Positions 1 through 64,000 of a stretch of DNA of 64,000 nucleotides are shown piece after piece. The stretch spans positions 71,858,001 to 71,922,000 of the forward strand of contig OX597815.1 in assembly GCA_951406725.2 (NCBI GenBank), written 5' to 3'. The DNA comes from Octopus vulgaris. Its lineage: Eukaryota. The notes beneath the pieces were generated by a model that worked only from the letters and a program-made list of their open reading frames with translations, was not told the DNA's origin and did no database searches. The position numbers and the translations under genes were made by a program. Position 1 is the first letter of the stretch, and every line of letters starts with the position of its first letter.

Positions 1-1278
1 CAGGAGAAAAGAATGGTATGACAAGAGGACCATTGTTTACAGGGTGTGCGCAAACGAAAGGAAGAGGGTAGAAGTTGTATCCATGGAATGGATAGAGGAA
101 GCCCTGCGAAGAACTGAGGAGGAAATAAATTTTCTGACTCGAGGATCCAAGTACGGGACCGTAGTTGTGCACTTTAAAAGTGAATCTGCAGCGAGGAAGA
201 TGGCAGCGAAGGCGGTGAAGTCGGAAAAGGTAACACTGTTACCTACGTATTTAAACAGGAGGATTACACGAATAAGGGTGGAGGGAGTGCCACCAAACGT
301 GGAGGCAGAATGGATTGTGGCGGCTGTGATCAGCGGCCACGAGGACGAAGTGGATATTCTCCATGCCTCGGTTAAGTCCGAGGGCTGGAGAGGCGTAACA
401 GTGGAGCTGAACGTACAGGCAGAGACCGAGGTACTGGTGGACCTGACGGAAAGCATCAGACTGGGAGAAGTGATCATGAGAGTGTGGGTGGAGGGCAGGG
501 CTCCACGTTGTTACAAGTGTGGCCTGAGGGGTCACATAAGAGCCTTCTGCCCTCCCCCAGGGAAAGAAATGGATCCCGAACCAGAGAGAGAGAAGCAGAA
601 ACCAGAGGAGAAGGAAACAGAGGAAGAGAATACACAGAAATGGAAGGAAGCTGGAAGTAAGAGGAAGAGAAGAATATGTGGAAAAAAAGAAAATAATATG
701 GAACTCCAATCTACCCCAAAACCTCCCACACCCTCTGAGTCCCACCCTATCCATGCAGACATTGAACCCACCCGCTCCCCCCAACAAGAAAACAAAAGAA
801 AAAAAGAATACACACACACAAGAGATTGAAATCGAACCCAGGCCGTACATTTGGACTATGACTGAACAGAGGGAAGTTAAAAGTCTAATGGAAGAGTATA
901 AACGGTATGATGTTGGAGAGACTAGGTATGCTGTGATTGAAAAAAAGAACATAGGTGAGTTTATGGGGAGGTGTGAAAGGGAGAATTGGGAGGTGAAAGA
1001 TATAAGAATGAGCGATGAATTCGTGGAAAGTATGAATGAGTGTTTCGGAGTAAGAGTGGATATGGAATTTATTCGTATTGGCAAAGAACATTCAAGTGAC
1101 TATGAAAAACAAAGGACAGGTAAGTGATGCTGACGGACGGGGCCGTTGGTATCGCTTTCATTTTATCATTTTTTCGTTTAACACTTCATGTTCATATAGT
1201 TTAATTATAATGTTCTATGTCCCCATGTTTTGTTATGTCCGCCATTCTTCGTAGCCCCTTAGTGGGTAATAAAGAAAT
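1..1278 (+). mobile_element. ORF1-only non-autonomous Tx1-related retroelement, copy 1 (5' end outside window)
   Basis: ORF1 homologue followed directly by a ~150-bp 3'UTR ending GCCCCTTAGTGGGTAATAAAGAAAT; no ORF2; colinear with copy 2. Confidence 0.8.
2..1127 (+). pseudogene. Tx1-type ORF1 (Gag-like zinc-knuckle protein), one frameshift near 749
   Basis: Frame open from base 2 (RRKEWYDKRTIVYRV...); knuckle CYKCGLRGHIRAFC; removing one A near 749 fuses ORF 44-829 to ORF 678-1127, matching copy 2. Confidence 0.8.
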
Positions 1279-2953
1279 ACGCGTTTTTTTGCGCTCAGTA
1301 AAATTCGGTTAAAAAAGAAAAAAGAACAAAAAGTGAATTGTGGTTGCGGAATTGGAACGTCGGTTGGTGCGGTTTCGCGTCGCACTGGTTCTGTGCGTCG
1401 CACGTTTTCTGTTCGGGAGGCCGTTTTTCGGTCTGAGGCGACTATGAGCCGCCTCTACCAAACGGATGAGATGGAAGGGAGAAATTTCTCTGAAAATTCG
1501 TCGACATCTGAGAAGGAGTTGGCGGTGAAAAAAATGGAAAGCACCTACGCAGGTATAACGAAGAAGTCAACAGAAAAAGAGATAGACCTGGCTAAGTTGA
1601 CGGACTTCCAGGAGTTCATGAAGGAGGAGGAGAACGGAGAGGTTGAGCTGTTGCCTCTAGCAGGGCGCGGAGACTGGTTCTATCGTAGAACCATTAAATA
1701 TAAAGTATTTATGAATGGAGGTAGAAAAATGGAAGTGATTAACATGGAAGCAATTGAAGAGGCTTTCAAACAGACAGGAGAAGAAATTGTGTACATGACA
1801 AAAGGATTAGAATATGGAACCATAACGGTACAATTTAAAAGGGAGAAAGCAGCCAGGAATATAGCAGCCAAGGTGGTGAGTACAGAAAAGTTTTACTTGT
1901 TCCCTTCGTATTTGAATAGAAGGACCACCAGAATTAGGGTGGAAGGAATACCTCCACACCTAGAGGGCGAATTAATAACGGCTGCGGTTATCAAAGGAAA
2001 TGAAGATAAAGTGGACATCCTCCACGCCATTATGAAATATGAAGGCGTGAGAGGTGCCACACTAGTAATGAACATACAGACGGAGGCGGAAGTTATAGAA
2101 AAGCTTACGGACAGTATAAAAACTGGAAATATTATTATGAGAGTGTGGGTGGAGGGTAGGGCGCCCAGGTGCTACAAGTGTGGCCTGAGGGGTCACATAA
2201 GAGCCTACTGCCCTCCCCCACCAAAGGAAAAAGAAAAGGAAATCGTCGCGGAAGCCCCAAAAGAGGAAGAAACCAAAGAGAATCAAAGGGAAAAAGAAAC
2301 GACAGAAGAAGAGGAGATGCAACAAGAGTGGGAAGAAGGAAGAAAAAAGAGAAAAAGAAAGAAAAAGAAAAACTGTGCGAAGCCCCAACCCACCCCAACA
2401 CCACCCGCACCCTCTGAATCCCACCCTTCCCCACAGACAGTGAACCCACCCGCTCCCCTCCAACAAGAAAACAAAAGAAAAATAATAATACAGACAGACA
2501 AGAGTTTGAAAACGAACCCAGGCCGAACATTTATATTGTGACTGAACAGAAAGAGGTTGAAAGGGTAATGGAGGAGTATGAATGGTATGAAATGGATGGG
2601 ACCAGATATGCAGTGCTGGAAAAGAAGAATATAGATGAGTTTGTGTTGAGGTGTGAAAGGGAGAATTGGGAGGTGAAAGATACAAGAATGAGCGATGAAT
2701 TCGTGGAATATATGGAGGACAGTTTCGGAGTAAGAATGGATATGGATGGTCTTCGTATTGGGAATGAACATTCAGGTGACAGTGAAAACAAAAGGACAGG
2801 TAAGTGATGCTGGCGGAGGGGGCCGTTAGCATCGCTTTCATATTATCATTTTTTCATTTTCATTTGCTCATGAATTTAATCATATTGTTCTATGTCCCCC
2901 ATGTTTTGTTATGTCCGCCATTCTTCGTAGCCCCTGGTGGGTAATAAAGAAAT
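1279..2953 (+). mobile_element. ORF1-only non-autonomous Tx1-related retroelement, copy 2 (apparently full length, ~1.67 kb)
   Basis: CpG-rich leader 1279-1443, ORF1, then 3'UTR ending GCCCCTGGTGGGTAATAAAGAAAT; no EN or RT. Confidence 0.8.
1444..2807 (+). CDS. Tx1-type ORF1 zinc-knuckle protein (1444-2541) plus ~100-aa C-terminal domain in the -1 frame (to 2807)
   Basis: First ATG 1444; STYAGI motif, RRTIKYK...GTITVQF...PSYLNRR...IPP region, CYKCGLRGHIRAYC knuckle; downstream domain conserved with copy 1. Confidence 0.8.
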
Positions 2954-3184
2954 AACATGGAGGAAATCAATTTATTGCGTTATTAGTAAGTTGATATATA
3001 TTTTTGCTCTCATACTACTTATCTCTGTTATTATATACTGTTGGTCTACCTTTTTTTGTCCATTGTTGTCTAACGGACGAAGTCAACCTTCGCGCGAAGA
3101 CTTCGCGTTGGTGTTCCCCCCTCAGTGGGGGAAAACTACAATCAATTTAGATTACCAAAGGCTTGTTAAAGCCATTTGTTCAAG

Positions 3185-4557
3185 ATGGAGTCCCCCATCA
3201 CTTATTCGCCCGTGACGAGCGAGGATGAATACCCGGCGTTGTCGCCAAGTAAAAAAGAGGCGTTGTCGCCAAGAAAAAAAGAGGCGCTGTCGCCGAAGAA
3301 AAAGAGGCGGCGTCGCCCAAGAAAATGGTAAAACCAGTACCAGCATCAACTCCAGCAAAAAAATTCGCTGAAGTGGCTGGGAAGAAAATTTAAAAAATTA
3401 ACGTGGACAACCTGGGAAAACATGCGGACTGTGTGTCAAAAGAGGGCACGGAAGTAACCGTGGCTTCAAACGCCAAAATACAGGAGGATATTTCGAATAG
3501 GAGAATAATCTATAAGACATTCAGTATAACAAACAGAGCAATCCAAAAAATAGAGGAGAAAAAGATTGAAAACTGCTTAAAGCCAATAATGGATAAAATT
3601 ACGTATATCAATCGAGGGAAGAAATACGGCACAGTGGAGGTGAGATTCACGTCAGAGGAGGTAGCGAAGAAGCTATCCATGGAACCCATAAAAGCGGAGG
3701 ATATTGTTCTCCTACCCCTGTATAAAGGCAAGAGAACTTCCAAGATCTCAATGAACAACATCCCGCCAGAAGCGGATGCCGAAGTCCTAGTGGCAGCAGT
3801 TATGGTAGGCCTGGAGGAAAAAATAAACATCCTCCAGGCCACCGTAGAAGAAGAAGAATTCTGGAAAGGGCAAAAGATAATAATAGCCATACAAGCAGAA
3901 GTACAAACCCTGGAAGAGATCCCAGAGACTCTAAGGATAAGCGAAGATGAAAGAGTCACAGTCTTCGTAGAGGGCAGAAAGCCGAGGTGCTTCGGCTGCG
4001 GTAAGAAGGGGCATGTAAGGGCGGAATGCCAGCCCCAACCCAAACCGCAGGAAGCACCTAAGCCAAAAGAAAAAGAAGACAATGTGTCACCAGAAGCAGC
4101 GTCAGACGGCCCAGAAGGGAAGACTGAAGGTGTGGAGGTGATGGTAACAGCAGAACTAGCGGCGGAGAAAAAAAAGAGCGAGGAAAAGATAAATGAGGAG
4201 GGGTGGGCAAAAATTATCGGAAAAAAAAAAAGAAAAACGGAAACCACCCCTCCCAGAGTAATTTTAAAAAAGAAAAAAGAGTCAATGAACTCATATATGG
4301 CCGTAAAAGCATCAAATAGCAGACTCGGAAACGTGTTGGCAGCCATGGCCAATGTGAAGAGAGTAGAGAAAAAAAATGACTTTGTAATTTACAAAATAGA
4401 CCGGAAGGATTACGGGCGGATAAAGTCAGATTTCTTCCATGACGTAGGCCCACTTAGGTTGGATGTAACATCTCCACATATATTCGAGGGCCTACGTCAG
4501 ACTCCCCACGAGGCCCAGAAAAAGAGAAGGAAGAAGAAGAAAAAACCGAACCACTGA
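3185..4557 (+). pseudogene. Tx1 ORF1p; likely start ATG 3185, frameshift ~3300, in-frame TAA at 3391
   Basis: MESPITYSP...(EALSPxKK)n...KKFAEVAGKK leading into ORF 3403-4557 with knuckle CFGCGKKGHVRAEC. Confidence 0.82.
3233..3326 (+). repeat. 24-bp tandem repeat x4 encoding EALSPxKK
   Basis: Units of GAGGCGTTGTCGCCAAGAAAAAAA. Confidence 0.85.
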
Positions 4558-4571
4558 TATAAAGGTAAGTA

Positions 4572-7500
4572 ATGGATTACATTTATGTTGGTTGTTTAAA
4601 TGTGCGCGGCCTGGGAGCAGGCTGGAAGCAAGGTCGCTTCCTGCATGATATCAGGTCGCGTAATTTAGATGTTATTGTTGCTACAGAAACCCGGCTAGAG
4701 GGGCCAAGAGGTCTACTCCCGCTGTTTGACGGCTACGAGAGTTTTTTCTCTCCTGGCAGTCCTACAGGCGGGAGTGGGGTGTTGGTCCTATTAAAAAGAA
4801 ACCGGGTTTCTGAGAAAAAGTTAATTTTTGCAGATCCAGAAGGTAGGCTGGTCGTCATGGATTTGACGTTCAGTAATGGTAAAGTTATCAGACTGGTTGC
4901 AATTTACGCACCCAACCATACAGGGCAAAGTGATTATTTTCGTGAACTAGAAAACTTTCTTGGTACTTCGCATTCATTAGTGGTGCTAGGAGACTTTAAC
5001 ACAATTTGCAAAGCGGATGTAGATTATGTTGGCTCGTGTCCAGATAGAAAAGGCAACAGTGGCTTCATGGAACTGCTAAGCCGCTTTGAGCTAGCAGATC
5101 CTTATAGGCTGGAATTTCCGAACGCTCCATTGTGGACATGGTCAAACAGCGACGGATCTTCCAGGTCGTATCTAGATAGAATACTAATTAGAAAAGTAGA
5201 CAGTAAAATAGCTAAGTGTCCACAGTTTTACCCGATCAGCTACAGTGATCATAAAATGGTCACTTGTAAGCTTGACATAGATAAGGTTAAAAATAGAGGA
5301 TCCGGTTACTGGAAACTTAATACGTCCCTTTTGGCGATTAAGGAGTACAAAGACCGGATTAGGAATATAATTCAGAGGGCACTATCTGGTACCATCATTA
5401 ATAACAAATGGTGGTACGCCCTCAAACGAGCCATCAAGTTTGAGTCTATTAGATATAGCATAGGAGTAGTGGCTAGAGAGGCTAGAAGGGAAACTACTCT
5501 AGTTAAGGAATTAGAGGAAGCCATGAAAACTGGCTCTGCGGCTCAGGTGGCGGCCAAGAGACTGGTGTTAAACCAGCACCTCGAGGCCAAACACATGGGC
5601 TGCATTGTCAGGGCTAGAATCCGTCATATGGGATGTGAAGGAATCAACGCCGTGAGATGGGCCCGAGTGGTGGAAGCTCAGCATGGTAACGATGCCACGA
5701 TTCGATCTTTGACGAACCAACAAGGTGAGTTGATAAACGAACCCGAGGAGATGTGTGAGGCCTTTCAGGAGCACTTCGCTCAGCTTTTCGGTGAGTGCGG
5801 CGGACTGGATAGGAGGAGGGCCTTTACGGACCTACTCGACGGTCTGCCGCGCTTATCGGGGCGAGATGCGGAGGGCTGTGAAGGGCCAATCACGCCTGAG
5901 GAGGTGGTTGAGGCAATGGCGGACTGCGGCGCGGGCAAGGCGCCGGGTTTGGATGGTCTACCCTATGAGTTATATAAGAGTATGCCAGACTTGTTCGGGC
6001 ACCTACTGGCGGAGGTCTACGCGAACTGGCAGCAGAACGGGCTTATACCCAGATCTGTGCGCCGGGGAGTAGTGACTCTCGTCAGAAAGGACCCGAGCAA
6101 GGGGGAGTGCATTGATAATTTCAGGCCCATCACTCTGCTAAACACAGAGTTGAAGATTTTGGCCAAAGTGTTATCGAAAAGATTGGCGCGTGTCGCGGAT
6201 GGTCTGATCGGAGGGGCACAGACATGTGCCGTTCCGGGCAGATCCATTCAGGATAATCTCCATCTAATGCGGTACACTATAGAGGGGTTTAATAGTGATT
6301 CTGGCAAGGGTGGGGCACTGGTCCATTTAGACCAATCTAAAGCTTTTGATAGGGTCGACCATCGTTACCTGGTATCTGCCCTGGCACAGTTCGGGCTGAG
6401 CCTTGGATTCCTCAGGTGGATTATCGAAATTTATGATAACATCGACTCGGTAGTTCGGGTGAACGGCTTCTTGTCGAAGCCGTTCAAAATCAAACGCTCG
6501 GTTCGTCAAGGGTGTCCGCTCTCCCCGCTTTTGTACGTGATGGCTCTTGAGCCATTACTGCGAAAACTGAGCGGCATCCCGAGACAGCCAGGTAATGGAA
6601 AATCAGTGTCAGCGTACGCGGATGACATCACCATCATCGTAACCGAAATGGACCACCTATGTAAAGTAGGCAAGGCCATAGAGGTGTACGAGACGGTGAC
6701 AGGAGCAAAAGTTAATCGCGAAAAGTCAGTCGGCTTGCAACTCGGCACCTGGAGAGGCAAGTCGATGCCGCCTGACAGCGTCGTGGGACGTTGGACGGAG
6801 GGTCCGATTAAACTGCTAGGGGTCTGGTTCGGTCCAGACCTCCAAATAGAGAAGAATTGGGGCGAGGTAACGAGCAAGGTGGCTGCAGTAGCCAAGACCT
6901 GGTCTTGGCGGTGGCTATCCCTGAAAGGGAGGGCGGAGGTGGCCAATGTGTTTATCGCATCGGTTATCACCTACCGCCTTTCCGTCGTTCCTTGCCCTGA
7001 TTCGTGGTTGATCAAGTTGGAAAGACAGCTCTTCTACTTCTTGTGGAAGGGCGGGAAACCACTTGTGAAACGCTCTACTTGCTGTCAACAACCGTTAAAG
7101 GGTGGGCTAGGGATGCCTTGGCTGATGATGCGCAGACATGCGCTGAGGTTAAGACATCTGTGGCTCTACCTGGATGGTGAACGGGTGTGGTCTTCGCTAG
7201 CAAAACTGATGTTTCCCAAGTTCACTAGTTTCGGTGGATGGGAAACCTGGCTGAATCGTAGATCGAAACTTGGTACTTGGTACACGGAGTGTCGCAAGGC
7301 TCTCCTGCTATTCCGTCGCTCGGGCAACGCCTGCGGTGGGGGTTCCACCACTTTCTTCTATAGAGGGTTGGTAGAGGCGGAATGTGAAGATACCTTGGGG
7401 AAACCCTAGGTCTCGACGATAACCAGCTGGCCAGTCTGTTCCGACGTACGTTCGAGCCAAGGACACTGGACAACTTCCAGAAGTCTCTGGCATGGCAATG

Positions 7501-7966
7501 CTACAGAGGAGCTCTACCTGTTCGGGATAAACTCGCAAGGCACGGTGGCCAAGACAGTCCGATATGTCCAAGATGCGGGCGGGATAGGGAAACTGTCCCG
7601 CACGCGATTGTTCATTGTCCGGACGTGTCTGAGGTGTGGGTTTATGCCGAACACCTGTTGTCAGGTACACGAAGAGTACAGCTGTCGACTGAGTCGATTA
7701 CAAAAATTGACCCACCGGATTTCCTCGTGAATGAAGGTAAGTTTCGTTTTCTCGTTGTAGTAGCAATCGCGAAAGAGGTGATATGGAAGACGAGAATGAA
7801 AGGTTTACAGTCAGGCAAGTTCATCTCCGGCCCTGGTTTGATGAATTATTTCATCTTTCACCTGAAAAGGAAGATAGGGCTGGAGAGAATATGCCTGACT
7901 AGGAGAGCGTATGAAGAACGATGGAAGGATGTAGCACGGAAGTTGCGAATGAAAGTTACAACATAA
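4572..7966 (+). CDS. Tx1 ORF2p: AP endonuclease, reverse transcriptase, C-terminal zinc finger; single frameshift at the G-run ~7397-7400
   Basis: LNVRGL, ATETR, IYAPN, GDFN, LDRIL, SDH; KAPGLDGL, FRPITLLN, DQSKAFDRV, RQGCPLSP, YADD; after the shift CPRCGRDRETVPHAIVHC runs in frame into ORF 7625-7966. Confidence 0.95.
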
Positions 7967-8211
7967 ATGTAATACCAAGTGCAACCAAAAGTATCAGTGG
8001 GGAGGCGGGGCTCGTGGGGTCCGAGCTAAACCCGCACCCACTCCACCCGTAATGTCTTCCGGTCTGTCCTATCACTCGATTTCTGTCCATTTATTGTTAT
8101 TCATGAAAATTTTTAAACCCGATTTATTGTAAAAACCCATTCGTTTGTCTGACCCCATCATCAGAATGTATTGTCCCATCTGTGTTCGCCCCTTGTGGGT
8201 AATAATAAAAC

Positions 8212-8520
8212 AACATGGAGGAAAGCACCTTCGAAAAGTGTCTTGGTGCAACTATGAAAGGTATCTAAACAGAGGCGGTAAATTCGCCACAATAGAAGCA
8301 AGGTTCGAGTCAACGGAGCGTGCAAGGGAGTACTCGACTCGAACTTGCAAAGTGGAAATATTTTATTTTTACCTTTATATCTGGGACGTAGGACGTCCCG
8401 TAAAAAAATTTAAAGCCCCCCCCCCCCCCCGAAGTAGAGGTAGGCTGGATTGTAGCCACACTTCTATACAAGAGGGAGGACAAGATACAATTGATCGAAA
8501 TTACAAAAGACAGGCTAACA
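8212..8520 (+). pseudogene. Degraded fragment of an older Tx1-family ORF1 (the insertion target)
   Basis: With frameshifts reads NMEESTFEKCL...YLNRGGKFATIEARF...LPLYLGRRTSR...PPEVEVGWIVATLL, aligning to YINRGKKYGTVEVRF...LPLYKGKRTSK...PPEADAEVLVAAV. Confidence 0.78.
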
Positions 8521-9445
8521 ATTCCTGTCTGTTATATATTTTGAGTATTGTTATCACTAACGATATCAAGATATAACTTTGTATTTTGTATTTTATGTGT
8601 AGATGTATATATATATATATAAATGTACATGTAATATGTACACATATATATACACATATATGCATGCACTAGCACTATGACCCAGCAACGACGGGTCTTT
8701 AATATCCAATAAAATAATATAAGCATTTAAAAAACCTATGAAAGACAATAAAATTATTTGAAAAAATATATCTAACTTACCTATTATTAGTCTGTGGGGA
8801 AAGAAGATACTTTTAATCAAGGCTACACGTGTTTCTGCGGTGGTGGGGTGTTTATCAAGGCTATACCTAATACATAAATCCACCAGTGCGTCCTCGAGCT
8901 TTTTATATTGACTTTATATTATTGTTTCTGACTAAAAACGGGGTTTAAAATGTATATAAGATACGATAGATGGCAGCTAGTAAAATGTTAAATAAGAATA
9001 TTGTTTTTTTTTATATATTACCCCTTATATGGTATTTTAAGATGTGCATATGCATACTTTTTTTTACCAGTAAATAAGGGAGAATCAAGGGCAATGTTTA
9101 CTTAGTTATACAGGGTGGGAGTGATGAGTATCTAATCATACGAACGAAAGGAACTGAATACTAACAAAGTTACGCTTGTAAGCTTCAGTTCTGAATTTGA
9201 ATTGACGAATGAAGGAATAAAATATAAATTAGTTAGAAAACGAAATTAATAGAAAATGATCACAAAGAAAAAACTAAAGGTACTAATTTTAGATACTTAT
9301 TATTCACTGATGATCTCCAAATGACATAATATAATAATGTGTATTACTTTTGTGGAAATACCTATTCTTCAATTGTATACCCGAAATATGGTCTTTTGCG
9401 ACAGAAAAAGCTGTCTGGTTAAATTAAATAACTAATCCATATTAG

Positions 9446-9890
9446 TGTAGCGTGGCAGTTTCAGCCATTTTGAAATATGACTATAGCGATTTCTAATATC
9501 TTCACTATTTGAAAGGCAAGGCAGAAATGATCTCGTTTGAGGTTACAGCCATCTTTGGCCAACTTGTTCCTGTTGTAAACACTAACCTGATTGGTTGACA
9601 CGTGACGCGATTTGTCTCCACTTATTTTCGCGCCACTGTCCCGAAACAACCAATCACGACCTTTGGTTAAGATTCCATTTCTGAGGCCCGTTTGAGCCAC
9701 CCAACCGGTATATAAAGGAGTATTTTCAGACACTTTTTGTCTTTGGTTCCAGTTCTTCTAAGAACTAAGTTTAGACCACAGCGCTACTCAACCAAACGAT
9801 ATACGATTGTTTCTGTTACCACTAGCTACGACGCTAATGTACAGTCACCACAGAAAGCCTTCTATCTCCGCCGCCGTCGTCACCATCATT
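9446..9890 (+). repeat. 5' LTR (first ~445 bp only)
   Basis: Direct repeat of 12765-13210; TATA-like TATATAAA at 9709. Confidence 0.93.
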
Positions 9891-10629
9891 GTACCAACAT
9901 ATGGCGTTTCTTTTCAAACTAGGGCTCCTCGACCTCCAGCGCCATCTTGAATTTTTTTGTTGATCGGAGCGACTGTTTCTCTCAAGTTGCAAACTCTCTA
10001 TTTTCTTCGTTAATACGTCGAATTGTTTTTCGTAACATTTTTTTAACTCTTGTGTTTCACTCGAAATAGATGGAATCGCACTAATAGTTTCTTTGGACGA
10101 TAACTCCAAAATACCGTCTGCTAAATCTGCCAACTGTTGAATTGAATTCTGTTTTTTTACGGCCGAGAGCAAAGTTTGGGTTTTATACGGCAGCTTATTG
10201 AAAAATACCTCTTTGAGGTACGATTCCTCTATTTGCTGGTTCCCCAGAAGTTCGTTCATCCTTCGTAGAAGTTGTGTGGGTTTTTTACTACCCAGTTCTT
10301 CGTTGTTAAATAATTTTGCGAATTCTTTTTGCTTAGAACTTGACGTACGCTTCAATATTTCTTCTTTAATAGATGAATACGAAACTGGTTCCATAGGGTT
10401 CAGCATTAAATCCCTGACTTCATTGCTTAGAGGTGGAGGCAAATTACTAAGCATGATGTTGTACTTCTGTTCTTCATTTGTTATTCTGTTAGCTTTAAAG
10501 CTTGCCTCTAGTTGTGCCAACCAAATTACGGTGTCTCCAGTCCACGGAGGACAATTCAATACATTGACAGAAGCTTGTGTGTAACTTCTGTCGATGTATG
10601 ATGCCTCGAATTCTGTTTTTCTGCTCCAT
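9890..10629 (-). pseudogene. gag: Gypsy gag, inverted relative to the LTRs
   Basis: CPPWTGDTVIWLAQLEASF...ELGSKKPTQLLRRM...ICWY; ATG 10629 with an early frameshift. Confidence 0.85.
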
Positions 10630-10776
10630 TATATTTGTGAATATATATATATTTTTTTTTTTGTTTTTTCGTTTTTCTTAAAAGGTTTCTTCTTCAGCGT
10701 TCTCTTGTGTCAATAATTCCGTAACTTATGCTTATTACTGTCTGCGTAGTATATACGAATGGCTGCGTATTTGAAA

Positions 10777-10827
10777 ACGTTCGGGTCACCAGTGTAAGCA
10801 ATATGAACGCACGTGGTCGCTTGTGTA
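10777..10827 (-). promoter_or_regulatory. Inverted LTR 3' end (10793-10827) and tRNA-Trp-type primer-binding site (10777-10791)
   Basis: Minus strand ...GTTCATATTGCTTACA C TGGTGACCCGAACGT; matches the 3' LTR end and the tRNA-Trp PBS TGGTGACCCCGACGT. Confidence 0.85.
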
Positions 10828-11418
10828 ACGATGTGATGTTCTACCGAATGCGCACACGTAATATTTAGAGCTAACTGTTTTGTGATTTTTGGATAATTTT
10901 TCAAAATCTTGTGGTATCTATTTCCTGAAGACGCTATGAAATATAGTGGACTAATTGTTGCCTTTCTGCATCTCATTCCCTGAATTTTTAATGACGTTTG
11001 TGTGTCTATTAATTTTTGTTTGTTAACATCTACCATTAAATGATAGTGCGCCAAAAAATCCGCTCCTAATATTGGATATGGCAAATCCGCTACTATGAAG
11101 ATCCATTTGTAGTCTCTTCGTAAATTTATATTGAGCGTTAAGCTAATCTCTCCAAATGTTTGGATTTCAGACTATTCACTGCTTGAAGAGTCATATACAC
11201 AGGTTTGGTTTTTTGTTTTAAAAGCCTTACAGGCCATATTGAACACGCTGTTCCTGTATCCACGAGAAATCTTTCTTTCGAGTTTAAGTCATAGACGAAA
11301 AACACGCGACTTTTTATAATATTATCCACAGATTTCGTCGCATCCAATCTATGGTTTAGAAGTTTTCCGAATTTCCCTTTTTTCTTAGCTAGGAAATCAA
11401 ACGCACAGGGTTTAATGC
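10828..11418 (-). pseudogene. gag C-terminus, aspartic protease and pre-RT linker, inverted
   Basis: CIKPCAF...GNSENF*, FLVDTGTACS, PILGADFL, VEHHIVT. Confidence 0.87.
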
Positions 11419-11419
11419 G

Positions 11420-12508
11420 AATAAGGATATTCGTTCATGGGTAAAGTCATGTATGCAATGTCAGAAATCCAAAGTACAACGTCATATCAAAGAACCATTA
11501 GGTACATTTGCAAATCCGGATGCGAGATTCCAACATATCCACATCGATATAGTGGGACCCTTATCTCCATGCGAGGATAATATGTATTTGTTGACGTGTG
11601 TCGATTGTTTTTCGAGATGGCCCGAGGCTTATCCGATAAAAGATGTATCTGTAGTAACTATAGCAAAAACCTTGTTTACCAATTGGATGTCTAGATTTGG
11701 CATCCCAAATGCAGTGACAACAGATCGTGGTAGACAATTTGAGTCTAGCTTGTTCGCAGAATTCAATAAATTGTTGGGGATTAATAGAATTCGTACAACT
11801 TCATATCACCCACAATCTAACGGAATGGTAGAAAGATTCCATAGACAGTTGAAAGCTTCATTAAGAACTTATTCTTATTCTAACGATTGGCTGCAGGCTT
11901 TGCCAGTGGTATTGTTGGGAATTAGAAGTGCGGTTAAGGAAACTATACAGTATTCTCCGGCTGAACTATTGTACGGAACAACATTAACTCTACCTGCTCA
12001 AATGTTCGAGGAAACTAATATTTTCAATGGAGATGTTAATGATTATGTAACTCGTCTAAAAAGATTTCTTACGGATATTCCTTCTTGTACAAGAAAATTG
12101 CAAAATGTTACAAGCTTTCTTCCTTCGGATATAAAATCTTGGACACATGTGTATGTCCGTAACGATGCAGCTCATAATTCACTGAGATATAAATACACCG
12201 GACCTTTTAAAGTCTTATCAGTTACAGACAAAACTATGACTTTGGAAATGAATGGAAAGAAAGAAAATGTCAGTGTCGACAGAGTAAAAAAAGCTTATTT
12301 CGACCAATATCCATGTCATGAAAACGGTGATATGAGCAACACACATCAACATAACGTGAAAACAAGTGACAGTCAAGGAAACAAATCCGATGTTGATGGA
12401 AAAACAAAATCAATTCTAAAGTTACCTACAAATAAAAAAAAACTAGAAGTGGTAGAACTGTCCATTTCCCAAGAAAACTTTCTCAGTTTGTTTGAGAATT
12501 TTATATAA
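11420..12508 (+). CDS. Gypsy integrase (N-terminally truncated)
   Basis: CMQCQ, HIDIVGPL, TDRGRQF, SNGMVERFH, YTGPFKV. Confidence 0.92.
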   Translation, partial: NKDIRSWVKSCMQCQKSKVQRHIKEPLGTFANPDARFQHIHIDIVGPLSPCEDNMYLLTCVDCFSRWPEAYPIKDVSVVTIAKTLFTNWMSRFGIPNAVTTDRGRQFESSLFAEFNKLLGINRIRTTSYHPQSNGMVERFHRQLKASLRTYSYSNDWLQALPVVLLGIRSAVKETIQYSPAELLYGTTLTLPAQMFEETNIFNGDVNDYVTRLKRFLTDIPSCTRKLQNVTSFLPSDIKSWTHVYVRNDAAHNSLRYKYTGPFKVLSVTDKTMTLEMNGKKENVSVDRVKKAYFDQYPCHENGDMSNTHQHNVKTSDSQGNKSDVDGKTKSILKLPTNKKKLEVVELSISQENFLSLFENFI

Positions 12509-12764
12509 AAAAAAAGAAAATTTTTTTTTATGATTTTATTCATGGATTATATAAAAAGAAAAAAGAAAAAAAAAAACATTATTTTTTTTTCAGCGAAAGG
12601 AGAGGAACAATGTACGAACATGATAAACGTAAGCCGTATTGGAAAGACTAAGTTCATATGTTTTAAACTTGTAAATGCATTTGTAAAAAAAAAATAAAAG
12701 AAAATATATATGTATAACGAATTTCCTTCGCAAAATTGTAACAATTTTTCTGGCGAGAGGCTGA

Positions 12765-13612
12765 TGTAGCGTGGCAGTTTCAGCCATTTTGAAATATGAC
12801 TATAGCGATTTCTAATATCTTCACTATTTGAAAGGCAAGGCAGAAATGATCTCGTTTGAGGTTACAGCCATCTTTGGCCAACTTGTTCCTGTTGTAAACA
12901 CTAACCTGATTGGTTGACACGTGACGCGATTTGTCTCCACTTATTTTCGCGCCACTGTCCCGAAACAACCAATCACGACCTTTGGTTAAGATTCCATTTC
13001 TGAGGCCCGTTTGAGCCACCCAACCGGTATATAAAGGAGTATTTTCAGACACTTTTTGTCTTTGGTTCCAGTTCTTCTAAGAACTAAGTTTAGACCACAG
13101 CGCTACTCAACCAAGCGATATACGATTGTTCCTGCTACCACTAGCTACGACGCTAATGTACACTCACCACAGAAAGCCTACTATCTTCGCCGTCTCTTCC
13201 ATCATGTATCAACTTCAAGTCGTTTTCAACATCCTGATATTGAACTCTTACACTTCGTGTACCTCCTGAACAGTAAATCAATTTCCATCATTAACCCTAT
13301 GCTCTGTACTTTTCTATGCCACACGCATTCACCCTGATTGTATCTGTCACACACACGAACACACAGACACAAACACGTGTTGCATGCACACATGCACACA
13401 CGCACTTGCTAGCACTCACAACCTTCTAACCTTAACACCAATTGTAAATAAAATAAAATCTTCTCTCAAACAGTGGAACGGCCTTGTCGTCAATTCATCT
13501 ATATTCTGTCGTTACTGCATGTATTTATGGCTTGTAATAATTCGTTAAGAATATGACCACGTGCGATCGTATTCCCTACACAATGCGACCACGTGTGTTC
13601 ATATTCCTTACA
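12765..13612 (+). repeat. 3' LTR (848 bp)
   Basis: TGTAGCG...CCTTACA, preceded by purine-rich GGCGAGAGG; AATAAA ~13447; ~32-bp tandem duplication at its end. Confidence 0.92.
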
Positions 13613-14020
13613 TTAGCATCAAAACCTGTTCCATTTATTTGATGACATTTATTGAACTCTCTCTAATGAAATGATTTTTCTAATGATTTTTATTTATATA
13701 TATTCATACGGAAATGAAAGGAATCCCTTAAATAAAGTATGATTTTTAAAAAACCTTGGAAACCTAGGGAATAATGCCCTAAACGGAAGAAGTATTTTCA
13801 TCCGGAAAAATATAATACATACGTACATGTATTGTCAATAGTTTATATTATGTTTTTCATAATTTGTATTCTTATCTTATATGTATTGAATTATAAGGTG
13901 TATGTATGCTATTAAGGTTCTCATTTTGTTAAATGAATAAATAATTCAACATTCTAATATCCGAAAGTTGATGAACAAGCTAAATTGTTTCTCCATTTTC
14001 GTATTTGTATTATATGTGTA

Positions 14021-14065
<45 letters not shown>

Positions 14066-14280
14066 TCAATATAGGGTGGCAAAAAAAAATTTTGTAGAAT
14101 TCTTTTGCCACCAGCGGCCTAGTAGTCATAGACCATTAATTTTAAATTTTCTCCTGGTTTACTGAGTTAACTTTTATTTGCGGTTGAAGCTTTGGCTGTT
14201 ATTTCTAGTGGGTGAATGGCCTATTATGGCCGTTCCTTTATTGTTGATATATATATATATATATATATATATTTAAAGGT

Positions 14281-14880
14281 CACAATACATGTATTAAAGC
14301 GCTACTAATAGTTTCATATGTTGAGAACGCTCACACATATTCTTCAGGTGCAAACCACCTATCATAACGAACTGAAGAAATTTGAGTAATAAAAGAAACG
14401 CGAAAAATCTGAGAAAGCAGCATATAGAAAATGCCGACAGTAAACAACGGAAAACGAAAAACGGAAAACGAAAACCGAAAAACAGAAACTAAAATGTCAA
14501 AATTAAAAAGTAAAATGGTATAAGAGCCATCAGACCTTAAATGGTAAAGATGGAAAGATATCGAGTCAGTCAGGAATAGGCGGAATTTTCCAATTCTTCA
14601 AAATATATTTATACGTATGCATGCAACCACTGAAAATTTCTGACCTAGAGTTCAATAGAGCGTTAGGAATCTGAACAGGATCTACTCTCTTTCGCCAAAC
14701 AAAGTCTACATTTATTCGATCCAATCACATAAGGTGTAGATTTCTCAGTTACTTTCCATTTAATCCCTGCGGTATTTCGTTATCCATCAAAGTCCATACG
14801 TAGCTAGCTTTACTTTTGTCCCTATGTCGGAAGGAGGGTAGATGATTGGCATAGCGATTTTTAAACTCACCTACACGGAT
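14281..14880 (-). mobile_element. Penelope-like element 3' remnant (GIY-YIG C-terminus plus hammerhead-bearing UTR) between (TA)n tracts
   Basis: FKNRYANHLPSFRH...YVW...KCRLCLA...LLNSRSEIFSGCMH. Confidence 0.8.
14299..14351 (-). ncRNA. Type I hammerhead ribozyme motif
   Basis: GCAC CTGAAGA ATATG..CATAT GAAA CTA T TAG TA GCGC. Confidence 0.75.
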
Positions 14881-14887
14881 CACTGCA

Positions 14888-14952
<65 letters not shown>

Positions 14953-14969
14953 TTGATAGATAGATAGAT

Positions 14970-15014
<45 letters not shown>

Positions 15015-15110
15015 TAGATAGATAGATATATAGATAGATAGATAAAACTTGGAAGTGGATGCGTGGCGTTCGATCATATGATAACAAAATAATATATAAA
15101 CATATGCATA

Positions 15111-15275
15111 GGCGCAGGAGTGGCTGTGTGGTAAGTAGCTTGTTTACCAACCACATGGTTCCGGGTTCAGTCCCACTGCGTGTCACCTTGGGCAAGTGTC
15201 TTCTACTATAGCCTCGGGCCGACCAAAGCCTTGTGAGTGGATTAGGTAGACGGAAACTGAAAGAATCCCGCCGTA

Positions 15276-15321
<46 letters not shown>

Positions 15322-15540
15322 TGTGTGTGTTTGTGTGTCTGTGTTTGTCCCCCTAGCATTGCTTGACAACTGATGCTGGTGTGTTCATGTCCCCGTTACT
15401 TAGCGGTTCGGCAAAAGAGACCGATAGAATAAGTACTGGGCTTACAAAAGAATAAGTCCCGGGGTCGAGTTGCTCGATTAAAGGCGGTGCTCCAGCATGA
15501 CCGCAGTCAAATGACTGAAACAAGTAAAAGAGTAAAAGAG
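15111..15540 (+). mobile_element. tRNA-derived SINE family A; other copies ~16200-16753(+), 20425-20938(-), 28227-28550(+), 43540-43720(-), 50735-51030(-), 59220-59622(-)
   Basis: A-box TGGCTGTGTGG, B-box GGTTCAGTCCC, CCTTGGGCAAGT core, internal microsatellite, shared 3' half ending GAAACAAGTAAAAGAG. Confidence 0.88.
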
Positions 15541-16403
15541 TATATATACATACATATATCTACATACCTACATCTATATGTATATATACATGCATACATG
15601 GGTACAAGACACCAAAAAGACGTTGAACATAATGAGAAACGAAAACATAAAAGCAAAAAGATGAAAACGGACTTTTTTTCAAACAACGAAAGAACAGAGT
15701 ACAAGACATACAACACAAGGAATATTCCCCTTCTTCAGCTGTCCCTGTTTCGGCTACTCCGCGTTTTGAAGGTAAGGACAAGATGCGACTTCGTTGAAAC
15801 AGTCATTCCCGCAAAGCAAATCAAATAAAATTTGGGATTTTTTGCAGAGGGGTAAAAGTGGTAACAAGAACAAGACAGTAAAAACAAAGCAAGACAGTAA
15901 AACCAATGCAAATAAAAACAGTAAAAGACAGGACAAGGAGAATAACACAGTAAAAACAAACGATGGGGGCTATTATGCCGAGATGATGGAAAAATTATTT
16001 TGAACGCATTGGTAACTATATGCATAGTATCATATAAACATATACATACATACGTAAAAACATTATTCTACTTCTTTTGCCAATAGTGTATATTTCAGTA
16101 AGCTTATTGTCCCATTAAGAATTTTTTTACATTTGTGCCACTTTTACCTGTGCCATTAATACCACTCACTATGAATGAGTGATAAAGGAAACCGCTTTGC
16201 AGCCACGTGGTTTTTACGTTTAATCCCTCTGCATAGCAACTTGGGCAGGTGTCTCCTACCTAGTGAATGAATTTAGTTGGCTGAAACTGTGTGGAAACTC
16301 GTTGTAGAACCTTGAGCAAATACTTTTTGCAACTGCTCCGGGCAAACCAAATCCCTGTGAATGAATTTGCTGGATGGAAACTGAAAGAAACCCATCATGT
16401 ATG

Positions 16404-16546
<143 letters not shown>

Positions 16547-16918
16547 GTGTGTCTGTGTTTGTGCCCCTAGCATTGCTTGACAACCGATGCTGGTGTGTTT
16601 ATGTCCCCGTTACTTAGCGGTTCGGTAAAAGAGACCGATAGGATAAGTACTGGGCTTACAAAAGAATAAGTCCCGGGGTCGAGTTGCTCGATTAAAGGCG
16701 GTGCTCCAGCATGGCCGCAGTCAAATGACTGAAACAAGTAAAAGAGCAAAAGAGTATATATACATACATATATCTACATATCTACATCTATATGTATATA
16801 TACATGTATATATGGGTACAGGACACCAAAAAGACGTTGAACACAATGAGAAACGAAAACATAAAAACAAAAACATGAAAACGGACTTTTTTTCAAACAA
16901 CGAAAGAACAGAGTACAA

Positions 16919-16994
<76 letters not shown>

Positions 16995-17001
16995 ATATAT
17001 A

Positions 17002-17175
17002 TCACTGCACATTCTTTATTTACCCTCCTTGTTTCTTTCTGTGTTCCTTTCTGTGGAAGAGCGTAGGCTCGAAACGTCAACGACATTTTCACTTCCCGAG
17101 CGTTAAACTAATTCATCTGTTTGTTGTCTACACCACCTGTCTTCGTCTTATGTTCTTTTTGTGAATTCTCCCAAT
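17002..17175 (+). mobile_element. Short non-coding Penelope-derived element with minimal hammerhead-like motif; relatives 31790-31990(-), 32440-32605(+), 34940-35143(+), 38390-38590(-)
   Basis: Shared CTGTSGAAGAGCGTAGGCTCGAAACGT and downstream GAGCG...CTAATACAT...ACCTG; all next to TA/TG tracts. Confidence 0.7.
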
Positions 17176-17430
17176 ATATATATATATATATGAAATGTGT
17201 GTGTGTTATTTTTTTTGCCTTGATGTCGTATAGTAGTAGTAAATGAGAACCACTATCACGCAAGCGCTGTCCTTTGCTTCAAATCTTCCGTAGAAATATG
17301 CCACCTGTTCATGGAGGCATATTACCTTTTCGGAATCAGTTGAGGATTAGCGACAAGGATATCTAGTTGCAGAAATTCTGCCTCAAAAAATTCCGTCTGA
17401 CCCATGCAAACGTGGAAAAGTGGTTGCTAA

Positions 17431-17479
<49 letters not shown>

Positions 17480-17932
17480 CGACGACGACGATGTCGAGGA
17501 TGAGTTTAGATATTACCCTGACAGCCTATTCTGCAATTCCTGGCATTATTTAATTTACCAGAAGAGGGTTATATAATAACTAAGTTGTCATCCTATTATG
17601 AAGAATTGGTACCTTTCTGCTTGGTTATTAAATCGTGTGGCGTTTGATTCAGTCCAATCCAATGTTTATCGACCGTTCCAGTACTGCTGTTGTTGTTATC
17701 ATTTCACTAATCGATAACAGACCATTAACATTTGAACATTTTCAATATTCAATGCAAAAAGTATTCACAACTGACTAATCGAGGAAGAAGGGCTACCAGC
17801 AACGATACCAACAATAAAGAAGACTTTGTGTGTGTGTGTGTGTGTGTGTATGTGTGTGTGTGTGTGTGTGTGTGCGTGTGTGCGTGTGCGCGTGCGAGCG
17901 TGAGCGTGGATATGTACGTGTGTTTGTGTACG

Positions 17933-17992
<60 letters not shown>

Positions 17993-18069
17993 ATTATATA
18001 TAGGTATTATATATATATGTGTATTATATATAGGTATTATATATATGTATATAGAGATAAATAAATATA

Positions 18070-18900
18070 TATATCCATATGGTATAAAAGGTATTGGTAT
18101 CTAGAAGACCCAAGGAGTGGCTGGTAACACTAAGTAAGTGCTATGGACAGACTGAAGTTAAACTCTTGGTTTGATAGTGATACGAGTGAAGAGTTTAATG
18201 TGGGTCGTAGCATATTTTTCAGGACAATTATAAGGAAAAAGATATAGATATAGTCTTGCAGCTGTTTCTGGGATATTATGGATATCCCTTCATCAAAGAC
18301 GATGTGAGATGGTTAAATAGAGGTAAATATTTGAATTCGAAATAAGGAATTATGGAAAGGGAGGTAATAGGGAATATAGAGAGAAATAAGAGAATGAAGG
18401 TAGAAATACAATATAAAATAAATATAGATATTGTAGTTGCAGTTCCATTATTCGAGGAAAATGGTGTATAGAAGTGGTAAATAAGTTTCCTGTAGATGGA
18501 TGTAAGTTCCAGTAGTAGTTCATGTTCAGTCATTTCAAAATATGGAGCCGTGGATTCTGAGTTGCTCATTTGAAAGTGCCTTGTGGTGTGAATAAAAATT
18601 TGAGAATGTATTGGTAGTATTTGTGGGTAGATGGGAGTAGAGAGATGCGTATGATTAGAATGAGGAGATGGGTTAAAATGAAAACAGGAAGAAAAATGAG
18701 AGGAAGAAAGAGAGAGAAAAAAGAGAAAAATGAAGAGTGAAAAAGTGAAGAAAGGGTGAAAGAAGAGAGAAAAGGAGTGTTAGTTGGTGGTCAAGATAAT
18801 GTGAGGGAAGGGTGGGAGAGGAGTGGGGAAGAGATAGGAAGAGATGAGAAGGTAAGGAGTGAATAAATGTGAGATATATGAGTAAGGGTGATTTGATAGA
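18070..18900 (-). mobile_element. Degenerate Penelope-like remnant with hammerhead motif at 18253-18300
   Basis: Minus strand GTCT TTGATGA AGGGATA..TATCCC A GAAA CAGCTG CA AGAC (two core mismatches); abuts a TA-rich tract. Confidence 0.55.
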
Positions 18901-21900
18901 GCTGCATTAAAAGGAAGTTTTTCCAGAAATCCTGTCCTTTACCTATTGTTTCTAGCATGTCCGAAGTGACATTTGCACACCCACCTTATTTTTTTCCTAA
19001 AATTCTTCTGATTCCTATGTTTTCGACACAGGAGGTTAGGATTTAGCCCCCAAAACACGTTCTCAACATTTCATTTTCTCCCTCCCCACCCCAATTTCTT
19101 CATTGTTTACTTTTTTCCAAATTTGTTTGGTAATCCACGTAGAAAAAGACAGTGATTACGAATCTTTAAGAATTTTTTTCTTCCTTTTTTTCTTAAAGAA
19201 ACACTAAAATCTCTTTCCCAAACATCCAACCATCACTTCACTACTTTGAAAAAGCCACAAACTTCCAGTGTTTCACTTTTAGCTTTTTGGAAAGCGAGGA
19301 AGTTTCTTCAAAAATTATGTCGTTTACCTGTTGTTTCTTGCAAATCAGGTTTTCTGGTGGTGGTCTGGTATTTTTACATCACTATTACCTATGCGTGAAA
19401 CATCAAACGAAAGTGAGATATTAGGAAGCTTTAGCTTTTTGAAAGCGGGTAGGTGATGGGAGGAAAAATCAAACTAAGAAAAAAATTTCCAAATTCGTAA
19501 TCACTCTATTCTACGTCGATAAAAAAAATTCGGAAAAAGTTACAAATTAAGAAATTGCAGCGGGGTTGGGGATATATTAAAATTTTGAAAACGTGATTTC
19601 TGAGCAAAATCGCATTAACCCCCCTATTATACGATGAAACAATACATAGTTTGTGATCCTTCTGAAGAACAGAAAGCAGTTTCATGCAAGCCAATGCAAA
19701 TAGTACCCCCTACCCCCCACTCGCCTTCACTTTTAAACGAACAATAACCTCCATTACGCCAATAATCCAGTTTACTATATATCAGCTGTATCGATTCTGC
19801 CCATAAGAAAGGAACAAATAATACAATGTGGCTGTAGGTCACAACAACCGAACAAGTGTGTGTGTGTGTGTGAGACGTCCTGTACCTATATATGCATATA
19901 TATATATACACACAGGCACACTCATATATAATATCATTTATATTATTATTTAATTGAACACTACACATCCATTTCCAAGTAAGTTTATTAACCTTTTTGA
20001 TGCGACTCCACTCTATACTGTTTTCTTCCACCATCCTTCTCTAATTCCCTTTTCTCCCCTTCACCCGCCTCTCTCCTCTTTTTCTCTTTTACTTTCTCTC
20101 ATTGCTCACACGTGACCATTGTCCATCTTTCTTTTCTTCACATGACCATCTTTCTTTTCCCTGCACGGACGTTTAAAAGACTAGACGTATTTTCTCTCTC
20201 TCTCTCTTCTATCTTTTCTCTTATCAAAAAAAAAAATTTCTCCCAGCGTTCACTATTTTCCTCTCGTTCTGGTCTAAAGACCCCCCCCCCCCCATGTTTG
20301 TTTTCGTTCGGCTTTCTTATATATCTCCACTGTCCTGTTTTTGTTCCCAACTTTGACCCTCCATAAATCCAAAATTAACCACACAACCATGTTGTAATAA
20401 ATATAATTTTTTAGGATAATTTTATCATTTACTTGTTTTAGTTAATAGGCTGCGGCCATGCTGGGGCACCGCCTCGAAGAATTTTAGTCGAACGAATCGA
20501 CCTCAGTACTTACAATTTTTTAGTAAAGCCTTGTACTTATTCTATCAGTTTCTTTTGCCGAGCCGCTAAGTTACGGGGACATAAACACCAAAACCGGTTG
20601 TCAAGCGGTGGTGGGGGACAAACACGTACACAAACATGTACACAAAGACAGAGATAAACACGTACACAAAGGCGCACACACACACGCACATGCACGCACG
20701 CGCGCGCACACACATGCACGCACGCGCGCACACACATGCACACGCACACATACACGCACACACACACATTTACACAGCTGACGTCTTTCAGTTTCCATCT
20801 ACCAAATCCACTCATAAGGCTTTGGACGGCCGGGGGCTATAGTAGAAGATACCTGCCGAAGATGCCACGCAGTGGGACTGAACCCGGAGCCATGTGGTTG
20901 GGAAGCAAGTTTCTTACCACACAGCCACGCCTGCGCCTAGTACACTACTATCAGCCATCATGCATGAGACAGTAACATATACCATACTTTTACTAATACT
21001 TTCAGGTGACCGTGTAGTCGCCAGCAGACATAGACATAATCTGAGGTTCGTCACTCTTGACTCGGTGGAACATCGAAGATGACAGGCAGAGGAAGAGAGA
21101 GGCTTGCACCTGGTTGGTATTCGTTGCAGTTGACAAGACTAAAGTAACATGAAATTAAGTGCCGAGTTCAAGAACACGATGTATCACATGGTCCAGGAAT
21201 TGAACATATCTCGTTATGATCATGAGCGACATTCCTTATCCGCTTGGCTATGTACTTCCACAGAATTGTTGAAGCGATTTAACAATTCAAAGATGCCATA
21301 TGCATTAAAATTTTAAAAATTTTTTAAATGTATTAAATATGCATTAAAATAAAAAGAAAAAAAAGTTAAGTAAATTTTAATATTTTATGTAGGAGAATTA
21401 AAAAGTTAATTTGAAAGGAAAAACAGAAAATCAGTATTAGTCGCATTATTCTCCTTTTCCACCAACCCTTTCCCATTACATATATTGCTAACAGCAGTCC
21501 TTCCTAACGATACCCCTGTCAGCCTCCCAGCATTTCCATCCTTACGTCCATCACATTTCGTCCTCAGCACTGTGCACCTCACGCCACAAACTCTTGCACC
21601 TCGCGCCACAAACTTCTTCACATCATTTCTGCTGCCACCTATTACTTCCTTTGATCCACATCTACTTTCTCCACCTTCTCTCGCTGACATTCACATTTGA
21701 CCTTCGTCACTCACTCTACCTCCCTACCTCTCTCTCTATCTGCACTCATCTCTCGTACTCCTACAAACGTACTCACCCATACCACTTCTTTTTTATGCAC
21801 TTTTGGGTAACTTAACGGTATGGCCTCACACATCTTCACCAACATCTTCGTTTTCCAGTCAGAGTAGCCATGTATCTCCTCTACAGCAAGACACCTGTTT

Positions 21901-22827
21901 CTGTCCCTTTATCATACTCTAACCTCTCATCATCTGGCATAAAACCACCTCCCTCAACACTACTCTACACCTTACTTGAGGGCTCTTGTCTTGTGAGTTA
22001 CCTGTTGTCCTCACTAGAGCTGGTGCCACGTAAGAAGCACCCAATACACCCAGAAAAGTGGTTGGTATTAGGAAAAGCTCTAGAAACAATGGTATAGCAG
22101 GCATCGAAACCTGATGTAGTCCCCAAGCTCGCCAGTTCCTGTCGAACCGCCCAACATTTACCAGCATAGAAAACGGACTTTGAATGATAATTATCTCAAG
22201 GGAGACAACTTGAAACATGTTTGAGTATTATTCTGACCTCATCTAATATAGATCATGCCTAACAGATCACTTGATAGATTATTATACTACTACAGAAGCA
22301 CATATTAGTGGCAATGGAATATGAAAAACAAAATAAAAAGACAAAGCCTGCTATAAACATTCATAGAAACATGAATTACTTGACAACGAATTGCTTTAGA
22401 AAGGTAGATCATTTGTTTTTGTTTGGTTGTAAGAGACAAAGAGAGAGAGGGGGAGGGAGAGAGATGTGAGAAAGAAAGAGAGAGATGGAGAGGGAGGAAA
22501 GGGGAGAGGAATGTTAAAATGTGAAAACTCTTCATTTATCTGTAATAAAACAATTAAATAGGAAACGTTTTGTTTACCTTACCAAGAAAACATTACCAGA
22601 TATAAGCGAAATGCAAAACACCTGTTATATATATATATTATATACATATTATATATATATTATTTATGATATATATATATATATATATATTATATATTAC
22701 ATATATTATATATTATATATTACATATTATATATAATGTTATATATATATATGTGTGCGTATATATATATATATACACACACACAAATTATATATAGACG
22801 CATACACACGCACACATATACATATAC

Positions 22828-22870
<43 letters not shown>

Positions 22871-23348
22871 GCGCGCGCGCACATATAAACTTCAGCATGG
22901 TGTAACATGGGTTGATTTTTATTTCATCTTGTATATATAACTCTATAATGTTTGGTTGTGGTAATGGTGTTTGACTTTCTGTTACAACAAACAAACAAAC
23001 GAAACCAAAAAAAAAAAAAAAAAAAATCCAAAATCCCTGACTTCATACATATTGATGGACTCCGGTTTGCAAGAGCCAGCCATGCTTCCTGTCCCATTTC
23101 CCGCTTCATTGAATGTTACATTCCAATTCCCAGCAGTGATTTGTTGGCTTTTATCTAACACTAATATATTATTGGAAATAAAACGTGTCAACATCAGTGA
23201 AAACCCATGCACATTACGTGAGTGCATACACACGCAGATACTTTCATGCACACATGCGCTTACACAACAACAACACAAGACAAATCATTTGCACACGTTA
23301 AACGTATGTCTATATATGCATAGGTATATCTACATGTATTCACACATG

Positions 23349-23380
<32 letters not shown>

Positions 23381-23412
23381 CACATATATAAATTCACACA
23401 CACATACATTCA

Positions 23413-23448
<36 letters not shown>

Positions 23449-23456
23449 TTGTGTGT

Positions 23457-23527
<71 letters not shown>

Positions 23528-23624
23528 TGTGTACGTTTGATAATAAACAATATATAGAACTGTAAAGGTAAGTATATATATTAGTAACTTTTAACTTCCG
23601 CTGATTAAAAAATAATAATTAATC

Positions 23625-23674
<50 letters not shown>

Positions 23675-23730
23675 CTCACACACATTTACACATAAATATA
23701 CGCATATATATATGTGTATGTATATATATG

Positions 23731-23769
<39 letters not shown>

Positions 23770-24388
23770 AGGAGAAAGAAGGAAAGAGAGCATAGTTACA
23801 TTTATTGTCGCTTATATTATTAACGCCTTTCATGTATTTTTTGGTTGCAGCTTTCGTTAGAAGCATTTGATGTAGTAATACATGCGTATGTTGTCTTAAG
23901 GGATAATTTTTTCTGACTGGTTTTGTTCATACAGCCTTAACAACATGCTAAACCAAAGTTCTCTTGCTATATCCATAAGTCATAAAAAAATCTCCAACGA
24001 TCGAAACGTCTTTTCTTTATTTTTGTATTCGTTTTTGTTTTAAATTCATTAATAATATTTCGCTAACCAAATATGTCTACGTTATTACGAATCTTAACAA
24101 GCAGACGTTCAACGTACCACTCAACCTGAACTGTGATGAAAATGTATTTTAGAAACTAGGGCGAACTCTTACGAACCTAAGGTTGAGGATAAGATAAGAG
24201 AGATGGGGGGTCAGACGCGAATACCTCTCTCGTTAACGGAAGTGAAGGAGAACGATGTTTCCTAGCTTGCGTACCTCCCTCGTTTCCATCAACGACGCTG
24301 AATATTTAGAGGCTCCAATCAGTGAGCCACGGTTCTAACGGACAGCTAAACCTAAATAACCATGTGTACTAGTCTAGTTTTGTGTTTG

Positions 24389-24501
<113 letters not shown>

Positions 24502-24502
24502 A

Positions 24503-25135
24503 TAATAAAAGGCTTCCAAATAAGGAAGCGTAGTGCTAGAAACACAAAAAGGGATAAATTCATGAAAGGAATGAAAATTAAAAACATTTACCATCTCAGC
24601 TATATCCCAGACCGAACGGTTTCTACCTCTTTTTTAGCAAACACACAGAATATATTTGCCAGGCCAGGTTCTTCAGTTCTTCAACATATTTGATTATGTT
24701 TTAATATTGCTTGATAAATTTGTTCGTAAATCTCTTACCGGCATCCTCTCTGTTCGCCGGGTATGGTTTGCGTCTGCGCAGAGGTTTGAAAAGTTAAGGT
24801 ATACAAACCGTTAGATCTACATGTGCTTCTAACAGTCTGTGCGTCTAGGATTACGAAGGCTTCCCACTGAAGAACCTGGCCTGGCAAATATATTCTGTGT
24901 GTTTGCTTAAAAAGAGGTAGAAACCGTTCGGTCTGGGATATAGCTGAGATGGTAAATGTTTTTAATTTTCATTCCTTTCATGAATTTATCCCTTTTTGTG
25001 TTTCTAGCACTACACTTCCTTATTTGGAAGCCTTTTATTATATTTCTATACGAAAAATATATAGTCTAACGACTAATTCGTCTTTTGTGCTAGGCCAGTG
25101 GTAATAATAATTTATTTTATTACCCTATTTGATTA
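24503..25135 (+). mobile_element. Penelope-like mini-element with ~175-bp inverted repeat (24503-24677 / 24866-25040) in (TA)n
   Basis: Near-perfect inverted arms, 3' tail extension, TA tracts on both sides. Confidence 0.8.
24862..24938 (+). ncRNA. Type I hammerhead ribozyme, predicted cleavage after C24933
   Basis: Stem I TCCCA/TGGGA, CTGAAGA, stem II ACCT/AGGT, GAAA, stem III CCG-TT-CGG, GTC triplet. Confidence 0.85.
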
Positions 25136-25965
25136 TATATATATATATATATATATACATACATGCATATATTCACATACACACGCACACGCAAACACAC
25201 TCTTATTTGTGGACTAATAACTTAACAATGCTACCAATGGTTTCATGCTTGCAGTTTGCAATTTTTCAAACGTTCCACTTGGTAATATGCGTCCATATTG
25301 ACTGAGAATATGGTTAGTCACCAAATGCGGTATTGAGCACTCATTCTCACTATTCGATACTAATGTGTGTATACGCGTGTGTTTAGAGAGAGAGGCGGAG
25401 AAATAAAGAGAGGGAGAGAGAGAAAGAGAGAGGGAGAGAGTGACGTGGCTAAGGCACAGGTGTGGTTATGTGACGTTAGGCAACTTGCTTATACTGCTGA
25501 ATTTCCCTCGATCTGGCAGTCTAATAATGCGATTTAACTCTTCCCAGAGTTACCTCGCTTCGGTATTTCCCATTGATAAAGATTAAAGAGCTAGAAACGT
25601 TGCATCTGGAGATCCGACAGATGGCAACATTGAGCAGATATGGCGTTTTTACACCTTTTACCGTAAGAGAATTTTTTCTCTATGGGAATTTACCTTGAGA
25701 AGTAGAAATATGTTACAAGCATATTTTAATTAACTTCAAGTTTGCTTATACCTAAACACTGCTTTAAACATACACACATATATTTAATGAAGGATATGGA
25801 TTTATCTAATCCAGTGATAATCACGAAATAGCTCCTTGAGTGGATCCAGTTACAAACCACATAGTAAACCAACACGTGGGTGTGTAATGTCGAGTCCCAT
25901 GCAGCTGAAATCCAGCAAATCCAGTCAGTGAAAGTTATTTCATGAAGAGTATATAGAATAGAAAG

Positions 25966-26103
25966 AAAGTCAGGTGTGAGATGTATATATTTATTTCACC
26001 AGCTGATATCCATAGGATAACGGCCGTTTCGCAGCCCAAAAGGCGTCACCCTATGGATATCAACTGGTGAAATAAATATATTCATCTCATACCTCCTGAC
26101 TTT
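25966..26103. repeat. ~50-bp inverted repeat around a half-hammerhead (GAAA CGGCCG TT on minus)
   Basis: Arms 25966-26016 and 26050-26103. Confidence 0.7.
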
Positions 26104-26136
26104 ATTTATATTAATCCCTCTTTCTCTTTCTTTCTC

Positions 26137-26235
<99 letters not shown>

Positions 26236-27301
26236 CTGATCGAATATAGCCATCTTCTATGAATTAACAGCTTTATGTTACTAGAAAAAATTATTGGAAG
26301 TTTAAAGGTGTGTCTTTCAATTTTGTTTGTTTTTGTTTTTCCTGTTCAGGTTAACGTAGTTGCTGACGAATAAGAACAGTTGTGTAGAGATTCATAAGAA
26401 ACAAGTTTTTTTTTTCTTTTTTATAAATTATTTTGTCAGTAGGGCCACCAAGACTGGTGAGAAGGATGAAGGAAATTATTCTTGAAACTGCAAGCTTGAC
26501 CTGAATGTTCGGATCATCTATAAAGCCTAACCAGCCACTGGGGGTCAATGTTATCAATTTGCTCACTCTTCCTAACATTGCTGGCCTTGTACCGAAATGT
26601 GAAAGAATTATTAGTCAATTAGTTAATCAATCAATTGTTCAAATAAATCAATCAGTTGGTTTGATTTGGTTTGGTTTGGTTTGGTTTGGTATGATTTGCT
26701 TGCTAGAGTCCTTTCGTTGTTATTCGCAATCTCATTAATGACATGCCTTCGTTACTCCAGATCTGCGTTGTTGTTTGGAAGGGCACAGAATTTCAGCTTA
26801 CCCGTGTCACCACTAACCCTAGAGCCGGCCCTGCACACCACATACTCCCACATACGCATAAACACAAAGAGAAAGAGAAAGTAACATATCTTTATGCGTG
26901 ACACATTTTTCCCAATAAGCTTAAACAAATGCTCTTCTACTTTAGTTCTCTTTTCTTCATATCTATCTGCCTCTACCTCCCACCTCGCACTTTCGGGCAC
27001 TCGATGTGAATTGCGTATGTACCTATTAAATCTTATTCCTATCCCTTACGTCAATCTATGCACTACAATTCCTCTCCTACAAAAAACTATAAATTTCGTT
27101 TCCTTTCTGTTTCACTAACCTCCTATCAACACTATTTCCGTTCAGTTACACCCTCTCTTCTTATCGTTCTCCTAAATCCTCAGCAAATATATCTTTGAGA
27201 GAAATCGCACAGAATCGCACAGGACAAAGAATAAAGCTAGCGTTAACATAATTAAAGTAGAGTGTTTAAAAGAAAATGGCTTACGAATTTTCTAGATATA
27301 A

Positions 27302-28226
27302 CTAGCAGTATCGCCCGGCGTTGCTCGGGTTTGTAAGGGAAATAACTATATAAGCATTTTTAGAGAGTTACTTCCCTTATAAATTCGGGCTTTCTTAGCC
27401 ATTTTTGTTTTGGTGTCTTCAAGCCATGAAGTCGTTGTTCTAAAAGAACGCTGGTTTCCTTCACAACGCATTACGACGTTGATTTGCTTTACACTCCCTT
27501 CCCCACAGCTTCACGAGGGAGGGAAGGGGGAGAAGCAAACAGGTGCAGCTGTAAGCGTGGACGCCAACTCCGCCGCCATCGACATACGATGCATTTTATG
27601 CATTAAAATGGAATAAAAAATGATGTTAAATTATTTTTAAAATCGTAGACTCATCGTTGACGCGCGCTAATAGTCAGACGGGCTCGATATGAATCACGAC
27701 TATAAGATACCCGAATTTGGTTAAACTGCACCGCAAAATGTGGGAGGAGTTAGGAATCTAAATCGAAGGGGACAGACACTCACACAACTAGAGTTTTATA
27801 TATATAGACTAGCAGTATCGCCCGGCGTTGCTCGGGTTTGTAGGGAAATAACTATATAAGCATTTTTAGAGAGTTACTTCCCTTATAGATGCCAATTTGG
27901 GCTTTCTTAGCCATTTCTGTTTTGGTGTCTTCAAGCCATGAAGTCGTTGTTCTAAAAGAACGCTGGTCTCCTTGACAACGCTTTACGACATTGATTTCCT
28001 TACACTCCCTTCCCCACAGCTTAACGACGGAGGGAAGAAGGGGGAGAAGCAACACAGGTGCAGGTGTGACCATGGACGCCAACTCCGCCGCCATTGACAC
28101 ACGAAAAATTGTGCATTAAAATGGAATAAAAAAATGTTGTTAAATTATTTTTAAAATCGTAGACTCATCGTAGACGCGCGCTAATAGCCAGACGGGCTCG
28201 ATATGAATCACGACTATAATATACCC
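27302..28226 (-). mobile_element. Two tandem non-autonomous Helitrons (27302-27808 complete; 27809-28226 cut off where a SINE begins)
   Basis: Minus strand 5'-TC start; 3' hairpin CCCGAGCAACGCCGGG then CTAG. Confidence 0.85.
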
Positions 28227-28325
28227 GTGTCTTCTACTATAGCCTCGGGCTGTCTAAAGCCTTGTTAGTAGATCTGGTAGACGGAAACTGAAAGAAGCCT
28301 GTTCTATATATCTGTGTGTATATGT

Positions 28326-28359
<34 letters not shown>

Positions 28360-28699
28360 CTTTGTGTCGATGTTTGTCCTCCAGTGTTGGTTTGTTACGT
28401 CCCCGTAACTTAGCGGTTCGGCGAAAGAAATCGATAGAAAAGTATTGGGATCGATCTATTCGACTAAAAGTTCTTCAAGGTGGTGCCCCAGCTTGGCCGC
28501 AGTCTAATGACTGAAACAAGATAAAAGAATAAAAGAATAAAATAAAAGAATAATCGATAAGAAAAGACACCAACTGGAAAATGTGATTAATTTATTTTAA
28601 TGTAATATGTTTCATATGATTAAACCGAATGATTTTTTTTTACAACAGAAGATAGGAACAGAAAAGATAATTACTGAACCGAGTGTGGTATAGAAAATG

Positions 28700-28746
<47 letters not shown>

Positions 28747-30066
28747 ACACACACAAAACACCTACACACACGCGCGCGCGTACATGCACGTACGCTCGCA
28801 CATATATGTCTCCAGTGAGGAAAGTTCTCCATGAAATACAGTGAACGGCTTCGAATATGCCCAAGCATATTTCAACTGGTAACAATTTTGTATTTACACA
28901 CACACACACACACACACACATGCACACACATACACACACATACACACACACACATACACACATACACTCACACACACAAACACACGCGCACATACATACA
29001 TACATACAAAAGCATGCCTAGATATACAAGTATATGTATGAGAAGACATACATAAAACAAAGCATACAAATCTGCACGTATACATATATACACCCAGGGC
29101 TATACACACTGCACATCGGGTACACATACTGACTCGATGCCAGTTTGTTTCTTCCCAACTCTTTCAGTCGATGTAGTCCATTTCTCTTTGTACGCCGTAT
29201 TATATATACAAATTTCGAAAGAACCCCTATAATGTTACCACGAACTAATTATGCGGTGCAGAAAAGGTAATAAAAGTGAATGATTTGTATTGGTTTCTGA
29301 TTTAGGCACAGGGTAAATTTTGAGGGGAGGGGCTTAATCGACACCATCGACCTCAGAGATATATAATGTAAAGTTGACTTCGGCAACATTTGAACTCAAA
29401 ACGTAACCCCTCCCCGTCAAAAGATGTCGCAAGACATTTCTTTCCGATGCTCTAACGATTAACGATTCTTTTCTACTCTAGGCATAAGGCCCGAAATTTT
29501 GTGGGAGGGGCCAGTCGATTAGCTCAACCTCAGTACGTAACTGGTACTTAATTTATCGACGCCGAAACTCTGAGAGGCAAAGTAGACCTCGGCGGAATTT
29601 GAACTCTGAACGTAAAGACAAACGAAATACCGCTAAGATTTCACTCGGCGTGCTAACGTTTCTGCCAGCTTGCCGTCTTATAACGATTAACTATCGCCAG
29701 TACTACCTTAAACCATCAGAAAATATATGCGCATACGCATACAGACTCTAATTCCATTCGTCTTATCTATTCATTATCCTTCTTCTTTGACTCACACAAT
29801 ATATTTTCCCACTTTCCGCTTGTCTTAACGTGGGCGTATACTTCATTTTAAAGGCTCTGATGAAGTCATAACCTGATGCGCAAGCGCTCAGCTCTTAGTG
29901 CACTGCTTCTTATAGCTGAAATACCTGTAAGCCAATGAATTTGATTATGTAATTCCTTTTCGTTTATCATTCAATTTATTTACACCCGCATATGCATGTG
30001 CGCAACCACACACACATGCACACATACACACATACACACACACAAATAGACAAAGACAGATCTTGC

Positions 30067-30154
<88 letters not shown>

Positions 30155-30599
30155 CACACACACATACATACATATACACACATAGTGCACTCATTTATAG
30201 GTTTGGTGGTGTAAACAGGAAAATACCCAAAGCATGAGTATATTCATTTTTATAATCATCACTAATCAGCAGAAGTTACAGCGTGTTGACATGTGTATGT
30301 TTATGTGTGTGTTTGTGTGTTTGTATGCGTGTATATGGAGATAGATGCATTTATAAACATACAGCTCTCCTACACCCGTTGCACCCCTCTTCATAGTCTT
30401 CCTCCCTCAGCATGCAATAGGATTTCATTACTGTGTTTCTCATCGCTATCCTTCCGTCCATCCATACACCTCACTTCGTCATTCTGGCCACTGACCTTAC
30501 ACCAATACCGTTATCTATTTGGTTTTCCGTTCCCTCCTGTTTTATTTTGTCTCATCTCCCGCCTGCCCCGCTTTCTCTCTCTCTCTCTGTCTCTCTCCC

Positions 30600-30631
<32 letters not shown>

Positions 30632-30745
30632 CCTCCTTTGACAACACAATCTTTAAACCTATATTCCAAATGGTTACGTATGGATAGATTGATGGATCTC
30701 TTTCGTTCGACGATGACAATTCAGTTGTTTAATATAGTGAATTAC

Positions 30746-31148
30746 AAGGCGGCGAGTTGGCAGAAACGTTAGCACGCCGGGCGAAATGCTTAGAGGTAGC
30801 AGTATTACGTCTGCCGTTACGTTCTGAGTTCAAATTCCGCCGTGGTCGACTTTGCCTTTCATCCTTTCGGGGTCGATAAATTAAGTACCAGTTACGCACT
30901 GGGGGTCGATGTAATGGGTTTAATCCGTTTGTCTGTCCTTGTTTGTCCCCTCTGTGTTTAGCCCCTTGTGGGTAGTAAAGAAATAGGTATTTCGTCTGTC
31001 TGCACGTTCTGAGTTCAAATTCCGCCGACTTTGCCTTTCATCCTTTCGGGGTTGATAAATAAAGTACCAGTTCTGTACTGGAGTCAATTTAATCGACTGG
31101 CCCCCTCCCCTAAAATTTCGAACCTTGTCTCTAGAGTAGAAAAAATAT
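30746..31148 (+). mobile_element. Dimeric SINE family B (head-core-Tx1-like tail, then partial head-core-tail A); also 58412-58998(-), 61576-61977(-), 35882-36290(-); monomers/fragments ~29465-29680, 31515-31650, 40185-40557, 42435-42580, 51410-51770, 55410-55535, 56260-56445
   Basis: B-box GAGTTCAAATTCC, core GTCGACTTTGCCTTTCATCCTTTCGGGGTCGATAAA; TSD AATATAGTGAATTA at 30731-30744 and 31144-31157. Confidence 0.88.
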
Positions 31149-31662
31149 AGTGAATTAAGTGACTGAGCGACGTGAACCCATAACACAAGGGTCGGAAAAA
31201 TTTTGATATCATTGGCTCCTTGATGGAATCGTGAAATCACTTAACGCCTCCCTTCAACATCACGTAAATTTCTAAAATAAAATATAAAAGTATAATTATT
31301 ACGAAAAAAAATTATTCGTTGAAAAGCAATAATTTCTTCTTTCCTTTGTGTTTTTACTGCTTGTTAAGAAATATTTTTATTTTCAACAATACAATGAAAA
31401 CACTTAACGAAACGGATAAAGAACAATAAAAATTCTGCTGTATTAGATATTTTGATAGAGTCTGAATATTTAATGTGAAATAGGTGTTTGGTATATACCG
31501 GTTATTGTATTAATACTGGTTTCAAGTTTTGGCTCAAGGCCAGCAATTCCAGGGAAGTAGGTAAGTCGATTACATCGAGCCCAATGCTCATCTGGTACTT
31601 ATTTTATCGACCCCGAAACGATGAAAGACAAGGTCGACCTCGGTGGAACGAAAATTTGGACG

Positions 31663-31726
<64 letters not shown>

Positions 31727-31743
31727 GCATCATTTCATTTATA

Positions 31744-31793
<50 letters not shown>

Positions 31794-32601
31794 GCAAAGT
31801 TTACGAAAATAAACAAAAGACGAAGGCAGGTGGTGTACAAACAAACAAATGGCGCTCAGGAATAGAAAAAGTCTTCTACGTTTCGAGCCTACGCTCTTCC
31901 ACAGAAAGATACACAGAAAAAAACAAAGAGAGAAACAAGGAGAGAAAAAAATGCGTGTAGTAGCTAACGATCTATCATGGCGTCTGACTTCGGACAGAAT
32001 CCATGTCTATGTATATGTGTATGTATATGTATATTTGTGTAAGTATGTATGTGTGTATGTACGTATGCATAACGGATGTCATAAAAGTGTCTTACGATGT
32101 TCTGACTTAATAGTATTTAATAGCAGCTGTAGTCACCAGAAGCAGTTAAAGAAATTCATACTTCAGAATAAATGTAAGACACTATATTCAAGGCATTAAA
32201 ATTTTCATTCTTGTACATGGGTATAATGCACAAATATGTATACATTTATTTCCCACATACACACACGCATACACACCCATATATATATATATACATACAC
32301 ATACACATACATATATAAATATATGTATATATACATGTGTATGTGCGCACTTATATATATATACACACGCGCACACACACACAAATATATGTATCTGTGC
32401 ATGTATGTATGTATGCATGTATATTTTAATGTGTATAGTCACTACACATTCTTTATTTTCTCTCCTTGTTTCTTTCTGTGTGCCTTTCTGTGGAAGAGCG
32501 TAGGCTCAAAACGTTAAAGACTTTTTCACTTCCCGAGCGTTAAACTAATACATTTGCTTGTTGTTTACACCACATGTCTTCGCCTTTTTTTGGTGAATTC
32601 T

Positions 32602-32646
<45 letters not shown>

Positions 32647-33253
32647 TGCATGCATGCATGTATCTATTATGTATGCATGTATGTATGTATGTATGTATGT
32701 ATTTATGTATGTATGTATGTGGGTATTCTGATGCGAAAAGAATTTGACTGCTATTTCTGGCGACTGCATTGTAAAAAGTGGTCAAGGAAAAGCGTCTTCT
32801 TTTTGCTTTGTTTTCTTTCATTCACTGTATTGTCATATTGTGTGACGAATTATGTGGCTTGGTTTCTGTCGCGGATGGAGCCATTTCATTTAATCTAAGA
32901 AAAATGCAATGTTAAAGTTTTAATCACAACCCCATTATAGTTCTCGATTTCTCCATCCTGCTTATGTTTAAATAGCGAAATTGGAAACATCAGGAGCCCA
33001 TATTTTAGGAATGAGTAGAGAGGAAGTAATTTTAATTACTAATTACAGAGTGCTAATTATTCCACAGTTAAGCAATTGTTTCACTGAGGTTTCCCCGGTA
33101 AATTTACCTCATTATCATACGATGTAACTATTATGTATATTTCTATCACCTATTTCGGGATAAAACACTATACATGTGCTGCAGAGCTGGAAGGAAGTCC
33201 TGACGGACAAGAAATAATTTTAGTAATAAAAAGAATGCGTGTGTGCGTTTGTG

Positions 33254-33329
<76 letters not shown>

Positions 33330-33764
33330 TGAGGAAGAAAATGGGAGTATAGACACACATGTGCACAAAATGGGCACTGTATGCTTCGAATACAGCTCTA
33401 TGTTGAGCATTTGACAGCTTTGCGCGAAAACACCGTCAAATACACTCTTCAACCTCTCTCTCTCTCTCTCTCTCTCTCCCTTGTGTGTGTGTGTGTGTGT
33501 GTGTGTGTAGTTAAGTTTACCAGTGTGTCTTGGAGTGCACTGTTGTTTCGTTTTATGCTAAAGTATAACTTATCGATTCGATAAATAGAAATCAATGAAA
33601 CGAGTACCTAACTTAAAATATAGCTCGGGAAGGATGGGAGTCTATTTAAATGACTGTTGTACCCCCACAGAAGTTTGCGGTCCTGAGTGCTAATGTTAAA
33701 AATTAATATTTATGTAAGAGGTTCAAATGAATCGAAATACAAACAGAATGTCATTTCAAAGCAT

Positions 33765-33895
<131 letters not shown>

Positions 33896-34234
33896 GCACA
33901 TATACATACACACTATATGCACTGATTAATTAGTTATGCTGAGCCGTGCATAAAGAAAAACATTTTTTAAGCATTTTTCATTTTCTTCTGTTTCTTTTCC
34001 ATTTTCCCCCCACCAAGCTGCGAACTGTATTAAATGTAAACTACTCTATCTATCTATACCTGAAACTTTGTTGCTTACGTCAGAACAACATAAATAGTAA
34101 CAACTTACAGAACATGTTGCCAGTATGTCGTTTACCGTATCTGAAATAATGCAACATTCAAATAAAATATGTTTAACATTCTCTCACAAAGTAATAACAG
34201 AATGACAAATAGCGCGCGCGCGCAAGAGAAAGAA

Positions 34235-34284
<50 letters not shown>

Positions 34285-35144
34285 AGGGAGGGAGAGGCCA
34301 AATTTTATTTATTTTCTGCAATACTTTCAATAAATTTTATTTCAATAATTTTATTTTGTGCTAATTTGGAGTAACAATCATATCAGCATGATACAGGACC
34401 TGGAAAATATCCGTAACCATAACGAATAGCAAAAAAAAAAAAAAGAAAAAGAAAAAGAAAAATAAGCGCTTTGGACGAAGTCAGTAAAAAGTTTATGGAG
34501 TATCTCGCCTAATGTTATTTCTCTGATAATTTAGTTATCATATAATAATAGTTTCAGCGTGCTTTAAAATAATAAATCAGTGTTTGAATATAATAAATAT
34601 AAGCGTTTGAACGTAGACAAAATAAAAGCAATAAAGAGAGAGAAAACTGCAACCAGCAGCAGAACATCAAAGTGAAATAATCACGTAACCTTCTTTTTTT
34701 TTTCTCTTTCTCAATATTTTCACTTTTGTCTACTATCAAACGATCATATTTAATATATACAAATATAGGCGCAGGTAGCATGGCAGTGAGGTTAAAGAGG
34801 CTCGCTTTGCAATCATGTGACACTGTGTTTCTTTTCCCACTAAACACCAATGTATGTGTATGTGTGTGTGTGTGTGTGTGAGTGAGAAAGAGAGAGTGCG
34901 TGTGTCTTTATATATATGTATATGTGTATGCGTGTGTATGATAGATCGTTAGCTCCTACACGCATTTTTTTCTCTCCTTGTTTCTCTCCTTGTTTTTTTT
35001 CTGTGTATCTTTCTGTCGAAGAGCGTAGGCTCGAAACGTAAAAGACTTGTTCTATTTCTATTCCTGAGCGCCATACTAATACATTTGTTTGTTTGTACTC
35101 CACCTGCCTTCGTCTTTTGTTTATTTTCGTAAACCTTCCCTGTT

Positions 35145-35207
<63 letters not shown>

Positions 35208-35871
35208 TATAATATCTATGTGTATGTAAACACACGTTGCTGTTTTATGTCGGATGAATGAGAGAGGAGAGGTTCAATAAACGTGGTGCTTTTTTAATAG
35301 AAACTGAGACTGATAGTTTGTCTCGCAACTCGCACGCTACTGAGATCTTCAGGCAAAAAAGTTCCAATTCGGTACTGTTGGTGTATTCATATCCCTTGCG
35401 AGGAAGAGGCCAGAAAAAACACCACCAAATCAATAAACACGAAGACAAGCAATGGACAAACATAAGCACTATCTCTCTCTCTTTCTCTCTCTCATGCACG
35501 CGCACACACGCACACACACACACACACACACTAAACACTATAAATAGAAACCGATATGTATGTATGTATGTATGCGCGCGCGTAGCTATCTATCTATCTA
35601 TTTATATAGCGACCCATAATTTGTAAGTGAAGTTGGTTGCATGGAAACGCCGAGTGGATTTTAGCTACTATTCAAACAGTATCGCCTTGTCACCGGCCCC
35701 CACCTAGGTGTAATGCTGATTCTGCCTGATAATTATGTTAATGGCACATGTGTTTGTGAAAGACTTAGCCACTTACACTTTAATTCAGAAGCAAGTAATT
35801 CAGTTGACATAACAACTGAATCGAGCGACGGAGTCCCACCAGCAATATTTATAGGCATATACATGTTGTGA

Positions 35872-36459
35872 CTAGCGATCTTATTTCTTTATTGCCCACA
35901 CGGGACTAAACATAGAGGGGACAAACAAAGACAGACAAAGGTATTAAGTCGATTACATCGACCTCAGTGCTTAACTGGTACTTACTTTATCGACTGAGAA
36001 AGGATGAGAGACAAAGTCGATTCGGCGGAATTTGAACTCAGAACGTAACCGTAGACGAAATACCTATTTCTTTACTGCCCACAAGGGGCTAAACACAGAG
36101 GGGGCAAACAAGGACAGACATACGGATTAAGTCGATTACATCGACCCCAGTGCGTAACTGGTACTTAATTTATCGACCCCGAAAGGATGGAAGGCTAAGT
36201 CGACCTCGGCGGAATTTGAACTCAGAACGTAACGGCAGACGAAATACTGCTACCGCTAAGCATTTCGCCCGGCGTGCTAACGTTTCTGCCAATCGAAAGC
36301 CACCATTATGTATATGACGGTAAATCTTACATTGGTGTGCATTTCCATAGTAACAAACAGCGCCGTAGTCTGACACTTTCACCTCTCTCATTCACTACCA
36401 CAAATGTTGGCGAGCAAAATCATTTTGTGTTCGTGTTATTTCTGCCTAGCGATCTTATT
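35872..36459 (-). mobile_element. SINE B dimer ending in the Tx1-like tail, with a ~155-bp captured 5' segment and 14-bp TSD
   Basis: TSD CTAGCGATCTTATT at 35872-35885 and 36446-36459; 36287-36444 is the reverse complement of 36819-36975. Confidence 0.85.
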
Positions 36460-37172
36460 AGATCCTTTTACACGTAGTGATCGATTAAATATTTGAGTAG
36501 TTTGTTATCCAAGGTGAATCTGACATAACACAGAGCTTATACGTTGCGTAATATATAAATTTCTTCGTTGTTATACACTGTCTTCTTGAACTGAGATTCG
36601 TGAAGTAAAAGTCTTTTCTCTTGCTCGCAGTGATTTGGAAATTTTAAAATTAAGTGAAAACTTCTCAAATTTGGTATATCGATGTAACTTTTCGTGCTGA
36701 ATCCGAATATGGAATTCATTTGTTTGCAGAAAAAATGTTCTTTTAATTGTTACAGAAGTTCAAAGTTTGATCATCAGAAAACAAGAATCGGATGCCAGCA
36801 TTTTCACAAAATGACAGACAGAAATAACACGAACACAAAATGATATTGCTCGCCAACATTTGTGGTAGTGGACGCGGTGGTGAAAGTGTCAGACTACAGC
36901 GCTGTTTGTTACTATGGAAATGCACACCAATGTAAGATTTACCGTCATATACATAATGGTGGCTTTCGATTGGCAAAAATTACCCAAACTTTGCAAACTT
37001 TAAAAGCTACTAAGTTAGCACATAAAACTAAATCGGTATAAGCAAATTTGAAAACAATTGGAACAAATCTGAAAAGCAACCGAAAAGATCCTGCAACAGT
37101 AATGTGGGATATTGGGGTATTAGTATGTGAGTATGTAATGGAATTTGTAAGTTCGTTGTAGCGTATTTTTAG

Positions 37173-37246
<74 letters not shown>

Positions 37247-37252
<6 letters not shown>

Positions 37253-37402
37253 TTATAAGTATATGAAAGAATGGAGTTGAACGACTAGTTAACAAATATC
37301 CTTTATTCTCGACATATGTTTCAAAGGCTGCATATGTCGAGAATAAAGGATATTTGTTAACTAGTCGTTCAACTCCATTCTTTCATATACTTATAATTTT
37401 AA
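37247..37402. repeat. Perfect 72-bp inverted repeat with 12-bp spacer (Penelope-type fold-back) in (TA)n
   Basis: Arms 37247-37318 and 37331-37402; minus strand reads GAAA CATATG TC. Confidence 0.9.
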
Positions 37403-37546
37403 AATAAACATACAAATTTCCGCACGAAGACACGTAGTCTATGCCCTAGGGACGTAGCTTCAACCGTGTTCTTTCTGATGTGAATTTGCTACCAGTTATC
37501 GGTTATCTTTCGAATTATCCTTAATAAGATAATTCATTCAATTACT

Positions 37547-37600
<54 letters not shown>

Positions 37601-37972
37601 CAAAACGCCCCCCGTCCAATGGACGGTGCTGAGTTGTCAAACATTTAAACCAAATTTTGTCAAAACAACTTATCCGACCGTCCCATTTTGTGGCATTATT
37701 TCAAGCCAGCCGGCTTTTTATGTGCAAACTACATGCGCATTTTTCTCGCACACGCGTAGTATCGATCGCAACAGCTGATGTATTTGCGCGTACAAATGCA
37801 CGTTCCCACAGCTTTATCGATCGCATTCTCACCTGGAATCAATTTTTGTAATTTTCTTCAAGACTAATACACGTCCTGATACCGTCGGTATCTACATAAC
37901 AAATTTGAGCGCAATCGGATGGAGGATGCCCGAGATCCTAGAAGACACACACACAAACAGACAGAACGGATT

Positions 37973-38040
<68 letters not shown>

Positions 38041-38217
38041 CAACTTATAAACAAGGTCTAAAGAAAATTATTCCTATGCTAATATGCTGATAACAGACTA
38101 TTAAATCGTGAATTTCCACATATTTACTCGCTACAGAAAGTGGAAATTGACGATTTAATAGTCTGTTATCAGCATATTGCATAGAAATAATTTTCTTTAG
38201 CCCTTGTTTATAAGTTG
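38041..38217. repeat. ~78-bp inverted repeat in (TA)n, probable Penelope-type fold-back
   Basis: Arms 38041-38119 and 38140-38217 with few mismatches. Confidence 0.8.
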
Positions 38218-38309
38218 TTTATAATTTTAACCTTAAAGGTATTTTAACATGCTGTCACATTTTTTGATGAAATTTTTTTTCTGTAAAAAAAAAGCTTCAT
38301 CCTATATTA

Positions 38310-38394
<85 letters not shown>

Positions 38395-38638
38395 ATACAA
38401 ACAAGAAAGCACAAAAAAAACACAACAACACGAGGACGTGGAACAAATATAGTATTATTGGACGCTCAGGAAAGAAGAAAAGAAGGAGGGTTTAACGTTT
38501 CGAGTGGAGCTCTGCGTCGGAAACATAGGAGAAGGAAAGATCCAGAGAAGGGAAGACAGAGGGAAAAAAATCGCCAACGGTACACACAGGTAAAAAAGAG
38601 ATGACACAGGAATGAATGATTATCCAATGAACTTCATT

Positions 38639-38712
38639 AGCTTACGGCTGTTTCTGCTATAAGATGCGATGGACTCATAGTTGAGTGCCTGAGTAACACC
38701 TTCATCAAAGCT
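38639..38712 (-). ncRNA. Degenerate hammerhead motif
   Basis: AGCT TTGATGA AGG...GCA GAAA CAGCCG TA AGCT; bracketed by a 15-bp inverted repeat. Confidence 0.5.
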
Positions 38713-38900
38713 TTATGTCATCTCTTTTTTTCTTATCACCGCGCTCTGTACTCGACAAACGATTCGTTCAGAAGTACTCCTATATTGAGTTCTACACCAG
38801 TTTATTCTCATCGCAATGCCTAAGTGTGTGTGTGTGTGTGTGCGCGCGTAGATAGATATAAATATATATTTATATATATATATATATATATAACGAGAGG

Positions 38901-38974
<74 letters not shown>

Positions 38975-39317
38975 ATATGTAATACATTTACTAATAACTT
39001 CTGATAAAGAATATCCTATATACTACTGTATCGACCAGACTATCGGATGTTGTTATACGTCGCTGGTCACAATACGCTTCTTGCATAGCCGTAGCTTTTG
39101 AATGATGACACCCTTTAGGTGGTCAGGCCAACACTTTCCCTGAACGAAAGGTCAGTTCGTTGCTGGGTTACCCATTTACAGCTGAATGAACCGGAGCAAC
39201 ATGAAGTGGTTTGCTAGAGAACACAACGCACCAGAACGAAGCCACGATCTTATGGTGATGAATGTCTTTATACCGATATATATGTGTGTGTATGTATATG
39301 TGTATATATTTTATATC

Positions 39318-39366
<49 letters not shown>

Positions 39367-39634
39367 TAACCTCCGGTAAGCGTCTTTCCTGTTTTGGATA
39401 AGTTGGGCTCAAACTACAAATTTATTCGTCAGTTTCTCTTTATATCTAATTCAAGCATTTTGAGTTCAGCCATTCCTTTATCTATATTTGCCAGTCTGTC
39501 CTTCTCCTTCGATATAGTTGCTACAGAGGAAACTTATTTTTACTATAGCCTTGCTATTCGTTAAGCTTCACTAATCTAGCTTTGCTTTCGAGATTGGTTC
39601 TCCCTTTTACAAAAGGTTTGTCGTGTCACGCATC

Positions 39635-39745
<111 letters not shown>

Positions 39746-40582
39746 CACTAACACACATACGCATACACGCACGCGTGCATAGACGGGAACACGTACATAT
39801 TAATGGCTTCTTCACGGAGTATCTTCTCCGTTTACTAGGAAAGATTTGAAGCGAAATGGATGTGATTTGCTTAAAACGTGATCTGAATCCAAGATTGCTT
39901 TTAGTTAAGTTGGTGAGAATAAGACTGAAGATTAAAATCTGCAAGTCTTGTTTACTGGAGGAGAAAGAGAGAGGAAGGAAAAGTCGATAATGCATGCTGA
40001 GAGTTAGATGAACATAGGACACATCTCCGCAGTTTGTAGAAATCAAAGGCGAGCGATGTACGTCAAGAAAATCTGGTAGCCAAACTTACTGTTGATAAGT
40101 CTAACTACAAGTCTGTGTATATCAGTGACCTACATACAGAGCAAGCTATTTCATCGATGCCAGATTACTATATTCTTATTAAACTGGCAGAATTGTTAGT
40201 GCGTCGGACCAAACGCAGCTGAGGCAATATTTCTTCCGACCCATTTTGTTCTAAATTCAAATTACGCCAAGGTCGACTTTGCCTTTCATCCTTTCGGGGT
40301 CGATAAAATAAGTACCAGTTGAAGGACTGGGCTCGATGTAATCGATTTTCCCCCTTCTCTCAAATTTCCTGGCCTTGTGTCCAAATTAGAAATTTTCGTC
40401 TACCGCTATGTTCTGAGTTCAAATTCCGCCGAGGTCGACCTTGCCTTTCATTCTTTTCAGGGTCGATAAATTAAGTACCAGTTGAGTACTGGAGGTCGAT
40501 GTAATCGACTACCCCTCCCACCAAATTTCAGGCCTTATACCTATAGTAGAAAGGATTCTTCTTCTTCTTCTTCTTCTTCTTC

Positions 40583-40663
<81 letters not shown>

Positions 40664-40668
<5 letters not shown>

Positions 40669-41450
40669 TATCGTTGTTGTTCTCCACAAAGCTCAACACC
40701 TTCCTCGGCACATGAACTGTTCCAAGCACCACAGCCATTTGTGCACTCCCTAAGGTATCTGGTATGTCTAAGATCTCAGGTATTGCATCCAGATTCTTTA
40801 AAATTGTTTCGAGTGCACCGATAACGAAAGGGAGAATTGTGACTCTTGCTTGATGCATTTCTCGTACCTGGATGGCCAAATCTTAGCATTTTCCTTCTTC
40901 AGCCAATCGGTGACTTCAGCATTCTGACTAGCAGGAACAACGATGTCTATCATGGCTCATTCACATGTGTCTTTGTGCACAATTGTGATATCAAGGCGAT
41001 TATGCTCTATGCGCTTGTTTGTAAAGATAATCATGTCCCACTTTAGCTTCATTCCCGCATTCCCTCAATCGAAGCCTGAGGAATGTGGTCATACCGCTTA
41101 TCTATGCACGGAAGATCGTATTTCTTGCAAAGTTCCCAGTACATCAAAGGAGTGACCTCATTATTATTGAATGAGAGAGCAATGCATGTCATCAAAGTAA
41201 CAATAGGGTACAAATATACGAAGACCAATATAACCATCATGACTAACGGTCTGATTAGGGTACACTAGGCACATGTAATCACAATCATATGCGCGTGACA
41301 TGGTGACCTCATATCACGATAAACAATGCATGTTACCTCGGCTAAGTTCTGGTTGTTACAGAAAAGACGTGTTTTCCAACTAGGCATGCTGGTCTTAATC
41401 AGTGCACACACGTTCTCAGCTATTCCACACATATTGAGTGTTTCCAAACA
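40664..41450 (-). mobile_element. R4/Dong-like LINE fragment (restriction-like endonuclease clade), degraded
   Basis: ILPFVIGAL...AQMAVVLGT, YDHIPQ, NMCGI...SMPSWKTRL; 3' end runs into (TAA)n. Confidence 0.7.
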
Positions 41451-41489
41451 ATAATTTCGACGAAATTAATAGCGAAATCGGGTAGAAAT

Positions 41490-41550
41490 TACTACTACTA
41501 CTACTACTACTACTACAATACTACTACTACTGCTGCTGCTACTGCTGCTG

Positions 41551-41614
<64 letters not shown>

Positions 41615-41624
41615 CACCACCACC

Positions 41625-41671
<47 letters not shown>

Positions 41672-41687
41672 CACCACCACCACCACC

Positions 41688-41736
<49 letters not shown>

Positions 41737-41763
41737 GCATCATTATTAGTGGTGTTATTATTA

Positions 41764-41855
<92 letters not shown>
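41490..41855. repeat. Compound trinucleotide microsatellite (CTA/CCA/TTA), representative of many (TA)n, (CA)n, (GATA)n, (TAG)n, (CAT)n tracts
   Basis: Direct reading. Confidence 0.95.
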
Positions 41856-41858
<3 letters not shown>

Positions 41859-42230
41859 TAGTTTTATTTTTATAGCGTGCTTTCACTTCACTACCGAGCG
41901 CAGCTCTGTGTGCCTTAGGTATGTGCTGTGATTTGTTGTGATGCTCTGATGGTTATTGTATGGAAAGTGTTCTGCGTAGGATGTGTGCAGTGCCTAGTAG
42001 TGCAATTTTCTGTATGTTATATGTGTTTTTAAGTCCTGGTGTTTTTGTTATGTATTTGTCTGAATATTTTTTTATCATGCCTAATGCACCTACTATGATA
42101 GGAATTGTTTCTGTTTTTAGATTCCACATTCTGGTTACCTCTATTTCCAGGTCTTTGTATTTTGAGAGCTTCTCCATTTCTTTTAGAGACACGTTGTCAT
42201 CTGCCGGTATTGATACATCAATTAGAAAGC
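41856..42230 (-). mobile_element. R4/Dong-like LINE 3' fragment in (TAA)n
   Basis: EKLSKYKDLEIE...IPIIVGALG...QKIALLGTAHILRRTL*; UTR ends AATAAAACTACTG(AAT)n; (AAT)n on both sides. Confidence 0.85.
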
Positions 42231-42244
42231 ATTATTATTATTAT

Positions 42245-42314
<70 letters not shown>

Positions 42315-42366
42315 GGTGGTGGTGGTGGTGGTGGTAGTAGTGGTGGTGGTGGTGGTGGTGGTGGTG

Positions 42367-42413
<47 letters not shown>

Positions 42414-42592
42414 TGTTGTTGTTATTGATGTAAGATGGCGAGCGAGCAGGATCTTTAGCACACCGGACAAAATGGTTAGTAGCATTTCGCCTGTCCATAC
42501 GTTCTGAGTTCAAGTTCCGCTGAGTCCGACTTCGCTTTTCTTTCTTTCGGGATTGATAAAATAAGTGCCATTTGAGCAAAGGGATACATATA

Positions 42593-42680
<88 letters not shown>

Positions 42681-42688
42681 TGTATGTG

Positions 42689-43197
42689 CAGGGTGATTGA
42701 AAAGTAACTCCCTATTTTAAAATGTTTATAAATTATTTACTAATTGTAATTTTTAACCCAAAAATGGATATGAGAAGAAAGCCGTTAGTATGAGGTTTCA
42801 TTTAAAATTCGATATGGACTCTAGATGTCGCCACCTGCTTCTTGAGTCGCCCAGGAAATGTGTCAGCTAATTTTAGCAGGGAAGTCCTTTGGGATGGAAG
42901 ATATAACTTCTCGTATTCAAGTTCTTCCAAAGTCTTTGGTTTGGAACACTAGATTTGTTCTTTTAATCAATCCTTAATAAAGAAGTCACAGGATGTTTAG
43001 TCGGGACCCCTGGCTCGCCACTCATGCGGACCACGACGACCTCTCCATCTCGGGGGAAGTGTGCATTCAGCCATTACAGATTACAGATTAAATTCTCATA
43101 CTTCTAAAAACAAATACAAAAATTTGAGAAAAAAAATTACAATTAATAAATAATTTATAAGTATTTTAAAACAAGGAGTTACTTTTCAACTACCCTC
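42689..43197 (-). mobile_element. Internally deleted Tc1/mariner element
   Basis: ~50-bp TIRs (GGGTGATTGAAAAGTAACTCC / GGAGTTACTTTTCAACTACCC); degenerate WPPRSPDL..CDFF-like region. Confidence 0.75.
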
Positions 43198-43255
43198 TAT
43201 GTATGTATGTATGTATGTATGTATGTATGTATGTATGTATGTATGTATGTATGTA

Positions 43256-43288
<33 letters not shown>

Positions 43289-43297
43289 ATGTATGTA

Positions 43298-43332
<35 letters not shown>

Positions 43333-43819
43333 ATGTATGTTTGTATGTATGTATATGCACGTTCTTTTCTGTTTTTAATTATTTAAATTCTTCTTTTGAG
43401 GAAGGAACTGGCTTCTAACAAAGATACAAAACTTCATTGTTGGAAAGTAGATAACAAAAACATATCACATAAAAATATGCATATAAGTTTGCGCATCCAA
43501 CTTAAATGTGTTGTTTTAAACACATATATCTTATCTTTTTTCAGTCATTGGACTGCAGCTATGTTGCGGCACCACTTTGAAAGGTTTAGTTGAAGATATC
43601 TACCCAGCAATTTTTTTAAGTGCAAACTCAATCGGTCTCTTTTGCCGAAGCAACTACTTTATGGGGTTGTAAACAAACCAGCACCAGTTGTCAAGCGGTG
43701 GATGTGGACAAGCACAAACATGAAAATACACGCGTGCGTGCGTTTGGTATTTGTGCGCATTCTCATTCAGTAGCTGCCCTCAATTTGCTGACTGTTGCCA
43801 TCTTTGTACCATAAACTTT

Positions 43820-44760
43820 ATCGTTTAAATATCCTTATTAAAAATCTAGTAGTGAGATTTCCGGTGAATGCTAAAGGTATTCTTCTGAACTTCTTCGTCC
43901 AGTCCACCTGTTTGGCAAAATCTCATCCAAGTAGGCTCTTATCCTATTATAGTAGTGGTGTGAGGATCCTCCATTTTGCTGGAAATAAAATATCACATCT
44001 TCAAAGTCTTCTTGAATGCTTGGCACGACAGATTGTCAGAGCAAGTTCAAGTAAATGGGACCTGTCACAGTAAAGTCCAAAAAGAATGATCTAATAAATT
44101 CTTTTAATGATAAACCACGCCATAATGTAACTGCTAGTAAATTAAGATGACATCCCTCCATAATATATGGATTCTCAGGTCTCCAATAGGTGCAACTGTG
44201 ACGGTTAATTGAGCCATTGTAAGTTAAAGGCTACAAGCCTTAAATACTTTAAACCATCTATGCTGGAAAGTGTGCACCTTCTGCACGTCTTATTAAGGAC
44301 CACTTCATTGAGAACATAGACTATTGAGAGCGTAGACTATTCTTGGAATCTAACTTTTCCCATGACAGTGCTTCAAAATGCGATGGATGCTTGATTTTGA
44401 AATTCCAATCTCAAGACTTGCTTGTCCTACAGACTTCCTTGAACTGTGGCAAAACGTTTCTAGTACCCTTTCTTGCGTTGTGGAACTCGTCGATGTTGCG
44501 GGATTCCAAAACGCTTCTTGTGGATTATTCTGTAGTTTCATCTGCTACAAACTTATTCGAGTGAGAGTAAATCGCGTTGGTGGACTGTTTGAAATTTCCT
44601 AAATTTTCTTTGCAATTCGACTACGTTTTCAATCTTCAAGTGGCACTTCAGAATAAATTTCTTTTGTTCAAACCTTGATCACCTTCATTATCTCTTATGG
44701 CTTTAATCTAAATTTGTCAGCTGTTGAAGTGTGTATACATTTTGGGGAGACGCCTTGTAT
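43820..44760 (-). mobile_element. Tc1/mariner transposase remnant
   Basis: RKSVGQASLEIGISKSSIHRILK HTH; [15 protein letters not shown]. Confidence 0.7.
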
Positions 44761-45099
44761 ATACAGAAATACCTCGCCATATCGCGGTTCACCCATAGCG
44801 TGGGGTTTTTGAACGTAACACCCGCGATAGTCGGAGGATTACTGTATCAGTAATATTGGGAGAATCCAAATTAAGCTGTTATACTCTCCTCTAGTCAGGT
44901 ATTATATTGTTTAGAGGTCGCATGTGTGTAATTTAATTGTACAAATATGTTTAATAAGGTAATATATAGCTTGTGGAAAATATTAACCTATTTTATTACA
45001 TTAATAACAGTAAAAACACAAGTTAGATGTTTATTCATTTTTATTTGTATTTTCCATTATTCACTATTTCTCGGTAAATTTTTCTCCATTTTCCCTCTG

Positions 45100-45150
<51 letters not shown>

Positions 45151-45602
45151 AAGCTTAATTTTGAATTATCTAGAAGTTACAGGTACATTTAAGTAGAAAT
45201 ACATCAAATAAATGGATAAAATGTTTCCGACGGAAGAAAAAAAAGAAATTTTTATAGATCGAAGTGAATGATTAATGTTAAATAATACGATTAAATAAAT
45301 GTAAGTCTATATAATGAAATATTGATCAAATATTGATGAAATTATTAACTACAATACATTTTATATATATACATGCATATATATGTGAGTGTGTGTGTGA
45401 GTGTGTGAGAGTGTGTGTGTGAATGTGCTCGTGTGTGTATGAATGTATGTCTGTATGTGTATATATGTATATACAAATATACATACACACACATATATAG
45501 TACATATAATATATATATATATATCTGTACCTATGTTTATCTATCAATTTATCTGTCTGTCTATCCATCCATCCATCCATCCATCCATCCATCCATCCAT
45601 CC

Positions 45603-45666
<64 letters not shown>

Positions 45667-45705
45667 GTCTGTCTGTCTGTCTGCCTGCCTGCCTGCCTGC
45701 CTGCC

Positions 45706-45813
<108 letters not shown>

Positions 45814-45819
45814 CATCCA

Positions 45820-45901
<82 letters not shown>

Positions 45902-45906
<5 letters not shown>

Positions 45907-46180
45907 TCATCATCATCATCATCATTTAGCGTCCGTTTTCCATGCTAGCATGGGTTGGACGGTTCAACTGGGGTCTGGGGAGCCCGAAGGCTGCACCAGG
46001 CCAGTCAGATCTGGCAGTGTTTCTACAGCTGGATGCCCTTCCTAACGCCAACCACTCCGAGAGTGTAGTGGGTGATTTTATGTGCCACCGACACAGGTGC
46101 CAGACGAGGCTGGCGAACGGCCACGCTCGGATGGTGTTTTTTATGTGCCACCGACACAGGTGCCAGACGAGGCTGGCAGA
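45902..46180 (-). mobile_element. SINE/RTE-tail-type repeat ending (GAT)n; related copy ~17200-17480(+)
   Basis: GGTTGGCGTTAGGAAGGGCATCCAGC...CCCATGCTAGCATGGAAAACGGACGCTAAATGATGAT; internal ~38-bp duplication. Confidence 0.65.
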
Positions 46181-46183
46181 TCA

Positions 46184-46214
<31 letters not shown>

Positions 46215-46329
46215 TATTTCTTACAGATGATAGCACACACCCCACATCCAATCCCACAGCGCAATCGCTCCGTTGATGAACCCTTAGATCACTTTTAAGA
46301 TCAGATGACAGGGTTTAAAACAAGTGACA

Positions 46330-48900
46330 TATTCATGTTTCTTCTATATCTTTGCCCTTTGGAATCTGATTCTGAAGGAATGTTTTTGTGAGCTAGCATA
46401 TGTCTTTTAAGTCCATATATTATCTTACAGGTTTTATGACATATGACACAAGCCGTAAGAGGTAGTTGATGTCCAAGATTATTTATTACCTGTCTGGGCA
46501 TTTCGATTTTCATGTGACTTCATATGATTCAGGTATCCTGCTTTTGACAACAGAACACGATCACATGTAATATCCAATATTCACTATTGATTACAGTTCC
46601 AATTGTTCCTTTGCCATAGGTCCTTATAAGCTCAGATTACGGAATCATATTTTCCTCCCAGGCATTGCAACTAGTCCTAACTGCACCTCTCCACTTGTTC
46701 CGATCGAGAATATCATTTTCCCAGTCACTTTTTGTTCATATCTAGTTTCTTCAGTTTTTCCTTCACCACAAGTCTTTATACCTTTTCCCGGCTTACAGTG
46801 TGGTCGCTTACCAGAGTTGAACTCACCATAAAAAAAGACGTTTTGGAAATCGCTCGTCTTTCATTCTAATAAAATGTCCAGTCCATCTCATTTGAGCCAA
46901 GATCACATGCTGTTCAATTGAGCTACAACATGCCATGCACAAAACTTCTGTATCTAGTATGAATCATTCCCACTTGACTCCTAAGATACGTCTGAGGCCC
47001 TTTTGATAAAATCTCTCCAGCATTTTTATATGACGCTTGTAAGTGGTCCGCGTCTCACCTGAATAGAAAAGTGCAGTCAATACTCACGCTTTATAGACAC
47101 TGATTTTGTCTGCAGGGAAATACCTCTATCAACCCATACTCGCTTTTCGAGCTTTCCAAATGCAACACTTGCCTTCCCTATTCGATAGTATATCTCTGCA
47201 TCAAAACTACCATCTCTTGACAGTGTGTTTCCTAGGTAAACAAAGGTGTCAACGACTCCTAACCTTGTTCCATTCACAAAAATGTTTGGTTCAGAATATG
47301 CTTGTTCTGTTACGGGAGTAAACATTACTTTGATTTTCCCCAGACTAATTGTGAGCCCTAAATGTACACATTCAGTGGAAAATCTTTTGCATAACCCCCT
47401 CTGAGTGTGCTAACAATTCAGCATCATCAGCATAAAATAATTCTCTAACAAGTATTTTGAAAGTCTTTGCATTGCAGTTAAACTGGATCAAATTAAAAAT
47501 ATGACCAGATGTCTGAAATCTGATTCCAGTTTCTCTGTAGCAATCCTTGAAAGTATACCAAAGCAATGCAGCAAAATAAATAGAGAAAAGTGTAGGGGTA
47601 GGAATATCTCCCTGTTTAACACCATTGTCCACCAAAAATTCATGAGATAGTTCACCATTAAAGACTACCTGAGCTTTCATGTTTCTGTGTAATTCCTTAA
47701 AGATGCTCACAAAATGTGTTGAGCAACCAAGTTTATGCAAAACAATCCACAATGCCTCCCTGTTTACCGTGTCAAATGCCTTAATTAAATCTATGAAGAC
47801 CTGGTATAGTGGCATTTGTTTCTCTAAGCATTTCTCCTGAACCTGCCTCACAGAAAATATCATGATCATTGTTCCTCGCTCAGGTCTGAAACCACACCGT
47901 TCTTCAGGAATCATATGCGGGCACACATTCTCAACGAGACGATCTAACATGGTCTTTGAAAGTATCTTCCCGGTATATGCAACGAGAGTTATCCCGTTAG
48001 AATTACCATACACTGCTTTTAGGCCCTTACCCTTGTATACAGAGATTAGAATGCCATTTATCCATTCCTGTGGCACAGAAGATTCATTCCAAACTCGAGT
48101 TATAAGGCTATGAATTTCAGATGAAATATGATCTCCACCTGCTTTCAGAATTTCAACTGGAATACGATCCAATCCAAGAGCTTTATCTGATCTCAGTTTA
48201 CATAATGCCGGATTTATTTCTTCAATGGAAAGGGTATCGTTCACGTGTTGCACTATCTCTCTTTGCAAGATGTTGTTTATGATATCCATGTCCACAACAG
48301 ACGGATTGTGGAAAAGTTCTGCAAAGTGTTCTCTCCATCTATTCATTATTCCAGGAGGCTCGTTAATAACTTCATTTCCATCTTTTGACTTCAAGGGAAC
48401 ATATGATGAAGATTGCCGTCCAAAAGCTTGCCACAATAAACTATAAAAACTTTTAGTGTCTTTCCTGTCATAAACTGCCTGTACTTCCTCAGACAAATTC
48501 CTCCACCAAGTGTCTTTAAGCCTCCTGAGTTCTTTTTACAAGTTTGCTTTCTGAGACGTGTACAACTTTTCTAGTTGCACTTTGTTCTTTACGTTTGGGT
48601 CAAGAATTTTTTTTAGTAGTGGCCCTCTTTGTTGCTAAAAGTCCATTTATCACTGTATCATTGGAATCAAACCAGTCTCAGTGCTATCTCCTCTTAAAAC
48701 CTAACATTTTTAGTGCACCTTTTCTAGCACCTTCCCAGTATATCCAGGTGAGCAGCGTTCTCCTTTAAAGGCTGCTCAGACACAAGATTCTCAACCGAAA
48801 ACAGTTCCTGTCCATAAAAACATGTTAGCGATGTTAAGATAAGAACCCTGTCGCCTTGCAGATTTGTAACTGAATGCGTCCAATCGGTCAAAGCTGCATA
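46330..48900 (-). mobile_element. RTE-clade LINE, 5'-truncated and degraded
   Basis: ORF 47372-48496: FIDLIKAFDTVNRE, GVKQG, LFYADDAEL; downstream YLGNTL...YRIGKASVAFGKL; terminal CVICHK...GLKRHMLAH. Confidence 0.9.
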
Positions 48901-49329
48901 CATCGTCACACCTCTATCACCATATATATATGTTCAAGTATGCGACGCATGTAGATAGTTATAATAAAAAGAACAGTAGATTGGTAGAAACGAATAAAGT
49001 ACGATGTGGAAATTAGTTACATCCCTTTATGTTCTGCGTTCAAATCCTGCTTAAGTTTACTCTGTCTTCCATCAGCCTAGAGGAAGAGCTCGATAAAATA
49101 AAACTCCAGTTACAAACATACATTTTTATAATTATCTATTTATACCCCACCCGCAAATCCATGACCTTGTGGCTACGTTATAGATTACCATGTCCGCCCT
49201 AGCCTGAGGATCCTGGACTAAAGTCAATTTAGAGTCATAAGGCGCTTGCACTGAGAATAAAAGACTCCACGCCACAATCCTAAAAGGGAAGTAAAACGGT
49301 GAAAGTAAAGCATCCCGATATCACCAGTT

Positions 49330-50150
49330 CTTTATCTCTGCTTGGTTTTGAACTCAAGATCACAGAGAACGGATCCGTTTCTATTATCTTTTACAGAAAA
49401 AGTGGCATGCAAGGAAGAGTTTGTGAATTATAATTCATCCTTATCCAACAGAGCTAAAATAGCCTGCATTAGAAATCAGATCTGCTGAACACGCTGTAAA
49501 TACAGCGAAGCAGACAACAAAAAGACCAACACCATACAATTCCGAAAAGTTCTTGTGGAGAATCGCTTCTCAAACTCTTTCACCAAACACCAGGACATTA
49601 CCAGACCACTTAACTCATGTATCCATGTTGTTTTTGGAACTTCCACATTTTAGTTCCAGCCCACCCCCAAAAAGAAATAAATTAAATAAAATATACGTCT
49701 AGCACAGTCAGGACCCTCCTCAGAGAGGATCCAAGCTAAAAACAATACCATGTGTTCATTGTTCAACTGCTCAAACAACGTTGAAAATATATATCTGTGG
49801 CCCTACGTGCCGCGTAAAATCTTGTGTAGTATATAACATGAATCCTGTATCAGAAGTACCATCAAGCAAGTATACAAACGGGTTAAAGAACATCCCTATG
49901 CTCATGCTTCTTTCATTAAAAAACAGCTACGGGAATGTTATACCCAAGACATCAAATTTTCCATTGGAACTTAATAATAAAAGAAACCGTGTTAATTGTC
50001 AAGACCGACATACACATTAACAACAGAACCGAACTATATGCAGCTGATTGGCTACTATAGCAATGCTATCCCTTCACATAAACACACTTCATTTCACAAC
50101 ATATCACCGAAGAATTTCTGAAGAAGGGGTCCTAGCTACGAAGTATTGAA
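49330..50150 (+). mobile_element. Old Penelope-like remnant
   Basis: FYRK...FVNYNSSLSNRAKIACIRNQI (thumb-like), CRVKSCVVY (GIY-YIG start), CTGAAGAAGG...GAAG remnant at ~50118. Confidence 0.6.
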
Positions 50151-53100
50151 ATACAAGGTAAAAGTACAAATCATGGGATTGATAACATTTCTTATAATTC
50201 GCATTGCTTTCACTAAAAAAATTGATTAAAAATATTAGTCAATGCTTTATGCAAACTACATATACATACATACATACATACATACATACATACACACACA
50301 CATAAATTATATTATATATTATATACTACATATGTTTATATGTATTTGTGTGTGTGTGTGTGTCTGTGTACACCTCCCCCTCCCAGTGAGACAGAGCTGT
50401 ACGTAACTCTATGTCTGTCAGTGTCTATTGTAGCCAGGTCAACTGCTGCGCTTTTTCCTGCCCCGGGTTTTAAAATGATCTTTGTTATTTCACTGCTGCA
50501 GCTTGACCTGATGTCTTTTGATGAGCATAGACGTCATACGTTGTTCATGCATCTTTCATTCAAATAATCCTGCTTTGTTGTTGATCCATTGCAGAGCGTC
50601 AACATTGCGTTCCTCAAGTGTGCGTTTCGGCCGGTTGGATCTTTCCTGGGTGTTCATGAGGGTAGTTATGAGAAGAAGGCACTACAGATGTACGTTACAT
50701 GCTAACGTGACTTTTTTCTAATTCATTCATATCTTTTATATTTTACTTATTTCTGTCATTGGACAGCAGCCATACTAGAGCACCGGCTTGATGGGTTTGG
50801 TAGGACAAATTGCCCCTAGTATTTATTACCCTGTTTTTTAAAATCTAGCTCTTACTCTATCGACGTCTTTTGCTGAACCGCTAAGTTATGGCGCCACAAA
50901 CAAACAAACCAACACTAATGGTAAGGGACACACACACACACACAGCGGACTTCGGTACACTTTCCGTCAATCAAAATCACTTACAAAGCACTGGTTACAT
51001 AGCGAGCTTCCTAACCATACAGCCATACTTGCACTTATGACATGACTTCTTTGTTTATCTTGCAGCTTCTATAATCTCTGGACTTCAGTTCTGGTGGGCT
51101 GACCTTTTTGTACTTGGTGATATTCTTTTCTGAGTCCTTCATCTCCATAGTTAATCCTTTGAATCTGTGAATACGCTTTAGCAGTCACTATTTCGTTCTA
51201 CTGTAACCTTGGAAAACGTAAAAACGGTTGACGACGTAGTTTTTTTTTTATGTTTAAGGCTGAAAGTAACGATGTTTCTGACAATTAGTGAGCCGTAGAC
51301 ACAAAACCATTCGATCGCTAGCTTTTGCGTTTTCCTGAGAGTACAGTGAAACGAAATTGTATCCGCTTAGGCTTAAGTGCGATAAAGGTTGGTAATGTTT
51401 ATAGTTTTATTAAGGCGGCGAGCTGACAAAACCGTTAGCACGCCTGACAAAATGCTTAGCGGCATTTCTTCTGTCTTTGCGTTCTGAGTTAAAGTTCGGC
51501 CAATGTCGACTTTGCCTCTCATCCCTTCGGAATCGATAGTTGAGCACCGGGATCGATGTGATCGACTTAAACCACCCCCCGAAACTGCTGACCCTGTGCC
51601 AAAATTTAAAATGAATATTTATAGTTTCTTTAAGGCGGTGAGCTGGCAGAATCGTTACCACGCCGGGCAAAACACTTAGCGGCATTTCTTCCGAGCATTG
51701 GGATCGATGTAATCGACTCAACCCACCTTCCACAAAATTGCTGGCCTTGTGCCAATGTTTCAAACCAAGATTCATTGTTTCTTTAGTTTGAGTTTCTCAT
51801 TTGTTTGACTTCTTTATTCACGCCGTTGATAACTTGAGCCTTCTGTCTACCTATTGAATATTTACTTGTTTCCTTATTCGCATATTTGCAATTTTAATGT
51901 CTAATAATTCCAAGTATGACTTGACTTAAGCATAACAACGAATAAATTCACCCATTTTCTTCTCTGCGTTATTAATCTCTGGAATTCAAAACATCCCATA
52001 ATATCTGCAATCAAATATCATAGAGAAATTGTTCGGCCATAATCCATGCCACGAGAAAATGGCGAATATTTTCCACTTGTCAATATCGTTTCGATATATT
52101 ATTCTTTTTAAAATATATATATTATCGACAGAAGCAGTGTTAATACCGATTGGGAATATATATCCTCTTTTAAACATGGATGTTCTGTTAGTACAAACTA
52201 TACAGCGATAGATGCTATGAAAGAAACTCTCATATTGATTTTTCGTGCAAAATACACTTGTTTGTAGCGCTAGTGGGGGTTTTATTTCCTCGCTAGCGAT
52301 ATAAACTGGAGTACATTTTGCACCAAAAGCCAATATGAGAGTTTCCCTCGTGGTGTTTACCGCAGTATAGTTTGTTCTGATAGAACATCCACATTTAAGT
52401 GGAAATGAATTATTCTTTGTATTACTTTAAATGTGAAAGAAAAAGAAAAAAAAAAAGAAGGGTGTTAGAAAAAAAATTGTTTCGAGAAAGGGTAAGACAA
52501 AATGTGGGAGCTGTTTTGAAATAAGAAATTTTGGTTGATTTCTAATCTAACTATTTAAGTTTGGGAAACTTTTCAGAAATATGTTACACTAAAATTCTAC
52601 TATCACGGTAAATCTTAAGGCAGGCATTTCTCTGGAAAATAAAATAAAATGAAATATCTCCCCGGCAAATATTTAATTTTAATATCTATCTATAATATGA
52701 GAAGTTGACTATCACAGCAGTAAGTCTGAAAGTAGTCCCGGTATGTAACAGTAGCAACATCAACAACAGCAGGGGTGCCAATAATAAGAGCAGCAGCAGC
52801 AACAGCAGTAACAGCAGCGGAAACAACAACAACAAATGGGAAAGCCAACGACGGTATCTCTATGCGGTCGCTCGATTCAATGCATATTATTCGAGAACTT
52901 TGAAATAACTCAAAAGAGCAGTTGATGTAGAGGTTAAACATACAGTTAGAGACTCAAAACAAAATTTAACGTTATGAGCGTTGTGGATAATATGACCCGA
53001 GCCATGGGATGAAGAGTGATTAAAAATTAATATTTTTATGCATAAAAATAGCAATTAATTTGGGTGAGATCGAAAAAAAAATTTATAACATACAAAATCA

Positions 53101-53325
53101 AGAGGAAAATAAGTTTCGAGGAACGGAATTCTACAGTTCGGTAAGATTTTTAGGAACGCAGGACTCCGTAACACAGATGATGCCTGTAAATATCTGGTAA
53201 TGAAGAACAGATCACAGGAGATGCACATAAATATCCCGCATACTCCATGTGTATGTATTATATGATATTTTACATTTCACCTGTATATATTATATATCTT
53301 TTACACAAAAATATCCCGATTATTC

Positions 53326-53360
<35 letters not shown>

Positions 53361-56300
53361 TACATCTAAAAAATATCCTCACGTATTTTTTCCATTAGTG
53401 ACATGCATGTATATGCAAAATTAAAGCAGTCGTGACTCAAAAGGCTTTCTAAAAACCATCAAATACTCAATATGTTAAAAAGAAATTAGGAAAGTTTCGA
53501 AGCTCACAGGGAGCGCCTTCATGGCAAACCTATGATCCACGGCCCACTTGTAACTGACACCTGATATTAAATATGTACTTGGAATGTAAATATTTTGTAA
53601 ATTAACATAAACTAATGCTACGTAACCCAGCCTTAGGTGGGTTAGGTTTGGTTCTGGCAAGATTTCAATGACCGATATATGAATGCAAAATACAGAATCT
53701 CTTGCGTTAATGAATCCAGGGTGAAGTTGCTTTCGTGTGACGAAACACAACAGCGGTTAGTATATACACGTTCGAATCTGCCGGGACGCATTGGCAGTAA
53801 ATATACAAGTCTTCGGTACAAAATATGTGTTTTCAACAATGTCACTCAGTAAGGATTTTTTATAGACATTTTAAATCTAAATTAAAGAATTTCCCTTTTA
53901 TATTTGCTATTTCACATGGAGAAATTTATTTATTTATTTATTTATTTTACTAAATTAAATCAAAATGGCAACAAAAATTCATTACATGCAAATGTAGTAA
54001 AGTTTTCATTAAAAATGCGTGTTCTTTATTGTTAATTTACAGTGCCGCCATCTTTAATTTGCGGCCTAATTGAATTGAAAAAAAAAAAAGATGTGAAAGA
54101 ATGTGAGGTTTATTATATTAATTTGATTTTTTGTTTTTATTTTTAAAAAAACCTACCGATTGGTGTTCAATGAATTCTGTTCTTTAATTAGGTTAAAAAA
54201 TTGTGTAACTATAATAGTAGCATCCATCTTTTGAAAACTTTTAACTAATCTTATTAACTGCCTCACATAATAGGAAAATGTAATAACTAATGATGGCTGA
54301 CTGTATAACAAAGATTGGGGAAGTCACTTGAGGTGACTCATGTGGAAGAATAATGCACTCTGCATGTGTTGTAACTGTGATGCTGTGTACTAACAAACGT
54401 GTAAACTGCTGTAGCTGTTCATGGGAAATCTGTATTTTGAAAAAATCCCCAAAACAGTAATGTTAATAATTGTGCAAACTCAAATTTAATTTGAAATATA
54501 TTTATGAAGGCTTGCACCTAGAATTCAGAAATGAAAGAATTTGAAATTAAATATGATGTAGAAATAACATGTTACTATGATATTCGATCGATAGATCACC
54601 AAATTTATCTGATAACAAATTGCAGTGAAGAGAATTTACTTGAAAAGGTTAAGTTATGTGGAATAAAATATATGAGTTTAACGAAGAAAGTTATTACTCT
54701 GGCTTTGTGCAACGAGTTAATTGACGTCTTAAAATGTCAAAATTTTGGTTATTAGGTCTTGAAGTAACTGATATATAAGTGCAAACACCATTTTTTTTAA
54801 AGAATAATTCTTGTATCAGCAATAGGCTAAAGAAAACCTTTATAGAATTTTTTGAGAACGAAGAGCATTTATAAAAAAGATAACTGCATTGAACTTTGTA
54901 CCAGGTAAACAATGTTTGGAGACAACGTAATTCACTGTCTTCGAGATTCATAAATATGATTACAACTATAACATTTGTAAAATATTCATGCTACAGTTTG
55001 TGATTATCATATTGAAAGGCGTTTTTTTTTCTTTAATTTACCTGATACTAAGAAACTGAAAACTTGTTTAGCATCTGAGCACTTCATCAAAATGATTCAC
55101 AAGAAAATTTAATTCAGTAATAAATTATGGAAATACATACTACCAACAATTTTCTAACCAAACATGATTCTTTCGTTGGTCAGAAGGAATGCATACGAGT
55201 AATCCGTCAATAAAAATGGTAGGATCTCAATATGTACTTTATATCAGTTGTTGGAAAGGAAAATATATACTCGAAGACAAAACCAATGAACCATAGGCCC
55301 GGGAACAAGGGTGCAGATGGTGCAAGTGCACCTCCTAAAATTTTTGGTGGGCAATGAAAAAGCTTTGAACATCTCCTGAAAAAAATTCATCGTCAAAACG
55401 AACCAGCGCAGGTCGACTTTGCCTTTAATTTTTTAGGAGTCGATAAAATAAGGATATCAGTCGAGCACTTGGGTCGATGAAATCAACTTGCCTCCTCTCC
55501 TGGACTTGATGGCCTTGTTCTAAAATTAGAAATCATTATTGTACCTGCCTTTGCTTTGATATTAAAATTGAAAAAAATTGACCTTGTTTGTAAAAGAAGT
55601 TTGGACCTTGGGTGCACCCCTCTATGCAAATTTCGTTCCCGCACCTATGTAATGAACTTGATTTTCACGGACGTATTTTGAATTTCGTGTCAGTTAATGC
55701 AGCTTCTCAAGTTTTAAATCCCACCTTTTGTAAATCGTTTACATACCTCAAAGAGTTAAGGAATTTTATACAACTAAAAGTGTGCAGAGATTTCTGGCAA
55801 AGAAAAGATCCTCCGTACATTATCTAAATGCTAAAATTCGGGGAAGGGTTTGAATAGGATCTGAAATGCAGTAATTTATGTATAGGAAAAAAATAATAAG
55901 TTTTTTTCCACAAGGACAGCTTGAGGGAGGGGATTAAGTCGATTAAATCAACCCCAGTGCGTAACAGGTACCTTATATAATTGACACCACGAGGAATGGG
56001 CGCCACCAAGTCTACAAAAAACAATAAACAAAATTGAAATCATATGAATTTAGAAACTTTGGGAGAACGTGACATAATTCATTTTTTAGATGAAGATAAA
56101 CTGTGCATAACACTGTTAATAATAGCGGATAAATACTGAATTAAAAACCCTTTTGGATTGAAAAAGTCGAAGGCTCCTCATGGAATTCGAACCCACATCG
56201 TCTGTAAACATTTACATGCTCTTATCAATAGTTTAATCTTTTAGACGCTCTTATCAATCGTTAGCACCCCAGAAGCACTGCTTAGTGGCATTTCGTCCGT

Positions 56301-59300
56301 CTTTACGTTCTGAGTTCAAATGCCATCGAAGTCGACTTTGCTTTTCATCCTTTCAGGGTCGATAAAATAAGTACCAGTTGAGCCCTGGAGTCGATGTAGA
56401 CTTACCCGCTTTCCCGAAATTACTGACCTTGTACCAAAATCTCAAACCATTTTTAATTGCTTTATCTACCGTTAAAGAGTAAATAAATAAAATGCCTATG
56501 CTCATCATATGTCACAACAGCGCCCCTACAATTCCATTAATTAGTTAATTTTTGGCTCAAAACGCAAAAGGACCCAGAAGTAGGCAAAGCAAGGCCACTC
56601 CATATTAAATCGTTTCACTTTCCCTTTTTCCTTTTTATACTCACTTGATTTTAGATTGATCCCGCAGACTAGGGGTCTGCAACGATAGCACTGAAAAAAA
56701 AAGGCAAGAAAATACCTCTTTTTTTTATTATTCACACTATTTTCAATCAAAATTTTTGACAGACATTTCAAGACTTAAGTTGATTTATTGTTGTTTTGTT
56801 GACCTTACAAAGAATTATCGGTCAGTTCAGTTTAAGTAGAATCTGCGGTGCTGGAACAGTCGATCAAAGACTCAATTGAATGAACGTTCAAACCGTGACT
56901 GTTCTCTCTTTGTTGCTCTTCCAAGATTTATGATTGTAAAACATGTGGTTGCCATTTTAAAAGATGGCGGACACTTAGATGAGAATACTTGGTTATGCTG
57001 CTATTGAGCAGCTCTAGTGACTATAGAGAAGTCTTTGTGGTGGTTAAAAATATAAATTAAGTTTGGCAGGGGACTAATACCAGTAATTATTGCATTTGGG
57101 GTCAAGTGTGGAACCTTAGAACCTTCTAGGCGGGAAATTTTCTCAGTTCATTGCATCCAAATAACTACAGCTGAAGAAAAATAGTTCGTGTTATCCATTT
57201 ATCAGAACCGTGTGTGTGTGTGTGTGTGTGTGTGTTCATACTGAAATTTCATACAGAACTTTTTAGTGAAATAATCACATTTTCTAAAAGGCTCTTTCAC
57301 CTTCATTCAATCCTCTCTCTGACTTCCTCTTTCTTTTTCTCTCCCAGCCTCTCTCTCCCCTTCTCTCTCCCTTCATCTCCCCCTCTCTCTCTTCATCTCC
57401 CCCTCTCTCTCTCTGTATCCTTTCAAACGTTACTACTTTGTACTCCAATCGCAATGACAAGAAGAGAAATATCTTTTATTCTGAAATTAAGATGGCGATG
57501 ACGGTACAGTTGCTATGCTGGATTCACAATGTTTTAAAACATTTTTTCTCAATATTCCGGACTCCCTCCCCCACCTTCCTGCTCCTCCTTTCCTCCTCTT
57601 CCTCCTCTTCCTCCTCTACCTCCTCCTCCTCCTCTTCCTCCTCCTCCTGCATCTCCTCCTCCTCACCTCCTCATTCTCTTCTTTCTTCATGAAGGAGCTG
57701 AAGAATGAAAGAGACAGAAGAAAAAAAAGAAAAGAAAGAAACAAAGATAGAAAGCAAGAATTCCGAACTGATGTAGTGAAAAACAAAAACAAAGAAATAA
57801 AAACAAATAGAAGACATTTGCGTTGTATGTTTGTCAAAACTAAGAGTGGAATGAAAACCTCTAACTTTATAACGTTCGTGTTTGGTAGACAAAAGGACAT
57901 TTTATGAGTTTCATTTTATTTTTCTCTCCCTTGATTTTCTCTTTCTTCCCTCTTCCCGTGATTCTATCACGCAAACCAACAAAAATTAACAAAAGACTAC
58001 AATAGAAATATTACTTGAACAGTTACGAAGCCATTAGACTCATAACAGAAATCATTGACACTCGTCTTCCTAAATAAATCGTTTGTTATCATCACCAACC
58101 GATCATATATTTATTATTGCCATTATTGAGACAGTGCTAGGTTAGAACCATAGACTGACTAAATCACAGCAGGAAGGAATGATTGGACAAATAGACTTGC
58201 GTGTTTATCTTTCATCTTTTATCTTTCATTTGTTGCAGTCAGTGGACTGTGGCCATATTGGGGCACCGATCTGATGGCTGCAGTCCAGTGCTTCTCAACA
58301 TTTTTAAACTATGGGCCCCTTTGGTTCCAATTTTAGTCCACAGGACCCCCACCCAACCCAGCAGCCATTCGTTGTTTAAAAAATTCCTATTATATTTTTA
58401 TAATTAAATATTCTTTTCTACTCGAGGCACAAGGCCCGAAATTTTGAGGGAGGGGCCGGTTGATTAGATCTACCCCAGTACGCAACTGGTATTTAATTTA
58501 TCGACCCCGAAACGATGAAAGACAAAGTCGACTTCGGCGGAATTTGAACTCAGAACGTAGCGGCAGACGAAATACATATTTCTTTACTACCCACAAGGGA
58601 CTAAACACAGAGAGGACAAACAAGGACAGACAAACGGATTAAGTCGATTATATCGACCCCAGTGAGTAAGGATGAAAGGCAAATTCGACCTCGGCGGAAT
58701 TTGAACTCAGAACGTAGGATACCGGACGAAATAACGCGAATCATTTCGCTCGGCGTGCTAACGTTTCTTATTTCTTTATTGTCCACAAGGGACTAAACAT
58801 AGAGGGGACAAACAAGGAGAGACAAAGGGATTAAGTCGATTACATTGATTCTAGTGAGTAACTGGTACTTATTTAATCGACCCCGAAAGAATGAAAGGCT
58901 AAGTAGACCTCGGCGGAATTTGAACTCAGAACGTAGCGGCAGACGAAATACCTCTAAGCATTTCGCTCGACGTGCTAACGTTTCTGCCAGCTCGCCGCTT
59001 TTATGATTAAATATTATTAGGAATTGCATTAAAAAACTAAAATATTTTGTGTTGTACAAGTATAACCAATTTAATGCAGATAAGTTTTAGCAACAAAATT
59101 TTACATGGACCTACAGGGGCCATGTGGACCCCGGTTGAGAATCACTGATGTAATCGAACAAATCGACCCCGGAACTTATCTCTTTCTTTTTTTTTAAGTT
59201 CGGTACTTACTCTCTTTCTCTTTTTCTCTCTTTTACTTGTTTCAGTCATTTGACTGCGGCCATGCTGGAGCACCGCCTTTAATCGAGCAACTCGACCCCG

Positions 59301-60159
59301 GGACTTATTCTTTTGTAAGCCCAGTACTTATTCTATCGGTCTCTTTTGCCGAACCGCTAAGTAACGGGGACGTAAACACACCACCATCGGCTGTCAAGCA
59401 ATGCTAGGGGGACAAACACAGGCACACACACACACACACATATATATATACATATATACGACGGGCTTCTTTCAGTTTCCGTCTACCAAATCCACTCACA
59501 AGGCATTGGTCGGCCCGGGGCTATAGCAGAAGACACTTGCCCAATGTGCCACGCAGTGGGACTGAACCCGGAACCATGTGGTTGGTTAGCAAGCTACTTA
59601 CCACACAGCCACTCCTGCGCCTATATCGAGCTATTTTGCTGAACTGCTAAGATATGGGGACATAAACGAACCTCAGTAGATCCTGCCATAATATATTGGA
59701 TAATATGATTCTTTGGCTGAAAAAAAAAAGATAAAACAGAAAAAATAGCAAATTTGATGGTCATAGCTATGATGCTTGACCTGGGGTTAAACAATGACAA
59801 TAACAATGATTATACTGGTTATAAGAACCTTAATTATTGTAATTTTAACCTTCCTCATCATCATCGTCATTGTCCTTATCATCGTTGTCTTCATCATCAT
59901 TGTCCTCATCATTATTCTCATCGTCGTCGATGTCGTCACTGTCATGATGATGATCATCATCTTCATCATCATCATCATCATCTTCATCATCATCATCATC
60001 ATCACCGTCATTGTCGTTAACTATCATCATCGCCTTCATTCATCAACATCACCACCACCACCACCAACAACAACATGTCGCTTTTGTCAGCAACATTAGG
60101 TATAAAAACAAATGAAACTAGTTTGGAAGCCAGCCTGCGTCGGGATGACGTTCCTGTTA

Positions 60160-60232
<73 letters not shown>

Positions 60233-60248
60233 GGTGGCGGTAGTAGTA

Positions 60249-60296
<48 letters not shown>

Positions 60297-60630
60297 AAAC
60301 ACCGAGAGGGAAAAGAAAAGAGGGAGAATGAATAAATAAGATGGATGGAATGATGACTGTAAAAGTGCTTCTAATGGCTAGCAGGGGCTTGGCAAATCAT
60401 ATTTACTTAAGGATAAGGCACTTCAGTAATTTCACTAGCCTATTTCCCACACCACACTCAAACACACACACATAGACACACTCTCTCTCCGTCTCTCCAA
60501 ATACGCACTCACACACACACACACACGTAATGGGTTATAATATGTATGTATTTATGTATCGGTAAACAGAATCCAACGCGAAAGGTGAGGGTCTGCGTCA
60601 CATCAAGGTTTGAATTGATGTGTGTGTGTG

Positions 60631-60677
<47 letters not shown>

Positions 60678-60948
60678 GCTCACTAGATTATGTCAACGGT
60701 TTTCTTCACTTTTTATAATTCTTTTGAGTCGTGAAATGAAAAAAATAATAAATGATAAATAAATAATATAGATATCTCTTTTTAATATCTAAATTAGTTT
60801 CTTTCCATATTTACATTCATATCCAAATTGCTTGTCTTTTCTTGAGTGATCAATAAAGTAAGTGATACGCAAAAGGCATGTTCCATCAAATATATTCTAT
60901 AATCTGCCAACATTGGTGTTATACCCAGTCAACGACAACACACACACA

Positions 60949-60984
<36 letters not shown>

Positions 60985-60996
<12 letters not shown>

Positions 60997-61145
60997 CAGT
61001 ATGTGTGTGTATATTGACAAACGCATACATTTCCACAATTCTCAACCGATTTTCACCAAACTTTACACACACATTACTTATGTTCTAAGGATGGTCATGC
61101 ACTATAACATTTTATCTAGAACTCCAGCATAGATGGACAAACCCG
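60985..61145 (+). mobile_element. Probable Helitron-derived 5' fragment; similar fragment ~37850-37985(-)
   Basis: TATATAAAAG..TGTGTGTG..CAACCGATTTTCACCAAACTTT pattern resembling the 5' end of the 27.3-kb Helitrons. Confidence 0.4.
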
Positions 61146-62873
61146 GAAAACGGTGGTTTACAAGGGATTTTCTCTAATTCGTAGCCTGTACATAGTTTTT
61201 TTGTATGTAGGGTCTTCCATACTTTTTTAATCTATATGGTCGTACATTGGCTTTAGAGAATACGTTTTAGTGATTTTCACATTTTTTAAATTTATTATTT
61301 ATTCATATGTTGTAATTGTGTATTATTTCTTGGTTAGAGAATATTATAAAAGTGAAAGTATTTTGTCTGTTTATTTCGACTGTCCACCTGTTATTATTTA
61401 TTTATATGTTGTAACTGTATATTATCACTTGGTTAGAGAATATTCTTTTCTACTCTAGGCACAATGCCCGAAATTTTGGGGGAGGGGGTCAGTCGATTAG
61501 ATCGACTCCAGTACGCAACAGGTGATTATTTATTTATATGTTGTAACTGTAAATTTTTACTTGGTTGGAGAATATTCTTTTCTACTCTAGGCACAAGGCC
61601 CGAAATTTCGGGGGAGGGGCCACTCGATTAGATAGACCCCAGTACGCAACTGGTACTTAATTGATCGACCCCGAAAGGATGAAAGGCAAAGTCGACCTCG
61701 GCGGGATTTTGACTCAGTAAATACAGACGAAATACCGCTAAGCATTTCGCCTGGTGTGCTAACGTTTCTTATTTCTTTATTGCCCACAAGGGGCTAAACC
61801 TAGAGGGGACAAACAAGGACAGAGACCCCAGTGCGTAACTGGTACTTAATTTATCGACCCCGAAATGATGAAGGGCAAAGTCGACCTTGGCGGAATTTGA
61901 ACTCAGAACGTAACGGCAGACGAAATACCGCTAAGCATTTCACCCGGTGTGCTAACGTTTCTGCCAACTCGCCGCCTTTGGTTAGAGAATATTATAAAAG
62001 TGAAAGGATTTTGTCTATTTATTTATTTCTACTGTTCACCTGCGACGATTATTAAATTGACTAGGAATACTGTACACGATGAATATCCAATGCCAAACAA
62101 TCTTAATCTCCTTATTTAAACTGCATTAAACTTTGGCAAGCTTACCTTTACTTATTCTGAGTTACTTGAAACGTGATGTTCCCCCCTATCTTCTATTTGT
62201 TGATACCTTTGTTTATCTACCAATACGTTGTTCCACTTTAAGGATGCTTATTTACCTATCCATTATGATATTTAGAACGCGATATCTTTTCTCTGCGAAC
62301 TACTAAAGATTCAACGCAGTATTCATAAAATGAAGTCAAACTCTTCATGTCTTCATTTTACGTTACCTGAAGTCAATATCAGAGTGGTCATACACTGTAA
62401 GCAAGTAGAAAATATATTCCTTTAACTTTATATAATACCTACGAGTAGGTATTATATTGCTATTTTTTAACGTACCAATCATACTTCTCTCTGAAAAAAT
62501 AGTTCCCTTTGCTATTGAATAAACTAAACTTGCAGCGGGGAAGTTTCTACGCTTTCCTTCAATTGCCTTACACCATTTATGAGGCTGTTTCTGACAAGAA
62601 ATTTTGCTTTCATTTTGTAGTCATTATCCATAAAATACTCCCAAAACACTTCAGTAGTTCTACTTTGCTTTGCTTGCAAACTTATATGTTCTATGATCAT
62701 TAAAGTGCAACGACCTCCACAATAACCAGCCATCAATTTGGTTTTCTGTTCCTAGGTTAATCTGAAACGTAGATTGCCGTACTACCCATAAACCTTCTCG
62801 GTAGTCCAATTATTTGGTGAAAAAAAATACCACCAAAGCAACTTAAACCGTCCAAAGAACGGATGCGTTTGCT

Positions 62874-63170
62874 AGGACTCTCCCGTCGAAGACGACGTTT
62901 GAGCGTTCATCCTGCGCTTATGAGTGAACAACCTGCACAAAATGATTTGTTTACAGTGATAAAATGTTCGCGCCGTACATTCTCCATCACTCTCTCCATC
63001 ACATTGACGTTGCCTGAACAGGTGCTCTGTGTGTGACGCGTCAGGTGCTGAAGTGATCGTAGAATAACTTGAGGTTTTTTCCTCAAGAACACAACGCATC
63101 AACTAGTCTAAGAATTGAACTCCCGATCTAGCGATCGTGAGTGAAACCCCCTAAGCACAAGGCCATGCGC

Positions 63171-63220
<50 letters not shown>

Positions 63221-63221
63221 A

Positions 63222-63273
<52 letters not shown>

Positions 63274-63500
63274 GGACTCTCCCATCGTTAGACGACATAT
63301 GAGGGTTCGGCAATTTCTTGCCGAACAACCACACAGATCACATGTACAGTAGCACCGTGAGCCACATGACAAAATGATCACAGAGCAACGTGAAATGAAG
63401 TGCTTTGCTCAAGAACACAACACAACGCTCGGTTTGGGAATCGAACACACGATCTAGCAATTGTGAGTGCAACACCCTAACCACTAACCCATGCACCTTC
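62874..63500 (-). mobile_element. Two copies of tRNA-derived SINE family C (62874-63172, 63273-63500)
   Basis: Head TGGGTTAGTGGTTAGG...GTTCGATTCCC, core GTTGTGTTCTTGAGCAAAGCACTT, shared end CGAYGGGAGAGTCC. Confidence 0.75.
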
Positions 63501-63502
63501 AT

Positions 63503-63541
<39 letters not shown>

Positions 63542-64000
63542 TAAATATATATGTGCGTGTGTGTGTGTAAACACATTAGGGATGCGCCAAGAAAGGAAAA
63601 TTTGAGCCATTAGAAGAACTGCTCGATATCACCAAAGTCCACAGTGAAAAGCTCAATGCTGATAACAAAAAATTGTACTCCATCCAGCTTCAAAGCAAGG
63701 GCAAAGTGGGCTATTCGACAGGTAAAGCTGCAAGCAAGCACACTATCCATCTTTCCAAGAGATGCTGAAGCCTCCCATTATTTATCAAACCCAAGGCCCT
63801 GGGTACTGACAAGTGACTCTGAAGAAGATATTGAAAAGTACAATTATGGTGAAGATGACAGAGTTGATTAAAATGATAGTGATAGTGGTGGCTCTTATTC
63901 CTTCACAAGAAGTCGCAAGGAATCTGAAATTGCTACGAGACTTGTGACTGGTACAGACGTCTCTGCCAACATAGCTTCGAAAATCTGAAAATAGTTGTCA

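What the first reader, a model, noticed from the sequence alone, without database searches (positions are those of the whole stretch)
1..8224. One 3' recognition tail shared by a Tx1 LINE, ORF1-only elements and a SINE: candidate three-tier retrotransposition system
Seen: the Tx1 ends TTGTCCCATCTGTGTTC-GCCCCTTGTGGGTAATAATAAAAC (8171-8211). The SINE B tail reads TTGTCCCCTCTGTGTTTAGCCCCTTGTGGGTAGTAAAGAAAT (30943-30984; also on minus near 35882, 36066, 58577, 58769, 61771). The ORF1-only elements end GTAGCCCCTTAGTGGGTAATAAAGAAAT (1278) and GTAGCCCCTGGTGGGTAATAAAGAAAT (2953). All can form a GCCC-loop-GGGY hairpin and none has a poly(A) tail. An upstream block also matches (TTCGTTTGTCTGACC vs TCCGTTTGTCTGTCC). 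Known: stringent LINE/SINE pairs share 3' tails, whereas mammalian L1 relies on poly(A). Inference: this Tx1 ORF2p mobilises both a tRNA SINE and a protein-coding ORF1-only element. TSD lengths agree (13 bp LINE, 14 bp SINE at 35872). I cannot confirm novelty without a database search.
Basis: partly seen in the sequence, partly recalled or inferred. Interest (0 to 1): 0.88.

Follow-up and report, generated by a model that had tools for sequence, protein, structure and literature searches.

The report
Half-LINEs stacking inside a Helitron
In what is likely an octopus genome, a long jumping gene (a LINE) and several shorter relatives that kept only its RNA-binding protein pile up head-to-tail at one fixed spot inside another mobile element, likely using the LINE's copying enzyme, while a very common short element shares their end signal but was likely spread earlier by a related LINE.

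Summary
The shared tail is real, but it marks a whole clade of Tx1-type LINEs in this genome, not one family. A hairpin sits before the AATAAA-like end in 21 of 21 LINE ends tested (5.5 expected), with very different stem sequences.

The ORF1-only elements are young, dispersed families (A-D). Their predicted double-RRM plus zinc-knuckle protein is under purifying selection (core dN/dS 0.11-0.12). They and the window's LINE (T1) sit at one site inside a ~1-kb Helitron-like repeat, as head-to-tail arrays: 30 of 30 B loci, 30 of 30 T1/D tails (29 with site-type sequence). T1 ORF2p is their likely mobiliser, although A/B/C tails match a sister LINE better.

The SINE (at least 61,754 tails) accounts for 0 of 117 tail-site junctions. 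It has another target motif and looks older than the Helitron family, so a related earlier LINE likely spread it.

Verdict: two tiers supported, the third only at clade level. This is a HAL1/HeT-A-like system apparently from the Tx1 clade, not found in my ten paper searches; Repbase and Dfam were not checked.

The parts
1..1278 (+). ORF1-only element, family A (its 5' ~300 bp lie upstream of the window, preceded by four more A copies and the Helitron left arm); this copy is frameshifted near 800-830
1240..1278 (+). 3' tail of A: pyrimidine block, hairpin, AATAAA-like end
1279..2953 (+). ORF1-only element, family B (ORF from 1444, frameshifted near 2430 in this copy; 454 aa in open copies); dispersed family, 90-100% identical in the 41 best rows
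2915..2953 (+). 3' tail of B
2954..2966 (+). upstream copy of the target sequence (TSD-like, probably partly an element-borne 5' leader)
2967..8211 (+). Tx1-type LINE, family T1: ORF1 about 3186-4557 (broken in this copy), ORF2 4572-7966 (endonuclease, RT, zf-RVT; frameshift near 7390-7409), 245-bp 3' UTR
4565..4570 (+). splice-donor-like GTAAGT between the end of ORF1 and the ORF2 ATG; same motif at 1120-1125 (A) and 2800-2805 (B); function untested
8171..8211 (+). 3' tail of T1
8212..8715 (+). right arm of the ~1-kb non-autonomous Helitron-like target repeat, subterminal hairpin near 8680-8698
30748..30984 (+). SINE monomer with tRNA-like A/B boxes (by eye) and the shared tail at 30943-30984; a truncated second unit follows
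35883..36295 (-). SINE dimer with two tails; 14-bp duplicate at about 35872 and 36446-36459
58578..59017 (-). SINE multimer, two tails (about 58578 and 58770)
61771..61995 (-). SINE unit with tail at about 61771

Best explanation
The window holds the end of a head-to-tail array in which ORF1-only retroelements and a Tx1-type LINE (T1) occupy one fixed site inside a ~1-kb Helitron-like repeat; the ORF1-only RNAs are likely copied into that site by T1's ORF2 protein, and the SINE shares the 3' hairpin tail but was likely spread earlier by a related, less site-specific LINE. Step 1 (site shown, nick inferred): T1's endonuclease nicks the Helitron just before ACATGG. Step 2 (hairpin conservation shown, recognition inferred): ORF2p binds a clade-wide 3' signal, a pyrimidine block plus a 3-6-bp hairpin before AATAAA, and primes reverse transcription there without poly(A). 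Step 3 (selection shown, role inferred): A-D have lost ORF2 but keep a working ORF1p, probably to package their own RNA and co-assemble with LINE proteins, as proposed for HeT-A and HAL1. Step 4 (junctions shown, mechanism inferred): each insertion leaves ACATGG just downstream, so the site survives and later copies stack there one at a time. Transcripts likely carry short flanks from the donor locus, which explains Helitron stubs and the previous unit's tail at 5' junctions. Step 5 (inferred): the SINE took its tail from an older member of the same hairpin subclade with a weak K-R-T-A-T preference, and expanded mostly before the Helitron family did.
For: B: 30 of 30 loci followed by AACAT[GC]. 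T1/D tails: 123 exact genome-wide, first 30 of 30 followed by ACAT-like sequence, 29 of them the Helitron site or a regenerated copy of it. 330 empty sites define the target. 117 tail-site junctions hold only T1- and ORF1-only-type tails. B-B divergence 1.2% against 6.6% for the host right arms, so insertions are independent. B does not track the body of the upstream A (r=0.06, p=0.33) but tracks its last 200 nt (r=0.36, p=0.004). Full-length ORFs in 20 of 61 A, 18 of 42 B and 3 of 9 C copies. Core dN/dS 0.11-0.12 for A-B and old B-young B pairs. Model matches tandem RRMs (Foldseek E 2e-5). Hairpin in 21 of 21 LINE ends against 5.5 in shuffles, with different stems. SINE: other motif, 10% pairwise divergence; old LINE copies L382 and L395 end almost exactly like one SINE variant.
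Against: A1, B and C tails match sister LINE T2 better than T1 (scores 67-73 against 40-50), and one T2 copy sits inside a Helitron array with an A/C-type 5' stub. B divergence correlates weakly with the host right arm (r=0.36, p=0.057). Identical odd junctions recur on different chromosomes, so some multi-unit copying cannot be excluded. No LINE with the SINE's complete tail was found (7 of 7 hits were SINEs; about 130 LINE 3' ends looked at, out of 25,804 first-look candidates). The 3' flanks of L382-type copies do not show the SINE motif. No expression or biochemical data. B and SINE bait sets were top hits to the window copies, which biases divergence low.
Confidence: 0.68

Rival explanations
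1. One reading: the one T1 ORF2p (or its immediate ancestor, before it narrowed to the Helitron) mobilised all three tiers through the shared tail.
For: The SINE tail aligns to T1 over both blocks and the hairpin (score 63 against about 15 shuffled). The SINE burst looks older than the Helitron family, so absence from the site is expected if an ancestor of T1 did the work.
Against: SINE in 0 of 117 site junctions despite at least 61,754 tails. Different post-tail motif. Better matches to other families: L215 75, L192 68, L213 66, and L382-type termini. T1 is strictly site-specific.
Confidence: 0.12
2. A, B and C are mobilised by the sister LINE T2, whose tail they match, and reach the Helitron site through their own ORF1p or through target-homologous RNA flanks; only D uses T1.
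For: Tail scores favour T2 for A1, B and C and favour T1 or its close sister L199 for D. T2 is young. T2's loose target starts include ACTTG, ATAGA and ATATA, which resemble ACATG. One T2 copy lies in an array.
Against: T2 is dispersed: 1 of 17 loci in the Helitron and none among the 72 individually classified site junctions. B's junction is the same as T1's. Target choice in non-LTR elements is attributed mainly to the endonuclease (PMC4494074, passage cut short).
Confidence: 0.14
3. Arrays arise in single events, by RT template jumping between RNA ends or by copying whole arrays (read-through RNA or Helitron cargo), rather than by repeated insertion.
For: Units are joined without a TSD and often with a few extra bases. 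The order (C/A)n-B-(D)n-T1 is stereotyped. A and B are of similar age. Some junctions recur across chromosomes.
Against: Near-identical B copies have different A and T1 neighbours. Host arms are five times more diverged than B. Many junctions keep the first one or two target bases (C or CA) after the previous tail, as sequential insertion predicts.
Confidence: 0.1

Closest known systems
HAL1 (half-L1) of mammals; Ag-Sponge (CR1-derived). Named as ORF1-present non-autonomous LINEs in PMC5786205 (passages) and, for HAL1, PMC5753468 (passages)
   Same: Non-autonomous LINE derivatives that encode only ORF1p and amplify as families of their own.
   Different: Here apparently Tx1-derived (PMC5786205 has 0 occurrences of 'Tx1'), strictly site-specific, arrayed, ending in a hairpin tail without poly(A); at least four deep lineages coexist.
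Drosophila HeT-A with TART/TAHRE (PMC1636488, passages)
   Same: ORF1-only element in head-to-tail arrays with an autonomous partner. HeT-A transcripts start in the 3' end of the upstream unit, which parallels the leader stubs and the tail correlation seen here.
   Different: Jockey clade, chromosome ends, long 3' UTR and a host function. Here the site is internal, in a dispersed Helitron-like repeat, cut at a fixed base, with no host role shown.
Xenopus Tx1 in Tx1D; crocodilian Tx1-Mar and SINEU in Mariner-N4_AMi (PMC4494074, abstract and passages)
   Same: Tx1 LINEs that target a multicopy DNA transposon; tandem insertions; a SINE linked to Tx1.
   Different: The target here is a Helitron-like repeat and the passengers encode a protein. 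SINEU was linked by shared target and 5' heads; this SINE is linked by tail but does not share the target.
Stringent LINE/SINE pairs, especially the monocot L1 lineage with ZmSINE2/3 (PMC3747384, passages)
   Same: Shared 3' tail with a stem-loop whose stem varies with compensatory changes.
   Different: That survey found only 3 SINEs with L1-clade tails, and no Tx1 pair appeared in the passages I saw (Table 1 seen only in part). Here the tail is shared by many LINE families with different targets.

Membership tests
Tx1-clade LINE (T1) | ORF2 with APE endonuclease, RT and C-terminal zinc finger | tested here: met
   PF03372 E 1e-13, PF00078 E 1e-30, PF13966 E 1e-9; open 1129-1131-aa ORF2 in 3 of 22 copies
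Tx1-clade LINE (T1) | insertion into a specific site of a multicopy repeat | tested here: met
   29 of the first 30 T1/D tails at the Helitron site or a regenerated copy of it
Tx1-clade LINE (T1) | RT phylogeny groups with reference Tx1 rather than L1 | tested here: inconclusive
   no curated Tx1/L1 references were available; the tree shows only a genome-wide clade; one 26%-identical hit is named 'Transposon TX1'
ORF1-present non-autonomous LINE (HAL1/HeT-A/Ag-Sponge type) | single ORF homologous to LINE ORF1, no ORF2 | tested here: met
   25-28% identity to LINE ORF1s with shared invariant residues; no ORF2 match inside units; tandem RRM model
ORF1-present non-autonomous LINE (HAL1/HeT-A/Ag-Sponge type) | amplifies as its own family with the ORF maintained | tested here: met
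ORF1-present non-autonomous LINE (HAL1/HeT-A/Ag-Sponge type) | origin by internal deletion from an identifiable LINE | tested here: inconclusive
   A-D ORF1s lie on long branches apart from all sampled LINE ORF1s (quick tree); 3' UTR similarity beyond the last 60 nt is near shuffle level, B the highest (46 against 28 +/- 3)
HAL1 proper | L1-derived, poly(A) end (the latter recalled) | tested here: not met
   ends in the hairpin tail, no poly(A) at B junctions; lengthened A runs in some C copies only
HeT-A proper | arrays at chromosome ends | tested here: not met
   loci are interstitial on many contigs
Stringent LINE-SINE pair (T1 with this SINE) | shared 3' sequence and stem-loop | tested here: met
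   met at clade level, not exclusive to T1
Stringent LINE-SINE pair (T1 with this SINE) | same insertion signature | tested here: not met
   ACATG in 0 of 48 terminal SINE tails; 0 of 117 site junctions
Stringent LINE-SINE pair (T1 with this SINE) | concurrent activity | tested here: not met
   median pairwise divergence 10% (36 incidental SINE copies) against 4% (51 T1 3' ends); a young SINE minority is not excluded
Stringent LINE-SINE pair (T1 with this SINE) | tail required for mobilisation by ORF2p | not testable with these tools
   needs a retrotransposition assay
tRNA-derived SINE | tRNA-like head with A and B boxes | tested here: inconclusive
   boxes seen by eye; no Rfam tRNA match
tRNA-derived SINE | short, high copy number, TSDs | tested here: met
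   about 230 bp; 61,754 exact tail motifs; 10 of 20 monomer loci with 13-20-bp TSDs
MetaSINE superfamily | 66-bp Meta domain | not tested
   resemblance recalled from memory only; the consensus is in a figure of PMC4824008 that is not held, and the supplement search gave 0 hits with one file not searched
non-autonomous Helitron (target) | 5' TC, 3' CTAG, subterminal hairpin, between A and T (features recalled) | tested here: met
   3 of 3 empty copies read; same ends in occupied loci
non-autonomous Helitron (target) | autonomous Rep/Helicase partner with the same ends | not tested
   no search made

The most novel reading that the evidence does not exclude
A community of retroelements uses one clade-wide structural 3' signal for reverse transcription, but the tail does not decide the partner. 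The ORF1-only families keep their ORF1 protein because it, or target-homologous RNA flanks, admits their RNA to the site-specific T1 machinery, so ORF1p acts as a partner-selection key that SINEs lack. The Helitron then serves as a self-renewing landing pad, an interstitial analogue of the HeT-A/TART telomere array.
Probability: 0.3. Interest if true: 0.8.

Novelty: new variant of a known kind. Interest (0 to 1): 0.58.

Why it matters
ORF1-only LINE derivatives were listed for the Jockey, L1 and CR1 clades (PMC5786205), and why they keep ORF1p is open. Here at least four long-lived lineages, two young LINE families with opposite targeting (strict T1, loose T2) and a SINE share one tail. That allows tail, ORF1p and endonuclease to be swapped separately in one assay. 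It adds a likely stringent tail to the L1/Tx1 group, where tail-sharing SINEs are rare (3 in PMC3747384), and links a SINE with more than 60,000 tail copies to a LINE clade. A LINE that inserts at one base of a dispersed repeat and carries 1.7-kb passengers in trans is also of interest for targeted insertion.

Tried and rejected
My first guess of the empty site (left flank joined directly to right flank) had 0 matches; the real site has 8-11 more bases, which A/B/C-type 5' junctions often lack.

Helitron-cargo amplification of B: rejected by divergence.

Long conversion of the Helitron left arm by element RNA: suggested, not supported by pairwise alignment (3.7% occupied against 4.2% empty).

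Age gradient along arrays: not seen; A upstream of B is as young as B.

Programmed frameshift in A/B ORF1: rejected; breaks differ between copies and open copies are common.

Stop-start coupling at the T1 ORF1/ORF2 junction: open T1-type ORF1s stop before the GTAAGT motif, so it is not general.

A/B as simple splice products of the LINE using that donor: unlikely, because the donor is still present in them.

LINE with the complete SINE tail: none (40 more ends).

Rfam: nothing relevant.

Expression: no RNA holder on record (no evidence either way).

TSDs and targets of the L382-type candidates (loci fetched) were not analysed.

The careful ORF1 tree did not finish (one search is the quick tree; long branches meet).

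Two papers were not held (HAL1 paper; 2015 octopus genome paper).

Earlier scan findings: none.
Full report
Observation. The window lies at C2:71858001-71922000 of a 2.8-Gb genome. The only database relatives of the B protein are three partial hits labelled Octopus vulgaris, so the host is very likely an octopus. The LINE (T1) has endonuclease, RT and zf-RVT domains. This copy is frameshifted, but 3 of 22 copies examined have an open ORF2 of 1129-1131 aa. Formal placement in Tx1 rather than L1 was not tested against references.

The ORF1-only elements are real families. B (1279-2953) gave 595 candidates, of which 39 were scored; the 41 best rows are 90-100% identical and spread over many contigs. 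Forty larger loci show head-to-tail arrays of four ORF1-only types (A, B, C, D; about 1.7-1.9 kb) and LINEs. Full-length ORFs occur in 20 of 61 A, 18 of 42 B, 3 of 9 C and 0 of 8 D units. They are 25-28% identical to LINE ORF1s (B against LINEs). A model of B (mean pLDDT 59, core about 70-88) matches tandem RRM proteins (Foldseek E 2e-5; VIA Z up to 9.5, rmsd 2.4, 81 aligned), followed by one CCHC knuckle (below the Pfam cut-off). In the RRM-knuckle core dN/dS is 0.11-0.12 for A against B and for older against younger B. The A-B C-terminal part gives 0.8-1.0 with low dS, which suggests exchange of 3' halves. In a quick tree A-D ORF1s sit on long branches away from all sampled LINE ORF1s (long branches meet), so they look like old lineages with no sampled parent.

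One fixed site. All 30 B loci are followed by AACAT[GC]. The flanks are a ~1-kb repeat with 5' TC, a subterminal hairpin and 3' CTAG between A and T, the ends of a non-autonomous Helitron (features recalled). There are 330 exact empty sites, which read GAAC then ACATGG at the insertion point. T1/D-type tails number 123 exact matches; the first 30 are all followed by ACAT-like sequence, 29 of them the site or a regenerated copy of it. Two patterns for tail plus site gave 93 and 24 matches. Of the 93, 24 have A/B-type ends and all 24 are ORF1-only; 69 have the T1/D2-type end, of which 24 were classified singly as T1 and the rest mostly by tail type. The 24 are 10 A, 8 D and 6 older T1. None is a SINE. 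B copies differ by 1.2% while their host right arms differ by 6.6%, about as much as empty copies (6.2%), so B inserted independently.

How arrays form. Near-identical B copies have different neighbours. B does not track the body of the A in front of it (r=0.06) but does track that A's last 200 nt (r=0.36, p=0.004, 15 loci). Junctions often keep the first one or two target bases after the previous tail, or contain 20-70-nt stubs of the Helitron left arm. The upstream 'TSD' of T1 and D comes in recurring variants while the downstream copy is nearly constant. I infer sequential insertion at a self-renewing site by RNAs that carry short flanks of their donor locus, much as HeT-A transcripts start in the upstream unit (PMC1636488, passages). 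Against this: the order of units is stereotyped, some odd junctions recur on different chromosomes, and B correlates weakly with the right arm (p=0.057).

The tail is clade-wide. A zf-RVT search gave 25,804 candidates, 150 scored. About 130 LINE 3' ends were looked at. Most carry a pyrimidine block, a hairpin and an AATAAA-like end. In 21 ends chosen to span families, and in which I could locate the end (a few truncated ends were left out), 21 have a Watson-Crick stem of at least 3 bp right before the AATAA motif (shuffle mean 5.5, maximum 12). The stems differ: CCC/GGG, ACC/GGT, GCC/GGC, GATT/AATC, AATC/GATT, CCT/AGG (rows are related, not independent). The GCCC/GGGT form marks mainly a subclade containing T1, T2 and several sisters (support 99). 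Tails of A1, B and C match T2 better than T1; D tails match T1 and its close sister. But T2 is dispersed, with duplicates of about 17-20 bp, and only 1 of 17 loci lies in a Helitron array. T1 is the only LINE found at the site's 3' junction, so I favour T1 as the mobiliser, with T2 as the main rival.

The SINE. Its tail motif has 61,754 exact matches. In 1.5 Mb of fetched DNA, 30 of 78 tails are internal to multimers. After the 48 terminal tails come an A (47 of 48) and then K-R-T-A-T; ACATG follows none, and G[AGT]TA[CT] follows 17 against a 1.8% background. Clear TSDs are 13-20 bp in 10 of 20 monomer loci. The same motif occurs in the SINE's own head, which likely explains its multimers. Incidental copies differ by 10%, more than the Helitron arm (5.9%), T1 (4%) or A/B (about 2%). 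Its upstream block matches the L213/L215 LINEs best, and its last ~35 nt match old LINE copies such as L382. No LINE with the whole SINE tail was found. The SINE therefore belongs to this LINE clade by tail, but the evidence is against T1 as its current driver. An ancestor of T1 is not excluded, because the target family seems younger than most SINE copies.

Comparison and novelty. ORF1-present non-autonomous LINEs are known from Jockey (HeT-A), L1 (HAL1) and CR1 (Ag-Sponge) (PMC5786205, passages; no mention of Tx1). Tx1 elements that target DNA transposons, and a Tx1-linked SINE, are known (PMC4494074, abstract and passages). Tail-sharing SINEs are rare in the L1 group (PMC3747384, passages; Table 1 seen only in part). 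The 2026 O. vulgaris repeat annotation lists 13 recently active L1-Tx1 families and has no occurrence of 'target', 'nested' or 'non-autonomous' (PMC13282606, first third read plus term search; supplements and library not seen). PMC8967140, PMC4758252, PMC4824008 and PMC5753468 were seen as passages. Ten searches (listings only for papers not named above) found no description of this system. Subscription papers, Repbase and Dfam could not be checked, and the SINE itself is probably already catalogued. I rate it a new variant of a known kind: a HAL1/HeT-A-like passenger set, apparently from the Tx1 clade, with a Helitron as landing pad. Interest 0.58.

Noticed in passing
window 1120-1125, 2800-2805, 4565-4570; L176-L215: A splice-donor-like GTAAGT/GTAGG motif lies at the end of ORF1, just before the ORF2 ATG, in about 32 of 40 LINE loci across families 53-97% identical in ORF2 (count by eye), and is kept in A and B. 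It could give an ORF1-only spliced mRNA or bind U1. Untested.
   Followed up: partly
L378, L379, L391: A sister family of T1 (86-93% in the ORF2 C-terminus) is followed by sequence from a second site about 300 bp into the right arm of the same Helitron-like repeat.
   Followed up: no
L131-L150: An older LINE family (4,101 candidates) with a related tail is nearly always followed by (ATT)n/(ATC)n microsatellites, like Kibi/Koshi-type targeting.
   Followed up: partly
L107, L114, L117, L179, L188-L196: Other sister LINE families have their own recurrent target repeats and also sit in arrays, some followed by further ORF1-like units, so the passenger system may extend to other targets.
   Followed up: no
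L284:2000-2434, L025:650-870: Another repeat ends in a related tail next to (TCTA)n or (TC)n repeats; possibly a further non-autonomous family of this clade.
   Followed up: no
L311, L317-L319, L328, L331 against window 8200-8216: Older T1 copies end directly before CACATGG, while younger T1 tails end with an added CA before ACATGG. The tail seems to have captured target bases, which hints at read-through RNA.
   Followed up: partly
window 9446-13213: LTR element with 453-bp repeats 97% identical; gag-like and protease-like frames on the minus strand and an integrase-like frame on the plus strand, suggesting an internal rearrangement. Family assignment from recall only.
   Followed up: no
window 47077-48535, minus strand: Fragments of another LINE RT (387-aa open frame), RTE-like by recall.
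   Followed up: no
window 36295-36445, minus strand: About 150 bp of non-SINE sequence lies between the upstream 14-bp duplicate and the SINE head: a possible 5' extension carried with the SINE dimer.
   Followed up: no

Follow-up and report, generated by a model that had tools for sequence, protein, structure and literature searches.

A dispersed ORF1-only retroelement family in Octopus vulgaris, probably mobilised by a Tx1-like partner

The locus and its two half-elements

The window, that is the whole 64-kb stretch of Octopus vulgaris DNA analysed here, is microsatellite-rich eukaryotic DNA, and its positions 1-8570 hold a plus-strand cluster composed of two half-elements (copy 1 and copy 2), a full-length EN-RT LINE and an ORF1 remnant (Table 1). 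The half-elements are arranged head-to-tail and share 76% identity over 1142 nt (167-1279 against 1828-2954). In each of them a type I ORF1, with two RRMs and a CCHC knuckle, is followed by a 3'UTR of about 150 nt, and the two 3'UTRs are 91% identical (133/146). The ORF2 of the neighbouring LINE belongs to the L1 superfamily (E=5e-65 to human L1 ORF2p, with a zf-RVT domain), and we refer to this LINE as Tx1-like, a designation drawn from its ORF1 type and its L1-superfamily ORF2 rather than from a reverse-transcriptase tree.

Table 1. Annotated features of the cluster and of the tail-bearing SINEs in the window (positions in nt)
Feature	Position	Strand	Remark
Half-element copy 1	<1-1279	+	5' end beyond the window's left edge
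Copy 1 ORF1 core: two RRM-like domains, CCHC knuckle (476-559 block), acidic/basic linker	2-748	+	fold as modelled for copy 2
C-terminal coding block of copy 1, closing with RTGK-stop	834-1127	+	96/100 aa identical to one O. vulgaris unit
GGTAAGTGATG, copy 1 ORF1 stop overlapping ATG	1119-1129	+	stop at 1125-1127
Copy 1 3'UTR, 152 nt, with terminal stem-loop tail (about 1252-1279)	1128-1279	+	joins copy 2 directly, without the 13-bp duplication
Half-element copy 2, 1674 bp	1280-2953	+	5' boundary inferred from the end of the copy 1 tail
Copy 2 ORF1, ATG to 1-nt gap: N-terminal region, tandem RRM, CCHC knuckle, linker	1444-2427	+	
Copy 2 ORF1 continuation in shifted frame, including C-terminal block 2514-2807	2418-2807	+	
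GGTAAGTGATG, copy 2 stop/ATG overlap	2799-2809	+	stop at 2805-2807
Copy 2 3'UTR (146 nt) and tail (about 2928-2953)	2808-2953	+	
13-bp direct repeat AACATGGAGGAAA, left copy	2954-2966	+	adjoins the copy 2 3' end
Full-length L1-superfamily, Tx1-like LINE with the shared tail in its 3'UTR	2967-8211	+	candidate partner or its close kin
LINE ORF1, broken	about 3186-4572	+	
GGTAAGTAATG, LINE ORF1 stop/ORF2 start overlap	4564-4574	+	
LINE ORF2 EN-RT-zf	4572-7966	+	interrupted by a single frameshift near 7395
Right copy of the 13-bp direct repeat (target-site duplication)	8212-8224	+	
Insertion target: a degraded ORF1 from a further Tx1-like element	8212 to about 8570	+	tblastn E=1e-7 with the neighbour's ORF1
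Example SINE copy with the same 3' tail	30749-30985	+	
Five further SINE tails	35883-35907, 36066-36091, 58578-58603, 58770-58794, 61771-61797	-	

A tblastn search with the neighbour's ORF2 as query found no match in positions 1-2953, and the bodies of the half-element UTRs resembled the start of the LINE ORF2 no better than shuffled sequences did (380/500 and 135/500 shuffles reached the score). A first-pass annotation of this DNA had described the layout as ORF1 plus a 3'UTR of about 150 bp with no trace of ORF2, and both the layout and the absence of ORF2 were borne out, with the reservation that one trace may persist where ORF1 ends. In both half-elements ORF1 terminates in GGT AAG TGA TG, and the LINE has at the corresponding junction, in frame with its ORF1, GGT AAG TAA TG, in which the ATG starts ORF2. 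Since the stop/ATG overlap matches the ORF1/ORF2 junction of the LINE, the simplest reading of these sequences is that ORF2 was lost right after its start codon. The small ORFs that begin at the overlapping ATG (25 and 45 codons) are unlike the start of ORF2, and their frame is not conserved. The GGTAAGTGATG site of copy 1 is also a consensus splice donor; an origin from a spliced mRNA by way of this GTAAGT donor was ruled out, because the donor is still present in both copies.

The reading frames are broken by 1-nt gaps, near 780 and 803 in copy 1 and near 2427 in copy 2, so that the earlier statement that both copies keep long open frames holds for the ORF1 cores, stop-free for 249 and 327 codons, and not for the entire ORF1s. 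In both copies these gaps put the C-terminal block of 97 codons into a frame other than the core's. Each of the three gaps adjoins or falls within a C/A run, the neighbouring LINE also carries frameshifts and stops although a database protein matches its ORF1 core at 98.7% identity, and an O. sinensis protein continues across the interrupted region, fitting first the frame of copy 1 and then the shifted frame of copy 2; for these reasons assembly error or recent slippage is a plausible source of the gaps.

A shared 3' tail and a shared insertion site

The half-elements and the LINE have their 3' ends in common. When the last 35 nt of each half-element were compared with the LINE's 3'UTR, none of 500 shuffles scored as high; the shared part consists of the final 30 nt or so, and the body of the half-element UTR is not common to the LINE, shuffles scoring equally well against the LINE UTR body. 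A fuzzy motif search located nine such tails in the window, belonging to the two half-elements, the LINE and six SINEs. The 4-bp stem of the tail is paired in 36/36 cells, including one two-sided change, against 28-50% in slid controls; the covariation is not significant on its own, column shuffles having equalled its value in 175/500 runs. Tails common to SINEs and LINEs are an accepted mark of stringent recognition by the partner's reverse transcriptase (PMC3747384, PMC4824008).

The insertion sites coincide as well. Copy 2 and the LINE are each followed by the 13-bp sequence AACATGGAGGAAA, a repeat that does not extend on either side; these are its only two exact matches in the 64 kb, where five sites were found at up to 2 mismatches. 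This repeat is the target-site duplication of the LINE, and copy 2 ends at that very bond, whichever of the two elements came first, which makes two insertions at one bond, at a single locus. At the homologous position in copy 2's own ORF1 (1741), 11/13 bases match the 13-bp target. The first-pass annotation had supposed that the half-elements borrow their reverse transcriptase, and the 3' tail in common with the neighbour together with the same integration bond speak for this supposition. From the tail, the insertion site and, as a third sign, the stop/ATG overlap that matches the LINE junction, we infer mobilisation in trans. Families of the Tx1 group often target other transposons, and tandem copies of SINEU-3 sandwich a target-site duplication (PMC4494074). 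A recognisable RNA gene as target was ruled out, since Rfam (at gathering thresholds) and ARAGORN gave 0 matches on the window.

The junction between copies 1 and 2 lacks the 13-bp repeat, the left flank of the array lies beyond the window, and a pair of target-site duplications of its own was demonstrated for neither half-element within the window. Candidate explanations for the repeat-less join are template jumping and insertion into a 5'UTR, either of which could have produced it.

Lineage and dispersal of the half-elements

A structural model of the copy 2 ORF1 was computed with AlphaFold from an alignment of 46 rows (three window sequences and 43 of the 150 listed among 895 matches at E<=0.001). 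It reached a pLDDT of 93.8, and in Foldseek its best matches were tandem-RRM proteins, namely IMP3 RRM12 (E=1.3e-5), Sxl and HuD, with 58 matches at E<=0.001. Nucleocapsid-type knuckles were recovered by a profile search, and Pfam gave a weak zf-CCHC match only. The predicted protein thus fits a type I ORF1p (RRM and CCHC), typical of Tx1-like elements outside mammals (PMC5203782). The C-terminal block of 97 residues was modelled poorly (pLDDT 59), and nothing in the PDB matched its model at E<=0.001. Nor did it show significant similarity to the C-terminal domains of relatives (six hand-picked domains), its HMM scores being 4.7 and 0.1 bits where shuffles reach 6.0 and the hhalign probability 1.5%. 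The Atlas offered no usable match for a homologue of the block.

The core of the half-element ORF1 is 35-38% identical to that of the neighbouring LINE, which agrees with the earlier description of the two as only distantly similar. A tree built from the sequence that precedes the knuckle, for which 41/46 rows were kept (>=80 residues), places copies 1 and 2 together with the O. sinensis protein (98/95) and the neighbouring LINE with two other proteins (100/97). An AU test of 19 rows, in which the rows and the tested group were both chosen after the first tree had been seen, rejected a clade that would unite the two copies with the neighbour and the neighbour's near-twin (p-AU 3.3e-5). These sequence comparisons support a half-element ORF1 lineage separate from that of the neighbour, and the ORF1 tree that had been proposed as a check therefore sustains the idea of an independent lineage. 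A recent deletion from the neighbouring LINE is excluded by the tree, by the AU test and by the UTR bodies and 5'UTRs, which resemble those of the LINE no better than shuffles do; the first-pass annotation had been right to set such an origin aside.

Copies confined to this locus would have spoken against a dispersed family, and this is not what we found. The C-terminal block occurs in 19 O. vulgaris protein clusters (out of 130 candidates), with 61 member sequences on 14 contigs, told apart by their lengths; these counts concern the C-terminal block alone and come from gene models, not from DNA. The 19 clusters hold 31 units, of which 29 are near-full and match copy 1 at 81-97% identity, and a partial one resembles copy 2 more closely (30/35). 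Two or three tandem units, some of them identical, are present in 10/19 models. Some models join the block to unrelated sequence (CFAP65-like, HAUS1, HTH), and in one it is fused to an ORF1 core from a different family (E=2e-29). Relatives that carry ORF2 would likewise have weakened the case, and none of the 19 gene models matched the neighbour's ORF2 at E<0.01. By eye, the end of one model, P0164, resembles an endonuclease fragment, although it matched neither the neighbour's ORF2 nor Pfam. The Pfam labels "Ephrin" and "LYR" on the tandem models proved to be repeated weak matches with no significant single stretch.

The ORF1 core was not found upstream of the C-terminal block in any of the 19 O. 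vulgaris models. Two core searches, of 4078 and 4234 candidates with lengths of 102-639 aa, returned one protein each, O. sinensis LOC118767527 (49-58% identity), and no O. vulgaris protein model among the candidates of those lengths. Because the core gave a single protein per search and none among the C-terminal models, many genomic copies may be short or broken. The O. vulgaris models have MTEQ or MSDEF at their start, and most of them break at KQRT, as would be expected if the GTAAGT of the element served as a donor, and they are most likely prediction artefacts that use it in this way.

Interpretation, constraint and known systems

We consider it most likely, with a probability of about 0.7, that the half-elements represent a dispersed family of ORF1-only retroelements moved by a Tx1-like partner via a common tail and target. 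We hypothesise that the family goes back to a bicistronic Tx1-like LINE distinct from the neighbour, in which a deletion just behind the start codon of ORF2 would have left the order 5'UTR, ORF1, stop/ATG overlap, short 3'UTR and tail. The resulting RNA of about 1.7 kb would offer its 3' stem-loop tail to a Tx1-like ORF2p which, judging from the tail and target described above, may recognise it in trans and may equally recognise its own RNA and that of a SINE. This ORF2p would nick its preferred target, here inside the ORF1 of Tx1-like elements, and reverse-transcribe the RNA there, and head-to-tail arrays could arise from repeated use of one bond or from template jumping. Lineages would also have swapped the 5' part of ORF1, with the breakpoint just before the zinc knuckle. 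That the ORF1p, with its tandem RRM and CCHC, is made in cis from master copies and packages the RNA is the least supported step, to which we give slightly less than even odds.

The constraint on this ORF1 is unevenly distributed. Over a core of 185 codons, pS is 0.69 and pN 0.24, with a dN/dS of 0.15 at a dS near saturation, so that the dN/dS below 1 anticipated by the first-pass annotation is seen in the core, but the C-terminal block gives 0.86 (0.4-2.0). The mismatch between the two copies is 39% up to copy 1 position 476 and 16% beyond it (0/300 permutations), and synonymous differences, counted at codons for the same residue, amount to 48/85 before this changepoint, 5/25 in the knuckle block and 8/60 in the C-terminal block (Fisher tests of the first against the second and the third, p=0.001 and 1e-7). 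Since synonymous sites of the RRM part are near saturation and the 3' part is much less diverged, the copies are mosaics whose 5' RRM part was swapped between lineages, up to a point just before the zinc knuckle; the low dN/dS of the RRM part may then derive from autonomous donors. Local gene conversion is an unlikely source of the 3' similarity, as copy-1-like, copy-2-like and intermediate units are present on other contigs.

In the recently shared part, a block of 28 codons around the zinc knuckle is constrained (pS 0.24, pN 0.03, one-sided p=0.0096, the block having been chosen post hoc). The motif RVWVEGRAPRCYKCGLRGHIRA(F/Y)C is indeed present in both copies, as had been pointed out, but its near-identity also reflects recent shared ancestry, for it lies just past the changepoint. 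The C-terminal block, within the same recently shared part, shows no significant constraint (p=0.48), and it could be stop-free by chance (p=0.14). Counting in favour of constraint after the ORF2 loss, the divergence of the 3'UTR (9%) is lower than the synonymous divergence of this block (19%). After the shared loss of ORF2, constraint is visible in the zinc knuckle only. Selection for a chaperone made in cis is thus possible, and the earlier claim that the elements are under selection to make their own RNA chaperone draws on the knuckle (p=0.01), but the C-terminal block, the possible donor origin of the RRM signal and the frameshifts tell against it.

The same observations bear on the strongest rival, according to which the half-element would spread as SINEs do, through its tail only, with ORF1 as a decaying cargo, most copies short or 5'-truncated to the C-terminal block and UTR, and the coding look of the core inherited from autonomous donors. 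The frameshifts in both copies, the dN/dS of about 0.9 in the C-terminal block, the fall in synonymous differences past the changepoint and the O. vulgaris models, none of which includes the core, are all compatible with it. The knuckle constraint, by contrast, falls in the recently shared part, no stop interrupts the 249 and 327 core codons, all gaps adjoin homopolymers in a neighbourhood where a young LINE is similarly broken, as from assembly error, and the O. sinensis relative reads through the break region, so that we regard decaying cargo as rather unlikely. Dead-on-arrival internal deletions, made repeatedly from a Tx1 family that persists in the genome in autonomous form (the O. sinensis LOC118767527 lineage) and not self-propagating, would account for the ORF2 ATG that survives at the junction, and octopus has about 80 L1-Tx1 families from which they could come (PMC13282606); however, two subfamilies 17% apart in the C-terminal block have the same junction and UTR, and many near-identical units lie on 14 contigs in models without a match to the neighbour's ORF2, which makes this origin very improbable. 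Least probable of all is a composite array (half, half and LINE) or a tandem or segmental duplication at the DNA level in place of individual retrotranspositions, since the missing 13-bp duplication between copies 1 and 2 and the tandem, partly identical units of 10/19 models are outweighed by the repeat between copy 2 and the LINE, as given by sequential insertion in SINEU-3 (PMC4494074), and by the many unrelated sequences to which models join the C-terminal block.

A dispersed ORF1-only family moved in trans has counterparts elsewhere. HeT-A forms head-to-tail arrays together with its autonomous partners. Non-autonomous LINEs with ORF1 only have been named from Jockey (HeT-A), L1 (HAL1) and CR1 (Ag-Sponge) (PMC5786205, PMC5753468, PMC3627910). 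HAL1 arose several times, and in guinea pig its ORF1 long retained coding capacity (PMC5753468 and PMC3627910, both citing Bao and Jurka 2010). The half-element resembles HAL1 in being an ORF1-only derivative of an L1-superfamily LINE, but its ORF1 is of type I (RRM and CCHC) and mammalian L1 ORF1p is of type II (PMC5203782), and its 3' end is a specific tail in common with a LINE and a SINE, unlike the poly(A) and relaxed recognition of HAL1 (PMC3747384). Moreover, its insertion appears to be target-directed, and its host is a cephalopod. Under a strict definition HAL1 has a type II, Transposase_22 ORF1p, and here we found the weak Pfam match to zf-CCHC and the tandem-RRM fold. HeT-A and Ag-Sponge are bipartite non-autonomous LINEs that encode ORF1p only and are proposed to multimerise with partner proteins (PMC5786205); the octopus element differs from them in coming from another clade, in not being telomeric and in forming an array inside the ORF1 of another element. 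It works like HAL1 and HeT-A, from a Tx1-like branch, and is not HAL1. SINEU of crocodilians and Xenopus has a target preference in common with Tx1-Mar but, unlike the half-element, encodes no protein, and the targets named for Tx1 and SINEU in the passages available from this source are DNA transposons, LTR elements, microsatellites and RNA genes, not the ORF1 of related LINEs (PMC4494074).

The available passages of PMC5786205 name no Tx1-derived ORF1-only LINE, those of PMC9115989, PMC8967140 and PMC11203168 contain no such elements, and the corresponding part of an account of O. vulgaris repeats gives 13 recently active L1-Tx1 families, 80 in all, and leaves non-autonomous forms unmentioned (PMC13282606). 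Within the excerpts of published full texts that were covered, we found no Tx1-derived or cephalopod ORF1-only LINE; Repbase and Dfam lie outside this scope and may already hold one. The sequences closest to ours are annotated as uncharacterised host proteins, LOC118767527 of O. sinensis for the core (58%) and the hypothetical proteins of O. vulgaris for the C-terminal block.

The half-element would thus add a fourth origin of ORF1-only LINEs to those from Jockey, L1 and CR1, with a Tx1-like parent and a specific tail and target. It provides a clean system in which to ask why some LINE parasites keep ORF1 while SINEs with the same tail do without, and the LINE, the half-element and the SINE could be compared in one trans-complementation assay. 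The locus also points to targeting of LINEs by LINEs. One could go further and speculate, though we doubt it as a whole, about an active three-member retro-community in octopus, in which a single RNA tail is common to an autonomous Tx1-like LINE, a protein-coding dependant with ORF1 only, and a SINE, the LINE endonuclease targets a site inside the ORF1 of its relatives, and the half-element borrows the enzyme, disrupts competing LINEs and renews its RRM module by recombination. For the annotation of the genome, the C-terminal block explains at least 61 annotated O. vulgaris protein sequences, which are probably spurious gene models.

Structure and frame breaks of the ORF1s

When the two ORF1-only half-elements are compared, the divergence between copy 1 and copy 2 changes at 476 / 2137, just 5' of the zinc knuckle, which is likely a recombination junction at which the RRM module was exchanged. 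In the neighbouring Tx1-like LINE, ORF1 (3186-4572) carries a frameshift near 3300 and stops at ~3391 and 4555-4557, and ORF2 has one frameshift (~7395). Despite these frameshifts and stops, the ORF1 core of this LINE and one database protein share 98.7% identity.

The donor-like ORF1 end and annotated proteins

The ORF1s of copy 1, copy 2 and the neighbouring LINE all end in a consensus splice donor (AG|GTAAGT), which may have been retained for U1 binding or reinitiation and which gene predictors appear to take as a donor. The C-terminal block of the half-element ORF1 is present in 61 annotated O. vulgaris protein sequences (P0151-P0169, 19 clusters), one of them annotated as a TP53RK isoform, and these sequences are probably spurious gene models.

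Other retroelements in the window

A SINE, presumably with a tRNA-derived head and a Meta-domain-like body, is abundant in the window and has the same 3' tail as the neighbouring LINE. Several of its copies are directly followed by a piece of a second copy, which suggests insertion of SINE into SINE. The LTR element has an LTR pair identical over 350 nt (starting at 9446 and 12765), and no YxDD motif lies between the two LTRs; it is a young, RT-less element with gag and integrase in opposed orientation. Another non-LTR element is represented by an RT fragment, with 27% identity to the RT of the neighbouring LINE.

Positions of ORF1 ends and other retroelement features
Feature	Position	Strand	Detail
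ORF1 end, copy 1	1116-1129		
ORF1 end, copy 2	2796-2809		
ORF1 end, neighbouring LINE	4561-4574		
LTR element	9446-~13150		two LTRs
LTR element, gag-like ORF	9834-10628	minus	DUF7041
LTR element, integrase ORF	11393-12508	plus	
SINE copy	30749-30985	plus	
SINE stretch	35880-36292	minus	
SINE stretch	58460-58998	minus	
SINE stretch	61627-61975	minus	
RT fragment, another non-LTR element	47372-48535	minus	RVT_1 E=1e-14

What the first reader, a model, noticed from the sequence alone, without database searches (positions are those of the whole stretch)
2941..8520. Four related elements stacked at one nick site inside an older ORF1
Seen: the 3' ends of both ORF1-only copy 2 (2953) and the Tx1 (8211) join the same sequence AACATGGAGGAAA, which is the start of a decayed ORF1 of the same family. 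Copy 1 abuts copy 2 (1278/1279) with no target sequence between. Known: many Tx1 families are target-specific. Inference: self-targeting (own ORF1 or the family 3' end) and/or RT template jumping between tail-bearing RNAs builds arrays.
Basis: partly seen in the sequence, partly recalled or inferred. Interest (0 to 1): 0.7.

Follow-up and report, generated by a model that had tools for sequence, protein, structure and literature searches.

The report
Jumping genes stacked at one site
Three related copy-and-paste jumping genes, probably from an octopus, sit nose to tail at one exact spot inside the remains of an older relative; such stacking is already known, but the target (a relative's gene) is unusual and is so far seen at this one place only.

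Summary
Observation confirmed, with corrections. AACATGGAGGAAA occurs only at 2954-2966 and 8212-8224. It is the 13-bp target-site duplication (TSD) of a near-intact L1/Tx1-type LINE (2967-8211), so the two 'identical joins' are one coincidence: copy 2's tail ends exactly at the TSD's edge. The right flank is a real decayed ORF1 (8212-8505), and the TSD is in-frame ORF1 sequence. It lies in mid-ORF1, not at the start, and belongs to a third lineage (28-43% aa identity), so it is not the elements' 'own' ORF1. Copies 1 and 2 are ORF1-only elements under purifying selection. They are joined without a TSD and share the LINE's 3' tail, as do six SINE units elsewhere in the window, none of which is followed by the 13-mer. 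Best reading: one nick position was used repeatedly by target-primed reverse transcription, probably through preference for this ORF1 site (about 0.45); re-priming in one coupled event is the main rival (about 0.3). TSD-sandwiched tandems inside another transposon are published for Tx1/SINEU. Genome-wide flanks were not available. Host probably Octopus.

The parts
1..1279 (+). ORF1-only element, copy 1 (5' end outside the window): ORF1 core with CCHC knuckle (open 2-829), a downstream 97-codon frame (834-1127), 3' UTR and family tail ending AAAGAAATA
   Evidence: no ORF2 match in 1-2954 by tblastn
1279..1280 (+). Copy 1 / copy 2 head-to-tail junction with no target-site sequence
1280..2954 (+). 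ORF1-only element, copy 2: about 164-nt leader, ORF1 1444-2541 (365 aa, open), downstream frame 2502-2807, 147-nt 3' UTR, family tail; the last A is shared with the TSD
2954..2966 (+). Left copy of the 13-bp TSD AACATGGAGGAAA
2967..8211 (+). Near full-length L1/Tx1-type LINE, no poly(A), ends ..GTGGGTAATAATAAAAC
3185..4570 (+). LINE ORF1 (CCHC knuckle); frame interrupted around 3300-3390 and near 4555
   Evidence: N-terminus matches P0122; 148 of 150 aa identical to P0123
4572..7966 (+). LINE ORF2: APE endonuclease, reverse transcriptase, zf-RVT; one frame break near 7400
   Evidence: PF03372 E 1e-13, PF00078 E 1e-30, PF13966 E 1e-9; human L1 ORF2p E 4.6e-65
8171..8211 (+). LINE 3' tail shared with copies 1 and 2 (1252-1279, 2928-2954) and with SINE units
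   Evidence: 0 of 2000 shuffles reach the observed score in each of three comparisons
8212..8224 (+). Right copy of the TSD; reads N-M-E-E in frame with the old ORF1 (profile columns 21-24)
8212..8505 (+). Decayed ORF1 fragment of a third lineage (the target), three frame breaks; its knuckle, 3' half and tail were not found in the window
30921..30985 (+). SINE unit carrying the same 3' tail, joined to an internal position of a second SINE unit
35882..36129 (-). Two SINE units with the same tail (ends at 36065 and 35882); the second ends in non-SINE flank unlike the 13-mer
58577..58833 (-). Two SINE units with the same tail inside a trimer
61770..61823 (-). SINE unit with the same tail inside a dimer

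Best explanation
An L1/Tx1-type LINE system with a stringent shared 3' tail used one first-strand nick position more than once. SHOWN: a near-intact LINE lies between two exact 13-bp repeats that are in-frame sequence from the middle of a decayed, distantly related ORF1; an ORF1-only element with the same tail ends exactly at the left repeat; a second ORF1-only element is fused to its 5' end without target DNA. INFERRED from the standard mechanism (target-primed reverse transcription with staggered nicks): the LINE's endonuclease nicked the old ORF1 just before AACATGG and the insertion duplicated 13 bp. That rebuilt the target at the left junction, and family ORF2 protein then primed there on the tail of a non-autonomous ORF1-only RNA. 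Copy 1 arrived in the same cDNA by a template jump (or as a ready-made dimer). INFERRED, least certain: the register is repeated because the endonuclease prefers this site in that older ORF1 lineage, as Tx1 families prefer sites in other transposons. The architecture is about 0.9 secure; the sequence-preference step about 0.45. The order of insertion is not fixed by the data.
For: Exact, non-extendable 13-bp repeat flanking the LINE, 2 copies in 64 kb, within the 12-18 bp stagger given for L1 (PMC10830420, passages). NMEE scores 9.6 bits at profile columns 21-24, a position fixed by the downstream alignment: 0 of 20000 random 12-mers and 0 of 3831 ORF1-region 12-mers reach it, and it equals or exceeds 65 of 66 family members. 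Tail shared by copy 2, the LINE and a SINE unit: 0 of 2000 mononucleotide shuffles in each comparison. Copies 1 and 2 are a real ORF1-only family: core dS about 2.1, dN 0.28, ratio 0.13 over 179 codons, same ORF2-less layout. The LINE looks young (148 of 150 aa identical to P0123; one frame break in ORF2) while the target has three breaks in 295 bp. Precedent: SINEU-3/Tx1-Mar insert into an old Mariner, and tandems 'sandwiching a TSD' are read as sequential insertion (PMC4494074, sections 14-15); R1 and P tandems likewise (PMC5932611, passages). Mosaic divergence of copy 1 vs copy 2 (dS 2.1 in the core, 0.22 further 3') suggests template switching among these RNAs.
Against: One locus only. 0 of 6 SINE units with the same tail are followed by the 13-mer, including the 1 that ends in non-SINE flank. 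The site falls in a variable loop of the ORF1 family (commonest residue at column 21 in 8 of 67, at column 22 in 20 of 69), a poor long-term target. No clear excess of database ORF1 proteins starting at the site: 6 of 85 N-termini at column 22 against 5 at column 80, where Met is a natural variant (8 of 69) (top 150 of 769 hits only). The endonuclease hairpin loop aligns without gaps to promiscuous human L1-EN and is 2 residues shorter than the Tx1L graft, though loop length is not a clean predictor. Copy 1/copy 2 lacks the TSD that pure sequential insertion predicts. Most Drosophila non-LTR families, such as jockey, also form tandems (PMC5932611). The LINE here is probably not the direct partner of copies 1 and 2 (ORF1 34-39% identical).
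Confidence: 0.5

Rival explanations
1. Coupled event without sequence specificity. After the LINE cDNA jumped to the upstream target overhang and copied the 13 nt, its 3'-OH stood at the original nick, unligated. ORF2p re-primed there on copy 2 RNA and then jumped to copy 1 RNA. Landing in an old ORF1 was chance or local clustering.
For: Explains the exact register and the TSD-less copy1/copy2 junction together. L1 ORF2p makes template-jump concatemers and is modelled to jump onto target DNA (PMC10830420, passages). Tandems are common among Drosophila non-LTR families (PMC5932611). All three elements look young. SINE tails show no common target.
Against: Needs three different RNAs at one lesion, and leaves the ORF1 target as a coincidence. 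Re-priming at the filled-in nick is my inference; no paper read here shows it.
Confidence: 0.3
2. Tail-directed self-targeting: copy 2 was there first, and the LINE's endonuclease nicked at the end of the family's own A-rich tail (bottom strand ..CATGTT/ATTTC..), as Zepp elements nest in each other.
For: All three stacked elements share the tail; the junction has a TT/A step like the short L1 consensus 5'-TTTT/AA (PMC1950540, passages); nested Zepp clusters exist (PMC3446292, passages).
Against: Copy 1's tail is followed by copy 2's 5' end with no duplication, which tail-directed insertion of copy 2 would not give. 0 of 6 SINE tails carry an insertion at their end: what follows 5 of them is an internal piece of a SINE unit. 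It does not explain the ORF1 target.
Confidence: 0.12
3. The 'old ORF1' is a 5'-truncated earlier insertion that happens to begin at AACATGG, and the real target is host sequence upstream of the window.
For: The 5' half of the old ORF1 is not visible; tail-to-internal tandems with 5'-truncated elements are the common type in Drosophila (PMC5932611).
Against: The duplicated 13 bp are ORF1-coding in frame, so the old sequence was already DNA at the target when the LINE arrived; a truncated insertion should run to a 3' tail, and none was found.
Confidence: 0.05
4. Assembly artefact, or tandem duplication/unequal crossing-over.
For: Repeat-rich region at the window's edge; several frame breaks lie in or near homopolymer runs.
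Against: Copies 1 and 2 are only 70% identical in the ORF1 core and the LINE's ORF1 is 34-39% identical to theirs in protein, so they are not duplicates; the junctions fall at element ends to the base.
Confidence: 0.03

Closest known systems
Tx1-Mar LINEs and SINEU-3 of crocodilians (PMC4494074; passages and sections 14-15 read)
   Same: Tx1-type machinery inserting into an old, disrupted transposon; tandem insertions sandwiching a TSD; non-autonomous followers using the same site. Other Tx1 families there target Harbinger and LTR elements; Xenopus Tx1L targets Tx1D.
   Different: Here the target is the ORF1 of a related LINE, the followers are ORF1-only elements, one junction has no TSD, and specificity is not demonstrated (n = 1, against 313 of 347 flanks for SINEU-3).
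Double-insertion tandems of R1, P and other elements in Drosophila (PMC5932611; passages)
   Same: Head-to-tail elements separated by a target duplication.
   Different: Those are tandems of one family; here different lineages sharing a tail are stacked inside a LINE relic.
ORF1-present non-autonomous LINEs: HAL1, HeT-A, Ag-Sponge (PMC5786205; passages)
   Same: ORF1 kept under purifying selection, ORF2 absent, LINE-type 3' end kept.
   Different: That passage derives them from the L1, Jockey and CR1 clades; these carry a CCHC-knuckle ORF1 and a structured non-poly(A) tail shared with a Tx1-like LINE of a mollusc. The HAL1 paper itself was not held.
Zepp of Coccomyxa/Chlorella (PMC3446292; passages)
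   Same: LINEs nested in related LINE copies, forming clusters.
   Different: Zepp nests in its own family, one cluster per chromosome; here the target is a divergent lineage and nothing is known about clustering or centromeres.
SINE-LINE pairs with a common 3' tail (PMC4824008, PMC3747384, PMC4758252; passages)
   Same: A SINE shares its 3' about 60 nt with a LINE.
   Different: In 5 of 6 cases here the tail is internal in a composite, and 3 of 4 composites moved by a second tail (TSDs starting AATAT). The passages seen name no partner LINE for octopus SINEs.

Membership tests
L1/Tx1 group of non-LTR retrotransposons | ORF2 with N-terminal APE endonuclease, RT and C-terminal zinc-binding region | tested here: met
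   PF03372, PF00078, PF13966; nearest solved protein human L1 ORF2p E 4.6e-65 against R2 1.2e-24
L1/Tx1 group of non-LTR retrotransposons | Insertion flanked by a short TSD | tested here: met
   13-bp exact repeat
Tx1 clade | RT phylogeny grouping with named Tx1 families | not testable with these tools
   No Repbase or labelled Tx1 references; most of the 120 listed ORF2 hits are unnamed. L1-Tx1 families are reported in O. vulgaris (13 recent families, 421 insertions; PMC13282606, passages).
Tx1 clade | ORF1 with a CCHC zinc knuckle (feature recalled, not from a call) | tested here: met
   zf-CCHC in 4 of 4 aligned ORF1s, best E 0.009, below Pfam's cut-off; above the cut-off in 5 of 14 relatives scanned
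Target-specific Tx1 families | More than 20% of flanks share one target (criterion in PMC4494074) | not testable with these tools
   No genome; prokaryotic genome scans returned nothing. In-window proxy: 2 of 3 stacked tails and 0 of 6 SINE tails precede the 13-mer.
Target-specific Tx1 families | Tx1L-like 11-residue endonuclease hairpin loop | tested here: inconclusive
   The loop has the human L1 length, 2 shorter than the Tx1L graft; 9 close relatives have the longer loop; specific R1Bm has a shorter graft, so length is not diagnostic
ORF1-present non-autonomous LINEs (HAL1/HeT-A type) | ORF1 present and selected, ORF2 absent, LINE 3' end retained | tested here: met
ORF1-present non-autonomous LINEs (HAL1/HeT-A type) | Multiple independent dispersed insertions with their own TSDs | not testable with these tools
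   Only two adjacent copies; the left end of copy 1 is outside the window
Self-nesting LINEs (Zepp type) | Target is the element's own family | tested here: not met
   Target ORF1 is 28-43% identical to the three inserted ORF1s and on a separate branch (FastTree, 55 sequences, weak deep nodes, no formal clade test)
RNA-gene-targeting Tx1 (Keno and others) | Flank is an snRNA, tRNA or rRNA gene | tested here: not met
   0 Rfam matches at gathering threshold; 0 tRNA genes; the flank is ORF1

The most novel reading that the evidence does not exclude
An octopus Tx1-like LINE lineage has an endonuclease aimed at a fixed site inside ORF1 of another lineage of its own group. It would use relatives' ORF1 as a safe harbour and disable them on arrival, and its ORF1-only parasites, which share its tail, would follow it there to build mixed arrays by repeated nicking and template jumps. 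The same tail was also taken up by an abundant octopus SINE.
Probability: 0.4. Interest if true: 0.62.

Novelty: new variant of a known kind. Interest (0 to 1): 0.42.

Why it matters
If genome-wide flanks confirm it, this adds 'ORF1 of a sister LINE' to the list of Tx1 targets, gives a case of one LINE lineage inactivating another, and supplies an APE endonuclease with a definable target. If flanks are random, the locus becomes a clean natural record of re-priming and template jumping among three RNAs at one lesion, which bears on the unsettled second half of LINE integration. Either way it points to a partner LINE for an octopus SINE tail and to an ORF1-only family in a mollusc. The stacking itself is not new, and one locus cannot show targeting, so the score is moderate.

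Tried and rejected
RNA-gene target: Rfam 0 and ARAGORN 0. RNA-guided targeting: copy 2's 3' UTR has an 11 of 13 antisense match to the TSD (2893-2905), but 40 of 2000 shuffles reach it, copy 1, the LINE and the SINE do not show it (932, 1937 and 503 of 2000), and duplex energies are no better than shuffles: rejected. The 11 of 13 sense match in copy 2's ORF1 (1741) is two codons off the aligned position and 63 of 400 shuffles reach it: not significant. Similar 5' ends of copy 2 and the LINE: 693 of 5000 shuffles: not significant. SINE nests as proof of self-targeting: 3 of 4 composites are bounded as wholes by 14-17 bp TSDs and the junction type tracks the tail variant, so the junctions look inherited: not counted as support. 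Breakpoint footprint in database ORF1 proteins: inconclusive. The 97-codon frame after ORF1 as a C-terminal domain: dN/dS 0.86 and no significant homologue: unresolved. Tail folds gave no consistent structure and had no shuffle control. Scans of prokaryotic genomes for the ORF1 profile and the tail found nothing. The whole-window repeat finder was swamped by microsatellites. Source names for the database relatives could not be looked up, so they stay unassigned. Metagenome and viral contig collections stayed unchecked.
Full report
Setting. The window is microsatellite-rich eukaryotic DNA. The only database hit for copy 2's ORF1 is Octopus sinensis LOC118767527 (49% identity), so the host is probably an octopus; the species was not determined. 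Only the window was available, not the genome.

Anatomy. Four + strand pieces fill 1-8505. Copy 1 (1-1279) and copy 2 (1280-2954) encode ORF1 and have no ORF2 match. The LINE (2967-8211) has ORF1 from 3185 (its N-terminus matches P0122) and ORF2 with APE, RT and zf-RVT domains; its nearest solved relative is human L1 ORF2p (E 4.6e-65; R2 1.2e-24). Placement in the Tx1 clade proper could not be tested; the CCHC-knuckle ORF1 and the lack of poly(A) fit it (recalled criteria), and L1-Tx1 families are reported as recently active in O. vulgaris (PMC13282606, passages).

The repeat. AACATGGAGGAAA occurs at 2954 and 8212 only, cannot be extended, and has no one-mismatch neighbour on either strand. 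It brackets the LINE and is its TSD. That register is far beyond chance and needs a mechanism.

The target. The right flank aligns to the LINE's ORF1 from nt 3550 across three frame breaks (score 144; maximum 37 in 25 control windows). It is mid-ORF1, about 120 codons in. The TSD itself is ORF1: NMEE at profile columns 21-24 scores 9.6 bits, reached by 0 of 20000 random and 0 of 3831 ORF1-region 12-mers, while the four codons before it are tail with stop codons. The old ORF1 is 43%, 35% and 28% identical to the LINE, copy 1 and copy 2 (86 columns), and sits on its own branch among 51 database relatives (FastTree; deep nodes weak). The wider family has 769 representatives at E <= 0.001. The target is therefore a relative, not 'self'. 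Its knuckle and tail were not found in the window and its 5' half would lie upstream.

The ORF1-only elements. Copies 1 and 2 are not a duplication: 70% nucleotide identity in the core, 84% further 3', 91% in the 3' UTR and 76 of 79 in the last 80 nt. Core dS is about 2.1 and dN 0.28; the next 97 codons give dS 0.22 and dN 0.19. The core was under purifying selection, and the 3' part appears to have been exchanged more recently (inference). Both keep the motif AGGTAAGT(G/A)ATG that in the LINE overlaps the end of ORF1 and the ORF2 start, which fits loss of ORF2 by internal deletion. This is the ORF1-present non-autonomous type described for HAL1, HeT-A and Ag-Sponge (PMC5786205, passages).

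The tail. A profile of the three tails finds 9 places: the three themselves and six SINE units (E 9e-7 to 1e-4). SINE-to-LINE, SINE-to-copy 2 and copy 2-to-LINE similarities each exceed 2000 of 2000 mononucleotide shuffles. Of the six SINE tails, 3 join (G/T)GTATTTCG, 2 join AGAAACG (both internal SINE positions) and 1 joins other flank; 0 join the 13-mer. Three of four composites are bounded by 14-17 bp TSDs starting AATAT, after a different terminal tail, so those nests look inherited and say little about targeting. Calling this SINE tRNA-derived or one of the OR/OK families is recalled, not tested.

Mechanism. Staggered nicking and target-primed reverse transcription give TSDs, and L1 ORF2p jumps templates (PMC10830420, passages). 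Insertion of the LINE would rebuild the target at its left junction; a second priming there on a tail-bearing ORF1-only RNA gives copy 2's register; a jump to copy 1's RNA, or a dimeric RNA, gives the TSD-less junction. Template jumping alone cannot put 13 bp of target between copy 2 and the LINE. Why the same nick: preference for this ORF1 site (about 0.45-0.5), re-priming at the unsealed nick in one event (0.3), or nicking at the family tail (0.12). For the first: Tx1 families often target other transposons and build TSD-sandwiched tandems (PMC4494074, passages and sections 14-15), and it explains both the register and the ORF1 target. Against it: n = 1; the SINE result above; the site lies in a variable loop, with no clear breakpoint excess among the top 150 of 769 relatives (6 of 85 N-termini at column 22, 5 at column 80); the endonuclease loop has the human L1 length (PMC1950540, passages); and tandems are common among Drosophila non-LTR families (PMC5932611, passages). 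A genome scan also selects for such coincidences. These probabilities are judgements, not computed.

Novelty. Stacking at a reused site, transposon-targeting Tx1 elements, ORF1-only LINE derivatives, nested LINEs (Zepp; PMC3446292, passages) and SINE-LINE shared tails (PMC3747384, PMC4824008, PMC4758252, passages) are all published. In searches I saw no paper describing a Tx1 family that targets a LINE ORF1, or this octopus tail-sharing set. For most hits I saw only the listing and the start of the abstract; the library lacks most subscription papers and Repbase; the HAL1 paper was not held; and no supplements were read (those of PMC13282606 and PMC4494074 could bear on this). Absence from print is therefore not established.

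Verdict. A real, precisely jointed retrotransposon stack; a new variant of a known kind. Interest 0.42; about 0.62 if ORF1 targeting holds genome-wide (probability about 0.4).

Noticed in passing
window 30743-31150 (+), 35882-36292 (-), about 58400-59000 (-), about 61570-61980 (-): Composite SINE dimers and a trimer whose inner unit ends in the LINE's 3' tail; three are bounded by 14-17 bp TSDs starting AATAT and end in a different tail, suggesting a second partner LINE.
   Followed up: partly
window 1-1279 vs 1640-2954: Mosaic divergence between the two ORF1-only copies: saturated synonymous divergence in the ORF1 core, about tenfold lower 3' of the knuckle/linker.
   Followed up: partly
window 1118-1129, 2798-2809, 4563-4574: Shared motif AGGTAAGT(G/A)ATG: a stop overlapping an ATG at the ORF1/ORF2 boundary that is also a perfect 5' splice-donor consensus; kept in the ORF2-less copies.
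   Followed up: no
window 834-1127 and 2514-2807: A 97-codon frame, stop-free in both copies but out of frame with each ORF1; dN/dS 0.86; no significant homologue. May be a fast-evolving ORF1 C-terminal domain.
   Followed up: partly
window 30980-30993: At one SINE junction type the tail end GAAATA is followed after 2 nt by its reverse complement TATTTC; not seen at the other junctions; may be chance.
   Followed up: no
window 2893-2905: 11 of 13 antisense match to the TSD in copy 2's 3' UTR; tested and not supported as a guide.
   Followed up: yes
window 9834-10628 (-) and 11393-12508 (+): DUF7041 and integrase (rve) frames on opposite strands, probably remains of LTR retrotransposons.
   Followed up: no
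window 47372-48535 (-): Separate RT fragment of another LINE (PF00078 E 1e-14; 27% identical to this ORF2).
   Followed up: no
window 8506-8720: The old ORF1 stops before its knuckle and runs into an AT-rich dispersed repeat (matches at 38324-38409 and elsewhere); the sequence near 8668-8700 resembles a Helitron-type end (recalled, untested).
   Followed up: no
window 24493-24677 and 24866-25050: 185-nt inverted repeat, 97% complementary, 188 nt apart; looks like a MITE.
   Followed up: no
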